From an uncultured delta proteobacterium (lineage in GTDB: Bacteria > Desulfobacterota > Zymogenia > Zymogenales > Zymogenaceae), in assembly GCA_963735595.1 (NCBI GenBank), contig CAVTLK010000002.1:160001-224000 (forward strand): a DNA stretch of 64,000 bases. Direction: 5' to 3'. The position numbers were made by a program, and so were the translations under genes. The number at the start of each line of letters is the position of its first letter. The stretch's first letter is position 1. The notes under the pieces are model-generated. The model searched no databases and was not told the DNA's origin. It worked only from the letters and a program-made list of their open reading frames with translations. Below, piece by piece: positions 1 through 64,000 of the stretch.

Positions 1-385
1 GCTCGCCGGTGATACGAAAGAGGTCGGAAGACGGGATGTAGTCGTCAATCCGGTCGGCAATATCGACCGTGCGGGGGCACTGCCAGGAAATGACGGGATA
101 GAGCAGTTTACCGTTTCTGTCCACGGGGGCGCCGTCGTCCGAAAAAGCGGTGACGACGACCGCCCGTACCGCGTCTTTTCCCACTGCGGCCGCCGTCTTC
201 CTTCCGCACGTGATCAGCTTTCTCCAGACGGTATCGATGTCCCAGATGAGCCAGTCCTTGCCCGGCTCCTGGCGCACCGGCGCGTTGGGGAGCGCCTCCC
301 GGTGTACGATATCGCCCTGTTGGCTAACCGCGATCGCACGGATGTTTGTGGCGCCGCAGTCAAAAACGAGCATGAGCTGCTTCAT
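1..385 (-). CDS. fucK: L-fuculokinase-like FGGY carbohydrate kinase, N-terminal part (runs off window)
   Basis: Not in ORF track; manual translation gives MKQLMLVFDCGATNIRAIAVSQQG...DGAPVDRNGKLLYPVISWQCPRT, closely matching the FucK motifs DCGATNVRAIAV and LLYPIISWKCPRT. A GAGAGGAG RBS lies upstream. Confidence 0.8.
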   Translation of the reverse strand, partial: MKQLMLVFDCGATNIRAIAVSQQGDIVHREALPNAPVRQEPGKDWLIWDIDTVWRKLITCGRKTAAAVGKDAVRAVVVTAFSDDGAPVDRNGKLLYPVISWQCPRTVDIADRIDDYIPSSDLFRITGE

Positions 386-620
386 GAACGGCCTTTACTC
401 CTCTCGAAGAAATAATACGTCACTACGGTGGAATTATCCATATAAAAAGGAGAGAGATCCGGTATAGTCTGCCGGGGAGTCCGCGTTTTCTTGCACCTGG
501 CAGCTCTTTCTCCCACACGCCGTTCTCAAGGGCCGGTTGCGCCGCCGGGGCCGTGCATCCGGGACATACGCCCCCTGTTGACGAGAATCCTTCGGAATTG
601 CAGGAGAACCAAGAAAATAC

Positions 621-649
621 TTGACTCGTCGAATGTACAAATATATAGT
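621..649 (+). promoter_or_regulatory. sigma70-like promoter
   Basis: TTGACT-17 nt-TATAGT in an AT-rich patch. Confidence 0.5.
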
Positions 650-861
650 ACAAACGCATTGCAAGGGTAATATTAATTAACATTAAGATGCTCTAACGTA
701 ATAATGTATTTATGGTGACGGTTCTTCGGGACGTTCCGGGAGATGAGTAGCTGAGCTCGACGTCGGTTTGACATTCCCCGTCTTTTTTCCCGTAAGACGG
801 CCGGTTTCTCCGGGAGGAAGCCCCCTTCCTTTATCCCTGAGTCCTCTGACGTTGTCGGTGC

Positions 862-896
862 GATAGGCGATAGGTAATAGGCAATAGGCGGTAAGC
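862..896. repeat. short heptamer tandem repeat (RATAGGY x4 plus a degenerate fifth unit)
   Basis: gataggc gataggt aataggc aataggc ggtaagc. Confidence 0.75.
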
Positions 897-1017
897 CGTG
901 GGCCGCAGGGCAACGCCACATTTCGGGAAGGTCCCCTCATGTTCAGTCCACGTCGGGTGGAACGCTATTTCGCCGCGGCTTATGATTCCCGTGATGACGG
1001 AAACGACTAACAACGAC

Positions 1018-1035
1018 TGAAACGATAATGTTTCA
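1018..1035. promoter_or_regulatory. palindromic candidate activator/operator site
   Basis: TGAAAC-gataat-GTTTCA, preceded by AACGAC direct repeats (1002-1017), ~105 bp upstream of the putative sigma54 site. Confidence 0.35.
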
Positions 1036-1139
1036 TTTGTGTAACGTGGGCCGAAGACCACCAGAGGTTACCGCGAACTAAGGCGGCGTAATATATTGCT
1101 ATCACTGGAAATTTTGGGAGCGCCGTTTAGGGCGGGATT

Positions 1140-1155
1140 TGGAATAGTTTTTGCA
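1140..1155 (+). promoter_or_regulatory. putative sigma54 (-24/-12) promoter of the surface-protein operon
   Basis: TGGAAT-AGTTT-TTGCA with exact GG-N10-GC spacing, 85 nt upstream of the 1240 start. Confidence 0.55.
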
Positions 1156-1239
1156 TTTAATATAAAAGTTTAACGTTCTCATGCAACATGACCACAGCGT
1201 ACAGTACGCGTTATCTGACTGCGGGAGGTATGCACGATA

Positions 1240-3675
1240 GTGAAAAGAATCAGGATTACCGGACGAATCTCGAAGGTGCTCTTATTCTGCGTTCTGCTGT
1301 TTTTACTGCCCGTATTGACATACGCGGTCAGGATCGAGGATGAGGATACCGGGACCGACGTCCTCCTTATGGGGCTGGGAATTCTCAGGGTCAACTACAC
1401 ATCGGTGGAGGGCAACCCCATCATCTTTGAGGACAGCGACCGTGGGCTTCCCGAGTTCTTCTCCAATTCTTCCAGGGCGGATCTTCTGGTCGACGGAACC
1501 GTATATCATAATTACCAGGTGGAAGGCTACCTTCATTACAGAGACATTACCTATAACCTCGAGCCGAACCTTTCGGTGTACCTGAAGATCAAAAGAGATC
1601 TCAATTACCTATCCGTCGGTGATCACCAGGAAGGCGTATTTACCGATACCCTCTTTACCCGTTTCGAACCGGAATTCCGGGGCGCATTGCTCCATATCGA
1701 AGACAAGAACTATGGGCTGGAGGTCTTTGGCGGGGCGGTGCGCGGTAACCAGACCGAAGACGAGATCGATGCCGACGGCAACTCGGGGCCGTATTATACG
1801 TCGTTCTCCCCCGTGATGGCGGCCACCGAATCGGTCTTCATTCGTGTCCGCGATAAGAATAACCCCGCTCTCATACTTAAGAACGATAAGCAGCAGCGGG
1901 GAATCGACTATACTATCGATTATGATACCGGGAAAATAGTATTCACCTACCCGGTGGACTCCACGGACTTCTCCGGAAACCCGATTTCGATCGTGGTCAC
2001 CTATCAGTATGATGATCCCGAAGGCGCCTACAGCCGGTACGTGGCGGGGGGGCGCGTATGGTTCCTGCCCCACGAATATATAAAGATGGGGATGACCTAC
2101 CTCACCAACGGCCCCGTTGACGATACGCTCAATGAAAGCTTCGAAAACCGAATCCAGATCTACGGCACGGATCTAACCATCGATAATAAGAACTCCTTCT
2201 ACCTCGGCGCCGAATTCGCGGCAAGCGACATACCGAACGGCGGCTCGCCGACGGATTTAGCCTACCGGGGGAATTTTACGTGGAGGCCGAGCGCGGATCT
2301 CCGCTTCTGGGGCGGCTACTATCGCGTGGATAAGGATTTTCCGACGTTTGGCTCCACGAGCTTTGATATCGAAAAGATCGTCAAGGAAATTCGATACGAT
2401 GTTCCCTTCGATTTCAGGTCGGGGACCGATATCTATGATCTGAACCCTGACGTTGACGTCGGCCTGGGGACGGATGAGGAATCCTGGGGACTGGCCGGGG
2501 AATACCTGTTTGCACCTAACCACACGCTGACCGCCGGCTATCGCGAGATCAGGGATAATATCCCTTACGACGGGGACCTTCCCCGCACGACGTCCCGCGA
2601 CGTCTACGCGTCTTACCGGTATAATCCGGTGGACCGATTCAACTATTTCGTGGGCGCGCAGTGGATCAAGAGCTTTGACGACCAGAGCCCCCGGCTCGCC
2701 GATACCGAAACCTACCGCCTCATAATGGGGATGAAAGGCCCCCTTGGAAGCTCGCGGATCACCGGCCCGGCCAAGATCGAGGCGGCTTACGTGTATGACG
2801 ATTTCAGGGATCTTGTTGACCATACCGAGAACGAGGCAACCCATTACCTGCTGGCCCGCGTGGACTTCATGCCGGTTCCCGATCTGACGTTTTTCATCGA
2901 GCAGAACGAAATGCTGGTCGCGGGACGGGGAGAGGACGGCGTCGTGCTCAGGGGCGACGCGACCTGGCTTGGGGTAGACTACCGCCGCAAGAGATTACGG
3001 GCCGAGGCGTACTATAAATTCCTGCAGGAGTACGATTATACGTTGGGGCGGGAGGTTACCCGGGAGCACCTGGCTTCTGCGATCGTTACCTACAAGCCGA
3101 CCGATACGGTGGGCGTACGCCTAAAGCTCGAGGTCGGGTTCAACACCGATGCATCGACCCTTCCCGAAACCACGAGCACCGATTACATCGCCGAGGCCGA
3201 GATCGTCTGGGATATCAGGCCGGACCTGGTCCTTTCCGTATCATACGCGCTGGACACCTCCGCCGATGAAACCGGCGGCGCCGGCGACGAGGCTCTGGAA
3301 GACGAGGCGGTGGTCATGATCGAGTACTCTCCCGATCCGGGCGATCTATCCCTCTACGGCGAGTACCGGTTCGAGCGAAGCTACCTGAAGACCGATCCGC
3401 TGTCCGCCGAGGAAACCAGGACCAACACCTACATTATCGGGGGGCGGTATCAATTCCTCCCCAAGTGGGAAGTCGTCGGCGGATTCAAATACGCCGGGAC
3501 AAACGGCGCCCTCGAGAGCCATAAAATGGATACGTTCGTTGAGGTCGGGTACGATCTCTTCGACTGGCTGAAGATGTCTCTCGGATACGAATACCAGGAA
3601 ATGACCGACCGCGAGGCGCCCGATACCGATTACACCGCCAATATCGGCTACCTGAAAGCAACGGGTAAGTTTTAA
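1240..3675 (+). CDS. outer-membrane beta-barrel protein of the DUF11-operon type (putative translocon/anchor)
   Basis: Sec signal (KVLLFCVLLFLLPVLTYA), many amphipathic beta-strands, C-terminal BAM-type signal (IGYLKATGKF), and an inserted domain GNSGPYY...ESVFIRVRDK...RGIDYTIDYDTGKIVF...NPISIVVTYQY. Confidence 0.8.
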   Translation: MKRIRITGRISKVLLFCVLLFLLPVLTYAVRIEDEDTGTDVLLMGLGILRVNYTSVEGNPIIFEDSDRGLPEFFSNSSRADLLVDGTVYHNYQVEGYLHYRDITYNLEPNLSVYLKIKRDLNYLSVGDHQEGVFTDTLFTRFEPEFRGALLHIEDKNYGLEVFGGAVRGNQTEDEIDADGNSGPYYTSFSPVMAATESVFIRVRDKNNPALILKNDKQQRGIDYTIDYDTGKIVFTYPVDSTDFSGNPISIVVTYQYDDPEGAYSRYVAGGRVWFLPHEYIKMGMTYLTNGPVDDTLNESFENRIQIYGTDLTIDNKNSFYLGAEFAASDIPNGGSPTDLAYRGNFTWRPSADLRFWGGYYRVDKDFPTFGSTSFDIEKIVKEIRYDVPFDFRSGTDIYDLNPDVDVGLGTDEESWGLAGEYLFAPNHTLTAGYREIRDNIPYDGDLPRTTSRDVYASYRYNPVDRFNYFVGAQWIKSFDDQSPRLADTETYRLIMGMKGPLGSSRITGPAKIEAAYVYDDFRDLVDHTENEATHYLLARVDFMPVPDLTFFIEQNEMLVAGRGEDGVVLRGDATWLGVDYRRKRLRAEAYYKFLQEYDYTLGREVTREHLASAIVTYKPTDTVGVRLKLEVGFNTDASTLPETTSTDYIAEAEIVWDIRPDLVLSVSYALDTSADETGGAGDEALEDEAVVMIEYSPDPGDLSLYGEYRFERSYLKTDPLSAEETRTNTYIIGGRYQFLPKWEVVGGFKYAGTNGALESHKMDTFVEVGYDLFDWLKMSLGYEYQEMTDREAPDTDYTANIGYLKATGKF

Positions 3676-3696
3676 ACACCAAATGGGTTTTGATAT

Positions 3697-6623
3697 ATGA
3701 AATCACTCAATACCATCCACCATTGGCGTCGTTCTTCTCGCCGTTGGATTGATGCTCTTTCCCGTACGCCGCTCGTCTCGCACGCCGGGACAACGGCGGG
3801 GCTCGTCGGACAATGCGGTATCACGACGGTGTGCGCTGTCAGACCAAAGTTTCGATCTGTCGGCCGACCCGGCCGCAACGCGACCATCGAAGCAGGCAGA
3901 TCCGAGCCATCACCTTTTTTCACCGTTGATGTCGAAGGGACAGCCACTTCTACGGCTCGGTTATGCTCTCGGTGTCCGGACTGCCTTCCCAGTGACGGCG
4001 ACCTTCGACGATAACCCACTAGGGGGCGACGACAACGAGCCTAATTACGTCGGGTGGACACGACGACGGGTGCGGCTGCAGCAATTATGAGACGAAGCTG
4101 CGTATCGACCTCCACCGGCGACGCGTGCCCGGGGACCTATACGCTGACGATAAGCGGAACGAACGAGGAAATCGGTACGAGACGGACGACCGTCACCCTG
4201 GTGGTGGATAGGGAGCGGGGGAGGGGACTTTCACCTCTCGGCGTCCCCGTCTCTGATGGAAGTTCGGCGGGAGAGACCGCCGAGTATACGGTTACCGGGG
4301 TCTTTTCCGGATGCGACCGCTCCGTCGGCGGACTTGTCGGCAGAGGGGCTCCCGTCGGAGGCGTCCGCGTCGTTTGACCCCCAAACGATTAGCAGGGAGG
4401 CTGATTCGTCCGCGCTTACCATCCGGACCGGCTTAGCGACGCCTGCCGGGACGTATACCGTTACCATCGTCGGTCTGAGCGGGGATCTGCGACGGACGAC
4501 GACGGTAATCCTGAAGGTCACCAAGCCGCAGAACTTTGCACTCTTGGCTAAGCCGACCAAGCTGGAAATCAAGTGGAGATAAGGCCGATTTTGCGGTTAT
4601 CGGTGAATTTACCGAAGGTTTACGGGCGAGGTGAAACTCTCTCTTAAAGATACACCGTCCGGCCCGTCGGATCGCTTCAGCCGGAATCGATATCTCCCAA
4701 GGTCATCGACTCCGTCCTGACGATTACCACCACGCGGATACCGAACCCGGCACGTACGAGATCACCAAAAAGGATCAGCGATCGCAGGGCGACCGGACGA
4801 CACGGTGACGCTCACCGTCACGGAGGGGGAGGGAATTTTACGCTCTCGTCCGACCCGACGTCGCGGAGATTGAGGCAGGCGACATTGCCGACTATACGAT
4901 TACCGGTACGTTCGACGGGTGTTTCGGCGGGCCGGTCGAGCTGGTGGTTGACCGGGAGAAGTTAACACTCCCGGACGGCGCCACGTGGTTCTTCCAGCCC
5001 GATGCGTCCATAGACAAGACCGATCCCTCGGCTGTCCTGAAGATAGTGACCGACAAGAAGACACCCGCAGGCACCTACCCGATCCGTATCGTCGACGCCG
5101 AGACCGGGAAAAAGGAGATCTGGGTTGACCTCGTCGTAAAGGAAGTTATTCAGGACTTCTCGCTTTCGGCAAATCCGACCTCCCGTGGTATCGAACCGGG
5201 AGAGACCGCCACGTACACGATCACGGTCAACGAGGGCGGGTCGCTGCCTCCCTATGAGGTGAGCTTCCCCGAGCCCTCGGTCACCGACGGGCTGACGGCG
5301 ACGATAGACCCGATGTCGCTGCCCCCGACCTCGAACACCAACTCGGTAACCCTCACCGTCCAGACGGACGCGACCGTCGAGGAAGGGATATACTCCATCA
5401 CCGTGGAAGCAAGCGGGGGCGGGCATACGGCAAACGTCACCGTGACCCTCGCGATAAATGAGCCGCCCGTTATCGAATCCGCGGGCCTCTCCGTGGATAA
5501 ATCGGTTAGCCCGTCGTCGGCCAAGGTAGGCGGGATGCTGCTCTATACGGTAGAGATCAGAAACACCGGCCGCGGTGTGCTCAAAGAAATCGTCGTTCGG
5601 GACCACATGCCGGCCGGCGTCGGTTACGTGAAGGGAAGCACCACCATTGACGGGAGAAAGGCCACCGAGCCTTCCGGGACAACGACGCTCATCTGGGAAA
5701 TCGACGAGATCGACGGGGGGGACAGCGTAACCCTGAAGTATCACGGGGTGGTCAAGCCCAATATATCCCGGGGAAAAAGCACCAACACGGTCACGATAAG
5801 CGGAACGGACGCGACCGGCAGGACGCTCACCGCCAGGGCGAGCGCCGATCTTGGCGTCTCGTCGGAGACGCTGGATAGAAAAGGAAAGATAAAGGGGAAG
5901 GTCTTCATCGACGAGAACGGCAACGGCCTGAAGAACGTCGACGAGGAAGGGATCGCCGGCGTCTGGATCATCATGGAATCGGGAGAGCGCACCAGCACCG
6001 ACGAAGAGGGCATGTTCCAGTTCGACGAGGTAGACTCCGGCCAGCACCTGGTCGCCGTTGACGTGCGCAAGCTCTCCAAGAAGTACTTCGTCGTCGGAGA
6101 CTCCTCCAAGATCGTCTCGCTCTTTTCCGGCGGTACCGGGAGGACCTATTTCGGCCTCGGACGGACCGGCCCCACGAAAGAGGAGCTGGAGGCGCTGAAA
6201 AAGACCGAGGAGGAGAAGTTAAAGAAGGAGGAAGAGGCCCGCAAGGAGGAGGAAAAGAAGAAGGCAGAGGAGGAAAAGGAGAGAAACGCCCCGAAGGGGA
6301 CCCTCTTCGGCAATGTCTTCGTAGACGCCAACGACAATAATATATGCAACCCCGGGGAAAAGCGCCTCGAAAAGGTGACGGTGCTTCTGGACTCCGGGAA
6401 GAGGTCGGTGACCGACAATGTGGGCAATTACCGCTTCGACAAGGTAAAGGAAGGGCGGCATACCCTCTCCATCCGGGAGGATCAGGAGTTCAAGAAGAGT
6501 TACCGGCTGTCAAAGAAAGAAAAGATCACCGTGAACGTGAAGGCTTCCACGAACAACAGGAAGGATATTCCGGTGTTGGACAAGAGTAAGCTGAAAATCA
6601 ATATCGAGTTAACCGTACGATAA
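3697..6623 (+). CDS. secreted protein: signal peptide, 5 Ig-like repeats, DUF11, SdrD-B-like, charged helix, SdrD-B-like (rejoined across many frameshifts in 3720-4940)
   Basis: Hydrophobic leader (TIGVVLLAVGLMLFP) lies in an alternate frame. Repeat starts F.LSA.P occur at ~3850, 4226, 4531, 4833 and 5154, each ending PGTYTxTI...TTVTLxV. DUF11 motif LSVDKS...DHMPAGVGYVKGST. Two GKVFxDxNxN SdrD-B motifs are separated by an EEEKK-rich linker. Confidence 0.7.
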
Positions 6624-6642
6624 AGCCCGTTGAGGATATTTA

Positions 6643-9600
6643 ATGGATACGATTAGATTCAAACCGGTCACCATGCTTCGGATAACGGGGATACTCCTCG
6701 TGCTCCTGCTCGGGGTCTTCTCCCTGGCGCAGGATATCGGCCTGACGGGCCCGTCGGGGCTGGAGGTCAGCGTCTGCGGCGACGGCCAATTCACTATCAC
6801 GGTTGAAAACGGCGATACCGACATTTCGAATCTGGACATCTACGCGGCCGTTGTGACGGGCGGCGGCAGCGTCATACCCACCAGCGATTTTACGCTGGTA
6901 TATGAATCCGGCACGCCTAATCCCGCGCCCGACTCCCATACGCTCACCCCGGCGACGGTGACATGGTCGGATCGGACCCTTGCCGCGGATGCGACCTGGA
7001 CCGGGAGCCTTACCGTCAGCCCGCACTGCGACGCGTTCTCCAACCGGGAGCTGGTCGTCATGGTCAGCTACGACTACTTCGACGGTGTGGACGTAGTGCA
7101 CGTCGTGGAGACCCCGGTTTACTCGGGCTCCCTGCAGGTGCTCATGCCCAACCTGGTCGTTGAGCTTGACCCCGAGGTCCTCTACGGCATCGCCCCGGGC
7201 GAGACCGCCAGCTGGCCGGTGTACGTATCCAACACCGGCGACGGTGTCCTTTCCGACGGAACGCTGACGGCCGTGCTCGCCCCCGGCGGGGGGTTAGATA
7301 ACCTTACCTTCACCCCGCCCAGCGGCAGCCCGGCGCCGTTGGCGGCGCCCATACCGATGCCTGATCTTATTGCGGGAGCGCCCAGGACGTTCCTGGGCAC
7401 GGTGTCTGCCGATCTCACGGTGGGCACCGCCACCTCCTGCCGGGACATCTACGTTACCTTTACCGGCAACTTCGGGTGCGAGAGCCTCAACTGCCAGCCG
7501 GACGTCGTAGTCACCGGCAGCGTCAACCTGGAATACCGGACGCCCAACCTGACCTATTCCTTCAGCCCGGACCCCATATCTACAATACCCTACTGCGGCA
7601 GCACCAGCGTTACCGTCACCATCGAAAACCCCGGGGCAACCGCGGGCAACATCGTCGGCCTGCAAATGACGGTGGACGCCTTCGGCATGGAATACACCGT
7701 CACGGGTGACACCTCCTCCGAGGTCGACGTGCTGGTCGATACCGGCTCGAACATTTTCAGGTTCGTCGATGCCGCCAACCATAGTCTGCCGGCGGTCATC
7801 GGCCCGGACGACGAGTTCGATTTCACCTTCGATGTCTCGCGCGACGGGTGCGCCACGCTGGACTGCCGGTCATTAATATTCATACCGCAATTCTATGACG
7901 ACTGCGGCGACGTGTTCGAGCCGCCAATCCAGGAACTGCAGATCTCGGCCTACCCGCCGGCCACGTCGGACTATGACCTCACCGTAACACCGGACGCGGG
8001 CAATCCGGCCATCCCGGACGAGGGGGCCACACTCGGCTACACGGTCACGGCGGTCTATAACGCCGAGTCCGGCGAGACGGACGCGACGGCCGACATCGTC
8101 GTAACCTACCCCGCGACCTTTTCGATCGCGGCCGGCACGGACACCGGCTACACGGTCACGGGCGCAAACGAGATAACGTGGGAAGACGAGGACTTCAGCC
8201 CGACGGGCTGGTCGGTTGCCAAGCGGCTGGTACTAACGGCGCATTACGCCGGCACCAGCTGCAACAGCGATTTCACGCTCCACTTCGCCGTGGAGCCGAC
8301 CTCCGGCATGTGCGAGGGAGAGTGCCCGCCCGAGGGGGCCACCGCCAACCTGGGCCTGCTGAGCGATACGATGCTGGTTGTCATCAAGACCGCCGCGGGC
8401 GGGGGCGACGGCATTATATATGTCGGCGAACCTCTGGATTTCACCATCAACGTCTACTATTACGGGCCGCGGCTTTTGATCGGCGGCAGCCTCGTTACGC
8501 CGCCCGCTTTCGTTACAGATACGCTGCCGGCCGGCTTCTGGCTCGAAGAAAGCCTCCCGCCTGACCCGCCTGACCCCGTGGTGAGCCCGGACCCGGTCGA
8601 CACTACCGCCAATCCGCTAACCTGGTGCCTGGACGCGGGCGATCTATCGCAGACCGGTCCGGTCACGTTCACCTACTCGCTGGAGCCGATCCCGTTGGGC
8701 TACCCGGGCTACGATCTCTGCCTCTGCGGTCATACGATCACCAACACCGCGACGGCAACGCTCAATACCACCGGGGCGGCGCCCTGCGCCGTGCCCAATA
8801 CCTCCCCGTTTGGCTGCAGCGACGAGGCGGTGTTGAGCTTCGCCTATAACTGCGATTACGGCACTCCGGCCACGGGCTTTGAGGTCGAGAAGACGGCCGC
8901 GCCGGCCTCCGCGGAGCGGTGCGACTACGAAAACGGGATCACGTTCACGAACACAATCACCTTCAATCAGGCCTACTCGAGCTGGAACGACATCACGTTC
9001 ACTGATAACGGCAACGTCATCGGCATGGCCTTTAGTGAAGCGATACCCCTGAGCGGCACAGCCAATTTCTCCATCACCGCCGGGCCTTCGGCCGGTGCGG
9101 ACGAGGATTACCTAATAACCCTCGGGAACCCAGTAGTGTTGGGTTCAAGCGGCGTTGGACTGACCGGCGGACCCCAGGCCGGCGACGTCCTGGAGATCAC
9201 CTATACCCTCTACTTCTCGAGCGCCGCTAATACTACGGGGACCACCGTCGTCAACTGGTCCGATTATACCGTTGCCACGGTTCCCACGGTGTGTGACGAC
9301 GGCACCAACGAGTTTCACGCCGGGGCGTGGGTGACGCCGATAAACCCGGCCCCCACGGTGACTATCTCTGACTACTGCCACTACGACGACGAGGGACACT
9401 GCACGTTCGTCGTCAACCGGTGCGACAGTTCGACCTTCAGGCTCTATCTCACCAGCACCAGGGTCGAGCGCGACGTTATCGTCCGGATTGAGCTGCTGGA
9501 CAACTACACCTTTGACAGCGCCGTACCAACGTCCTTCGTCAATATAAACAGGCCGGACGGAAGCCCGGTTGCCGCCTTTGCACCCGACACCTCCACGCCG

Positions 9601-12600
9601 GGAGAAGTCACGTGGAACCTCGGCGACCTGGGCGCGATGGGCAGCGACAGCTACCTCCTGTTCAACCTTATGACTGCGTGCTCCGGCGGCACCGAGACGA
9701 ACGCCACCGTCGAGAGCAGCGGGTGGTGCGGGGACTACGACTATTCCAGCAGTCTGTCCTACCGGGCCTCGCGGGGCGAGCGGGAAGGAAAGCTCCTCCT
9801 CAAGAAGACGCCCGACGTCATCTATATCAAGGACCGGGGGGCCAACCTCCCCTGGACGATCTACGTCACCAACCCCGGCAGCGGGCCGGCAACCAACGTC
9901 GTCGTGACCGATACGCTGGGCGCGGGCATCAGCTATGTCGACGGCTCGGCGACGCTCGACGGCGCCCCGGTAACCCCGGTGGTTGTCCCTTCGGCGTACG
10001 CCAGCGGCGTGGAAACTACCGTCACGTTCACCATCGATGAGCTTGCCCCCGGGACAACCGCGACGATCACGCTGACGGGCCACGTGGAGGACTGCGAGAA
10101 CAGGACCAACCGCGTCCGGGCGACGTGGGGATGCTACGACGAGGTAACCGGCTTTGACTACTGCGGCGAAGCCCTGGCCGGCCCGGTGACCGTCCAGGAC
10201 CTCGGCACGCGGGTAATCATCAACCGGCACCAGGCGGACGACATCAACACCTGCGGCGGGACCTCGTTCGTAACGGTCGTGTTCAAGAATATCGGCAAGG
10301 CCTACGCCTACGACATGCTGCTGACCGAGACGCTGCCCCTGGGCGTCGAGTACGATACGGCCTATCCCGGCGGCTGGACCGCAGTGGATGCATTCGGCAA
10401 CAACCTGGCCGCCTACCTGGCCTTTGCCGACGGCAGCAATCACACGACGGGCGGCGGCACCCTTACCTGGACCTTTACAAACAGCATGAAGCCGGTGGAC
10501 AACAGCGGCGAGGGAGACGAGTTCACCATCCGATTCCCGGTAAAGATCGTCGGCTGCGACTATACGAGCGGCGCCTCGATGATGGCCAACCTCAATTACG
10601 ATACCCCGTGCAGCACGGCTACCACCCCCGCGCAGGACACCGTCTCGACCGTGTCGGCTCCGGTACTGGAGGTCACCAAGGGACCGGATATCACCGCGGG
10701 CGACCCGAGCGACCCGATCATCTGGGATATCGAGATCACCAACCCGTCCGGTTACACGGCCATGGCCGTTTTCCTCTGGGACATTCCCGCCCCGGCGAGC
10801 TACTTTTCCAGCGTTACCATCAACGGGCTTTCCGGCTCCGGCACCGAGATCGACCCCTGGGATATCGGGAATATTGCTCCCGGCGACAGCATGCTGTTTA
10901 CGGCACGGGGGATCCTGAGCGACTGCTACCCCACCACGACGGGCAGCAACACCGCCTGGGTCGAGTGGTGCGAGGACTGCAAAACCAGCGCCTCCAGCAA
11001 TATCTCCATGATAAACTCCACGCCCCATGTCACGCCCGGCATCGACCTGGACGTGGACTACTGCGGGGGGAGCGTCACCATCACGCTGGTAAACACCGGC
11101 TCCCGGGCCTACGACATTGTGCTGACGGACGTCTTCCCGGCGGGCTTCGAATATACCGTGGGCTCCGCGGAAATCACGTCGTCGGAGGGAAGGACGTTTA
11201 GCGAGGCGAACGAAGAGCCGCACTACGACGTGCCGACCCGGACACTGACCTGGGACAGCAACGCGGCTACCGCGCCGGTCTTCATGGATACGGCCGGCAA
11301 TACCTATATAGAGAAACTCGAAACCCTGACCATCACGTTCAATCTCGAAAACGAGATGGAGGCGGGAGAACAGTGCACGTCAACCTTCGGGGATACGCAT
11401 ACCGTTTCCATCCACTATGAGGACGCCTGCGACGATACGTATGACGAGACGACGACCGGAACCGCCACGATCCCGGCCTATCCGAACCTGACCGTAACCA
11501 AGGAGCTGGACCCCGTCTACGGGGTAATCGGGGAGACCGACCCCGCCCTGTGGCACGTCACGATAGACAACAACGGCGGTCCGGCCTACGGCACCATCAC
11601 CATCGTGGATACGTTCGGGTCAGGCTGGGACATGACAACAGTCAACGCCCCGGCCACCGTAAACGGCACCGGCACGCGGACGATAGACACCGGCGCGCGC
11701 ACCGTCACCTGGAGCGGCGTGAGCCTTGATACAGGCCCCAGCTCCGAGACGATCGACATATGGGTCCAGCCTCTCAGCACCAGCCCCGAGTCCGACCTGA
11801 GCAACTCCGTGATGGTAACCGGCGCCTGCATCGGCGGATGTAACTACGAATCGGCCGGCGCCACCCAGAACATCGTCCCCGGCCACAGCGAGATCGAAAA
11901 GGTCTACGACAGGGCTACCGCCACGATCGGGGAAACGGTCCACGTGACGATTACCGCGAGCTATTTTGGCGCCGGTACACCCTACGAAGACGTCCTGGTC
12001 GTCGACACGCTGCCGACAGGCCTTACCTACGCCGGCAACCTCACGATAAACGGGACCCCGTCGTCGATCACGCCGGTCGGCCAAACCCTTACCTGGGACC
12101 TCGGGGATTTTCCCGGAACCCAGGCCTATGTTATCGAATTCGATACGTTTGTAGCCAACACCGCCGATACCGACAACGGAGACACGCTGCCCAACACGGC
12201 GACGACCACCTACCTTGTCGGGGCGACGTCGTACACGGATTCTTCCACGACCACCCTGACCATCACCGAGGCGCTGCTGACGATCGACAAGACCTACGCG
12301 GTGGTAGGGGGCGGCCCGGTGGAGGGAAGTGCGGTCATCGAGTATACCCTGACGCTGGCAAACACCGGAACGAGCACGGCGTTTGACATAGACGTCGCCG
12401 ATACGCTGGGCGCGGGGCTCACCAGTCCGACCTGGGTATCGGGCGGCAACAGCCACGATTTCTCCGGCTTCCCGGGATCTGCGCTGCTGTGGCACGTCAA
12501 CAGCCTTGCCGTGGGCGCGTCGACGACGCTCGTCTACCGGGTAACGGTAGAAGACAGCGTGACGCCCTGTTCGATGCTGAACAACGAGGCGATAGTGACC

Positions 12601-15600
12601 TGGACGAGCCTCAACGGGACCCCCACCTTGCCCGCCGAGGAGCGGACGGGCAGCGGGACCCCGGCATACAACGACTACCGGACCAGCGACACGCTCCAGG
12701 TGCCGGTGGACACGGTCGCGTCCATCACCAAGAGCCTGGTGCCCCCAACGGACGGTTACTGGACGATCGGCTCGGAGGTGAACTACCTGATCCGGGTGAT
12801 GCTGCCGCGGACCACTATTTCTGACCTGACGGTTACCGACGTCATCGGCCTCAGCGGTAATAACAGAAACGGCCTGAGATACGAGGGAGCTACCTTCGTG
12901 GCCCCGGGCGGCGGGGCCCTTCCCACCGCGCCGGGCGAGAGCGTTTCTTCGCCCAACGACGGGACGGCCCCGGTCACCGTGACCTGGACGTTTAGTAATA
13001 TCCCCGGGTACGACGCGGCGGCAAGCGGCCCCGACCGGTACCTGTGGATCGCGGTGGAGGCGGTGGTGACCAACGTTGCCGAGAACAACGACGGCGACGT
13101 CATCCCCAACAGGGTCACGGCGACCGACAGCGGCGCGTGCCTGACCTGGCCGGGCGGCAACAGCGCCAGCTCGGCAAACGTGACCGTTCGGGAGGCGGGC
13201 CTGACGATCGACAAGACCTACGCGGTGATAGGGGCGACTCCCGTTGAGGCGGGCGCGGTCATCCGGTATACGCTGACGCTGAGAAACACGAGCACCGTCT
13301 GCACGGCCCATGATATAGACGTGGAAGACACGCTTGGCGCGGGGCTCGCCAGCCCGGCCTACGTATCCGGGGACGTCGCCGGCAATATCTCGCACGATTT
13401 CTCCGGCTTCCCGGGGTCTGCGCTCTTGTGGCATATCAACAGCCTCGCCCCGCTTGCGTCGGTGACGCTGGTTTACGACGTGACGGTAGAAGACACCGTG
13501 ACGCCCTGTTCGATGCTGAACAACGAGGCGGTGGTGACCTGGACGAGCCTGAACGGGTCGCCCGCCGAAGAGCGGACCGGCAGCGGGACGCCGGCGTGGA
13601 ACGACTACCGGACGAGCGACACGCTTTCGATACCGGTGGACACGGTTGCGTCCATCACGAAGGACCTGGTGCCCCCGGCGGACGGTTACTGGACGATCGG
13701 TTCGGAGGTGAACTACCTTATCCGCGTGATGCTGCCTCGGGCGGAGATTTCTGACCTGACGGTGACCGACGTCATCGGCACGGCGGGCCCCACGAACAAC
13801 GGCCTGAGATACGTCGGCGCTACCTTCGTGGCCCCGGGCGGCGGGGCTCTTCCCACCGCGCCGGGCGAGAGCGTTTCTTCACCCAACGACGGGACGGCCC
13901 CGGTGACGGTTACCTGGACGTTTGCCAACATACCCGGGCACCTGGCGGACCCGGACGAAGCCGATAACGACCGGTACCTGTGGATCGCGGTGGAGGCGGT
14001 GGTGACCAATGTTGCCGAGAACAACAACGGCGACAGCATACCCAACAGGGTTACGGCCACGAGCAGCGGCGCGTGCCTGACGTGGCCGGGCGGCAACAGC
14101 GCCAGCTCGGCAAATGTCCTGGTGCGCGAGGCCAACATTACAATTGACAAGACCTACGCGGTGATAGGGGCGACTCCCGTTGAGGCGGGTGCGGTCATCC
14201 GGTATACCCTGACGCTGAGAAACACGAGCGCCGTCTGCACGGCCTACGACATAGACGTCGAAGATACTCTGGGCGCGGGGCTCACCGGTCCGACCTACGT
14301 ATCGGGGGACGTCGCCGGGAATATCACGCACGATTTCTCCGGCTTCCCGGGATCTGCGCTCTGTGGCATATCAACAGCCTCGCCCCGCTTGCGTCGGTGA
14401 CGCTGGTTTACGACGTGACGGTGAGAAGACACGCGTGACGCCCTGCTCGATGCTGAACAACGAGGCGGTGGTGACCTGGACGAGCCTGAACGGGTCGCCC
14501 GCCGAGGAGCGGACCGGCAGCGGGACGCCGGCGTGGAACGACTACCGGACCAGCGATACGCTTTCGATACCGGTGGACACGGTTGCGTCCATCACGAAGG
14601 ACCTGCAGCCCCCGGCGGACGGTTACTGGACGATCGGCTCGGACGTCTACTACCAGATCCGGGTGATGCTGCCGCGGGCGGACGATTTCGGACCTGACGG
14701 TGACCGACGTCATCGGGACGGCGGGTAACGCCAACAACGGCCTGAGATACGAGGGTGCAACCTTTGTGGCCCCGGGCGGCGGGAGTATCTCGCCCACGTC
14801 AACCAATATTTCGACGCCGAACGACGGGACGGTACCGGTGACGGTGACATGGGAGTTTGCCAACATACCGGGATACGACGCGGCGGCAAGCGGCCCCGAT
14901 CGGTACCTGTGGATTATAGTGCACGCGGTGGTGACGAACGTCGACCAGAACAACGACGGCGACAGCATCCCCAACACCGTCACGGCGACGGATACGGGCT
15001 CGTGCCTTACCTGGCCGGGCGGCAACAGCGCCAGCTCGTCCAACGTGATCGTGCGCGAGGCGGGCCTGACGATCGACAAGACCTACGCGGTTATATCGGC
15101 CTCCGGCCTTGTGGAAGCGGGCGCGGTCATCCGGTATACCCTGACGCTGGAAAACGAGAGCACCGTCTGCACGGCTTACGACATAGAAGTGGAAGACACG
15201 CTGGGGCCGGGACTCACCGGTCCGACCCATGTATCCGGCGGTGACAGCCACGATTTCTCCGGCATCCCTATTACGTTCCATATAAACAGCCTCGCCCCGG
15301 GCGCCTCGACGACGCTCGTCTATGACGTGACGGTAGACAGCTAACTCCGACGTGGTGGCCTGCTCGACACTGGACAACGAGGCGATGGTGACCTGGACGA
15401 GCCTCAACGGGTCGCCCGCAGAAGAGCGGACGGGCAGCGGGACGCCGGCGTGGAACGACTACCGGACCAGCGATACGCTCCAGGTGCCGGTCAATACGGA
15501 CGCGGCTATCACCAAGACGCTCACGTCCGACCCGACCGTGACGATCGGTTCGACGGCGACCTACGACATCACCGTTACGCTGCCGCAGGCCCAGATCACG

Positions 15601-18600
15601 GACCTGACCGTTGCCGACGTGATCGGCGTGGCCGGTGACGCCAACAACGGCCTGAGATACGTCAGCTCTACCATCGAGGTGCCGGGCGGCGGGGCCATTA
15701 CGCTTACCCCCACCGTCTCCACGCCGAACGACGGGACGGGCCCGGTCACCGTGACCTGGGAGTTTACCAACATCCCCGGGTACCTGGCGACCCCGGCCGC
15801 CCGCGACCTGGTGATCCACGTCACCACGGACGTGCCGGACGTCGTTGAGAACAAGGACGGCGACGTCATCCCCAACACCGTCACGGCCACGGATACCGCT
15901 TCGTGCCTGATCTGGCCCGGCGGTAACAGCGCCAGCTCGGCAGATGTGACGGTGCGCGTGCCGGCCCTGACGATAGAAAAGAGCGTGACCGAGATACTCG
16001 GCGCCGACGGCGTGCCGCGCGCCACCGTCGAGCCGGGCAGCGTGGTGACCTACACGATCACCGTCAACAACGTCGGCAGCGGGGAGGCCAGAAACGTTAC
16101 CGTCTCCGACACCCTGCTGCCCGAGTTCGAGAACCCGCTCCACGTCTCCGGCGGGGACAGCCACAATTTCTCCGGCAACCCGCTCACGTGGACCGTCAAC
16201 AGCATACCGGGCAACAGCTCGGCAACGGTAGTCTTCTCCGTGACGGCGACCAGCGCCATCACCGAGGGCGGCCTCTACATTAACTGCGCCTCGGTCGTCG
16301 GCGAGGATATCCTGGGCAACGTGATACCGGCCGACAACACCGACCATGTCTCGGCCGACACGTACGACACCGCCACCGGCACCGACAGGTCCTGTGCGCA
16401 GGTAACCGGGGCGGTCCCGACGCTGACGCTCGACAAGGAGATACTCTCGGTCAACGGCGTCGCGTATACCAGCGACATGACCGTTCAGCCCGGCGATTAC
16501 GTCATATACCGCGTCACCGTCACCAACACCGGGACGGGCACGGCCTACGACCTTAACGTAACCGATACCTTATCCGAGGGGCTTGGCTACGGCGATTACC
16601 TGGCGCCGCTAAGCGATACGCCGCCGACCCTGGGGACCGGAACGTATACGAGCGCCACATGGAGCGACTACTACGACGCGACGACGTAACCCCGGTACCG
16701 GCAGGATCGCTTACCGCCCATACCCATGGTAACGCCCCGGAGGACACCGGCGGCACGGTTCCCGCGACCATCGGCACGCTCATCTGGGACGGCTCGGACA
16801 TCCGTCCGCTCTCGCTCCCGTCCTCGTTCGCCGAACCCGAACGTTACCGGCATCGTGCTGCCGGGCGGCCAGACCTACACGATCGAGTACGTCGCCTACG
16901 TAAACGGATCGATTATCCAGCATTCGGTGGCTGAAAACCTGGCCGATGCCGAGGCAAAGGACGGATGGGGGACGACGGTGCCGTGTAATGAAGACCACAC
17001 GTCTATCAACACGCGCGAGCCGTTCTTCGTCACCGAAAAGACCATCACCCAGATCGACGGCGATCCCACAAACACGCTGGTGGCTGTGGTCGGCAGCATC
17101 ATCGACTACTCGTTTACCATAACCAACGTCGGTGAGGGCGACGCCCACAACGTCAACATCTTCGACACGCTGCCGATCGGGTTTGTATACGTCCCGGGCA
17201 GCGCCAACATCGGCGAACCGACGATCTCGCTTGACGAGCGAGACCTCACCTGGCTTGTCAACGCGGACATCGCCTCGGGCGGGATCTATACTGTCACGTT
17301 CCAGGCGGAGGTGACCGACGGCACGTCGGGCGGCACCATGTACAACGTGATGTGGGTCGAGGGGCTGGACCTCAGCGATCAGCCGGTCACCAAGGACGGA
17401 TCGGGGATCACACCGCTCGATACCGACGCCGACGACCTGGACGACGTACCGGTCGAGGTCGATATCCCGAACGTGCCGCTCATCCTCGTGAAAGACGTAA
17501 CACCCCGCAGTGTCAGCGCCGGCGCGGTCGTGCACTACACGGTTACCTTTACCAACAACCGGAAGATCAGCTTCTATGATGCGACTATCACAGATACGAT
17601 GCCGCACGGCTTCACGTATCTACCCGGCACGACCCTGCTCGATGGCGTGCTCATCGCCGATCCGACCGGGAACAACCCCTACGTGTTCTCTATCGGAACG
17701 GTTGGGCCGGAGAGCGTGGCGAGGCTTGATTATTACGTGCTGGTGTCGCAGCTGCCCGTCACGGCGCGAACGTCAACTGGGCCGTGCTCAACGCCCACGA
17801 CGGCGCGGGCAAGCCCATCAGCCTCAAGGATCGGGCGACGGTAACGGTAACGGACGACAGCTTCTTTGATTTCGAGAAGTTCCCGTTCCTGCCCCGGTTC
17901 TCCCGGCCGACGGCCGCGCCCGAGGTTCCCCGCGTGCCGGAGAAAGGAACGTCCGCGTCCCGAGTGCTGCCTGGTCGTGACGGCGATTCCCGTTCGCTCC
18001 CAGGATTTCGGCGATACGGTGCCGGGCCGCCCGGAGATCTACTACCAGACCGACATAGCGATGTACGCCGCAACGGAGCTCCTGGTGACCGAAAAGAGGA
18101 TGACGCCGTGGCTTGAAGTGCAGGGATTTGACCCCGAGCGCACATACCTTATGACCGGCCTCTACAACCGGATGATCACCAAGCTCGGCGAGTACGCCCA
18201 GTATAACCTCGGGAACGTTGTCATGGAATCGCTCCTGGGTATCCCCCTTGAGTACGCACCGGGTGTCCTGGAGAAGGCCCGCCGCGAGGGCACGACGCCG
18301 GAGCGGGCGGGAATCGAACTCACCAGGGACCTCGCCGAAAGCGGCGGGCCTGTCCGCGGTTCCCGACATCCAGCCGATATTCCTCGAATACTTCGGTTCC
18401 TACCCCTACCTGCATGAGCGGATAGCCGAAGACAAGCTCGCCTGGGAAGAGGGGCTGATGGATAAGAACATCATGCCGGCCGCCCTCGGCTTTACGCTGC
18501 TCCGGGAGGCGGGCCAGATCGAGATGTTCCTGGCCAGCACCGATCCCACCGAGCGGTTCTTCGGCCTGCTGCTGCTGACCCAGGCGATCGAAAAGACCAG

Positions 18601-21600
18601 GTCCATATCGACGGACCTGGCGAAGACCGCGGAGTTCTCGCCGCCGGTAAAATACCTGCCTCACTTCAGCAGGATCGAGGTCGAAAAGGGCAGGGGCCTG
18701 ACGTGGCGCACGACCGACGAGACCAGCACGCTCTATGACCATGCGTCGGTCCTCTGGGGCCTTTCCAAGCTCAGGAGCGTGGCACTGCATTCGGCCGACC
18801 CCGATGTCAGGGCGCTGGTGCCCCAGATCACCGAGCGGATGAACGAGATCTACCGGGCCATCGAGGCGATACACTACGATGAACAGAGCAAGGGCTTCGT
18901 GAGCGTTCATGCCCCCGGGAAGGGAGATGATGAAAAGAGCATAGCCGCCAAGGACCTCGCCTTTACGATCCTGGCGATGCGGTCGGTCCTGTTTGACAAC
19001 CGCGACCTGTCGATCAATACGATCGACCCGAAACGCAAGATCGTCGAGATCGCCGATTTCATGATCGAAGAGCTCATGAGCGACGATGGAGGCGTCTATA
19101 CCGCATACAATTACGCCGACGGAACCCCCGTCGTGGGAGTGAAGCGGAACCTGGTCGACAACGCCCTGGCAGTCCGGGCGCTCCTTTCGGCTTACGTCGT
19201 CACCGAGGACAGGAAATATAGGAACGCCGCGCTCAGGGTCTACGCGTTCATGGTCAAGGAACTCTGGTATGAAGACCTCATGATCTTCATCGACGAGGAG
19301 GACCCGGACTACGAGGTGGTGCTGACCCCGCAGTCCATCGGCGCGCTGATAGGGGCCCTCAGGGATCTGGTGCTTTACGGCGACCCGAAAATGCGGCACG
19401 ACTATCTTGACCGGATGTCGTACACGACCGACCGGGTGCTCGACCAGTCCCAGCTTCAGCTCTACGAGAACCGGTTCTTCCCGTGGCATGCGCCTATCAC
19501 GATCGTCCCGAAAGACCCCAACGGGAGGTCCTACATCAAGCCGATCGTCACGACGATCCGCGACAAGGGGATATCCCACGACCTTGCCCCGATCCTCGTG
19601 CGCAAGATGGTCCTCAACATAACGCCTACCGGCGCCATTGCGTCCGGCAACGAAGACGCAGTCTCCGACTGGAACAAGTGGAAGGCCGACCTGCGCTACG
19701 AAGTCCCCGACGTCATTGCGAGCGCGGTTATTGACGACACGTTTGTAACCGACGAAGGCATGTACTTCACGACGCTCACGCGGGATTATCAGCAGAACCT
19801 GAACGCGGACCTCCCGGCGTTTAACCCGTATCATACGGACCCGGGCATCCAGGTCTACGGCGCGTTCGTGGGAGGCGAGGTAAGCAGCTACAACGTGAAG
19901 AACCTGACCCTCAATTCCGGTATGGGGATCGGCCTTTCCGAGTCCGAGCTGGTCAGGAGGCTTGCGAAGAAGGCCGGCAAGAGCCCGGAGAAGTACCTGA
20001 CCGATTACGTGGGAGCGCGGGCGCCGAAAGACGCCGCGGGAGATGATATCCTTTCACGGTTCATTAACAGGGTGAAGGGCGCGGTTGGGCTTGCCGCGGG
20101 CGGGCGGTTCACCGATATTATCTACCTTGAATATACCTCATCCAAGCCCTTCTATACCGAAGGTATCTCCGACGGGTGGGACGAGAAGACCTTTGATGAG
20201 AAGCTTACGGTCTCCTCCATGTCCTCGACGATGGTGCGGCAGATCATGTTCATCGTGGATAGCAACGGACGCACCGATCTGTCGGCGTCGGATAGGTTCG
20301 TGAACGACGTGATAACGATGTCGGTTGCGGCAAAGCGTGTCGTTCTCGGCGAGATCATCCGCAATGCCCAGAAAGACGGAATCGCCGGCGTCCCCCACAG
20401 CTACATGATGGTCCCGGATGAGAAGGAAAAACGCTCAGCCGTCACAATCGCGGAAAAGAAATCGACCCTCTTTGACGACACGTTCGCGATCTGGGCCGTG
20501 GCCCTCTTTATGGATGCCGAAAAGCAGGGACTCTTTGACGACTACCGCGCGGTCATGACGGACGTGACCGACGACGAAGCGGTCCTTGCCGCGCTCATCG
20601 ACGCGCTCATCGCCCACCATTACAACGCCGAGTACGGTACGCTGGTGACCGGCAGTGTCAACACCGTGGAGGTCTCAAAGGCCCTTGACATGCTGACGAG
20701 AGCCGCCGAAGTAATGGATGACGGGCCGGCCAAGGAGAAGCTCACGGGCCTGATCACGGAAACAGGCGGACTTCATCATGACACGGCTTGCGACCGATAC
20801 GGGATTTGAACCCATGATCGGGCTGGGCGGCGAGACAATCCCCGCCGACCTCTGCGAGATGGAGACCCTCGGGACGAACGTCTTCCCGATTCTTGCCCTC
20901 GTCCGAACGTGGGAGGTTACCGGCGACGAGAAGTACCTGAACAGGGCCCTTGTCTTCTTCGATCGTTTCGACGAAAGCAAGTGGGACCAGGAAATCGGGC
21001 TCTATCTCTCTTCAGGGACTATCTATAAGGCGACCGATGTGTCCAAGCTTGAGCTCAACTACAATAACCAGGAGCTCATCGCGGCGGTACTCCTGATCTC
21101 CAAGCTTCAACCGCACCTTTCCGGGGAACGGAAGATACTGTCGGCCTACCACATGACGACCTTTATGAACCGTATCATGGAGATCGCCAGCGTCGAGCGC
21201 TACCCGGGCAACGAAGACTCAGGCAATACGATCTACTCGCCCGAGATTATCAGGAGCGTCAAGATAGTCCTGTCCGAATCCAGGGGAGTCGGTAAGCCGG
21301 GAGACATATTCACCAACCGGATCGTTATCGACAACGACTGCTACGACGGGATCAGCCGGCCGCTTTCGCGCATCAGGATCGAACAGACACTGCCCGACGG
21401 CTTCCACTACGTGCCCGGCAGCACCCGGTTCAACGGGGCGGCCGGTCCCGATCCGATCGGCAGAAAGACCCTCAACTGGTACTACCCGCTGCTGAACGGC
21501 AGGAACCGGCTGGTTATCGATTACCAGGTCGTGGCCGATCCGACCATCGCTGAAGGCTCATATACGGCCACCCTTGACGTTATGGCGTTTTCGGGATACG

Positions 21601-21731
21601 GAGGCGACTACGTCCTCTGTGAGGATCGTGACATAGCGGCAACGACCCTTATTGTCGCAGACCCCTTTGCCGAAGTAGTGGAAAAGGCGTGTGTGCCGTG
21701 CGATGTCGGCAGGAGGGCCCTCTCGCGATAG
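6643..21731 (+). CDS. giant (~5,000 aa) DUF11/isopeptide-repeat surface protein with a duplicated alpha-helical C-terminal module (rejoined across ~10 single-base indels)
   Basis: Sec signal (ILLVLLLGVFSLA-QD). ORF pieces 6643-14400, 14363-14728, 14700-15344, 15352-16689, 16659-16934, 16726-17844, 17784-18116, 17866-18417, 18218-20809 and 20778-21731 continue one another in domain content with no internal RBS/starts. Indels are visible by comparing repeat copies (e.g. cgctcttgtgg at ~13421 vs cgctctgtgg at ~14357). Confidence 0.75.
12277..15966 (+). repeat. four tandem ~900-940 bp direct repeats inside the giant gene (two DUF11-type domains per unit)
   Basis: Units begin (L/I)TIDKTYAV at 12277, 13201, 14137 and 15066, with long identical DNA stretches encoding e.g. 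EERTGSGTPAWNDYRTSDTL and CLTWPGGNSASS. Confidence 0.9.
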
Positions 21732-21772
21732 ATGTTCCTGCCGCACCGCGTGGTATGACGTATGGTTCTTTC

Positions 21773-21806
21773 AAGGCGGGCGCCCCAGACGGGCGCCCGC
21801 CTTTTT
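21773..21806 (+). terminator. intrinsic terminator closing the surface-protein operon
   Basis: aaggcgggcgccc-cagac-gggcgcccgcctt followed by a T run. Confidence 0.85.
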
Positions 21807-21881
21807 GTCCGCAGCCACCGTTTCTTCCGGTGGCGCGGCTCGCCTTGACGGTTTCCGGGGGTGGACAGACCCGGCTTCTGC

Positions 21882-21910
21882 TTGACAAATGACCCATCGG
21901 TGTTTAGATT
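21882..21910 (+). promoter_or_regulatory. sigma70-like promoter of clpB
   Basis: TTGACA-17 nt-TAGATT. Confidence 0.6.
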
Positions 21911-21959
21911 AAAAGGGAAAGAGACTACGCCGTATGTAAGAGAGGTAGAAGAATAACCA

Positions 21960-24551
<2,592 letters not shown>

Positions 24552-24629
24552 TCCCGGCAGTAGAAGGGGGCCGCATCGGATGACCCCTTTTCTGTGACGT
24601 CTCGGGGCGATCGAGACCCGGTGCAAACG

Positions 24630-25094
24630 CTACCGGAGCGACCGCAACCGCTCCAGCACGTCCGCGGCATGGTTTTGCACGCTCACCTTGTCCCAGACAT
24701 CCTGCACCGTTCCCTCCGGATCGATGAGAAAGGTCGAGCGGATAGTCCCCTCATACTCTCTCCCGTAGAGCTTCTTCTTTCCCCAGACGCCCCATTCGGA
24801 GACCGCCCGGCGCTCCGTATCGGAAAGGAGCGTGATGGTCAGGGCGTGTTTTTTTATGAAGGCCCGGTGGCTGTCAGCCGAATCGACGCTCACACCGATG
24901 ATCTCGGCGTTCAGCGCCCTGAACTCGTCTTTAAGCCTGGAAAAGTCGGACGCCTCTATCGTGCATCCGCTGGTGTTATCCTTCGGATAGAAGTAGAGGA
25001 CTACCCACTTCCCACGAAGATCCGTGAGGCAGGTTTCTTTTTCGTCCGTATCGGGCAGGCACAGGTCAGGAGCTTTTTGTCCTGCGGTGATCAT
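24630..25094 (-). CDS. bcp: peroxiredoxin Q/BCP
   Basis: LYFYPKDNTSGCTIEA motif; the usual resolving Cys five residues downstream is Ser. Confidence 0.9.
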   Translation of the reverse strand: MITAGQKAPDLCLPDTDEKETCLTDLRGKWVVLYFYPKDNTSGCTIEASDFSRLKDEFRALNAEIIGVSVDSADSHRAFIKKHALTITLLSDTERRAVSEWGVWGKKKLYGREYEGTIRSTFLIDPEGTVQDVWDKVSVQNHAADVLERLRSLR

Positions 25095-25223
25095 TGTATC
25101 CTCCTTCGTTCGTCATCTCGGTCGTTACCCTCTCGTGTGTGTATCACCGATCTCTCTTACTATTAGATGACCAAACGGACCGCAGGTATCGCCCCGCGCC
25201 GGGAAATCTGCTATACTCATGCT

Positions 25224-26102
25224 ATGATTTGCAACCTCTGTCCCCATGAATGCGGCGTGGACCGATCGGTTACGCCCGGGCGGTGCGGCGCGCCGAACCG
25301 CCTGAAGGCGGCGCTGGCCCTCCCGTTTTTCTTCGAGGAGCCGCCGATAAGCGGGGTGCGGGGCAGCGGAGCCGTCTTCTTTTCCCACTGCAACCTTTCA
25401 TGCGCCTTCTGCCAGAACCACGAGATCTCGGCCGACGGTTTCGGCAAAGAGATCACGGGTGACGAGCTTGTCGCGATACTCTTACACCTCACAGAAAAGG
25501 GGGTCCATACCATCAACATGGTGTCGCCGACCCCGTATACCGACCTGGTTGCCGGTGTGCTCCGGGATGTCCGGGAAAAGCCGCTGCCGCCGGTGGTCTG
25601 GAACTCCAACGGCTACGAGAAACCGGAGACCCTGGCGATGCTGGAAGGGCTGGTCGACGTCTACCTGCCCGATCTGAAATACACGAGCGAGGCGGCGGCC
25701 CTGCGCTGTTCGGGTGCGCCGGATTACCCGGCGGCCGCCGCGGCGGCGATCGGGGAGATGAAGCGGCAGGCCGGTGATTTAGTCCTCGATGAGGACGGCG
25801 TGGCCGTACGGGGGACCATGATCCGCCACCTGGTGCTGCCGGGGATGATCGACGAGTCCAAACGGGTCCTCCTGTGGATAGCCGAACACCTCGGCCCCCA
25901 GACGCACATCAGCCTCATGTCGCAGTACTATCCGGCCCACCGGGCGCGGCTTATAGCCGGACTCGATCGGCCGGTCTCTAACGCCGAGTATGAAGAGGTC
26001 TGCCGATATGCTGTTGCGCTTGGTTTTGAGAACGGCTGGTTCCAGGAAGAAGGGTCGCCGGACCCGGAATTCACTCCCCGGTTCGACCTGCGCGGCGTAT
26101 AG
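25224..26102 (+). CDS. PflX-like radical SAM protein
   Basis: N-terminal CNLCPHECGVDR, CNLSCAFCQN (CxxxCxxC), VDVYLPDLKY and IRHLVLPG motifs; start chosen at MICNL (could be 25167/25218). Confidence 0.85.
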   Translation: MICNLCPHECGVDRSVTPGRCGAPNRLKAALALPFFFEEPPISGVRGSGAVFFSHCNLSCAFCQNHEISADGFGKEITGDELVAILLHLTEKGVHTINMVSPTPYTDLVAGVLRDVREKPLPPVVWNSNGYEKPETLAMLEGLVDVYLPDLKYTSEAAALRCSGAPDYPAAAAAAIGEMKRQAGDLVLDEDGVAVRGTMIRHLVLPGMIDESKRVLLWIAEHLGPQTHISLMSQYYPAHRARLIAGLDRPVSNAEYEEVCRYAVALGFENGWFQEEGSPDPEFTPRFDLRGV

Positions 26103-26116
26103 CGAACGAGGGGGGA

Positions 26117-26758
26117 TCAGACGGCCAGGGCGGCCATGATACGGGCGGTCACCTGATCGGGGACGGCCGCTCCGTCGACCTCGCGGAGCTTGCCGGCATT
26201 TCGATAATAGTCGACGAGCGGGAGGGTCTCCCTGGCGTATTCGTCCATTCGTACCCGCACCTTTGGTTTCTCGTCGTCGGGCCGGGTGAAGAGGGCGCCG
26301 CTGCAAAGATCGCAGGTGCCCGGTATTTTCGGCGGTGCGTCGGTGCTGTGGTAGATCGCCCCGCACGAGCAGGACAGACGCCCCGAGATCCGGCGAATGA
26401 CCTCATCGGTACTAACCGAGATATAGACCACCGCGTCGGGAAGCCCCAGGCCTGTCAGCATTTGAGCCTGCGGGAGTGTTCGCGGGAAACCGTCCAGGAC
26501 GCAGTGCTTACCTTCCGCAGACAGCACCGCAAGGCGATCCCTCACCATGTCGGTGACCAAATGCGTTGGGCCGAGCTCTCCCTTTGCGGTTGCTTCCTGG
26601 AAGGCCATGCCGATTTTCGTTTTCCCGCGGATGTTTTCCCGGATGATGTCGCCCGATGAGAGATGAACAAGCCCCAGCCGCTCTGCAAGAATCCGAGCCT
26701 GGGTCCCCTTACCGCATCCGGGCGGGCCCATGAGGGCGATGGTGGAAGGATGATTCAT
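26117..26758 (-). CDS. adk: adenylate kinase (Zn-lid type)
   Basis: P-loop GPPGCGKGTQ, LDGFPRT, lid CSCG...CDLC, RPDD. Confidence 0.92.
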   Translation of the reverse strand: MNHPSTIALMGPPGCGKGTQARILAERLGLVHLSSGDIIRENIRGKTKIGMAFQEATAKGELGPTHLVTDMVRDRLAVLSAEGKHCVLDGFPRTLPQAQMLTGLGLPDAVVYISVSTDEVIRRISGRLSCSCGAIYHSTDAPPKIPGTCDLCSGALFTRPDDEKPKVRVRMDEYARETLPLVDYYRNAGKLREVDGAAVPDQVTARIMAALAV

Positions 26759-26896
26759 CTCGGCGCTTTCTCCCGGTTATCTTTTATTTCTCTTTGGACA
26801 GAGTTTCCGGCATGAACATGGCCTGTTCATCAATGCCAATAGGCATGCCGGTATGAAATAATTGACCCCGGCCCTATAGGCGACGGCCCGCGGGTA

Positions 26897-27820
26897 CTAA
26901 AAATTATAGGCGGTTAGGAACGCCCTCAGGGACCGCTCGTATTCGGACCGCATCTCCCGGAACCCCCGATGGTGTCCGAGACCCTCAAAGATGAGCGACT
27001 CCTTTGGGCCGCTATAGGCATCCAGCAGTCGTTTCTGGTCATCGAACGGCACGACCTCATCCCCGGAGCACATGATGTACAGGACTGGGGTCGAAAGGTC
27101 CGCCGTATGGGCTATCGGGTTTGCATCCTCAAAATCCGCGCCGCTTCTCAGGCCGGCCAGGACAAGCGCGCCGGGAAGTAGAAACGGCGTCGCACCCCCG
27201 ACGACCTTCTCAGAATTAGTACGGATGCTGTTCGGAACATCGGCAATGCCCGAATCGAAGACAAGCAGATCCAGTGATGAGGGATCTGACTTCGCGGCCT
27301 CCATCGCTGCCAGGTAAGCGGCGGTCGCCCCCATGGATAGTGCTAAGCACCCAACCTTCTTTTCCGGACCAATTCCCTTTTCGGCGAGGAAGTCCAGCGC
27401 CCCCAGGATGTCGTTTCGCTCCTTGTCTCCAAAGGTTACGAAGGCCGGGGTGCTCTCACCGTGTCCCCTCAAGTCCAGCATGAGGACCGATATCCCTCGA
27501 TCGACAAACAGGGGTGCATAACCCACCAGCGCCTTCTTATTCGTGCCGCGTCCGTGGACGAGGACAAAGGCGCGGTCTGCGCCGGGGACCTCGATCCACC
27601 ACCCGGAAAGGGTAATGTCGCCGTCCCGGGACGGAAATGTAACTGATTCGACCTCCAACCCCACTTCCGCGGGGATAATCGGACCGTACTCCGCCTTCAA
27701 CTCCTCGTCGGTAAGGAGGGACGGAAAGAGGAGCTGATTGGAAAAGTAATAGGATATGCCAAGGTACGCGCCGACGATAACCAGCGCCAGTATCACGAGG
27801 GGCAGAATGATTTTTTTCAT
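26897..27820 (-). CDS. membrane-anchored alpha/beta hydrolase
   Basis: N-terminal TM helix, VHG oxyanion motif, DLRGHGES, nucleophile ALSMG, Asp (DEVVP) and His (GHH). Confidence 0.85.
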   Translation of the reverse strand: MKKIILPLVILALVIVGAYLGISYYFSNQLLFPSLLTDEELKAEYGPIIPAEVGLEVESVTFPSRDGDITLSGWWIEVPGADRAFVLVHGRGTNKKALVGYAPLFVDRGISVLMLDLRGHGESTPAFVTFGDKERNDILGALDFLAEKGIGPEKKVGCLALSMGATAAYLAAMEAAKSDPSSLDLLVFDSGIADVPNSIRTNSEKVVGGATPFLLPGALVLAGLRSGADFEDANPIAHTADLSTPVLYIMCSGDEVVPFDDQKRLLDAYSGPKESLIFEGLGHHRGFREMRSEYERSLRAFLTAYNF

Positions 27821-27822
27821 GG

Positions 27823-28017
27823 TTATACGGCCTTCTCATAGACCCGAACACCATAGACCTTCTCATACGCCCGGCAGTAGGGGCAGAAAAGGCGCTCTAT
27901 CTTCATCAGCTGGTACATCAGACCCCTGCCCTTTTGGCGGCCCTTAGTGCAACCGGGGCATTGGTCGCGGCAGAAGGCGGCGTTCTTGAGGGTCTTTGCG
28001 TCGAATTTCTTTTTCAC
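27823..28017 (-). CDS. small basic Cys-rich hypothetical protein (64 aa)
   Basis: GGAG RBS before a GTG start, CRDQCPGC...CPYC, 2 nt from the hydrolase start. Confidence 0.7.
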   Translation of the reverse strand: MKKKFDAKTLKNAAFCRDQCPGCTKGRQKGRGLMYQLMKIERLFCPYCRAYEKVYGVRVYEKAV

Positions 28018-28174
28018 GGCAACGGCTCCTTTGAAATTTCGCCAATCCTATCATGCCGGCGTGCCGTTTTCAATTATAAAAAAGATATTGCAGTTGTCCG
28101 AACGTGCCCGATCCGGATTTGATGAGCGTTATGGGATTGTTAGAGGAGAAGAAGCAGGCAAAACTGACGGTAGA

Positions 28175-28290
28175 AAAGGGAAACCCCCATCGTTTTCGAG
28201 CTGTAGTCTCGTGAGGTCAGGTCCGGTCCGGTTTGAGACTTTTTCTGTTCCGCTTCCAGTTGTACCGATGGGGGTGAGGGTTCTTATCTT
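28175..28290 (-). ncRNA. candidate small structured RNA
   Basis: Own promoter; 10-bp closing stem (28183-28192/28266-28275); inner stem (28205-28210/28235-28240); U-rich tail; no plausible ORF. Confidence 0.4.
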
Positions 28291-28298
28291 TTGATCGT

Positions 28299-28326
28299 AG
28301 TATAGCATCCCCAAAAAGGATGTCAA
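28299..28326 (-). promoter_or_regulatory. sigma70 promoter with extended -10
   Basis: Minus strand TTGACA-16 nt-TATACT with TG at the extended -10 position. Confidence 0.7.
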
Positions 28327-28334
28327 GAAAAAAA

Positions 28335-28352
28335 TGAATGAGTACCCATTCA
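28335..28352. promoter_or_regulatory. TetR/FadR(YsiA)-like operator palindrome
   Basis: TGAATGAGTACCCATTCA, one mismatch from the TGAATGAnTAnTCATTCA box of Bacillus FadR/YsiA as I recall it. Confidence 0.55.
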
Positions 28353-28572
28353 GGAGCGATTTTTTTTGACGCCTTTGACTAAATGCGCGCACGGTTTGAA
28401 AAAAGCGGGGGAAAGGTCGTCATGCGGACGGGGGATCTCCTGGGGTGGTAACCCGCTTGGGACCGGGCGAGGCGTCACCGCGAAGCACGGGGGCGGCGGC
28501 GAAGCGCCTACAACCCGAATCGGAGACGAGGCGTGCCCCGGACAATTTTGAAACGCGTATTCACTATTTTTC

Positions 28573-28631
28573 TTGACGATTGTCTGTTGATTCGATAAAA
28601 TAGACAAATTAGGGTAAATGTCTAATTGTCT
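28573..28631 (+). promoter_or_regulatory. sigma70 promoter with overlapping inverted-repeat operator for the TetR-RND operon
   Basis: TTGACG-17-TAAAAT (28573-28601); TAGACA-12-TGTCTA (28601-28624) over the transcription start. Confidence 0.65.
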
Positions 28632-28666
28632 TACGGGAAACAAGGCGACAGCGACAACGGTTTTCG

Positions 28667-29299
28667 ATGAAAGACAGGACCAAAAATATAATCCTCGACG
28701 TGTCAAAGCGCCTCTTCGCCGAACGCGGTCTGGATAAGACGAAGGTTGAGGATATCGTCCAGGAGGGCCGGATATCAAGGGCGACGTTCTACAACTATTT
28801 CCACAATAAGGAGGAAATCTTCTTCTATCTTATCGAGGCGGAGATCAACCAAATACAGACGGACGCAGACAGAGGGATCGAAGCGGAAACCGATCCTTAC
28901 CGAAAGATAAAGATTTACTGCTTGAAGGTCATCCTCGGTGCGCGGGAAATGACCCGGCTCCTGGGCTTAAACGGCGAGGGATTTGAGACACTACCTCCTG
29001 CGCCGAAGAAGATGGTCGAGACGAGCTACCAGAGGAGTATCGCCACCATTACGAAGATCCTCAATAGCGGGGTTGAGACCGGTGCCTTTATCATATCAAA
29101 TACCGAGCTGACCGCACATATCATCCTCAGTGCCCTGGAAATCTATATCAACCCGAGCAAGCTGGGCGGCATCCGGGAAGAGTCCATCGAGGACCAACTC
29201 GATGAGCTCATGGAGGTGCTCTTTTACGGTTTCTCGAAGAAGGAGAAGGCGGAATCCGGCCGGGCGGTTGAAAAAGGTGGGAAGACCAGGACGGGGTAA
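28667..29299 (+). CDS. TetR/AcrR-family regulator
   Basis: N-terminal HTH (LFAERGLDKTKVEDIVQEGRISRATFYNYFHNKEEIF). Confidence 0.93.
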   Translation: MKDRTKNIILDVSKRLFAERGLDKTKVEDIVQEGRISRATFYNYFHNKEEIFFYLIEAEINQIQTDADRGIEAETDPYRKIKIYCLKVILGAREMTRLLGLNGEGFETLPPAPKKMVETSYQRSIATITKILNSGVETGAFIISNTELTAHIILSALEIYINPSKLGGIREESIEDQLDELMEVLFYGFSKKEKAESGRAVEKGGKTRTG

Positions 29300-29428
29300 G
29301 TCCCCGTAAGGACAACAGACGGCTGGAGCCCGCATGATTAATAGCGGGCCGCTTCCCGAGTACGTACGAGCAAGAGATACAAGTATCGGATATATGGAAT
29401 AAATTCCCCAGATTTGTGGAGTCAGAAA

Positions 29429-30526
29429 ATGAAGATCCCGTGGCGTTTTACCAGAAAACAAACGATCATAGGCGTATGTTGCCTTCTGGTCGTATTTTTT
29501 ATTACCGCCAGGATCTACGGCTATATCGTCAAGGAGCCGGTCGTTTCGCTGGAAGAGATCTATAGGACCGAGGGTATCCCGGTTGAGGTGGCCGACGTCT
29601 CCCGAGGGCAGATGGATATCTGGAAGACCTATTCCGGGGAGCTCAAGGGAATCCTGCAGGCGGAGCTTACCTCCAACCTGAGCACACGCGTGATCAAGCT
29701 CCTCCATACGGTCGGCGATCCGGTGAAGAAGGGGGATATCATCATGAAGATAGACCCGAGTGATCCCTCCAGTATGACGGTCAATTTCCGACAGGACCAG
29801 GAGCTCTACCTGAAATCCCTTCGTGATTTCGAGCGGATGAAGATCCTCTATGAGGCGGGGGCCGTGTCCAAACAGGATTTCGAGAACGCCAGGACCGCCT
29901 ACGATATCGCGTTGTCAGATTTCAACGCATCTAAAGAATCGGTGGAGATCCCCGCCCCATTTGACGGGACGTTGACCGATATCAACGTCAACGAAGGCGA
30001 CCGCATTTCCACCGGGATGGTGCTCGGCACGGTGGCGGTCACCGACCGGATGCGGGTGGACCTCACGCTGTCGGAGGAAAAGGCGCGAATGATCGCCAAG
30101 GGGCAGCCGGCGCGCATTACCGTGCCGTCTCCCTCCGGCAGGGACGTCACGGTATCGGGCACGGTGGAGTCCGTGTCGCTTTCGGCCGATCCGGTAGCCG
30201 GGCTCTTCGGCGTCAGGGTCTCCTTCGACAACCCGGACGGCATCCTGATCCCCGGTACCGTCACCAGGGTCCAGATCCTCGTCTTCTCGGCCCCCGACGC
30301 CCTGGTCATCCCGGCATCAGCCCTGATAACCGAGGGCGATAATAGTTTTGTCTGGGTCGTGGATACAAAAAAGATCGCTACAAAACGTAAGACCACCATA
30401 GGCTGGCAGGGTGATGAATCCGTCGAGATCGTTGCCGGCGTTAACGTGGGCGACCGGATTGTCAGCAAGGGGCAGAACAGGCTGACCGATAACGCGCTCG
30501 TCAAAATCCTCAACCCGGAGAAATAG
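29429..30526 (+). CDS. RND efflux periplasmic adaptor (MFP)
   Basis: N-terminal TM, lipoyl halves (VGDPVKKG; APFDG...VNEGD), hairpin with LYEAGAVS. Confidence 0.9.
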   Translation: MKIPWRFTRKQTIIGVCCLLVVFFITARIYGYIVKEPVVSLEEIYRTEGIPVEVADVSRGQMDIWKTYSGELKGILQAELTSNLSTRVIKLLHTVGDPVKKGDIIMKIDPSDPSSMTVNFRQDQELYLKSLRDFERMKILYEAGAVSKQDFENARTAYDIALSDFNASKESVEIPAPFDGTLTDINVNEGDRISTGMVLGTVAVTDRMRVDLTLSEEKARMIAKGQPARITVPSPSGRDVTVSGTVESVSLSADPVAGLFGVRVSFDNPDGILIPGTVTRVQILVFSAPDALVIPASALITEGDNSFVWVVDTKKIATKRKTTIGWQGDESVEIVAGVNVGDRIVSKGQNRLTDNALVKILNPEK

Positions 30527-30528
30527 CA

Positions 30529-33500
30529 ATGAACCTCATCGAGATTTCCGTCAAGCGCCCGGTCCTCACCGTTATGCTCATCACGGTTCTCGTGGTCATC
30601 GGCATTTTTTCCTTCACGCGCCTGACCATCGACCTCTTTCCGAAGGTCGATATTCCCGTGGTCACCATCAGCACCATCTACGAGGGAGCCGGTCCTAAAG
30701 AGGTGGAAAGCCAGGTGACCGAGAAGATCGAGGACGAGGTATCCACCGTCAGCAACGTCAAGTCCATCAGCTCCACGTCAATGGAGTATGTTTCGTACGT
30801 TATCGTCGAGTTTGAGGTGGGAACCGACGTTGATATGGCCGCGATAGAGGTTAAGGACAAAGTAGACGCCATCCTTGGTTCCCTGCCGGAAGACGTCGAC
30901 CGCCCCAAGATCGTCAAATTTGATATTAACGCCCTGCCAATCATGAACCTGTCGCTTTCGGCCGACCGCCCCCTCAACGAGGTCTATGACATAGGTGATA
31001 ACCAGGTCAGGGACCGGCTCAACCGGATCGACGGGCTGGCGTCTATCGAGATCGTCGGGGGACTAAAACGGGAAATCCAGGTGAACGTCAGCAAGGAGGC
31101 GTTGATCCGTTACGGGCTTTCCGTTACTGACGTGGCGGCAGTCATCGGTGCTGAAAACGTGAACGTACCCGTAGGGCGCCTGACACAAAACCAGGACGAA
31201 TATACCCTCCGGGTCCAGGGAGAGTTCTCCTCCCTTGCGGAACTGGCCGCCGCCACTATCACCACGCCGGCCGGCGGCACGGTGACGATCGGGGATATCG
31301 CCCGGGTCGAGGATTCTTTCGAGGAGCGGCGGGACTCGGCAACTTTCAACGGAAAGCCGTCGGTCGGCCTTATCGTCTACAAGCGCTCCGACGCCAACAC
31401 CGTCGAGGTCGCCACGGAGATATATAAGGCCATCGGCGACCTGGGCACGATATTGCCGGAGGGCTACGAGATAGGCATCGCCCGGGATACCTCGGCGTTT
31501 ATCGTCTCTTCGGTCAGAGACGTCATCAGTAACATTATCCTCGGCATCCTGATAACCGCGTTCTTCCTTTACATCTTCCTCCACGATTTCAGGTTTACTA
31601 TAATCGCCTCGCTCACGATCCCCGCGTCAATCATCGCTACTTTCATACTGATCTATGCCGCGGATTTTACCCTCAATATTATGAGCCTCATGGCCCTCGG
31701 TATCTCCATCGGGACACTGGTTACCAACTCGCTCCTTGTGTTGGAGAATATCGACCGCCACATTGCCCTGGGGGTGGAGCCCGTGGCTGCCGCGAACAAA
31801 GGGGCATCCGAGATCGCGCTGGCGGTGTCGGCCTCGGCGTTGACCAATGTCGTGGTCTTTACTCCGATCGCCTATATGCAGGGGATCATCGGGCAGTTCT
31901 TCAAGCAGTTCGGCATGACGGTCGTTTTTGCCACGGTCATCTCTCTGTTCATTTCGTTTACCCTGACCCCGATGCTTGCCGCAAAGTTCCTCGGCCCTAA
32001 AAAGGATACGGCTGGCGGGAGGCTATCTCGGATGAAGTACGTCCGTCGGTACCGGGAGTTTATCACGAAGTTCTTTGAGCGTTGGGAGAGCGGCTTCGAG
32101 AAAATCAACATGTCATACAAAAGGGCCCTCCTCTGGTGCCTCGATAACGGGAAGAAGACGGCGCTTGCCGCCGGAGTGCTTTTCATACTGTCTTTCTTCC
32201 TTCTTTCCCTGGTGGGCGGTGAGTTCACCCCCTATACCGACCAGGGATACGTCAGCGTCCTGGTGGCCATGCCGCCCCAATCCACTATCGAGGAAACCGA
32301 GGAGGTAATGGCGCGGATACGTGACATCGCGGTACAGCACCCCGAGGTGGTATCGGCCTTCACGTCGATAGGAGGCGAGAACCGGGGGATCAACGAGGGG
32401 GAGTTGATCCTAAAGCTTGTACCCCTTTCCGATAGGGACATGATAACCCGGGATTTCGTTAATACTATTCGGCCTGAGTTTTCCTCAATCCCATCGGCAG
32501 AAATATTCGTCCGCGGAGACCTCCAGTGGACCGGAATCGACCTCAGATATCACCGTAGAGGTGACCGGCCCGGATCTCGAAATTCTTCGAAAACTCTCGG
32601 GTGAAATGACGGCCTTCATGGCCGGAACCAGCGGCCTTGTCGACGTGGATACTTCCGAGCAGGACCCCAAACCGGAGATCCGTTTTATCGCCGACCGATA
32701 CCGGATCGCTTCGCTCGGCATCACCAGCCACGCTGTCTATTCGGCCCTCCGTGCGTCTTTCGAGGGAGAAATCCCCTCAGTCTTCAGGGAAAATGGACAG
32801 GAATACGACATCCGCGTACGGCTTGCCGGTATCGACCGTCAGGACAAGGACTCGTTTTCCGAGGTGATGATCGGGACTCCGACCGGTGTCGTTCCGGTCA
32901 GCCGCCTGGGTGACGTCGTTTCGGCGGCGGGGGAATCGGAGATAAAGCGAAAGAACCGAACCCGGCTCATCGAGGTCACGGCGAACATCGGCTCGGGAAC
33001 GCTCTCCGAATTCGAATCGGCGATCAAGGCAAAGCGCGACGGGATGGAACTTCCCGATGGGTACAATGTCGCGCTGGGCGGGGAGAGCGAAAACAAGGCC
33101 GAGGCCTTCGGCTCTCTTTTCCAGGCCCTCTTCATGGCCATCATCCTCACCTATATCGTGCTGGCGGCCATGCTCGAATCTTACGTACACCCGGTTACTA
33201 TTATGACCACGCTCCCCCTGGGGTTGGTCGGCGTATCCGTAGGCCTCTTCATCGGCAAACAGACCATCAACATCATGTCGCTGATGGCCGTCGTCATGCT
33301 GGTGGGTATCGTCGTCAATAACGCCATTCTCGTACTCGATTACACCAATGTTCTCAGGAACGAGGGAAAGCGCCGGAGGGAAGCGCTCGTTGAGGCCTGT
33401 TATACGCGGTTTCGCCCCATCGCCATGATGAACCTCGCGATCGCCCTGGCGATCGTCCCCCAGGTCACGGGCAACGCGGAGTCAGGCTTCCAAAAGGCGA

Positions 33501-33619
33501 TGGGCGTTGCCACCATCGGCGGTATCCTGGTCTCTACGATCTTTACCCTCTTCCTGATCCCGGTCATATACGAATATTTCGACCGGTTCACCACGCAGGG
33601 GAGGCTGGAAAGGGGGTAA
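30529..33619 (+). CDS. RND permease (AcrB/SwrC-like), one frameshift near 32512
   Basis: SVKRPV start, 12-TM layout; ORF 30529-32604 joins 32561-33619 (ITVEVTGPDL) after a -1 indel. Confidence 0.88.
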
Positions 33620-33682
33620 AAACAGCCCGATCGAAGGTACTGTGGGACCTATTCCGCTTAAAACCTATATACGGAGGTCGAT

Positions 33683-33967
33683 ATGCTGTCGAAGATTCCC
33701 ATTGAGATTAGTAAGATAGCCGCCGGGGACGTTGACTGTGAGATTCTCCGGGCCGGCATTATTGCGGAGCTTGACGCGATAAACCTCTACGAGCAGATGG
33801 CGGCATTAGCCAAAAGCACCGACATCAAGCGGGTCCTCCTGGACATCGCGAAGGAAGAAAAAGAGCACGTCGGGGAATTCCTCACCCTTCTCCTGGAATC
33901 CGACAAGGAGCAGGCACACGAGCTTGAGGAGGGAAAAGAGGAAGTAAAGGAGCTCCTGGGAAAATAA
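33683..33967 (+). CDS. ferritin-like protein (EncFtn/Flp type)
   Basis: ILRAGIIAELDAINLYEQMA...EEKEHVGEF ferroxidase motif; GGAGG RBS. Confidence 0.88.
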   Translation: MLSKIPIEISKIAAGDVDCEILRAGIIAELDAINLYEQMAALAKSTDIKRVLLDIAKEEKEHVGEFLTLLLESDKEQAHELEEGKEEVKELLGK

Positions 33968-34098
33968 TCAGCGCGTCTCCGGTCAGGTCGGCCCGTTACT
34001 GCGGGCCATGACGAGACAAAACCGGGGAACTGCTTACCGGGAAAGCTTCCGCCGTTGGCCGCTTTTTTGCTCGGCGGCTCATGAATGGAGAGACTGCA

Positions 34099-35289
34099 AT
34101 GGCAATAGTCGAGATCAAACCGGGTATCTTCTGGATCGGGGTCGACGACAGGACAACCGATCTCTTCGAGGGCATCTGGCCGATTGCCGCCGACGGCATC
34201 GTAAACAACTCGTATCTCATCAACGACGAAAAAAAGGCGGTGATCGATTCGGCAAAGGCATTTCAGATCGAGACGTTTCTAGAAAATGTCGCGCGGGTTA
34301 CGCCCCCTTCCGAGATAGACTACGTCATCATAAATCACATGGAGCCCGATCATTCCGGCGCCTTCGAGGCGCTTTACCGGGCTGCCCCGAAGGCGGCCTT
34401 CCTGGGGACCAGGCGGATCACCGACCTCCTCAGGGAATTCTACGGCATAACGGACCGCGTCAGGGTAGTGACGGACGGCGAGGAGCTCGCCCTCGGGAAG
34501 CGGACCGTGAGGTTTGTCGAGACCCCTATGGTACACTGGCCGGAGACGATGATGACCTATGAGACGGCTGACCGCATTCTCTTTTCCGGGGACGGTTTCG
34601 GCGGGTACGGTTCCCTCGGGGACCGTATCTTCGACGATACGAGCGCGGATATAGATTTCTACGAGAAAGAGTCTCTCCGGTACTATACCAACGTCGTTGC
34701 GAAGTTCAGCGGCATGGTCAGGAAGGCCATCGACAAACTGGCGGCCTACGATATCGGGGTCGTGGCGCCGGCCCACGGGCTTATCTGGCGCGCGGAGCCG
34801 TCCCGTATCATCGATCTCTACCGGCGGTGGGCGGAATGCGCCGAGGGCAAGGCTGATCGCGCGATCACTATCGCCCACGGCACGATGTACGGCAACACGG
34901 ATCGAATGCTGCAGGAAGTCATTGCCGAGCTCGAGCGGATCGGCATCCCGTTTGAGGCGTTTGACGTCAGCCGAACGCACGCAAGCTATATACTTCCGTC
35001 GCTCTGGACGAAGACCGGGGTTATCGTGGCCGCGCCGACCTACGAGGCGAGCCTCTTTCCGCCGATGGTCTATGCGTTGGACATGGCCGAAATAAAGGGG
35101 ATCAGGAAGAAGAAGGTATTCCGTTTCGGCAGCTACGGGTGGTCGGGCGGTGCACAGAAGAAATTTGAGGGGGCCGCCGAGAGGATGGGATGGGAGGTCA
35201 TCGGCTCCTATGAGTTCATCGGAAGGCCGACCGCGGAAGATATAGACAAGTGCCGCCGGGCGGTCAGGGAGTTTGCCGAAGGACTGTAA
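34099..35289 (+). CDS. fprA: flavodiiron protein (FprA, A-type flavoprotein)
   Basis: HMEPDHSG, MVHWPE, SGDGFG and PAHG ligands plus a flavodoxin domain (TMYGNT; FGSYGWSGG). Confidence 0.92.
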   Translation: MAIVEIKPGIFWIGVDDRTTDLFEGIWPIAADGIVNNSYLINDEKKAVIDSAKAFQIETFLENVARVTPPSEIDYVIINHMEPDHSGAFEALYRAAPKAAFLGTRRITDLLREFYGITDRVRVVTDGEELALGKRTVRFVETPMVHWPETMMTYETADRILFSGDGFGGYGSLGDRIFDDTSADIDFYEKESLRYYTNVVAKFSGMVRKAIDKLAAYDIGVVAPAHGLIWRAEPSRIIDLYRRWAECAEGKADRAITIAHGTMYGNTDRMLQEVIAELERIGIPFEAFDVSRTHASYILPSLWTKTGVIVAAPTYEASLFPPMVYALDMAEIKGIRKKKVFRFGSYGWSGGAQKKFEGAAERMGWEVIGSYEFIGRPTAEDIDKCRRAVREFAEGL

Positions 35290-35350
35290 TTGTCGGCGGG
35301 GACGCCGGGGCCCGCCCTGCTTTCCGTATGGACGCGGGCTGTGAGATAAA

Positions 35351-35383
35351 AAAGAGGCCGGGACGTAGCGTCCCGGCCTCTTT
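35351..35383. terminator. bidirectional intrinsic terminator
   Basis: 15-bp stem aaagaggccgggacg-tag-cgtcccggcctcttt between convergent genes. Confidence 0.85.
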
Positions 35384-35408
35384 CAATTACCCTTGTTACA
35401 CTTTCTGT

Positions 35409-37097
35409 CTACTTAGCCCCTTCGATAACGATCCTGCCTTCCACTGCCGGCTTAACGGGGTCTTTAGCCTTGATATATGTCAGCAGCGCATCGACGATAT
35501 CCACGGTCGTATCCTTCTTGACTGCCTTGATAAACGGGTAGAAGCCGTCACCGCCGGAGGCCGTCCATGAGGTGGTGAGCACCGTATAGCTCCTGGCGGG
35601 GTCGACCTTTACCCACGCGCCGTTTTCCTTGACCAGAACGTCCTTTACCCGCTCGCCGGGAAAGATGATCCGCTTTATGTTCCTGCCGTCGTATTCGCCG
35701 CAGAAGGGCCGGCCCGTCAGGTCTATGACAAACCTGAGCCCGCTGACCTGGAGGAAGCCGCCTTCAGCTACCCGCTCGGTGTCGGTAGAGCCGTCACCCG
35801 TTACCCTGATTGCCGAGGCGCTCAGCTCCAGAACGGTAACGAGGTCTTTTCCGGAGAGGGTGACCTCGTAGATCGTATTGGAAAACGGGTGGATATTCAA
35901 CAGCTGGCCGTAGGTAATGGGGCCCTTGGGGTATATCTGGTTTCCGCGGACGGTGCCGCCGTTGACCAGGGCGATCGGGTCCCGAGCCCCCTTCTTGGCG
36001 AACCAGTCGACCCATGCATCGGTGACGAGGTTGCCGAGGTTGGACTCCCTCTTCCTCACGACGTCGTTGAGGGCGTCCAGGTCGACGAGCGTCTCCCCAA
36101 CGGGCCTGTTCATGCGCTCATCGAGCCTGTCCTGGTAGGGCTTGAGGTAGGCCGCGATCGCGGGGTCGGAGCCGACCGACTCGTCCAGCAGGACCGTCTC
36201 CCACGCGGCGTTCAGGACTCTTCCTCCCGCGACGTCAAACGTGAGGACGCCCGCCTCCTTGGCGTTTACCCCCGCCTGGACGATGATAGTCTTCCATCCA
36301 CCGGGGCCCTCAACCGTCTCCTGGAAACTGTCGTGGCTGTGGCCGCCGACGATGACGTCGATGCCGGCGACCTCGCGGGCAGTCGCCTCGTCGAGGTCCT
36401 TGCCGACGTGGGTAAGCGCCACAACGATTTCGGCGCCATTTTCCCTGAGCACGCGCACCATCTCGGTGGAGACTGAGGTCAGGTCTTCGTCAACGGTGAC
36501 GTCGGTTCCCACCGAGGAGACCCGGGGAAGGTCCGGGGTCATGAGCCCGAAGAAACCGACCTTTATCCCGGCGACTTCCTTGATGAAGTAGGGAGAGACC
36601 AGCTTGGCAAGCTCCGGGTCGGCGATCGTGATGTTCGAGGAGACGATCGGGAAATCGGCCTTTCGGACGGCCTTTGTGCAGGCGTCCACCCCCAGGTCGA
36701 AATCGTGGTTGCCCAGCGTTACCACGTCGTAGCCGGCCATGTTCATCGAGGTGATCTCAGGGACCCCGTCAAAGGACCTGAAGAAAAAGCCCATGAGGTT
36801 GTCGCCGCCGGTGACCAGGAGCGTCCCGTCGGTCGATTCCCTCATTCGGTCGGCCACCGCGGCGATGCGGTCCATCCCGCCGACGACGATCTTCACCTTT
36901 GCGCCGTCCTTGGTAACCTGGGTCTCGTAGGGCAGGGTATAGCTGTGCAGGTCGGACGTGCCGACGATTGCGAGGTGCTTTGCCCCTTCCGGGGTCGCAG
37001 GGACGCCCGCGCAGGAGGCGATAGCAGTAACGAGGAAGAGGGACAGGAGTAACGCAGTCCCCCGTAAGAGGTTCCTGGTATTCACTCGGTGACTCAT
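35409..37097 (-). CDS. 5'-nucleotidase/UDP-sugar hydrolase lipoprotein
   Basis: Lipobox IASC; TSDLH, GGDN, GNHDFD, LTH and GGHSH metallophosphoesterase motifs; RESNLGNLVTDA C-domain; GAGAGG RBS suits the ATG at 37097. Confidence 0.9.
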   Translation of the reverse strand: MSHRVNTRNLLRGTALLLSLFLVTAIASCAGVPATPEGAKHLAIVGTSDLHSYTLPYETQVTKDGAKVKIVVGGMDRIAAVADRMRESTDGTLLVTGGDNLMGFFFRSFDGVPEITSMNMAGYDVVTLGNHDFDLGVDACTKAVRKADFPIVSSNITIADPELAKLVSPYFIKEVAGIKVGFFGLMTPDLPRVSSVGTDVTVDEDLTSVSTEMVRVLRENGAEIVVALTHVGKDLDEATAREVAGIDVIVGGHSHDSFQETVEGPGGWKTIIVQAGVNAKEAGVLTFDVAGGRVLNAAWETVLLDESVGSDPAIAAYLKPYQDRLDERMNRPVGETLVDLDALNDVVRKRESNLGNLVTDAWVDWFAKKGARDPIALVNGGTVRGNQIYPKGPITYGQLLNIHPFSNTIYEVTLSGKDLVTVLELSASAIRVTGDGSTDTERVAEGGFLQVSGLRFVIDLTGRPFCGEYDGRNIKRIIFPGERVKDVLVKENGAWVKVDPARSYTVLTTSWTASGGDGFYPFIKAVKKDTTVDIVDALLTYIKAKDPVKPAVEGRIVIEGAK

Positions 37098-37415
37098 GGT
37101 TCGCATCCTCTCGATTGTGTTCAAGAAAAACTGGCTTGTCCCGCCGCGGGCACCGCCCGGAGGACTAAAGGACAAAAGATATTGTTACTTGTGCCTGTAA
37201 CACTATCACAGAAAAAACGATTTATCAAGAATCGGTGATAGCATGTCTTGACTTTTTGAGGTACAAACCGGAATCCCGGTCCGGTCATCCTGGTCAGTAG
37301 ACCCGGCGGATTAACCGTGCGTAACACCTCATCTCAGTAATAGCCGTTTCCATCCCCTTGACCGGCCGTCAAAAAGGGGGTATGGTAACGGTAACGAAAA
37401 GCGGGAGGACCGACC

Positions 37416-37833
37416 ATGACCGAACGCATAGTAGTCTCCGAGGTGCTACCGGTAAAGCAAAAAGTTCTTTACGAGGCCTGGCTCGACAGCGACAAGCACA
37501 GCGCCTTCACGGGATCGCCGGCGGTTATCGACAAACGCGTCGGCGGAACGTTCACTGCGTGGGACGGGTATATCTCCGGCACCACGATCATGATCGAGCC
37601 GTTTTCCCGGATCATCCAGACCTGGCGCACCACTGAGTTTCCCGACGACGCCCCCGATTCGGAGATCGAGGTAGTCTTCGAGGAGGTCGCCGGAGGGCAC
37701 AAAGATAACCCTGATCCACACCGACATCCCGGACGGGCAGGGCGAGGCCTACCGGAAGGGGTGGGTAGACTTCTACTTTACGCCCATGAAACAATACTTC
37801 CAGGAAAAGTCAACGGGGCCGAACGCAGGCTGA
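37416..37833 (+). CDS. SRPBCC/Aha1-like domain protein (frameshift ~37697)
   Basis: LYEAWLDS..HSAFTG..GGTFTAWDG..IIQTWRT; after a +1 indel it continues TKITLIHTDIPDGQGEAYRKGWVDFYF to TGA at 37831. Confidence 0.8.
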
Positions 37834-37877
37834 CGGACGCATAACCCGTCGTCCATCACTTAACGCGGAGGTTTAGA

Positions 37878-38980
37878 ATGAAGATCCTCTTTCTCGGCGG
37901 GGCAGGCGATATGGCCGCCACGATGCTGGATCTCATGGAAAAGGAGGCGGCCGTAAAAGCGGTCACTATCGCGGATCTGGATGAAGCCAAGGCCGACAAA
38001 AGGCCGCGGCCCACGGCAAGAAGTTTAGCGCCGCCAAGGCGGACGTTACCGACGCCGGGGCCGATAGTCGGCCTTATGAAGGGAAACGATGTCGTAATCA
38101 GCTACGTGGGTCCCTTCTACCGTTTCGAGGCCCCGGTGGCCGAGATGGCCATCGAGGCCGGGCGTGGACTATATCTCGATCGCCGACGACTACGACGCGT
38201 ATCTCGCCGTCGAAAGGCTCGACGCCAGGGCGAAGAAGAAGGGCGTAAAGATCCTTTCCGGATTCGGCAACTCACCGGGGCTCACCCAGGTACTGGCAAA
38301 GAAGGGCTACCTCACGATGGACGCACCCGAGGGTATCTCCGTCAACTGGGGCGCGGGCGCCAACGAGGCGGTGGGGCCGGCGAACCTCTTGCACCTGTTC
38401 CACCTTTTTACCGGTCAAGACCCTCCAGTGGCGCGACGGGCACGAGCAGTACGTGCCCTGTGGTAAGGGAAAGAAATACGTCGATTTTCCACCGCCCGTC
38501 GGGCGGCTCGCGATCTTTTACACCGGTCACGCCGAGTCAGTTACCCTCCCCAGGAACCTTCCGGGCCTCAAATTCGCGAGCGTCCACGGCGGGGCCAAAC
38601 CGGTATTCGACGTGAAGGTCGTTCGCTTTCTGGCCACCCTGGGTCTGACCAAGACCCACGCGCGCAGGCAGCGGCTCTTTAACATCGTCAAACCTATCCT
38701 CCCGCTGTTCCAGAGCAAGAGCGCCCCGGATAAATCCGTGGGCTACGTGGAGGTCTGGGGAAAACACAAGGGCAAAGAGAAACGGGTCCACTACACCTAC
38801 GTGGGGCACATCGCCTTTATCACGTCGGCCCCGTGCCTCCAGGCGGCGATATGGCTTGCCGGGGGGAAGTTCAAGGACCTTCCCGGAGGCGTCTATGCCC
38901 CGGAGCGGCTCATCAAGGACCCCGGTGCGTTTCTGAAGGATCTGCAGGGCAGGGGTGTGGAGATGGAGTACTTCGAATAG
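37878..38980 (+). CDS. saccharopine dehydrogenase-family NAD(P)-binding protein (3-4 frameshifts)
   Basis: LGGAGDM Rossmann start, VGPFYRF, YISIADD, GFGNSPGL and GGVYAPE motifs spread over ORFs 37878, 38164 and 38453. Confidence 0.8.
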
Positions 38981-39179
38981 GAGAAGGGGGCCGATCCGCC
39001 GCGAGTGGGGCATTCTTTCGGTCCGGGCTTTCCCATATTTGGTGGGGAAGAGGTAATGCCGGCCGGCGGGGTCCGACCGTTGCATGTAACCCGGCGAAGC
39101 GGTGACTCATTAGTCCCGGCGGTGGGACCCGCGGAAATACCGGCCGGCCTTTTTTACCGTAATGGAATAGCGCTCGGAC

Positions 39180-40250
39180 GTGAAACTACTCAACGGCATA
39201 CGGTATCTCGCCCGCTTTGGATTTCTCAAGACCATGGCCGGTCTGTGGGATAAGTATCCCTTCTTTCCCTTCTCCACTCTGAAAAGAACGTGGATAAAGC
39301 GCATCGGCAATGATGAATTCTTTATCCGCTGGGTGCTCCGAAGAATAGAAAAAATCGAGGCGGGTAAAAGGCCGTTTGTCCCGCCGATACTGTACGCGGA
39401 GAGCACGAACGCATGCAACGCACGCTGTATCATGTGCCCGCGCGACACAATGACCAGACCCATCGGTTTCATGGACATGGAGATGTATGAACGGCTGGTC
39501 AGGGAGGCGGCCCGCATGGGCGTCAACGAGGTCAGGCTGCACAATTTCGGGGAACCGCTGCTCGACAGGAATATCGAAAGGCGGATAAGGATGGCAAAGG
39601 ACGCCGGGATCCCCGTAACGACGTTTTACACCAACGCATCCCTCTTGACAAAGGAGCGGGCTAAACGAATAATCGAAAGCGGCCTGGACTTCCTCTTCAC
39701 CAGTTTTGACGCGCCGAGCAGGCAGGCATATGAGGAAACCACGCGTAACCTGCGCTACGAGAAGGTTAAGAACAATATCGAGAATTTCATCGCGATACGA
39801 AATAGTATGGGACGGCGAACACCCCGCGTGGGGATATTTATCCTGCGTCTTGCCGGACAGGCGGGGATAGACGAATTCGTATCGTATTGGAAGAACGTCG
39901 CCGACTTCGTAAGCGTCAATGATGTCAACAATTGGGCCGGGGAGATCGAGCTGGAGCAGGAAACCTTCAAGAGGGGCGGCGGGAAGATCCCCTGTTTTTA
40001 TCTCTGGAGGGGGCTCATTGTCCTCCAGAACGGAACCTGCTCGCCCTGCTGCGAAGACTTCGACGGCAAATACCCGACCGGCCACGTCGGACAATCCGAC
40101 CTGTTGGAAATCTGGCATGGAGACGAATACCGGGCTTTCAGAGACGCCCACAATAGGCTGGATTTTGAGGCCGTCAGGTTATGTTCCCATTGCATGATTA
40201 ACGACCTGTCGTACAAGGATCGGTACCAGTTGTTCAAGACCTGGCTTTAA
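39180..40250 (+). CDS. radical SAM protein with C-terminal SPASM/twitch domain
   Basis: CNARCIMC, HNFGEPLL, C-terminal PCFYLW...SPCCED...LCSHC. Confidence 0.88.
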   Translation: MKLLNGIRYLARFGFLKTMAGLWDKYPFFPFSTLKRTWIKRIGNDEFFIRWVLRRIEKIEAGKRPFVPPILYAESTNACNARCIMCPRDTMTRPIGFMDMEMYERLVREAARMGVNEVRLHNFGEPLLDRNIERRIRMAKDAGIPVTTFYTNASLLTKERAKRIIESGLDFLFTSFDAPSRQAYEETTRNLRYEKVKNNIENFIAIRNSMGRRTPRVGIFILRLAGQAGIDEFVSYWKNVADFVSVNDVNNWAGEIELEQETFKRGGGKIPCFYLWRGLIVLQNGTCSPCCEDFDGKYPTGHVGQSDLLEIWHGDEYRAFRDAHNRLDFEAVRLCSHCMINDLSYKDRYQLFKTWL

Positions 40251-40317
40251 ATAACGTTTCGGAACGGCACACGATGGCCGTAAGGCTGGACGGGTCATAT
40301 TCTGAAAGGAGAATTCT

Positions 40318-40809
40318 ATGTTCGATACAATCAACACGCGGCGCAGCGTCAGGTCCTGGATCGGTCGGGACGTGGACAAGAAGGACATTACCGATATCCT
40401 GGAGGCCGCGATGAACGCGCCCTCGGCGGGAAACGAACAGGCCTGGCAGTTTGTCGTTCTCTCCGGCAAGACGCTGGCCGACTACCTTGCCATCAACGGG
40501 AACTGCCCAAAAGGGGCGCCGGCGGGGATTCTCGTCTGCGGGGACAAGAAGGCCCAGAAGTACGAGGGGTTCTACCTGTATGACTGCTGTGCCGCGATCC
40601 AGAATATCCTGCTTGCGGTCCACGCCAAGGGGCTGGGGGCGGTCTGGACGGCGGTGTTCCCGGGAAACGACGTGAAGGTCAAACAGCTCCTCGGGCTCCC
40701 GGAGCATATCGTCCCGGTATCGTTCGTCCCGATCGGCTATCCGGACGGTAAGCAACCGGCCGCCGTCACCCGCTACGACGAATCGAAAATCCACACGAAC
40801 GGATGGTAA
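40318..40809 (+). CDS. nitroreductase-family protein
   Basis: RRSVR, APSAGNEQAW, QNILLAVHAKGLGAVW. Confidence 0.92.
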   Translation: MFDTINTRRSVRSWIGRDVDKKDITDILEAAMNAPSAGNEQAWQFVVLSGKTLADYLAINGNCPKGAPAGILVCGDKKAQKYEGFYLYDCCAAIQNILLAVHAKGLGAVWTAVFPGNDVKVKQLLGLPEHIVPVSFVPIGYPDGKQPAAVTRYDESKIHTNGW

Positions 40810-40876
40810 CGGCTGACGGCGGCAAGTAGAACGCCGGCCGTACCGTCACTATTTGAATGAGAACCGAACTAAACCA

Positions 40877-40920
40877 AAAAATACTGAGGCCGGGGTGGCT
40901 TGCCCACACCGGCCTCGTAT
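40877..40920 (-). terminator. intrinsic terminator
   Basis: gaggccggggtgg-cttgc-ccacaccggcctc with an A run on the left. Confidence 0.65.
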
Positions 40921-40937
40921 CATTCTTGCCTATTACG

Positions 40938-42632
40938 TTACTTTCGCAGCTTCTTCTTATCCAATTTTCCGACCGCGGTCAGCGGCAGGGCGTCCATGAA
41001 CTCGATGACCTTGGGGACCTCGTAGGGGGTGAGCTTTTCCTTGGCAAAGGCCGTGATGTCCTTTGTGAGGGCATCCTTGTCGTCCGCTTTGTGCTCTGCC
41101 TTGAGCTGGACGAACGCCTTGACGATCTCGGAGCCGGGCCGCTCCGGGTTTGGGACGCCGATCGTTGCGATCATGTCGATGGCAGGGTGCTGTGTAAGCA
41201 CGTCCTCCACCTTCACCGAGAACACCTTGAACCCGGAAACGATGATCATGTCCTTCGTGCGGTCAACGATCTTGAGGTAGCCCTCTTTGTCCATGACAGC
41301 AACGTCCCCGGTGTGCATATAGCCGTCCTTATCGATGGCGTGTTTGGTCTCCTCCGGCTTCTTATAGTAGCCGACCATCACCTGCGGCCCCTTCGCGCAG
41401 ATCTCGCCGGGCTGGCCGATATCCGCCTCTTTGCCGGTGGTGGGGTCCACGAGCTTTACGTCGGTATTGAGGATCGGAAGGCCGATGGAGCCGAGCTTCT
41501 TTTTGCCCCGGGAGGGATTACTGGCGATAAGGGGCGAGGTCTCGGACATTCCGTAGTTTTCGATGAGCTTTCCCTTGCCGACGATCGCCTCTAACTCCTT
41601 CTGAGATTCCTCGGGGAACGGCGAGGCCGAGGAGATGCAGGCGGAAAGCTGCGAATGATCCAGCTTCCTGAATTTGGGCTCCGCCATGAGAAGCTGGTAG
41701 AGGGAGGGGACGTTTATGAGGGCGGTCGGCCGGTACTTCGCGATCTCGCTGGTAATGTGCTTTGTATCCCTCGGGTTGGGGATCAAAACCTGAGTCCACC
41801 CGAGATAGTGGCCCATCTCGTTGATGAAAAGGCCTGCGATGTGAAAGAAAGGATAACCCGACAGCGCCGGGCCCTTGCCCTTCTCCCATCCAAGCCATGT
41901 TCCGACGACCAGAATATTAGACACGGCGTTGCGGTGGGTGAGCATCGCCCCCTTGGGGGCGCCGGTGGTGCCGCCGGTGTACTGGATGTAGGCGATATCG
42001 TCGGGCGATATCTTTATCGGGGGGTTCTTGTCGTAGAAATTCTTCGGCCTGATGACCTCCTCCATCGGGTAGACGGTCTTCCCGGCAAGCGGCGTTACCT
42101 TGCCGGTCGGGAACTTCTTGAGGAGCTTCCCGAGCACCCGCTTAACCGGAGGGAGGAACCCGCCAATGCTGGCGACCACTACGAGCTTGAGCTTAGGCAG
42201 CTCCGGGGCGATCTTCGTGAGACGTGCGGCGAAGATCGCGTCGAGTGTCACCAGGCCCTTCGCATCGGAGTCTTTGAGCTGATAGGCCATCTCTTCGGTC
42301 GAAAGGAGAGGAGAGACGCCGGAGACAACGCAGCCCGCTTTAAGCGTTCCCAACCAGGCAATAACATATTCGGGAATATTGGGAAGGTTGATTCCAACCA
42401 GGTCTCCTTTCTTGAACCCGTTCTTAATGAGCATATCGGCAAACCGGTTGGCCATGCGATTGAGTTTGCGGAACGAGATTTCGGTCCCCATAAACGCGAG
42501 GGCCGTTTTCTCCGGGAAGTTCTCGAACGTTGGCCCGAAGGCGTCTAACAGGTTGGTTTCCCACATCTTGGGGTTAAGATCGGCCAGTCCCTTGTCCCAT
42601 GATTTTTTCCAGATTTGCTCCCTTCTCGCCAT
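40938..42632 (-). CDS. long-chain fatty acid--CoA ligase (copy 1)
   Basis: YTGGTTGAPKG, ENYGMSETSP, TGD, DRTKDMI, LTAVGK. Confidence 0.92.
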   Translation of the reverse strand: MARREQIWKKSWDKGLADLNPKMWETNLLDAFGPTFENFPEKTALAFMGTEISFRKLNRMANRFADMLIKNGFKKGDLVGINLPNIPEYVIAWLGTLKAGCVVSGVSPLLSTEEMAYQLKDSDAKGLVTLDAIFAARLTKIAPELPKLKLVVVASIGGFLPPVKRVLGKLLKKFPTGKVTPLAGKTVYPMEEVIRPKNFYDKNPPIKISPDDIAYIQYTGGTTGAPKGAMLTHRNAVSNILVVGTWLGWEKGKGPALSGYPFFHIAGLFINEMGHYLGWTQVLIPNPRDTKHITSEIAKYRPTALINVPSLYQLLMAEPKFRKLDHSQLSACISSASPFPEESQKELEAIVGKGKLIENYGMSETSPLIASNPSRGKKKLGSIGLPILNTDVKLVDPTTGKEADIGQPGEICAKGPQVMVGYYKKPEETKHAIDKDGYMHTGDVAVMDKEGYLKIVDRTKDMIIVSGFKVFSVKVEDVLTQHPAIDMIATIGVPNPERPGSEIVKAFVQLKAEHKADDKDALTKDITAFAKEKLTPYEVPKVIEFMDALPLTAVGKLDKKKLRK

Positions 42633-43073
42633 AAAATACCTCGCTGTATTGAGACAAAATATATAAGGATCTTCTGCCCGGTTATATCCGCTCCTCTTCG
42701 GTGGCTCGTCACCTTGCAGGGAAACTACGCGGTCGTTTCAATCATAAAAGACGGGCGCCCGCATGCCGTTAATTGAGAGGCGGGAGAATGGGGGAATGGG
42801 AGGATTGGATGGAAGCCGTACGAAAACGAAGGAAGAATAGAAAACCCCCGGTCGCCCGATCTACGGTAAGAAAGATAACGTAAAAAGCAGACCCAGTCAA
42901 GATGTTTGTACTGAAAGAAAAAACGTGAGACATGACTGAAAGAGTTTTACAACAACCCGTTCCTTTCGCCTCGGTTTTAGCGATGATACGCGATATTCGG
43001 ATTGATGCTGTTTAAAAGTGTGATAGAATAATCGTTACAACTTTAGCTCCTGCTATACTTCAAGAGGACATCC

Positions 43074-46000
43074 ATGAAGCGGGTGTTAGTTGTCGGAAAG
43101 TCGAAGTCCGCTACCGCTCAACTGAAACGTACCCTGACCTCCCTTGATTACGACGTGGCCGGGGTAGCCATGACCGGGGCGGCGGCACTCCTTAAAGTGG
43201 AGAGCCTCGCGCCCGACATCGTCCTTATAGATGCGGCCATTCCCGGAGAAATAGACGGAATCGATACGGCACGGCTGGTACAGGAAGGCCTTAGTACACC
43301 CGCTTTTCTCCTCGTAGATCATGCGGATGAGCAATCGATATCTCGCCTAAACCAAGCAAAACTATACAAATACTTCGTCAAACCGGTTAAAAAGGAAGAG
43401 CTAAAAGCCGGCATTGAGGACGCGCTCAAGAAATGGGAGACGAAAAGGGATATACCCAGGCTGTACGAGGAACTGGTCGAAAATACCTATGATCTGATCC
43501 ACGTACAGGACGGAGACGGGAATATTACGTTTATCAACAACGCGGTTACCGAAACGCTCGGATACTCTTACAAGGAAATCGTCGGAAAAAACGTAAAGGA
43601 TATCGTAACCTCCGAAACCTTTCGGCTGTTGAGGGATATACTCAAGAGGCGGCTCGCGGGAGAAGGCGCGCATGCATTTGAGATGCAGGTCTATGATAAA
43701 CAGGGTAACCTCAAGACCCTTGAGACTCGTGAACGACTCATATGGGAGGGTAATCGGATTGTCGAGATCCAGGGAATCTCGCGCGACATCACCGAACGAA
43801 AGCGTATCGAGAATGATCTGCTGCTGCTCAATCGTCTCAAGGAACAGCTCCTCGTCCCGCACGGCCCTTTCGAAAAGCTGAAGCTCATCACCGATAAGAT
43901 CGTCGAGATATTCAACGCCGATTTCGCTCGAATATGGATGGTCGGCCCCGGCGATCTCTGTGATAGAGGGTGCTATCACGCGGGCGCCGGAGAAGGTCCC
44001 CATACATGCCGTGATCGAAGCCGCTGCCTTCACCTGGTGGCCAGTTCGGGTCGGTATACGCATATCGACGGCAAGCAACACCGGCGCGTGCCGTTGGGTG
44101 CCTATAAGATCGGCCGGGTCGCATCGGGCCGGGATCTTAAATTCCTGACCAACGACGTGCCCCATGATCCGCGGGTGCACGATCATGCCTGGGCCAAAAA
44201 AATAGGCCTGGTCTCCTTTGCCGGGTACCGGCTTCTCTCGAAAGAAGGGGAGCCCATCGGCGTTTTGGCGCTTTTCGGTACGCACCCCATCTCCCCGCAG
44301 GAAGATGCCCTCCTGGAGGATCTGGCAAACACGACCGCCCAGGTTATCCAATCGTCCCTCGCCGAGGAGATCCTCCGGGAATCGGAGGAACGATACCGAG
44401 CCCTCTTCGAGAACGCCGCATTCGGTATTTTTCGCACACTTCCCGAGGGTAGGTTTTTGAAGGTTAACACAGCCTTCGCCAGGATGCTGGGTTATGAATC
44501 GTCAGATGAAATGATTTCATCGGTAAAAGATGTTTCAAGTGATATCTATCTGAAGCCCGGGAGCCGGAACAAGGTATTGGGTGAGATTACCCAAAGACGC
44601 GGGTGGGGGATCTTCGAAGAGCGTTTCCGACGCAAGGACGGCTCCGATATCTTCGTTAAACTGCATATACGTCCGGTGTACGGACCCGATAACGCCTTCC
44701 AATATCTCGAGGGGTTCGTCGAGGACATTACCGAAAGGAAGCGGGCGGAGGAGGCTACGCGGAGAGACCAACAGCTCAAGGATAAGATTCTTCAAACCGC
44801 TGCTGTGGCGATTGCCTTTGCCGAGAACAGGAAGATAAACTGGGGTAACGCGGCAATGGAACAGACCTTTGGCTTCTCGGACGCGAGTGAGTATATTGGG
44901 AAGGATATCTCAATCCTCTACGCTTCGGATGAGGAGTATCAGCGCATCGGGAAGCTGGTCTACGGGGGAGGGGGATCCGGGGCGATTATCGAGGCGGTGG
45001 CGAGGCTCAGGCGGGCCGACTCGACTGAATTTCTCGGGCTTTTACGGGCCAGCATTGTTGACCCGGCCGAACCCCTCAAAGAGGCCGTTGTCAGTTACCT
45101 GGATATAACGGAAAAGACAAAGGCGGAGGAGGCTATACGCAGAGACCAGCAGCTTAAAGAGAAGATACTTCAAACCGCTACCGTAGGGATCGCCTTTGCC
45201 GAGAACAGGAAAATAACCTGGGCCAACGCGGCGATGGAACAGACCTTCGGCTTCTCTAACGCCGCTGAATATGTCGGAAAGGATACCTCCATCCTCTATG
45301 CGTCGGACGAGGAATATGAACGTATTGGAAAGCTGGCTTATGAAGGGCTAAAATCCGGGGAGATCATCGAGGCCGTCGCGGGATTCAGGCGGGCTGACTC
45401 GACTGAGTTTCTCGGGCTTGTACGGGTCAGTTTTGTCTATCCCACCGACCCCCTCAGGGAGATCGTCGTCAGCATCTCGGATATCACGGCAAAGACGGAG
45501 GCGGAAGAGGCCCTCAGGGAGAGCGAACGGCGCTACCGCTTACTTGCCGAAAATGCAGACGATATAATTTTCATGATGAATGCCGACCTCAAATTCACCT
45601 ACATCAGCCCCTCGGTTACCCGGATACGCGGATTTACGGTCGAGGAGGCGATGACCCAGACGATAGAGGAGGCGCTCACGCCGGATTCGCTGAAGGTGAT
45701 GATGAGTCATTTCGAACAGGGGATAGCGGCGGAGGCCGACGGAACCGATGACCGTGTCTATACACAGAGAATCGAGCTGGAAGAGACGTGTAAAGACGGC
45801 TCTACAATCTGGACCGAGACTATGGTTTCGGTCTTGAGAGACGAGAATGATACGTTTTCCGGCCTGCTCGGCATTACCCGCGAGATCACCGAGCGCAGGC
45901 AGGCCGAAGTTGCGCTGGCGGAATCCGAAGAAAAATATCGGATGGTCGTGGAAAACGCCTACGAGGGTATAGCGGTCATACAGGAGAATGTCCTTGTATT

Positions 46001-48137
46001 CGCCAACAGGAGGCTCCTGGATATATTCGGCTATACCGAGGAGGAATTCCTGGGTAAAAGCTACAATGATTTTCTGGTCGCCGACGATCAGGGAGAAGCC
46101 GATGCCGAATACCACCGTAAAGTCTCCGGAGGCGGTTATTCATACCTTTCGCTCCTGCGGATCATCACCAAGGAGGGAGAAGTCAGATGGACGGAAGTCA
46201 GCGGAATCCAGATTCCGTGGGAAGGCAAGCCCGCACTTATCATCTTTGTTCGTGACGTCACCGAGCGGAAAGCAATCGAGCAGGCGCTGATTCAGAGCGA
46301 GGCAAAATACCGCGATTTGATCGAAAACGCCATTGACCTTATTTTTACCGTCGATACGGAAGGGAATTTTCTCGAAGTCAACGAATCGCTGTTGCGGGAT
46401 ACCGGTTATTCAAAGCAGGATATTGTATCGACAGGCTTCAGGGATTTCGTCCATCCCGAGGATGCAGGTATCGCCCTTGACGCCTATGAGAAGGGCAGGC
46501 AGGGATTACCCCACGAATTCGAGATGAGGGGGAAGAAGAAAGCCGGAACGTACGGCTGGTATTCGTTCGTCATCAGGCCGATCTTCGACATAAACGGTGC
46601 CGTTGAGTACGTGCACTGTATAGCACGCAATATCACCGACCGTAAAACGGCCGAGGAGGCCCTGATCGATTCGGAAAAGAAATTCAGGGGCGTGTTCGAG
46701 ATGTCCCGGGACTTCATGTTTATCTCCTCACTTTCCGGGGAGATACTGGACTATAACCCTCAGGCGAAGGGCTTCTTTGGGTACACTGACGAGGAGATCA
46801 AGAAGACCAATATTATAGATATTTACGCGAATCCCAATGAAAGGGACGCAGTGCTTGCGAAGCTCATGGCAGAGGGTTTCGTGGAGAATTACGAGATCAG
46901 TCTGAAAAGGAAGGACGGCTCGATTATAGACGCGCTGGTGACTGCGACGGTGCAAAGAGACAGACAGGGAGACATTACCGGTTTCCAGGGATCGGCCAGG
47001 GATATCACTCAAATGAAGCGGATGGAACGTCAATTACTTCAAGCCGAGAAGCTTTCGGGCCTGGGCACGATGATTTCCGGGGTGGCCCACGAAATAAACA
47101 ACCCTCTGACGGCGATAATGGGCAACGCCGAGCTCATGCTGATGAACGATTCCGCTGACTCCAATGACAGGAGGTCATTGGAGGTAATCCTCCACGAGTC
47201 GGAGCGGGCGGCTAAGATTGTCGGCGGCCTGCTTACGTTTGCGCGGGAGCATACTCCGGAACGCAGGATGATCAGCGTCAACGATGTCATCATGGAGGCG
47301 CATCGGTTGAGAGAGTATAGCCTGCGCGTCAGCAACATAAAGACGGAGCTATTCCTCTCCGACGATCTGCCGCTTACTTTTGCCGACCCTTACCAGCTCC
47401 AGCAGGTATTTTCCAATATCATGAACAACGCGCGCGACGCACTCATGGACGTGGGGGGGGGGGGGACGCTCACCATCAGGACCTTACGTAACGGCGCGAA
47501 GCTCCTCATCGAGTTAGAGGACGACGGCACGGGGATCACCACCGAAAATATGCAAAAGATATTCGATCCCTTTTTCACGACGAAGGATATTGGGAAAGGA
47601 ACGGGATTGGGCCTTTCCATCGCCTACGGAATCGTTGAAGAGCATAACGGGAAAATCGAAATCGAAAGCCGGCAGGGCAGGGGCGCCAAATTTACGGTTG
47701 AATTACCCATTGTTGACAGGGCCGAACGCGCAATGACAAGGGTTCCCGCGGAGCCAAAGGTCATAACGGGCGGGAGATCGATACTTATTGTTGACGACGA
47801 AAGAGACGTGTTGGAATTTGTATCACGTGCCCTGGCCCAGTACGGTTATGTTATCCAGACGGCTTCAACCGCCGAAGAAGCCCTGGCATTGATGTATACG
47901 CAGGCGTTTGACGCCGTCGTTGCGGATATCAAGATGCCCGGTATGGGAGGAAAAGAGATGTATGCATACGTCAGGGAGCATATGCCGGGCGCGGCGGAAA
48001 AAATACTGTTCATTACGGGGGATATTCTGGGTGATGAGACTCAGGCCTTTATTGCGGACACCGGCAACATGTGTATCAAAAAACCGTTCAAGATAGGGGA
48101 ATTTGTCGCCAGGCTCAACGAACTCATCATTCCATGA
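43074..48137 (+). CDS. cytoplasmic hybrid histidine kinase REC-PAS-GAF-(PAS)7-HisKA-HATPase-REC
   Basis: Repeated DITERK PAS/PAC ends, GVAHEINNPL H-box, DPFFTTK/GTGLGLS G-boxes, intact C-terminal REC; no TM segment. Confidence 0.93.
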   Translation: MKRVLVVGKSKSATAQLKRTLTSLDYDVAGVAMTGAAALLKVESLAPDIVLIDAAIPGEIDGIDTARLVQEGLSTPAFLLVDHADEQSISRLNQAKLYKYFVKPVKKEELKAGIEDALKKWETKRDIPRLYEELVENTYDLIHVQDGDGNITFINNAVTETLGYSYKEIVGKNVKDIVTSETFRLLRDILKRRLAGEGAHAFEMQVYDKQGNLKTLETRERLIWEGNRIVEIQGISRDITERKRIENDLLLLNRLKEQLLVPHGPFEKLKLITDKIVEIFNADFARIWMVGPGDLCDRGCYHAGAGEGPHTCRDRSRCLHLVASSGRYTHIDGKQHRRVPLGAYKIGRVASGRDLKFLTNDVPHDPRVHDHAWAKKIGLVSFAGYRLLSKEGEPIGVLALFGTHPISPQEDALLEDLANTTAQVIQSSLAEEILRESEERYRALFENAAFGIFRTLPEGRFLKVNTAFARMLGYESSDEMISSVKDVSSDIYLKPGSRNKVLGEITQRRGWGIFEERFRRKDGSDIFVKLHIRPVYGPDNAFQYLEGFVEDITERKRAEEATRRDQQLKDKILQTAAVAIAFAENRKINWGNAAMEQTFGFSDASEYIGKDISILYASDEEYQRIGKLVYGGGGSGAIIEAVARLRRADSTEFLGLLRASIVDPAEPLKEAVVSYLDITEKTKAEEAIRRDQQLKEKILQTATVGIAFAENRKITWANAAMEQTFGFSNAAEYVGKDTSILYASDEEYERIGKLAYEGLKSGEIIEAVAGFRRADSTEFLGLVRVSFVYPTDPLREIVVSISDITAKTEAEEALRESERRYRLLAENADDIIFMMNADLKFTYISPSVTRIRGFTVEEAMTQTIEEALTPDSLKVMMSHFEQGIAAEADGTDDRVYTQRIELEETCKDGSTIWTETMVSVLRDENDTFSGLLGITREITERRQAEVALAESEEKYRMVVENAYEGIAVIQENVLVFANRRLLDIFGYTEEEFLGKSYNDFLVADDQGEADAEYHRKVSGGGYSYLSLLRIITKEGEVRWTEVSGIQIPWEGKPALIIFVRDVTERKAIEQALIQSEAKYRDLIENAIDLIFTVDTEGNFLEVNESLLRDTGYSKQDIVSTGFRDFVHPEDAGIALDAYEKGRQGLPHEFEMRGKKKAGTYGWYSFVIRPIFDINGAVEYVHCIARNITDRKTAEEALIDSEKKFRGVFEMSRDFMFISSLSGEILDYNPQAKGFFGYTDEEIKKTNIIDIYANPNERDAVLAKLMAEGFVENYEISLKRKDGSIIDALVTATVQRDRQGDITGFQGSARDITQMKRMERQLLQAEKLSGLGTMISGVAHEINNPLTAIMGNAELMLMNDSADSNDRRSLEVILHESERAAKIVGGLLTFAREHTPERRMISVNDVIMEAHRLREYSLRVSNIKTELFLSDDLPLTFADPYQLQQVFSNIMNNARDALMDVGGGGTLTIRTLRNGAKLLIELEDDGTGITTENMQKIFDPFFTTKDIGKGTGLGLSIAYGIVEEHNGKIEIESRQGRGAKFTVELPIVDRAERAMTRVPAEPKVITGGRSILIVDDERDVLEFVSRALAQYGYVIQTASTAEEALALMYTQAFDAVVADIKMPGMGGKEMYAYVREHMPGAAEKILFITGDILGDETQAFIADTGNMCIKKPFKIGEFVARLNELIIP
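44745..45500 (+). repeat. tandem duplication of a 378-bp PAS unit
   Basis: AEEA(T/I)RRDQQLK(D/E)KILQTA...NAAMEQTFGFS...RRADSTEFLGL occurs at 44745 and 45123. Confidence 0.9.
47453..47465 (+). repeat. G13 homopolymer within the kinase HATPase domain
   Basis: GTG GGG GGG GGG GGG ACG (VGGGGT), currently in frame. Confidence 0.85.
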
Positions 48138-48172
48138 ACTGCGTCCCACGAGGGAAAGGCAATAATAGAAAA

Positions 48173-48200
48173 AAACGGGGTGGATATATCCACCCCGTTT
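48173..48200. terminator. bidirectional terminator (perfect 28-bp palindrome)
   Basis: aaacggggtggata|tatccaccccgttt between convergent genes. Confidence 0.85.
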
Positions 48201-48220
48201 CGATTTCGTGACCGTCCTGA

Positions 48221-49915
48221 CTATTTTCTCAGACGTTTCTTGTCGAGTTTACCCACGGCCGTCAGCGGCAGCGCGTCCATAAATTCAATGACCTTGGGCA
48301 CTTCGTATGGTGAGAGCTTCTCCTTGGCGTACTTATCGATATCCTTTTTGACGGCCTCGCGGTCGCCCGCGGCGAACTCGGGCTTAAGCTGAATGTAGGC
48401 CTTGACGAACTCGGAGCCTGGCCGATCCGGATTGGGAACGCCTATCATCGCGGCCATGTCGACGGCGGGGTGGCGGGACAACACGTCTTCGACCTTAACC
48501 GAGAAGACCTTAAATCCGCCGACGATGATCATGTCTTTGGTTCGGTCGACAATCCGCAGGTAGCCCTCGTCGTCCATAATTACCACGTCGCCGGTGTGCA
48601 TGTAGCCGTCCTTGTCCACGGCGTTCTTGGTCTCATCGGGTTTCTTGTAGTAGCCAACCATTATCATCGGTCCCTTGACCCACAGTTCACCGGGCTTGCC
48701 GTGTTCGGCCTCCTTACCGGTGGCAGGATCGACCAGCTTGACTTCCGTATTGAGTATCGGAAGGCCGATCGTACCGAGCTTCTTCTTACCCTTGGAGGGG
48801 TTCATGACAGTCAGGGGCGAGGTCTCGGACATCCCGTATACCTCCAGGAGCTTGGACTTGCCTACGATGGATTCAAGCTCCTTCTGGGATTCCTCGGGGA
48901 ACGGCGAGGCCGCGGATATACAGACCTCAAGGTTGCTATGATCCAGCGACTTGAACTTCGGGGTGGAAATCAGCAGTTGGAAGAGGGACGGTACATTGAC
49001 AAGGGTAGTCGGGCGATACTTTGTCAGCTCGTTGCAGATGTGCATGGTGTCTCTTGGGTTCGCGATCAACACCTGGGTCCAGCCCAGGTATATGCAGTTC
49101 TCATTGAAGAAGAGTCCCGCGATGTGAAAAAACGGGAATCCCGACAGCGCCGGGCCCTTGCCCGGTTCCCAGGAAAGCCATTTCTGGACGATCAACAGGT
49201 CGGCGACGGCGTTGCGATGCGAGAGCATCGCTCCCTTGGGTGCGCCGGTAGTGCCGCCGGTATACTGTATATAGGCGATGTCGTTGGGTGTTATCTTTAC
49301 GCCGGGGTCTTTGTCAGAGAAGGTCTTGGTCTTAATTACTTCTTCCATCCGATAGACGGTCTTTCCGGTAAGCGGCGTTACATCGCCGGTTGGGAACTTT
49401 TTAAGGAGCTTTCCAAGCACCCGCTTGGCCGGAGGGAGAAATCCCCCGATACTGGCCGCTACGATCACCGTGAGCTTCGGCAGTTTGTCGGCGATCTGGG
49501 TAACACGGGCCGCGAAGATAGCGTCCAGCGTAACAAGGCCCCTGGCATCCGAATCCTTGAGCTGGTACTCCATCTCTTCGGTGGACAGCAGCGGCGAAAC
49601 GCCGGAAACGACGCATCCGGCCTTGAGGGTCCCCAGCCAGGCAATAACGTATTCGGGGATGTTGGGAAGGTTAATGCCGACGACGTCTCCCTTCTTCAGT
49701 CCGGCGCGTATGAGCATGTCGGCGAAACGATTGGACAATGCGTCGAGTTCCTTGAACGTAATCTCGGTCCCCATGAAGGCCAGCGCGATCTTATCAGGGA
49801 ACCTGTTAAAAGTTGGCTTGACTGCGTCAACGAAATTGACCTCGAATAGTTTCGGGTCGAGATCGTTAAGCCCCTTGTCCCACGATTTTCTCCAAATCTG
49901 CTCCCTTGTTGCCAT
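48221..49915 (-). CDS. long-chain fatty acid--CoA ligase (copy 2)
   Basis: Start MATREQIW with GGGAGG RBS gives 564 aa, the same length and motifs as copy 1. Confidence 0.92.
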   Translation of the reverse strand: MATREQIWRKSWDKGLNDLDPKLFEVNFVDAVKPTFNRFPDKIALAFMGTEITFKELDALSNRFADMLIRAGLKKGDVVGINLPNIPEYVIAWLGTLKAGCVVSGVSPLLSTEEMEYQLKDSDARGLVTLDAIFAARVTQIADKLPKLTVIVAASIGGFLPPAKRVLGKLLKKFPTGDVTPLTGKTVYRMEEVIKTKTFSDKDPGVKITPNDIAYIQYTGGTTGAPKGAMLSHRNAVADLLIVQKWLSWEPGKGPALSGFPFFHIAGLFFNENCIYLGWTQVLIANPRDTMHICNELTKYRPTTLVNVPSLFQLLISTPKFKSLDHSNLEVCISAASPFPEESQKELESIVGKSKLLEVYGMSETSPLTVMNPSKGKKKLGTIGLPILNTEVKLVDPATGKEAEHGKPGELWVKGPMIMVGYYKKPDETKNAVDKDGYMHTGDVVIMDDEGYLRIVDRTKDMIIVGGFKVFSVKVEDVLSRHPAVDMAAMIGVPNPDRPGSEFVKAYIQLKPEFAAGDREAVKKDIDKYAKEKLSPYEVPKVIEFMDALPLTAVGKLDKKRLRK

Positions 49916-50679
49916 AGAATTCCTCCCACTGGTGAGAATAAAGAAGATGATGGTTCTGCGTGCTTCACCCGGAACGTGAGCACGATGGTAACGCGTCTCC
50001 CTGAATTTCCGTAGCGAAAAGGAAAGGTGACACCGCGGTAATCGGTCATTCCGGAGTCGGGTCAATAAGAGTAGAATAAGGGGATAACAGCGGGTGGAAT
50101 ATAGAGCCGCTTCCGACGTAGCCGCGTGTGGGAACGATAACCTATTTTAACGAGGACGTCAAGCCCTTTATCCCTGAATGTCACCATCTATACGCTTAGG
50201 ACTCAAGGCCGGGGCGGCTGAAGACACGGCCTGGCCGTCTTGATTATGGGAGGCCCTTTGCGTTAGCGTCGCTTGATCGGATACGTATCGGAAAGATCTC
50301 AATCCGCCACTCACTGTAAGGTCGGCTGGGCAGGTGGATCGGAGGGGTACTCCTGTCATTGAGGCGATGGAGAGGCAACTGACGGATGAACAATATCGGT
50401 GACGGGAGTCTCACGACCGTCAATCACGGGACATACAGGCACTTAAAATGGATACCGTATATAAAACCGCGGTACCACCGTTGCGGATTAAGACGTGTAT
50501 ATCGGTGCTGGAGCAGACACTGCGACCGGATGTACCGGGGCGGTAGAGATGGGGAGGCCGCCTAAAGTGGATTATCCGTTTTTCGTCTCGAGAGGAATCG
50601 GTACATCGAAGTGCCCCTGTGCAGAGGCACTAATGGACCTACAATCAGACCGAGAACGCGAAAGGCTTGCCCGCCTGTC

Positions 50680-51696
50680 TTACTGGCCCTCCATCGCCGT
50701 GCAGGCGTCTACTATTTTCAGGTCACACGCGGACTTGAAATCCTTTCTGGCCTCTTCTTTTTTGTTCAATTTAAGGTAGCTAACGCCCCGATTCCAGTAG
50801 GATTGGGCGAACTTTGAGTTAAGGCTTATGGCCTTGGTATAATCGGTAATGGCGCTGTCATAGTTGCCCATCTCGTAATATACGACGCCTCGGTTGTTAT
50901 AGACGATATAGTCATTAGGGGCAAGGGATATCGTCTTGTTATAGTCGGCTAACGCCTCCTTGTGTTTGCCCTGTTTCCAGTAGACGACTCCCCTGTTATT
51001 ATAGGCGGGCGCCGAGTTTGGCTCTATAGACAAGAGCTTGTTATAATCGGCGAGCGCTTCCTTATATTTCTGCATATTTCTGTAGGCCAGACCACGGAAG
51101 AGGTAGGCATCGGTCATCTTCGGCTCAAGCTCTATGGTTCGGTTGAAGAAGCTGACGGCGTTTTCATAGTCTCCCTTATCGACGAAATCGGTAGCGATCT
51201 TAAACCAATCGGCAGCGGTTCGGTTTTCTATACCTCCTTCGCCGCCGGAGGTGATCCCGCCGAGGGTCGAGGCGATGTGGTTGCAGGCCTTTTCAAGACC
51301 GAAATCGCAAGCCCTCTTGAAATCGGCCTCCGCCTCCTTTAGGCTGCCCATCTTTTCGTAAGTGAGCCCCCGCTGGTAGTACATCGAGCGGTTGGTTTTA
51401 TTCTTGTTGAGGAATTCGGTAAAATCCTTAACGGCGTTTTCATACTGCTCGGTGTGGAAATATGACATTCCCCGCATCCTGTAGGGCTCGGGCTCCGGAT
51501 TGGTTTTGATATACTCAGTCAGACACGAGATGCAGGCGTCATACTTCTTACTGTCGAAAAGGAGGGAGCATTCTTCAAACGATTTGGCCTTTGACGACGG
51601 GGCATAGCTGATATATAAAAAAAAGGAGAGCGAGGCGACGGCGATTGCGCTCAGGATAAGCAGTAACCTCTTCTTCCTTTTATCTTCTTTTGCCAT
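50680..51696 (-). CDS. membrane-anchored tetratricopeptide-repeat protein
   Basis: N-terminal basic+TM segment, repeated AY..RG..Y TPRs, two ACDxGxxxAC-type caps. Confidence 0.9.
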   Translation of the reverse strand: MAKEDKRKKRLLLILSAIAVASLSFFLYISYAPSSKAKSFEECSLLFDSKKYDACISCLTEYIKTNPEPEPYRMRGMSYFHTEQYENAVKDFTEFLNKNKTNRSMYYQRGLTYEKMGSLKEAEADFKRACDFGLEKACNHIASTLGGITSGGEGGIENRTAADWFKIATDFVDKGDYENAVSFFNRTIELEPKMTDAYLFRGLAYRNMQKYKEALADYNKLLSIEPNSAPAYNNRGVVYWKQGKHKEALADYNKTISLAPNDYIVYNNRGVVYYEMGNYDSAITDYTKAISLNSKFAQSYWNRGVSYLKLNKKEEARKDFKSACDLKIVDACTAMEGQ

Positions 51697-52048
51697 TTCC
51701 TAATCCCCTTAAAGGTATATATCGGTGTTCAGGGCTGCCGGCCGCGGGTATACGGGATGCCTATCAGCATGGATATGCCGGATTGCCCCGTACAATTATA
51801 ATAACAATATGCCCGTAGGTCAAACATTTTGTACAACAATGTAAAACGGGGATACAATCACAGAGGATCGTACGAAATACCGATTCTGAGAAGGCGAGAA
51901 AATTTGTAGTATCACAAGACTATTTGCAGATATGCAATTATTTCGAACCACCGGTGATTTCCTATGATGACGTGCCGGCACCCTTAAAAAAACTATAATG
52001 ATATTATAGTGTTATGGAGGACAAACCAATACAGAGCGGTGGAGTTAA

Positions 52049-52064
52049 TGGCATGCTATTTGCT
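52049..52064 (+). promoter_or_regulatory. sigma54 promoter of pilin gene
   Basis: TGGCATGCTATTTGCT (GG-N10-GC) 36 nt before the ATG, with AT-rich upstream region. Confidence 0.8.
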
Positions 52065-52100
52065 TATTCTATTATCAATACATCGGGGAATTAAAAAACC

Positions 52101-52547
52101 ATGAAGATGAACCGAAAAAGGTCGGCATTAATAGGCAGGCGGTCCGGTTTTACGCTTATAGAATTGATGATCACCGTAATGGTTCTCACGATCCTCGCGT
52201 CATTCGCTATTCCTCTTTACGTCAACTACAAAGCCGGGGCTATGCAATCGGAGGCGAGGGTCCTTCTGGAAAGCCTCTGGACGAGTGAGATCTCCTACTA
52301 TTCAGACAAGAGCGTTTATACCGGGGATTATACCGTTTTAGGGACCGATCCTATACACGATTCCAAGTACTATAAGAATTGGGATCTTTTTTCCTATCCG
52401 GCGGCGACGCTGCAGGATTTCGTTGCGACCTGCTCGACAAACCTTGACCGCGATATCTTTATGGATACCTGGCTGGTATCTTCGGATACCACACTGACCT
52501 CCGGGGAAAAGATCATCAACACCTTCAATGACGTCCAGGATCGGTAG
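52101..52547 (+). CDS. type IVa pilin (PilA-like)
   Basis: Class III signal G|FTLIELM with E5 and P22; C-terminal NLDRD...DTW motif resembling deltaproteobacterial pilins. Confidence 0.9.
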   Translation: MKMNRKRSALIGRRSGFTLIELMITVMVLTILASFAIPLYVNYKAGAMQSEARVLLESLWTSEISYYSDKSVYTGDYTVLGTDPIHDSKYYKNWDLFSYPAATLQDFVATCSTNLDRDIFMDTWLVSSDTTLTSGEKIINTFNDVQDR

Positions 52548-52713
52548 AACCTTCTATCGCCCGGCCGTGGCCGGGCCGACATTGACGGTCGCCGTAATCT
52601 CCTTTTCGCCTCGCGGAAAGGAGATTACTATTATGGCACCGCTCCCTGATCAGATCATTGTAGTAACCATACGCAATGAGCTTTGCGCCGCTGTGGGCCC
52701 GATCATAGGGGGC

Positions 52714-53886
52714 CTACTCAATAACCCAGTCTCCCGTTACACCAAAGACGGCACACATCACCGGATCGGGGGCGATCTGATCGGGGGCACGGAACCGGCA
52801 TCCTCCCCCGCAGTCATCGATGTGTGGGCACGGGCCACAGGTAAGCTCATCGGCCCTGGTGATCGGCATCGACCGCCAGCAATCCAGTAACGAGTCCGCC
52901 GCGTCACCGACGGGTTGATCGGCAAAAAAACCGCATTTAGCGCCCTGGCCCGACGGTAGCACCGTCATGAGATGGTGGCCGCAGGCGAAACCGGGCGAGG
53001 AATGGCTGCCTCCTCCAAAGGCGTACTTCATAAGAGGGGCCGCCATTTCGGGCGTAACCGGCAGGCGGTCGTTTCGGACGAATCTCCCGGCTGCGCACGG
53101 CACGTCGATTCCCCAGGATACCGCGTCGATCTCCTGAATAAAGGCGGCCATGCGGTCGAACTCATCCATGTTTTCGCGATGAATCATCGTGGCGATAGAC
53201 ACGGCGATCCCCGCCGCCCGCACCGACTCAATCCCTCGCATTGCCCTGCCGAAAGATTTCGGCCCCCGGATAGCCTCGTGGCCGTGCTCCCACCCGTCAA
53301 GGGATATCTGCACTTCCTGGACTGCGAGCCGGCCCGCGGCCCGGTGGTTGATCAGCGTGCCATTGGTGATGAGGACACGGCGCATTGGCCGCCCGGCGGT
53401 TTGATCGAGGAGTTCAAATATTCGGGGATACAGCATTGGCTCCCCCCCCGATATAAGAAGCTTGAGACCTCCCATTTTCTCGAACTGGTCAACGACCGAA
53501 AGGGCCGCATCAAACGGTAAATCGACCGGGGAGAGAGCATCCTGATAACAGTGAAGGCAGGTCAGGTTGCATCGGGGGGTGACCTGAAGCTCAAGGAAGC
53601 GAAGAGACGGCAGGGGAGAGCGTGCCGTCCTGACCGGACGAGGGGATGGTTCAGGCAAGACGTCAAGAATTCCTTCGGAAAGGCAGTAGGCTATGAATTC
53701 GTCGTCATTTGCCACCAACTCCCCGCGGGCCGTTCCATCGCAGGCCGAGAGGAACGCGAACGCATCGTCGTTAATCTCGAACAGGTCGTCCGTATCGATA
53801 CGATAGACATACGGCTGTTCGAGCATCTTGAGAGACGCTTTCGGGCTCAGGGAGAGATATCCCGATTTCCAGTCCCTACTATTCAT
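52714..53886 (-). CDS. radical SAM/SPASM peptide maturase with N-terminal PqqD/RRE-like domain
   Basis: ~80-aa N-terminal extension (YVYRIDTDDLFEINDDAFAFLSACDG...YCLSEGIL), CNLTCLHC, SGGEP, and SPASM ACG...KC...CGPCPHIDDCGGGC...C. Confidence 0.88.
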   Translation of the reverse strand: MNSRDWKSGYLSLSPKASLKMLEQPYVYRIDTDDLFEINDDAFAFLSACDGTARGELVANDDEFIAYCLSEGILDVLPEPSPRPVRTARSPLPSLRFLELQVTPRCNLTCLHCYQDALSPVDLPFDAALSVVDQFEKMGGLKLLISGGEPMLYPRIFELLDQTAGRPMRRVLITNGTLINHRAAGRLAVQEVQISLDGWEHGHEAIRGPKSFGRAMRGIESVRAAGIAVSIATMIHRENMDEFDRMAAFIQEIDAVSWGIDVPCAAGRFVRNDRLPVTPEMAAPLMKYAFGGGSHSSPGFACGHHLMTVLPSGQGAKCGFFADQPVGDAADSLLDCWRSMPITRADELTCGPCPHIDDCGGGCRFRAPDQIAPDPVMCAVFGVTGDWVIE

Positions 53887-54247
53887 GAGCGATTGTCCGC
53901 AACATTTCGGAGGTTACCGTCCCGGTGCGGTAGAGGGCACACAGGATCACGAATCCTCCGCAGGCAACGGCATCAGCCGGAGGGGTCGGAAGTCTGAAGT
54001 CGCAACCGTCAAGCACGAACGGGCACGACCGGCAGATAAGCTCGAACAAAAGGCGATCACCTCGCTGGGCGTTATCGACCTCTTCCAGCTCCGGGAAGCT
54101 TGCGATCGTCAGAAGGCCGTTTTCCATCAGCGATACGGCCATAAGCGCCGCGCCGCAGGCCATTTCGTCCTTCTGTCCTTCCTTAAAGAAGGCGCAGTAC
54201 GGCCGACAGATGAAGCCGGAAAACTCCTTTTTTATGGGTTTTGTCAC
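53879..54247 (-). CDS. small Cys-rich hypothetical protein coupled to the radical SAM gene
   Basis: 122 aa, 8 Cys, internal two-fold repeat; stop overlaps the rSAM start by 8 nt. Confidence 0.75.
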   Translation of the reverse strand: MTKPIKKEFSGFICRPYCAFFKEGQKDEMACGAALMAVSLMENGLLTIASFPELEEVDNAQRGDRLLFELICRSCPFVLDGCDFRLPTPPADAVACGGFVILCALYRTGTVTSEMLRTIAHE

Positions 54248-54358
54248 TACCGAATTTCAACCTTGGGAAATAGTGTCGGGTGAAACGGGCGCGAACCGCC
54301 GGCGAAGAGAAGGCCGGAGATTGTCCGTCGCTTCGAGTAAAAAGCTGAGCGGCCGTTG

Positions 54359-54391
54359 AAAAAAAAGGGCCGAACGCTTCTTTCGGCCCTT
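54359..54391 (-). terminator. intrinsic terminator after the short peptide gene
   Basis: Minus strand aagggccgaa-agaagcg-ttcggccc followed by T8. Confidence 0.85.
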
Positions 54392-54413
54392 GAGAGCGAG
54401 GTGCAGGAAATCT

Positions 54414-54476
54414 TCAGCAGGAACGACCACACTTACACAAGCCCTTGGCAACCTTTTGGACCTTCTTGATCTTCAT
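54414..54476 (-). CDS. putative RiPP precursor peptide MKIKKVQKVAKGLCKCGRSC (20 aa)
   Basis: Below the ORF-track cut-off. AAAGGAGGAGCC directly before ATG, own promoter and terminator, Lys-rich leader and Cys-rich core. Confidence 0.75.
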   Translation of the reverse strand: MKIKKVQKVAKGLCKCGRSC

Positions 54477-54577
54477 GGCTCCTCCTTTGCCCGTGCGGGC
54501 ATATCGTTTATGAGCGATACACTACAAAGTCTTACAAACGCTTCTTTAATAATCCACCTTAAGCATAATTTAAAAAT

Positions 54578-54605
54578 ATTTTATCACTCAAAGGCGTAAA
54601 GTCAA
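54578..54605 (-). promoter_or_regulatory. sigma70 promoter of the peptide/rSAM cassette
   Basis: Minus strand TTGACT-16-TAAAAT with extended -10 TG. Confidence 0.6.
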
Positions 54606-54853
54606 GGAAAAAGTAATGATATCAATGTGTTACTATTTTCACGTTCGTAGCACGATTATAACGCCATCGCGTTTCTTTCTCACGATCGAGGTGGAAGATT
54701 ATCAGGACAAACCGGGCCGGATGTCACGACTATCCCCAGTGTACTATAACGTCTATATTGGGTGTGCATCAGTCAGTTATTCATTGACTTTAGCCGTCTT
54801 GTCTGATTAAAATGGAGCCGTCATTGATTATTCTTTTTCTAGGCGGAGCTACA

Positions 54854-56173
54854 ATGAAACTCTGTATGATCGGCACCGGTTATGTGGGCCTTGTTACCGG
54901 TTGCTGTTTTGCCGATATGGGCAACGATGTTATTTGCGTGGACAACAACCCGGAAAAGATAGAACGGTTGAAAAAGGGCGCCGTCGACATCTACGAGCCG
55001 GGGCTCTCAGATCTGATGAGACGAAACCTCTCCCATGACAGACTTTCTTTTACTACCGATCTGGCGCACGGGGTGAAAAGCGCGGAGATTATCTTCATCG
55101 CCGTGGGAACGCCCCCCAATGACGACGGGAAGGCCGATACTTCCCAGGTCATGAATGTCGCCCGGTCGATCGGAAAGGCCATGAACGGCTATAAGATAAT
55201 CGTGACCAAGAGCACCGTCCCGGTCGGTACGACGGAGTCGGTGGGAGATGCCGTTGCGCGGGAAACAAACCACCCATTTGATATCGTTTCGAATCCTGAG
55301 TTCCTGAAAGAAGGCGCCGCGGTGGAGGACTTCATGCGCCCGGAGCGGATCGTGATCGGTAGCCGGAGCCCTAAGGCTACCGAGGGCATGAGGGAGCTCT
55401 ACGCGCCCTACACCCGTACCGGTAACCCTATCCTGGTCATGGATATACGCTCGGCCGAGCTTTCCAAATACGCCGCCAACGCGCTATTGGCCACGAAGAT
55501 CTCCTTTATGAACGAGATCGCAAATCTCTGCGACCACCTTGGCGCCGATATCGAGTCAATTCGGCTCGCCATAGGCGCCGATTCGCGAATTGGTCATAAG
55601 TTCCTATTCGCGGGCGTAGGTTTTGGGGGATCGTGTTTCCCCAAGGACCTGTCGGCACTGATAGCTACTGCAGATACCGTTGCTTACCGGGCGGACATTA
55701 TTCGTGCGGTAAAGGACGTAAATGACCGCCAGCGCGACGTATTCGTCAACAAGATACGGACCCATTTCGGTGACAGCCTGAAAGACCGTTCCATCGCCCT
55801 CTGGGGCCTTTCATTCAAGCCCAATACGGATGACATCCGTGACGCGCCCGCCGTGTTTATTGCCGAAGGACTTCTTACGAGTGGCGCAAGGGTCAGCGCC
55901 TTTGACCCGGCGGGCACCGAGAATTTCCGCGCCCGGTTTGGAAAGAGCATTCGCTACGCCCGCTCCGCGTACGACGCCGTTAAAGACGCCGACGCGCTTT
56001 GCCTCCTTACCGAATGGAACGAGTTCAGGAATCCTGATTTCGAGCGGATGAAACGGACGATGAAGAGCCCCGTCATCTTCGACGGGAGAAATCAATACAA
56101 TCGGGAAGAGCTGGAGCGGACCGGATTCGTTTACTATTGCGTCGGCAGGCCTTCGGGGGAAATGCGCACATGA
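54854..56173 (+). CDS. ugd: UDP-glucose 6-dehydrogenase
   Basis: [34 protein letters not shown] (catalytic Cys). Confidence 0.93.
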
Positions 56174-57105
56174 CCGGATCTATCCTCGTTACCGGGGGCG
56201 CGGGCTTTATCGGCGTTCATCTCTGTGAGCGGCTCCTCGATGAGGGCAACGAGGTTGTCTGCCTTGACAACTTTTATACCGGTAACCGGCAACATATCAA
56301 TGACTTGTTGGCTCACCCGCGTTTTACGCTCATCGACCGGGACGTCCGTGATCCGGGAGATATACCGGCCGTCACCCGAATATATAACCTTGCCTGCCCC
56401 GCGTCGCCGATTCATTACCAGCGCGATCGGGTCATGACGGCCCTGACCTGCGTCATTGGCGCGGACCGGATGCTCAATCTTGCCGGCATGTTCGGCGCCC
56501 GGGTCCTGTTTGCGTCGACTTCGGAGGTCTATGGTGATCCGGCGGTTTCTCCACAGACCGAGTCTTACTGGGGAAACGTCAATCCCAACGGAGTGCGCAG
56601 CTGCTACGACGAGGGTAAGCGCCTCGCCGAGAGCCTCGCGGTCTCTTACTATGAACAGGCCGGCGTCGACATACGAATCGCCCGTATATTCAATACGTAT
56701 GGGCCGAGGATGGATGTCAACGACGGGCGGGTAGTCTCCAACTTTATTGTGCAGGCGCTTTCGGGAAGGCCGATGACGGTCTTCGGCGACGGGAGCCAGA
56801 CACGGTCGTTCTGCTACGTGTCTGACATGGTGGAAGGGCTGGTCCGGCTCATGGAAGGCCCGGCCTATACCGGCCCGACTAACCTCGGCAATCCCGAGGA
56901 GCGTTCCGTCCTCGAGTTTGCCCGCCTCATCAAGGAGATGACGGAAAGCCAATCGCCGATCGTCTTTGAGACCCTCCCCCCCGATGACCCGAAGGTGCGC
57001 CGGCCCGATATCAACAAGGCGTACGCCGAGCTCGGCTGGGAGCCTTCCGTATCCCTGGAAGAGGGGCTGAGGGAGGCGATCGCCTATTTCCGGACGATTG
57101 TCTGA
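56170..57105 (+). CDS. UDP-glucuronate decarboxylase (UDP-xylose synthase family)
   Basis: [47 protein letters not shown] overlap with ugd. Confidence 0.9.
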
Positions 57106-57247
57106 ACAGAAGGGCCGTACCCGCGCCCAACCGCGGGTATGCAGGGACGGCCGATAGACGGTAATCCGGACACGGCTTGCGCGGGGCAACCTCTCGATTT
57201 CCACAGGGAACGGCTGCGCACTATCGTCGTTCTATCCGGTCATCCCC

Positions 57248-58666
57248 TTATCGGCTATTCGGCTGTTTAAGAAACCTCCCGTAATCGACGACCTTCCTCA
57301 ACGCCCACAGCGCCCGCGCAGACGAGGGGAACGTGGGGATCTTTGCCTCCACGAACCGGAGCCCGAGATCCTTTTCGGCCAGGGCAAAATAAAACTCCGG
57401 GATATCCGCGAAGATAACCGTCTTCCCCGTCGCCTGCCTGGCGGCTACCAGCTCCTCCATGAAGCTCCGGTTCGTTTCGGCGGAAAAGGTGCCCCCGATG
57501 ATCAGCAGCGCGTCCACGCCCGGGTCTTCCAGCACTATCCTGGCCGGCTCGGTATAGAGCCGGAAGTCGACCGAAGCCGAAAGCCCCACGTCCACCGGAT
57601 TGGCAACCGATGTACCGGTTTCCGGGATGATCGAGGTGATGCGCTGCCTGGTCGCCGGCGAAAGCTGCGCGAGTGAAAGGCCGGAGCGTTCCAACTCATC
57701 TGCCGCCGCCACCGCGAACCCCCCCGGTCCCGACAGGATAGCCACACGGTTTCCGGTTTCGGGGGGGATAAACTTAAAGGCCATGACCGCATCCAGGAGC
57801 CCGTCCATATCGGCGACCTGCACCGCTCCGGCCTGGGTAAGCGCCCCCTCCCAGAGGGACGGCAGACCCGCCAGCGACCCGGTGTGCGAGTGCGCGCTGG
57901 CCGCCCCGTATCCCGTCAACCCCGCCTTCCAGATTACAACCGGTTTTATACGGGAGACCCTTGCGAGCGTCTCGAAAAAGCGGCGGCCTTCCGGTACGCC
58001 CTCGATGTAGGCGGTGATGACGGCGGTCTTCGGGTCGGAAGCCAGGTACGAGAAGAAGTCCGACGGCGCGAGATCGGCCGCGTTGCCGAAGCTGACCGCC
58101 TTGGAAAAAAAGAGCCCCCGGGAGACGCCCCGGAGCACGATAAACGAGGTGAGGGACCCGCTGCCGGAAACGAGCGCCGTATCGCCCTCATCCATCGGCA
58201 TAGAGGGGAAAGACGACATGCGGGCCTCGGACGAATAGACCCCCATGCAGTTGGGGCCGATGAGACGGACGCCGCAGGCGTGCGCGTGCTCCACGAGCCT
58301 GCACTGCTCGTCTTGCCCGTCAACACCCAGCTCGGAGAACCCCGCCGTGAAGATAACCGCCGCCTTTGCACCCTTGACGCCCAGTTCTTCGATAACGGGA
58401 TAGAGGTGCTTCTTGGGCACCAGGACTACCGCCAGGTCGATCGACCCCGGGATGTCGGCGACCCGCCGGTAGACGGGCAACCCGTCGATCGTATCGATCC
58501 GCGGGTTTACCGGGTAGATAGTCCCCCGGTACCCGGCCGAGAGAAGCCCCATCAGAAAGAGGCGGCCCATCTTCATCCCCTCAGGCACACCAACCATGGC
58601 TATGCTGCGGGGATTGAAGGCGGCCTCCATTACGGAGTTGATATCGCCGGTGTCGTTTCGTGTCAT
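57248..58666 (-). CDS. acyl-CoA ligase (ADP-forming) alpha-subunit family, CoA-binding protein
   Basis: PRSIAMVG, IYPVNP, GFSE, LIGPNCMG, SHTGSLAG (phospho-His), NPVD; GGAGGT RBS. Confidence 0.9.
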   Translation of the reverse strand: MTRNDTGDINSVMEAAFNPRSIAMVGVPEGMKMGRLFLMGLLSAGYRGTIYPVNPRIDTIDGLPVYRRVADIPGSIDLAVVLVPKKHLYPVIEELGVKGAKAAVIFTAGFSELGVDGQDEQCRLVEHAHACGVRLIGPNCMGVYSSEARMSSFPSMPMDEGDTALVSGSGSLTSFIVLRGVSRGLFFSKAVSFGNAADLAPSDFFSYLASDPKTAVITAYIEGVPEGRRFFETLARVSRIKPVVIWKAGLTGYGAASAHSHTGSLAGLPSLWEGALTQAGAVQVADMDGLLDAVMAFKFIPPETGNRVAILSGPGGFAVAAADELERSGLSLAQLSPATRQRITSIIPETGTSVANPVDVGLSASVDFRLYTEPARIVLEDPGVDALLIIGGTFSAETNRSFMEELVAARQATGKTVIFADIPEFYFALAEKDLGLRFVEAKIPTFPSSARALWALRKVVDYGRFLKQPNSR

Positions 58667-58749
58667 AACGTAAACCTCCGCCGACCACGCTACCACAGGG
58701 GGGGCGGGAAGTAAAGCGTGAGATATCGTTTATCCCTGAAAAGCGGCGA

Positions 58750-58778
58750 TTGACAGGAGTACGCACAACGTTTACAAT
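58750..58778 (+). promoter_or_regulatory. sigma70 promoter
   Basis: TTGACA-17-TACAAT. Confidence 0.7.
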
Positions 58779-58813
58779 AAACAGTAATGCTATAATCAAA
58801 CATCGAGGCCGTT

Positions 58814-59875
58814 ATGAGAAAGGTGTTACTTGCCGTACTGCTCGTCCTGGCAAGCCTTCCTGCCGCCGCCGACGAGATTACCGCCGTCACTATCAACGTA
58901 TGGTCGGGGATCGACTACGAGGGGACCCTGAAGATGGGTGAATACGAATCACGGGACGTCCGCGAGCAGCGCTACCAGTTGCTGCTTGCCGAATTAAAGG
59001 AAATCAACCCGGATGTCGTGGCGCTCAACGAGGCCAACCCGCTGCCGCGCTACGCCAGGCGGCTTGCCCGCGACCTTGATATGGATTTCGTCTATTCGGT
59101 CGGTATGGGAGGTTTGAGGGTCGGGCCGGTCGGCATTCCTACTAATTTCAGGGAAGGGGACGCGATACTTGCCAGGAAGGGCCTCGGACTTTCCCGCCTC
59201 GGGAAAGAGCGGCTCTCGGGCAAGGGTATCATCACTAATTTCGTCACGCTGCACGCCAGTGAATCCAACCAGGTGATCGGGGCGGCGATCGTCGTAAACG
59301 GTAAAACCGTGTATCTCTTTAACACACACGTGCACGCCAGCCCTCCGTATGACCAGGCGTTTTTGGACCGGCTGGACGGCCTGTTTCGGGAGGGTAAGCT
59401 GACCGAGGAGGGGCTTGCCCGTGCAAAGGCGTCAATCGCCGACGGGCAGAAGTGGCGGGCCGGCGAGATCGAGAAGCTGCTCGACTTTATCGCCCAAAAG
59501 ACCCCTGCGGGCGCCCCCGTCATCCTCATGGGGGACTTCAACGCCGAGGCCTATACGCCCGAGATGCAGCCGGTCTTCGATCGCGGATTTATCGATACGT
59601 TCGGGACAAAAAATCCGGACGATCCCGGCCACACCTGGAACCCGGCCGCAAATCTCAACAGCGTCTACTACGAAAAGCCGCGGGGGGAGCAAACCCCGGA
59701 AACAATTGCGGGAGGCCTCGATGACCTGGTATCCAAGCGTATTGATTTTATCTTTGCCGCCGGTCCGTTCCGGGTGGGCGACGTCGTAGAGAGCCGGGTA
59801 GTGTTTGACCGGGCGGTGAACGGTCGTCACCCGTCGGACCACTTCGGGCTGATGAGCGTGATACAAATCCCGTAG
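58814..59875 (+). CDS. secreted endonuclease/exonuclease/phosphatase (EEP) family protein
   Basis: Signal peptide, TINV, DVVALNE, NTHVH, MGDFNA, RIDFIF, PSDH. Confidence 0.9.
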   Translation: MRKVLLAVLLVLASLPAAADEITAVTINVWSGIDYEGTLKMGEYESRDVREQRYQLLLAELKEINPDVVALNEANPLPRYARRLARDLDMDFVYSVGMGGLRVGPVGIPTNFREGDAILARKGLGLSRLGKERLSGKGIITNFVTLHASESNQVIGAAIVVNGKTVYLFNTHVHASPPYDQAFLDRLDGLFREGKLTEEGLARAKASIADGQKWRAGEIEKLLDFIAQKTPAGAPVILMGDFNAEAYTPEMQPVFDRGFIDTFGTKNPDDPGHTWNPAANLNSVYYEKPRGEQTPETIAGGLDDLVSKRIDFIFAAGPFRVGDVVESRVVFDRAVNGRHPSDHFGLMSVIQIP

Positions 59876-59941
59876 CGGACCGAGTATTTTGAATAGGACG
59901 GCGGCTTTCATATTCGACAGAAGCCGAAGACGGAACGGAGC

Positions 59942-60409
59942 ATGGGCGTAGACGTACGATGTACCGTGATTTCCCGTATGTTTGGAATCCGGGGCGGCCT
60001 TTTTTCGCTCCTGATCTTGTGCGCATTGCTGCGGCCGGGTGGGTCGGCCGCACTCGATACCGCGAAAATCACGGTCGGCGGCGTGCCGCTCGTGGTCGAG
60101 GTGGCCGACGATGTGATGGAACGGTCGATGGGCCTCATGTACCGGGAGTCGCTGCCTCACGACCGGGGGATGCTCTTCGTCTACCCGGACGAGGTGTCCC
60201 TTGCTTTCTGGATGAAAAACACCCGCATCCCCCTCTCGATCGCCTTTGCCGACGCCGAAGGCGTGATCATCGCGATCATGGATATGTTCCCGGACGACGG
60301 GCGGGTGCGCTACCGGTCCCCCGGCCCGGCGAAATACGCCCTCGAGGTAAACCGGGGGTGGTTTGCCGAGGGGGGGATTAAAGTCGGAAGCAAGATAGAC
60401 CTGAACTGA
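59942..60409 (+). CDS. DUF192-family protein
   Basis: VEVAD..ER.MGLMYR, GMLFVY, FWMKNTRIPLSIAF, YALEVNRG; start uncertain. Confidence 0.9.
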   Translation: MGVDVRCTVISRMFGIRGGLFSLLILCALLRPGGSAALDTAKITVGGVPLVVEVADDVMERSMGLMYRESLPHDRGMLFVYPDEVSLAFWMKNTRIPLSIAFADAEGVIIAIMDMFPDDGRVRYRSPGPAKYALEVNRGWFAEGGIKVGSKIDLN

Positions 60410-60426
60410 CGGTTTACGTTGACGGT

Positions 60427-61080
60427 CTATGTTGATCTGTCGTTGACGATTCCCGTGAGTAGACCTGTGAGCGCCGGAAGGTTTTCATCAATGTCGACGT
60501 CCCGGGATTCATGTATGCCGGCCGGAGTAAGCCCGAACCCGACCGAGTATCCCGCCGCCTCAAACATCGGGATATCCGAGCTGCCGTCGCCCACGGCGAT
60601 GACCTCGGAAGGGCTCACCCCGACCCGTCGGGCGAACCGGGCCAGCTCCTTTCCCTTGCCGTCGTGGGGGACGAGGACCTCGACCCCGCCGGTGAAGACG
60701 CCGTCCGCGGTAATCAGCCTGTTCGCGACGGCATAGTCCACCCCAAAATCGGCCCCGATACGGTCTGTCAACAGCGTCAAACCCGTGGAGATGAGTGCGG
60801 TCTTAAGACATAAATACCGGGCCGTCCCGAATAGCTCCCCGATCCCCTCCCGGTAGGGGAGGCGGGAGACGATTGCTGCGAGATCTTCCACCGGTCTCCC
60901 CGCCCAGAGGGCGGCGTCGCGCTCGCAAAACTCCCGGTAATCGATTGCGCCGGCAATGAACTCCTCCTGATAGCGCGCCGCATTGCCCTCCCAGAGGCCA
61001 AGCTCTTCGTGGATAAACTGCCAGACGCTCTTGTGGGTCGTGAGGACCCCGCAGACGTCCAGCGCCAGCGCCTTGTACAT
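60427..61080 (-). CDS. HAD-family phosphatase (phosphoserine phosphatase-like)
   Basis: Motif I DVCGVL, ISTG, K, GDGSSD. Confidence 0.85.
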   Translation of the reverse strand: MYKALALDVCGVLTTHKSVWQFIHEELGLWEGNAARYQEEFIAGAIDYREFCERDAALWAGRPVEDLAAIVSRLPYREGIGELFGTARYLCLKTALISTGLTLLTDRIGADFGVDYAVANRLITADGVFTGGVEVLVPHDGKGKELARFARRVGVSPSEVIAVGDGSSDIPMFEAAGYSVGFGLTPAGIHESRDVDIDENLPALTGLLTGIVNDRST

Positions 61081-61257
61081 CGGTATTGCCCTCCGTTGTC
61101 AGTATAGGCCGAGACCGTTGTCGAGTCAAGACGGCGGGTCGGTTTTTTCTTTTTCTCCCCGGTGCATCCTGTTATAATGATTCCCTGCCGGGTGGCTTGC
61201 CGATCGGCAGGGAATTACCCCTATAATCCCCATACCATACTCGAGAGGTTACCTGCC

Positions 61258-62409
61258 ATGCTCTACCAGATTTCGGAAGAACAGCGCATCATGCTCAACA
61301 CGGTTCGGGAGTTTTGCGAGAAGAACGTAAAGCCTGTTGAGGAGGAAAACGATAAGAAGGGGGGGTGCCCGGAAAAGCTCGTGGATGCGATGAAGGAGAT
61401 GGGGCTCTTCGGCTTCGGCGTGCCGGAGGCCTACGGCGGGACATTCAGGGACTATTTTTCGGTCACGCTGTTATCCGAGGAGATCTCCCGCTATTCGCCG
61501 TCGCTGGGGACGGTCATGGGGGCCTCGTCGCTCTTGTTCGGCAATAACCTGGCCCGGCACGGCACCGAAGAGCAGAAGAAGCGGTTCCTGCCCAGGATCG
61601 CATCGGGCGAGTGGATCGGCTGTATGGGGCTCACGGAGCCGGGCGCGGGGTCCGACGCCGTCTCGCTGACCACCCGGGCCGTCAAGGACGGCAATTCGTA
61701 CGTCCTGACGGGGACGAAGACGTTCATATCCAACGCACCGATTTGTGACGTGGCCTACGTCTACGCCACGCTGGACAAGAAACTGGGCGCCAAGGGGGTA
61801 TGCACCTTTGTCGTCGAGCGGGATACGCCCGGTTTTTCGGTGGGCAAGGAATTTGACAAGATGGGCCTTCGTTCCTCGCCGACCGGGGAGCTGGTTTTCG
61901 AGGAGTGCCGCGTGCCCGCTGAAAACCTCGTGGGCGGCGCGGAGGGGGTCGGCGTCCGGCAGATGATGGGCGGTCTGGACACGGAGCGGGTCTGCTGGAG
62001 CTCGCTGGCCCTGGGCCTCGCGCAGGGCGCTTTCGAGGAGGCGCTGGCATATTCCCAGCAGCGCGAGCAATTCAATACCCCCATCTTCAACTTCCAGATG
62101 GTCCAGAAGCTTCTGGCCGACATGGCCACCGAGATCGAGGCGGCGCGCCTCCTGGTCTATAACGGGGCCGCGATCATCGACCAGGGGGGCGACGGGCGGC
62201 TTGCCGCCTCCTACGCGAAGCTTTTTACCTGCGATATGGTCATGCGGGTGACCACCGACGCGGTGCAGGTCCACGGCGGCTACGGGTACACGAAGGAATA
62301 CCGGGTTGAGCGGATGATGCGGGACGCCAAGGTCTTTGCCATCGGCGCGGGCACCTCGGAGGTGCAGCGGATGATCATCTGCCACTACCTGAGGGGAAAG
62401 GGGATATGA
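61258..62409 (+). CDS. acyl-CoA dehydrogenase, isovaleryl-CoA dehydrogenase-like
   Basis: [17 protein letters not shown] (IVD-type catalytic Glu), IGAGTSE instead of IYEGT. Confidence 0.9.
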
Positions 62410-62714
62410 CGGGGAGCGCTGCCGGCGGCCGGGGGGAAGAAAAGAGGCCGTCTATCTTCGGAAGAGCGGTGCGGTGGGTCAGGCGCGTCCCGATGGGGAT
62501 GATCCGGCTTTACCAGGCGACGATCTCGCCGGACCACAGCCCGCTGATGACGCGGCTCCTACGGGGAGGCGTATGCCGGTTTCACCCGACCTGCTCGCAG
62601 TACACCTACGAGGCCATCGAGAGATACGGGGTCTTCAAGGGGGGGGCGATGGGGATCTGGCGGATAGCGCGATGTAATCCCTTCAATCCGGGCGGGATAG
62701 ACCCGGTGCCGTAA
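62406..62714 (+). CDS. yidD: membrane protein insertion efficiency factor YidD
   Basis: [26 protein letters not shown]...[15 protein letters not shown]. Confidence 0.9.
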
Positions 62715-62758
62715 GCGATCCTAATAATCCGGGCGTTTCTAAGGGGACGCACGCCCCC

Positions 62759-63034
62759 CTAAAACTTGTTGAGTATCATCAATATCCCGATGATGATAAA
62801 GGCAGAGCCCGCCACGTAGTGGATGATATGCGCCGGGATGAACCGGGTGATCACCCCGCCCAGCAGCACCGCCAGGAGCGACGTCAGCACGAGGGCCAGC
62901 GCCGAGCCGAGGAATATCCACACTAACCCCTCTTTATGTTCGGCGGCCATCGCCATGACTGCAAGCTGGGTCTTGTCGCCCAGCTCAGCAATAAAGATCG
63001 TCCCGAGCACCGTAAAAAAGAGCTTCAGATCCAT
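62759..63034 (-). CDS. TMEM165/GDT1 (UPF0016) half-size cation transporter
   Basis: FIAELGDKTQL signature, 3 TMs. Confidence 0.9.
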   Translation of the reverse strand: MDLKLFFTVLGTIFIAELGDKTQLAVMAMAAEHKEGLVWIFLGSALALVLTSLLAVLLGGVITRFIPAHIIHYVAGSAFIIIGILMILNKF

Positions 63035-63145
63035 CGCACCGCCTCCTATCTAAGGAACGATCGTCTAAAATACAACAACAGGCCGAAACAGTGGTTCCGG
63101 CCCGGAGATGAAAAGAATGCAGGGGGCGATGTCTATCGCGCCCCG

Positions 63146-64000
63146 CTATACCCTCGTATCGTGTCGTATCTCGTCGGCTTTCGGCTGCGGCTCTTCCTCG
63201 AACAGCCCCGCCTTTTCGATATAGAGGTTCAGGATATCGTGGGCGGTCTTCTCGTCCAATTTCCCGTTCATCGAGGGGGTCTCGAAGAACCGCTTGGGGA
63301 ACGTCAAACGTGAGAAATCGAAGCCCATATCCTTCTTGAGGCGGTTCTTGAGCCGCCAGATCTTTTCCCCGATGGCCGTCAGTTCCCCGGGGGTCTTTTC
63401 GATCCCGATGGAAGACAGGGCTTCCGAGACCAGGGCCTTATCGCCGTATATCTTGCGGGCAAACAGGCATATGTGGAGCGACGTGAGCATGTTCCGGTCG
63501 ATCTCCTCGGCGATGAGCTTTTTTACCAACTCTTCCTTGTCGAACTCCTTCATGCCCTGGTCCAGGGCGTAGCCGGCGTTGTCCAGGTGGGAGTGGCGCG
63601 TGCTGACCGCCTGTCCCACCATGGCACCGTAGCCGGTGTGGTAGCCGGTCATCTCGTGGTCGCCCAGCACCATCGCGTAGTCCTTCCCGCCGTATTTCTC
63701 CGAAAGATGGGAGAGGCCCATACCAACGTCCCGGTAAAAGTCGTTGGGCCGCGTGACGATGTATCTGATGATGTTCAGATAGGCAACGGCGTCCCCGAAC
63801 GAAACGTCGGTCTTAAGCATCTCCCTGGTGACGATACCGCGCTGGAACGCCTCGGTGATCCACGCAAGGAGTACGCCGGTGGACATGGCGTCCAATCCAT
63901 ATTCTTCCACGGCGTCGATGAGAGACAAAAGGTCGCTCTTTTTCCCCACCCCGATCATGCTGCCGAGGGCGAATATCAGCTCATAGTCGTAGCCCACACC
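63146..64000 (-). CDS. aldehyde:ferredoxin oxidoreductase, C-terminal part (starts beyond window)
   Basis: YDYE...LGS, YGLDAMSTG, EMTGY, RHSHLD, ICLFAR, FPKRFFE motifs of W-dependent AOR. Confidence 0.85.
   Translation of the reverse strand, partial: GVGYDYELIFALGSMIGVGKKSDLLSLIDAVEEYGLDAMSTGVLLAWITEAFQRGIVTREMLKTDVSFGDAVAYLNIIRYIVTRPNDFYRDVGMGLSHLSEKYGGKDYAMVLGDHEMTGYHTGYGAMVGQAVSTRHSHLDNAGYALDQGMKEFDKEELVKKLIAEEIDRNMLTSLHICLFARKIYGDKALVSEALSSIGIEKTPGELTAIGEKIWRLKNRLKKDMGFDFSRLTFPKRFFETPSMNGKLDEKTAHDILNLYIEKAGLFEEEPQPKADEIRHDTRV

Follow-up and report, generated by a model that had tools for sequence, protein, structure and literature searches.

Giant Ig-repeat adhesins of the type I RTX class, such as LapA and MpIBP, are exported by ABC/MFP/TolC machinery, lack a Sec signal and stay attached through their N-terminus, a folded periplasmic stopper holding them in the pore. 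Outer-membrane barrels of other routes have 12 strands in type Va, 16 in type Vb, 24 in the chaperone-ushers FimD/PapC and 36 in SprA/Sov, whose chain exceeds 2,000 aa. CLIPPER fibrillar adhesins are built on tandem DUF11 stalks with isopeptide-type domains; in such adhesins DUF11 serves as a stalk domain locked by isopeptide bonds (Costa et al., 10.1101/2025.04.25.650565); the words "barrel" and "secretion" have zero occurrences in the main text of that paper. Our literature search returned no description of the barrel or operon reported here, although three Deinococcus radiodurans barrels with 38 predicted strands, listed in the PMC9388160 supplement, may bear on prior notice of the family. 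In the available portion of the lineage paper (10.1101/2021.03.22.436540), "secretion", "adhesin" and "pili" do not occur.

The window analysed here, a stretch of 64,000 nt from an uncultured delta proteobacterium, holds an operon of three co-oriented genes on the + strand (to which all coordinates below refer): gene 1 at 1240-3675, gene 2 at 3697-6623 and gene 3 at 6643-21731. The intergenic gaps of 21 and 19 nt agree with the ~20 nt given in the sequence-only reading. The operon is real, but in the present assembly both gene 2 and gene 3 are interrupted. We suggest, with a probability of roughly 0.58, that it forms a two-step export-and-anchor system, in which the barrel encoded by gene 1 passes Sec-secreted DUF11 chains N-terminus first and then grips a docking DUF11 in its lumen. 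The three genes likely represent an undescribed and widespread route for exporting and anchoring surface fibres.

Signal peptides of the operon proteins were assessed by eye. Sec-type N-termini are seen as previously proposed for each gene, with the reservation that the one of gene 2 is readable only across frame breaks or in relatives. A putative sigma-54-type -24/-12 promoter motif (GG-N10-GC) is present at 1140-1155, as had been claimed, and a similar motif occurs at -85 to -109 in 5/9 genomes examined and was not found in the other 4/9. A stricter sigma-54 pattern has only 30 occurrences genome-wide, and the genome carries two rpoN genes. Downstream, a 13-bp GC-rich hairpin followed by a T run (21773-21806) is a likely intrinsic terminator. 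For the hairpin itself (21773-21803) the folding energy is -30 kcal/mol (z -4.96, with 1/200 shuffles equally good), in line with the strong terminator proposed earlier, though it is not among the terminators listed by a dedicated scan; it is conserved with an altered loop in the relative G003 and not evident in G005 or G007. The order barrel-gene 2-giant is fixed among relatives. No paralogues of the operon proteins were found in the genome by tblastn; a profile search gave two weaker barrel-like frames (544 and 571 aa) that match only positions 268-528, and all 11 DUF11 matches of the genome fall in genes 2 and 3. A family scan of 11 operon pieces gave no match to OmpA, POTRA, autotransporter or sortase families, in agreement with what had been read from the letters.

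Gene 1 is an intact ORF encoding an 811-aa protein with a Sec-type signal (by eye) and a C-terminal Phe, predicted to form an outer-membrane beta-barrel. AlphaFold2 modelling of gene 1 alone with 82 alignment rows gave a confident barrel (pLDDT 89.8, pTM 0.81) of about 34 strands, counted by hand from the DSSP list, in line with the barrel postulated earlier; a single-sequence fold (pLDDT 30.6) was discarded. The modelled strands begin at the mature N-terminus and are joined by alternating long and short loops. Foldseek of the model against the PDB gave a best TM-score of 0.38, the top matches being SlpA chains (TM 0.31-0.38), and a sequence-profile search of the PDB returned generic porins only and no solved SprA. 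Fold searches thus found no close solved structure for gene 1, which is not proof of a new fold. A beta-rich insert between strands 7 and 8 (1747-2010, model residues 141-228), probably an extracellular loop, holds the most conserved motif of the barrel family. Aligned by hhalign, the inserts of the gene 1 family and of SprA-like proteins matched at 99.2%, a partly circular value since both sets were chosen by the same motif; the window insert alone matched TIGR04189 at E 0.013, and the insert profile gave nothing significant against the PDB, where solved SprA was not matched. The family comprises 1,473 representatives at E<=0.001, is spread over many phyla and includes gene 1 as a stand-alone member. 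We refer to this undescribed group, defined here by full-length barrel homology together with a DUF11-SdrD-B pair that is fused or adjacent, as the DUF11-associated giant barrel family; gene 1 and its operon fit this definition.

The earlier view that the operon fits no numbered secretion type withstood comparison with types Va and Vb, ushers and SprA. SprA/Sov resembles the present barrel in being a very large single-chain barrel with cargo that is likely folded, and in a loop domain of ~90 residues that carries the motif of the gene 1 insert; when motif-only proteins were scanned against TIGR04189, 19/25 matched, 6 of them above cut-off. Unlike SprA/Sov, gene 1 is only 811 aa long, superposes at TM 0.31-0.35 and has clients that are encoded in the same operon or fused, and no NCBIfam family (TIGR04189 included) matched the whole barrel at E<=0.01. 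A search of the genome for SprA and type IX CTDs gave no match, but is uninformative because the control genomes gave none either. Types Va and Vb share with the operon a Sec signal, an outer-membrane barrel, a passenger N-terminal to the barrel when fused, a giant passenger encoded in one operon with the barrel when split, and the lack of an obvious energy source. They differ in strand number, in their POTRA or autotransporter domains and in having beta-helical passengers, whereas the passengers here are chains of Ig-like DUF11 domains and the pore, with about 34 strands, is predicted to hold two folded domains. The autotransporter family PF03797 is absent from all operon pieces, where the barrel is a separate gene, and has one sub-cut-off match elsewhere in the genome. 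Neither a POTRA in the model nor an Omp85, ShlB or POTRA family match was found, and the N-terminal TPS domain and beta-helix of type Vb passengers are absent, only DUF11-type Ig families being detected in the N-terminal 2,585 aa of the giant; the ShlB search of the genome is uninformative, as control genomes gave no match either.

Chaperone-ushers likewise pass Ig-like domains through a barrel, anchor a fibre and have a loop-inserted beta domain. Here, however, the fibre is one polypeptide and not a series of strand-swapped subunits, TM-scores are 0.20-0.26, the barrel has about 34 strands and no N- or C-terminal periplasmic domains, and the operon pieces contain no usher or chaperone family. 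Type I secretion, with RTX-bearing substrates and linked ABC/MFP/TolC genes, does not fit either: no RTX match was obtained for the giant, whose N-terminus looks Sec-type by eye, and the nearby MFP gene pairs with an AcrB-family pump. SlpA/OmpM tethers have an N-terminal SLH domain and a coiled coil before the barrel; here the barrel starts at the mature N-terminus and there is no SLH match. LptD-LptE and MtrB-MtrA also place a second protein inside a large barrel, and MtrB is the top VIA match of the model (Z 14.2, rmsd 12.4, 448 aligned); these differ in the greater number of strands here, in the poor superposition and in an Ig-chain partner that extends past the pore. Compared with CLIPPER adhesins, with which it shares the tandem DUF11 stalk and isopeptide-type domains, the giant is without an anchor of OmpA type, and a tandem helical region lies close to its C-terminal end. 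The resemblance to LapA and MpIBP would lie in a giant Ig-repeat adhesin held in the pore by a folded periplasmic stopper, with retention here presumably C-terminal instead of N-terminal.

Gene 2, frame-broken 5' of 4809, would if intact encode a secreted protein of about 975 aa with Ig repeats, a DUF11, an SdrD-B, a charged linker and a second SdrD-B (assigned by Pfam and intact orthologues). Its DUF11-SdrD-B module (5481-6158) matches 92/97 N-terminal extensions of fused barrels, with a median of 66.6 bits. Of 36 motif-sampled family loci, 33 have a DUF11+SdrD-B pair, in 19 as part of the barrel protein and in 14 encoded next to it, versus 0/44 motif-only control loci; the 14 split loci are all cyanobacterial and hence not independent. 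Among same-phylum loci, 19/20 have the pair fused or adjacent. One locus (L121) has an SdrD-B neighbour only, and G301, which has a stand-alone barrel of the window's clade, gave no DUF11 match in a genome of unstated completeness; the linkage is therefore not universal. Extra DUF11-only genes lie next to many fused systems (19/36 and 15/20 loci). In the fused protein P0038, DUF11 occupies 371-480 and OmpA 793-891, with the barrel from about 1190. In Sinorhizobium meliloti T073 the gene of the barrel (WP_088196626.1) overlaps that of a giant of 3,362 aa (WP_198388080.1) with DUF11-SdrD-B at its C-terminal end, and the giant of G100 ends in two SdrD-B-like domains. The neighbourhood survey thus agrees with the sequence-only reading in its pairing of barrel and DUF11/SdrD-B protein and in its mention of fused homologues, of which the window has the split form without OmpA.

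Modelled as a complex, the gene 2 pair is predicted to sit in the barrel lumen with a score of 0.67, against 0.00 for the best control; the mark for this score is attained by 116/157 solved versus 2/215 mismatched pairs, a calibration that is only rough for our own alignments, which share fused proteins and may have inflated the score. Runs share >=64% of contacts, partner pLDDT is >=79, and the predicted barrel contacts fall on alternate residues of strands 28-34 and 1-3, the pattern of lumen-facing residues. In the predicted pose, DUF11 occupies the outer rim of the pore and SdrD-B the periplasmic one, with the N-terminus of gene 2 pointing outward, which would leave the Glu/Lys-rich linker and second SdrD-B (6159-6620) as a periplasmic tail. 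This orientation fits the position of the cell-wall-binding OmpA domain, C-terminal of DUF11 in fused proteins. As the predicted pose is in the lumen with the N-terminus outward, gene 2 looks like more than an adaptor, namely a client that is itself threaded and anchored. The sequence-only reading had called it an adaptor; its partnership with the barrel is supported, and the label is doubtful because the pose threads gene 2 and giants of split systems carry the module themselves.

Gene 3 would encode a giant DUF11/CLIPPER fibre protein, collinear with the intact 4,389-aa protein of the relative G007. As a long secreted protein with DUF11 domains in tandem (PF01345 over cut-off at 11 places in genes 2 and 3; TIGR04226, an isopeptide-type domain, and TIGR01451 over cut-off in the NCBIfam scan), it agrees with CLIPPER fibrillar adhesins in domain content; its Lys-Asn isopeptide bonds and adhesive function are putative. 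Its N-terminal 2,585 aa match DUF11-type Ig families only, and SdrD-B is absent from gene 3. Four tandem stalk units of ~930 nt (12268-15982, 74-81% alike, self-BLAST offsets 924, 1860 and 2789) explain much of its extra length over relatives, and contigs of related strains omit one such unit. The last stalk DUF11 (17470-17841) is most like the barrel-docking DUF11, matching 83/97 fused extensions versus 11-42/97 for six other stalk DUF11s. The equivalent domain scores highest among the DUF11s of G007 (104 bits versus <=61) and of G002 (86 versus <=53), in a ranking whose profile includes gene 2 of the window's own family. A Gly-Gly at module positions 17-18 is shared by gene 2 and the last stalk DUF11 of G002, G007 and G100, and is absent from the window's own last stalk DUF11 and from cyanobacterial modules, an alignment that is only suggestive.

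Near the C-terminus, the earlier reading overlooked a ~1,100-aa helical tandem of two ~545-aa repeats (17965-21254, the second from near 19583), whose halves align at E 1e-13 and 3e-14. No Pfam family matched; matches of the helical profile to chains of cellobiose epimerase and GH76 reached E 7e-5 to 9e-4 over positions 284-440 of 538 only, and the repeats weakly resemble these (alpha/alpha)6 folds. Atlas leads for the repeats stood at 0.83. They are present in 7/9 family genomes and were found in 0/291 other genomes, with one further fragment in the protein collection. The G100 giant has a helical region at the corresponding place, for which homology found no support (hhalign 1.4%, no profile match), and we claim only an equal layout. 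A C-terminal DUF11-like domain, matching 63/97 fused extensions, and a short, conserved two-cysteine tail without SdrD-B close the protein (21246-21731).

In the mechanism that we propose, chains of Ig-like DUF11 domains would reach the periplasm by Sec and then pass N-terminus first through the predicted 34-strand barrel, which would hold the chain by gripping the docking DUF11 within its lumen. Gene 2 would have its Ig repeats outside, with the charged linker and second SdrD-B retained inside. We infer that the giant uses the same barrel via its last stalk DUF11, placing about 3,600 stalk residues outside. The least certain step is that the two bulky helical repeats would stay periplasmic as a stopper, at the place taken by the SdrD-B of gene 2; their stopper fold is suggested by weak sequence matches, and a giant of the window's family, having no SdrD-B, offers only half of the contact surface seen in the model. 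DUF11 domains that fold and lock by isopeptide bonds once outside would be the probable ratchet, the operon itself encoding no energy source.

An adaptor arrangement resembling LptD-LptE, with gene 2 as a permanent lumen resident and base, is somewhat unlikely. The giant would then pass first or be chaperoned by gene 2, and be held on its outer end by domain contacts or disulfides and not docked in the barrel. This would suit the presence of the full DUF11-SdrD-B pair only in gene 2 within the window's family, the fixed gene order, the conserved two-cysteine tail and the extra DUF11-only genes beside fused systems (19/36 and 15/20 loci), which must attach otherwise. However, giants elsewhere (S. 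meliloti, G100) bear the module themselves, the present giant retains a docking-like DUF11, and a second chain would have difficulty getting through a pore that gene 2 already fills. We consider it improbable that nothing is exported and that the barrel is a plugged anchor, with genes 2 and 3 as a periplasmic or envelope-spanning scaffold like SlpA/OmpM tethers. The SlpA chains (TM 0.31-0.38) as best Foldseek matches, Sec-type signals that take all three proteins to the periplasm only, and the absence of an encoded motor or ATPase speak for such a scaffold; the outward N-terminus of the predicted pose and the C-terminal side position of OmpA in fused forms speak against it. Further to that, long stalks with variable repeat number typify surface adhesins, and ~3,600 residues far exceed the width of the periplasm. 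Exit of the giant by a secretin, TolC-type channel or vesicles, the barrel only capturing it or gene 2 from outside, is still less probable. Secretin and TolC-family proteins do occur in the genome, but the sole secretin found sits in a type IV pilus-type pilMNOPQ-like cluster, type I substrates carry no Sec signal, and barrel and passenger are one polypeptide in 19/36 sampled family loci.

In the window, gene 2 does not form one ORF, and the same holds for the ~5,000-aa protein announced earlier. Gene 3 spans 15,089 nt (about 5,030 aa if intact) and lies in 8 pieces separated by 7 breaks, the longest piece being 2,585 aa, and matches of the first 1.1 kb of gene 2 to relatives are spread over all three frames; these breaks had gone unflagged. 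Stop-codon read-through was rejected, as successive gene 3 pieces mostly shift frame. The 7 breaks in gene 3 and the crowding of breaks towards the 5' end of gene 2 might suggest that both genes are true pseudogenes in the host, which is highly improbable. Among sequencing runs searched, none contained half of the stretch and no RNA run with it was listed. Control orthologues in the same genome are split in 21/85 cases, and the resulting rate of 1.14 breaks per 1,000 aa predicts about 6 breaks in gene 3. Since this genome-wide rate predicts a number similar to that seen, the breaks are most likely assembly errors. In addition, G003 (barrel 97% identical) is broken elsewhere and open at the window's break sites, related-strain contigs show indels at the breaks near 15337, 16682-16695 and 18337-18342, and promoter, barrel and terminator are all intact. 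Intact giants in relatives measure 4,389 aa (G007) and at least 4,269 aa (G002), and intact gene 2 orthologues 967 aa (G001), 862 aa (G002) and 748 aa (G006).

We tentatively propose, at somewhat under even confidence, that these operons constitute a distinct secretion-system class in many diderm phyla, defined by an SprA-related barrel of 34 or more strands, motor-free export of folded, self-crosslinking Ig chains and a DUF11 stop in the lumen. In the present lineage one barrel would serve a pair of clients whose periplasmic stoppers differ: a short protein with an SdrD-B tail, and a fibre of 5,000 residues that two sugar-enzyme-like toroids would cork. Direct tests are possible in cultured carriers (Sinorhizobium meliloti T073, Geomonas, Sphingopyxis and Calothrix). 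If the proposal is right, the lumen-docking domain pair could be usable as a display tag, and one to three genes, for the barrel and its clients, would make up a minimal relative of the type IX translocon. It would also supply the route by which a large class of DUF11/CLIPPER fibres in Gram-negative bacteria is exported and anchored, where the main text of the structure paper (10.1101/2025.04.25.650565) names none.

The three genes lie where the sequence-only reading had placed them, at 1240–3675 (barrel), 3697–6623 (gene 2) and 6643–21731 (giant), separated by 21 and 19 nt. Gene 1 stands as an intact frame of 811 aa, but genes 2 and 3 are frame-broken in the window assembly. A promoter motif with sigma-54 spacing can be read in the sequence at 1140–1155; a motif of this type is also present in five of nine genomes examined and was not found in the other four, three of which carry a TTGACA-type hexamer instead. 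The window's genome has two rpoN genes. Folding confirmed the strong closing hairpin after gene 3, which a simple terminator scan did not pick up. On its 3' side, at 21882–24551, are a sigma-70-type promoter (10/12) and an intact gene recognised from its sequence as ClpB-like (863 aa); because the neighbour at this place differs in relatives G005 and G007, this gene is not part of the system. Upstream neighbours also vary among relatives, the window having a divergent FGGY-family sugar kinase (2–385, minus strand). The barrel was found in 8/9 same-family genomes, and the order barrel, gene 2, giant in seven of these eight, the contig of the eighth ending after the barrel; G064 and G100, from another family, share this arrangement. 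NCBI labels close homologues Deltaproteobacteria, and the presence of BamA and LpxC identifies the host as a diderm with LPS genes.

Gene 3 falls into eight pieces, and in gene 2 the similarity to relatives is spread across all three frames over the first 1.1 kb. Among 116 control ORFs from two same-genus relatives, 85 have a clear orthologue in the window's genome and 21 of the 85 are split there (1.14 breaks per 1,000 aa), a rate that predicts ~6 breaks in gene 3, with 7 observed. Intact giants exist in relatives (4,389 aa in G007, at least 4,269 aa in G002), as do whole gene-2 proteins (G001, G002 and G006). The G003 giant is broken elsewhere and is open where the window breaks near 20760, and contigs from related strains (4 of the 24 listed runs, all from other strains) show indels at three window break sites. 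We read the breaks in genes 2 and 3 as assembly errors. The extra length of the window giant is largely four copies of a ~930-nt unit. Elsewhere in the window, a TetR regulator and a membrane-fusion protein accompany an AcrB-family pump split into 691 and 352 aa (28667–33619), probably by another assembly break, and a hybrid histidine kinase of 1,687 aa carries many PAS domains as well as GAF and receiver domains (43074–48137).

The AlphaFold2 model of the barrel, built with an 82-row alignment (pLDDT 89.8, pTM 0.81), has 34 membrane strands, both closure and exact strand count being taken from the DSSP list alone. Loops are long after odd strands and turns short after even ones, a beta-rich insert sits between strands 7 and 8, and the chain ends in Phe. 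The backbone diameter is near 60 Å by the standard formula, assuming a shear of n+4. No close solved structure was found, the best TM being 0.38 to SlpA, with 0.31–0.35 to SprA; the best VIA match was MtrB (Z 14.2, rmsd 12.4). Searching with phmmer returned 1,473 representatives at E≤0.001, and most of the matches listed are larger proteins whose last ~800 residues form the barrel. In a quick, midpoint-rooted tree of 75 rows with long branches, read for grouping rather than direction of change, the window barrel belongs to a 25-member clade (SH-aLRT 99) of stand-alone barrels, and both the fused barrels, which are the majority, and the split forms of cyanobacteria lie outside it. Frames of 544 and 571 aa in the window's genome (G000:C1:278117-278881 and G000:C5:527799-528590) match barrel profile positions 268–528 (E 5e-20 and 6e-16); together with similar frames of 540–660 aa in most family genomes, they possibly represent a related family of smaller barrels that lack the insert.

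The DUF11-SdrD-B pair of gene 2 matches 92/97 N-terminal extensions of barrel homologues. A scan of species-representative genomes for the conserved insert motif gave at least 119 stretches, of which 80 with flanks were analysed and 39 dropped. At a family threshold of 200 bits, chosen after the scores were known (highest control 147, lowest family member 239), 36 loci belong to the barrel family: 19 fused to the pair, 14 adjoining it, all of them cyanobacterial, and 3 without it (a contig open 5' of the barrel, a 4-kb contig and a locus with an SdrD-B-only neighbour). DUF11 was found in none of the 44 motif-only control loci. Among 20 loci picked from strong matches in the same phylum, 19 have the pair, the remaining one being a 2-kb contig. 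The proposed co-occurrence of barrel homologues with DUF11 proteins thus holds family-wide (33/36 and 19/20 loci), with profiles built partly from fused members; genome G301, where the barrel stands alone and DUF11 gave no match, counts against universal linkage. At L121:2114-8661, a stand-alone 799-aa barrel precedes a protein of 1,247 aa that has three lamin-tail domains, two SdrD-B domains at its C-terminus and no detected DUF11; the SdrD-B tail may act alone as a sorting signal. Family members also occur on plasmids (24 records matched), several annotated 'TonB-dependent receptor'; these include Acinetobacter haemolyticus w12 p4 (L192, CP085288.1), with a DUF11 cluster, fused barrel and OmpA, and a conjugative S. 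meliloti plasmid (L193, NZ_CP021807.1). Single genomes can hold three (G048) or two (G057) fused systems.

Complex prediction supports binding of the module by the barrel. Barrel residues 6–782 and module residues 3–225, whose alignments share fused rows, scored 0.67 against 0.00 for the best control, the mark for this score being reached by 116/157 solved pairs and 2/215 mismatched pairs. Runs agreed in at least 64% of contacts with partner pLDDT of at least 79, and fold searches found no like complex among solved structures. The predicted barrel contacts are alternate residues of strands 28–34 and 1–3. The barrel residues that DUF11 residues 17–19 and 90–93 would touch (685, 697, 699, 723, 725 and 733) are close to where the strands join long loops, and those that SdrD-B residues 166, 188–190 and 211 would touch (16–19, 52 and 779) lie more to the side of the short turns. 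From these positions we infer that the pair would thread the pore with its N-terminus outward, a pose agreeing with the fused proteins, where OmpA comes after DUF11. We consider the predicted barrel-module complex quite probable. Beyond its second SdrD-B, gene 2 finishes with one more strand of alternating hydrophobic pattern (~6580–6620), which recurs in relatives, in the G064 and G100 gene-2 proteins and in the G100 giant; it could be a donor strand.

The giant consists of a DUF11/isopeptide-type stalk, a docking-like DUF11, two homologous helical repeats of ~545 aa and a last DUF11. The last stalk DUF11 matches 83/97 fused extensions (six other stalk copies, 11–42/97) and is the top scorer in G002 and G007; the final DUF11 matches 63/97. 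The giant of S. meliloti T073, beside a barrel, ends in DUF11-SdrD-B, and that of G100 has two SdrD-B-like domains at its C-terminal end, so giants elsewhere carry the module directly; the window giant is without SdrD-B, and the helical pair occupies its place. These repeats, found only in the window's family among the genomes and protein collection searched, show weak, partial-length similarity to cellobiose epimerases and GH76 mannanases, and the epimerase His motif was not evident by eye in their alignment. At the predicted cleavage site (6727–6735), Ala is followed by Gln in 7/7 family relatives read, and by Gln-Asp in six. A Gln in the +1 position could form pyroglutamate by cyclisation.

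Among known systems, type V secretion is the closest in working. By their defining tests the operon is neither Va nor Vb, nor an usher or type I system, and the barrel, which is comparable to SprA in size and in one of its loops, is not a SprA. Searches of the window's genome for SprA and for type IX CTD cargo gave no match, and neither did the control genomes. The window's insert alone matched the SprA model at E 0.013, and 19/25 motif-only proteins scanned matched it, 6 over its cut-off; solved SprA was not retrieved by sequence-profile searches. Aligning the inserts of the barrel family and the motif-only group, both selected by the motif, gave 99.2% probability. A loop domain common to the barrel family and SprA-like proteins is likely. 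Further proteins with this motif (L054, L063, L067, L084 and L112, ~1,200 aa; L074, L083, L100 and L124, 1,700–1,900 aa; L064, L075, L090 and L094; L095, L120 and L131) come from Ignavibacteria, Bacteroidota, Elusimicrobia, WOR-1/Margulisbacteria and Poribacteria. Most of them score under the SprA cut-off and have no DUF11 nearby, and they may belong to a wider superfamily of giant barrels.

The accessible text of Lim et al. (10.64898/2026.03.07.710327) gives SprA as the largest known barrel and drops labels of 34, 38 and 40 strands. That of the SlpA paper (10.1101/2022.05.18.492506) mentions three barrels of D. radiodurans predicted to have 38 strands; the genome of this species bears DUF11. 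DUF11/CLIPPER is an isopeptide stalk domain in the accessible text of Costa et al. (10.1101/2025.04.25.650565), which there mentions neither barrels nor secretion. The operon is real and conserved, and neither it nor the barrel is described in the openly available literature searched, with subscription journals mostly outside that coverage.

We infer an export function for the operon, and put the probability that the giant leaves through its barrel at roughly 0.65. Exit by a secretin or TolC-type route is a weaker explanation: TolC-family genes are present elsewhere in the genome, but type I secretion substrates are without Sec signals, and the sole secretin found sits in a pilMNOPQ-like cluster (gene names recognised from sequence). 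In export through the operon's own barrel, all three proteins would most likely reach the periplasm by Sec, and BAM would insert the barrel. DUF11 chains would then cross N-terminus first until a docking DUF11 becomes lodged in the lumen. Gene 2 would be retained by its SdrD-B, and the giant would be held by gene 2 or by its helical repeats, whose role as a stopper we regard as doubtful.
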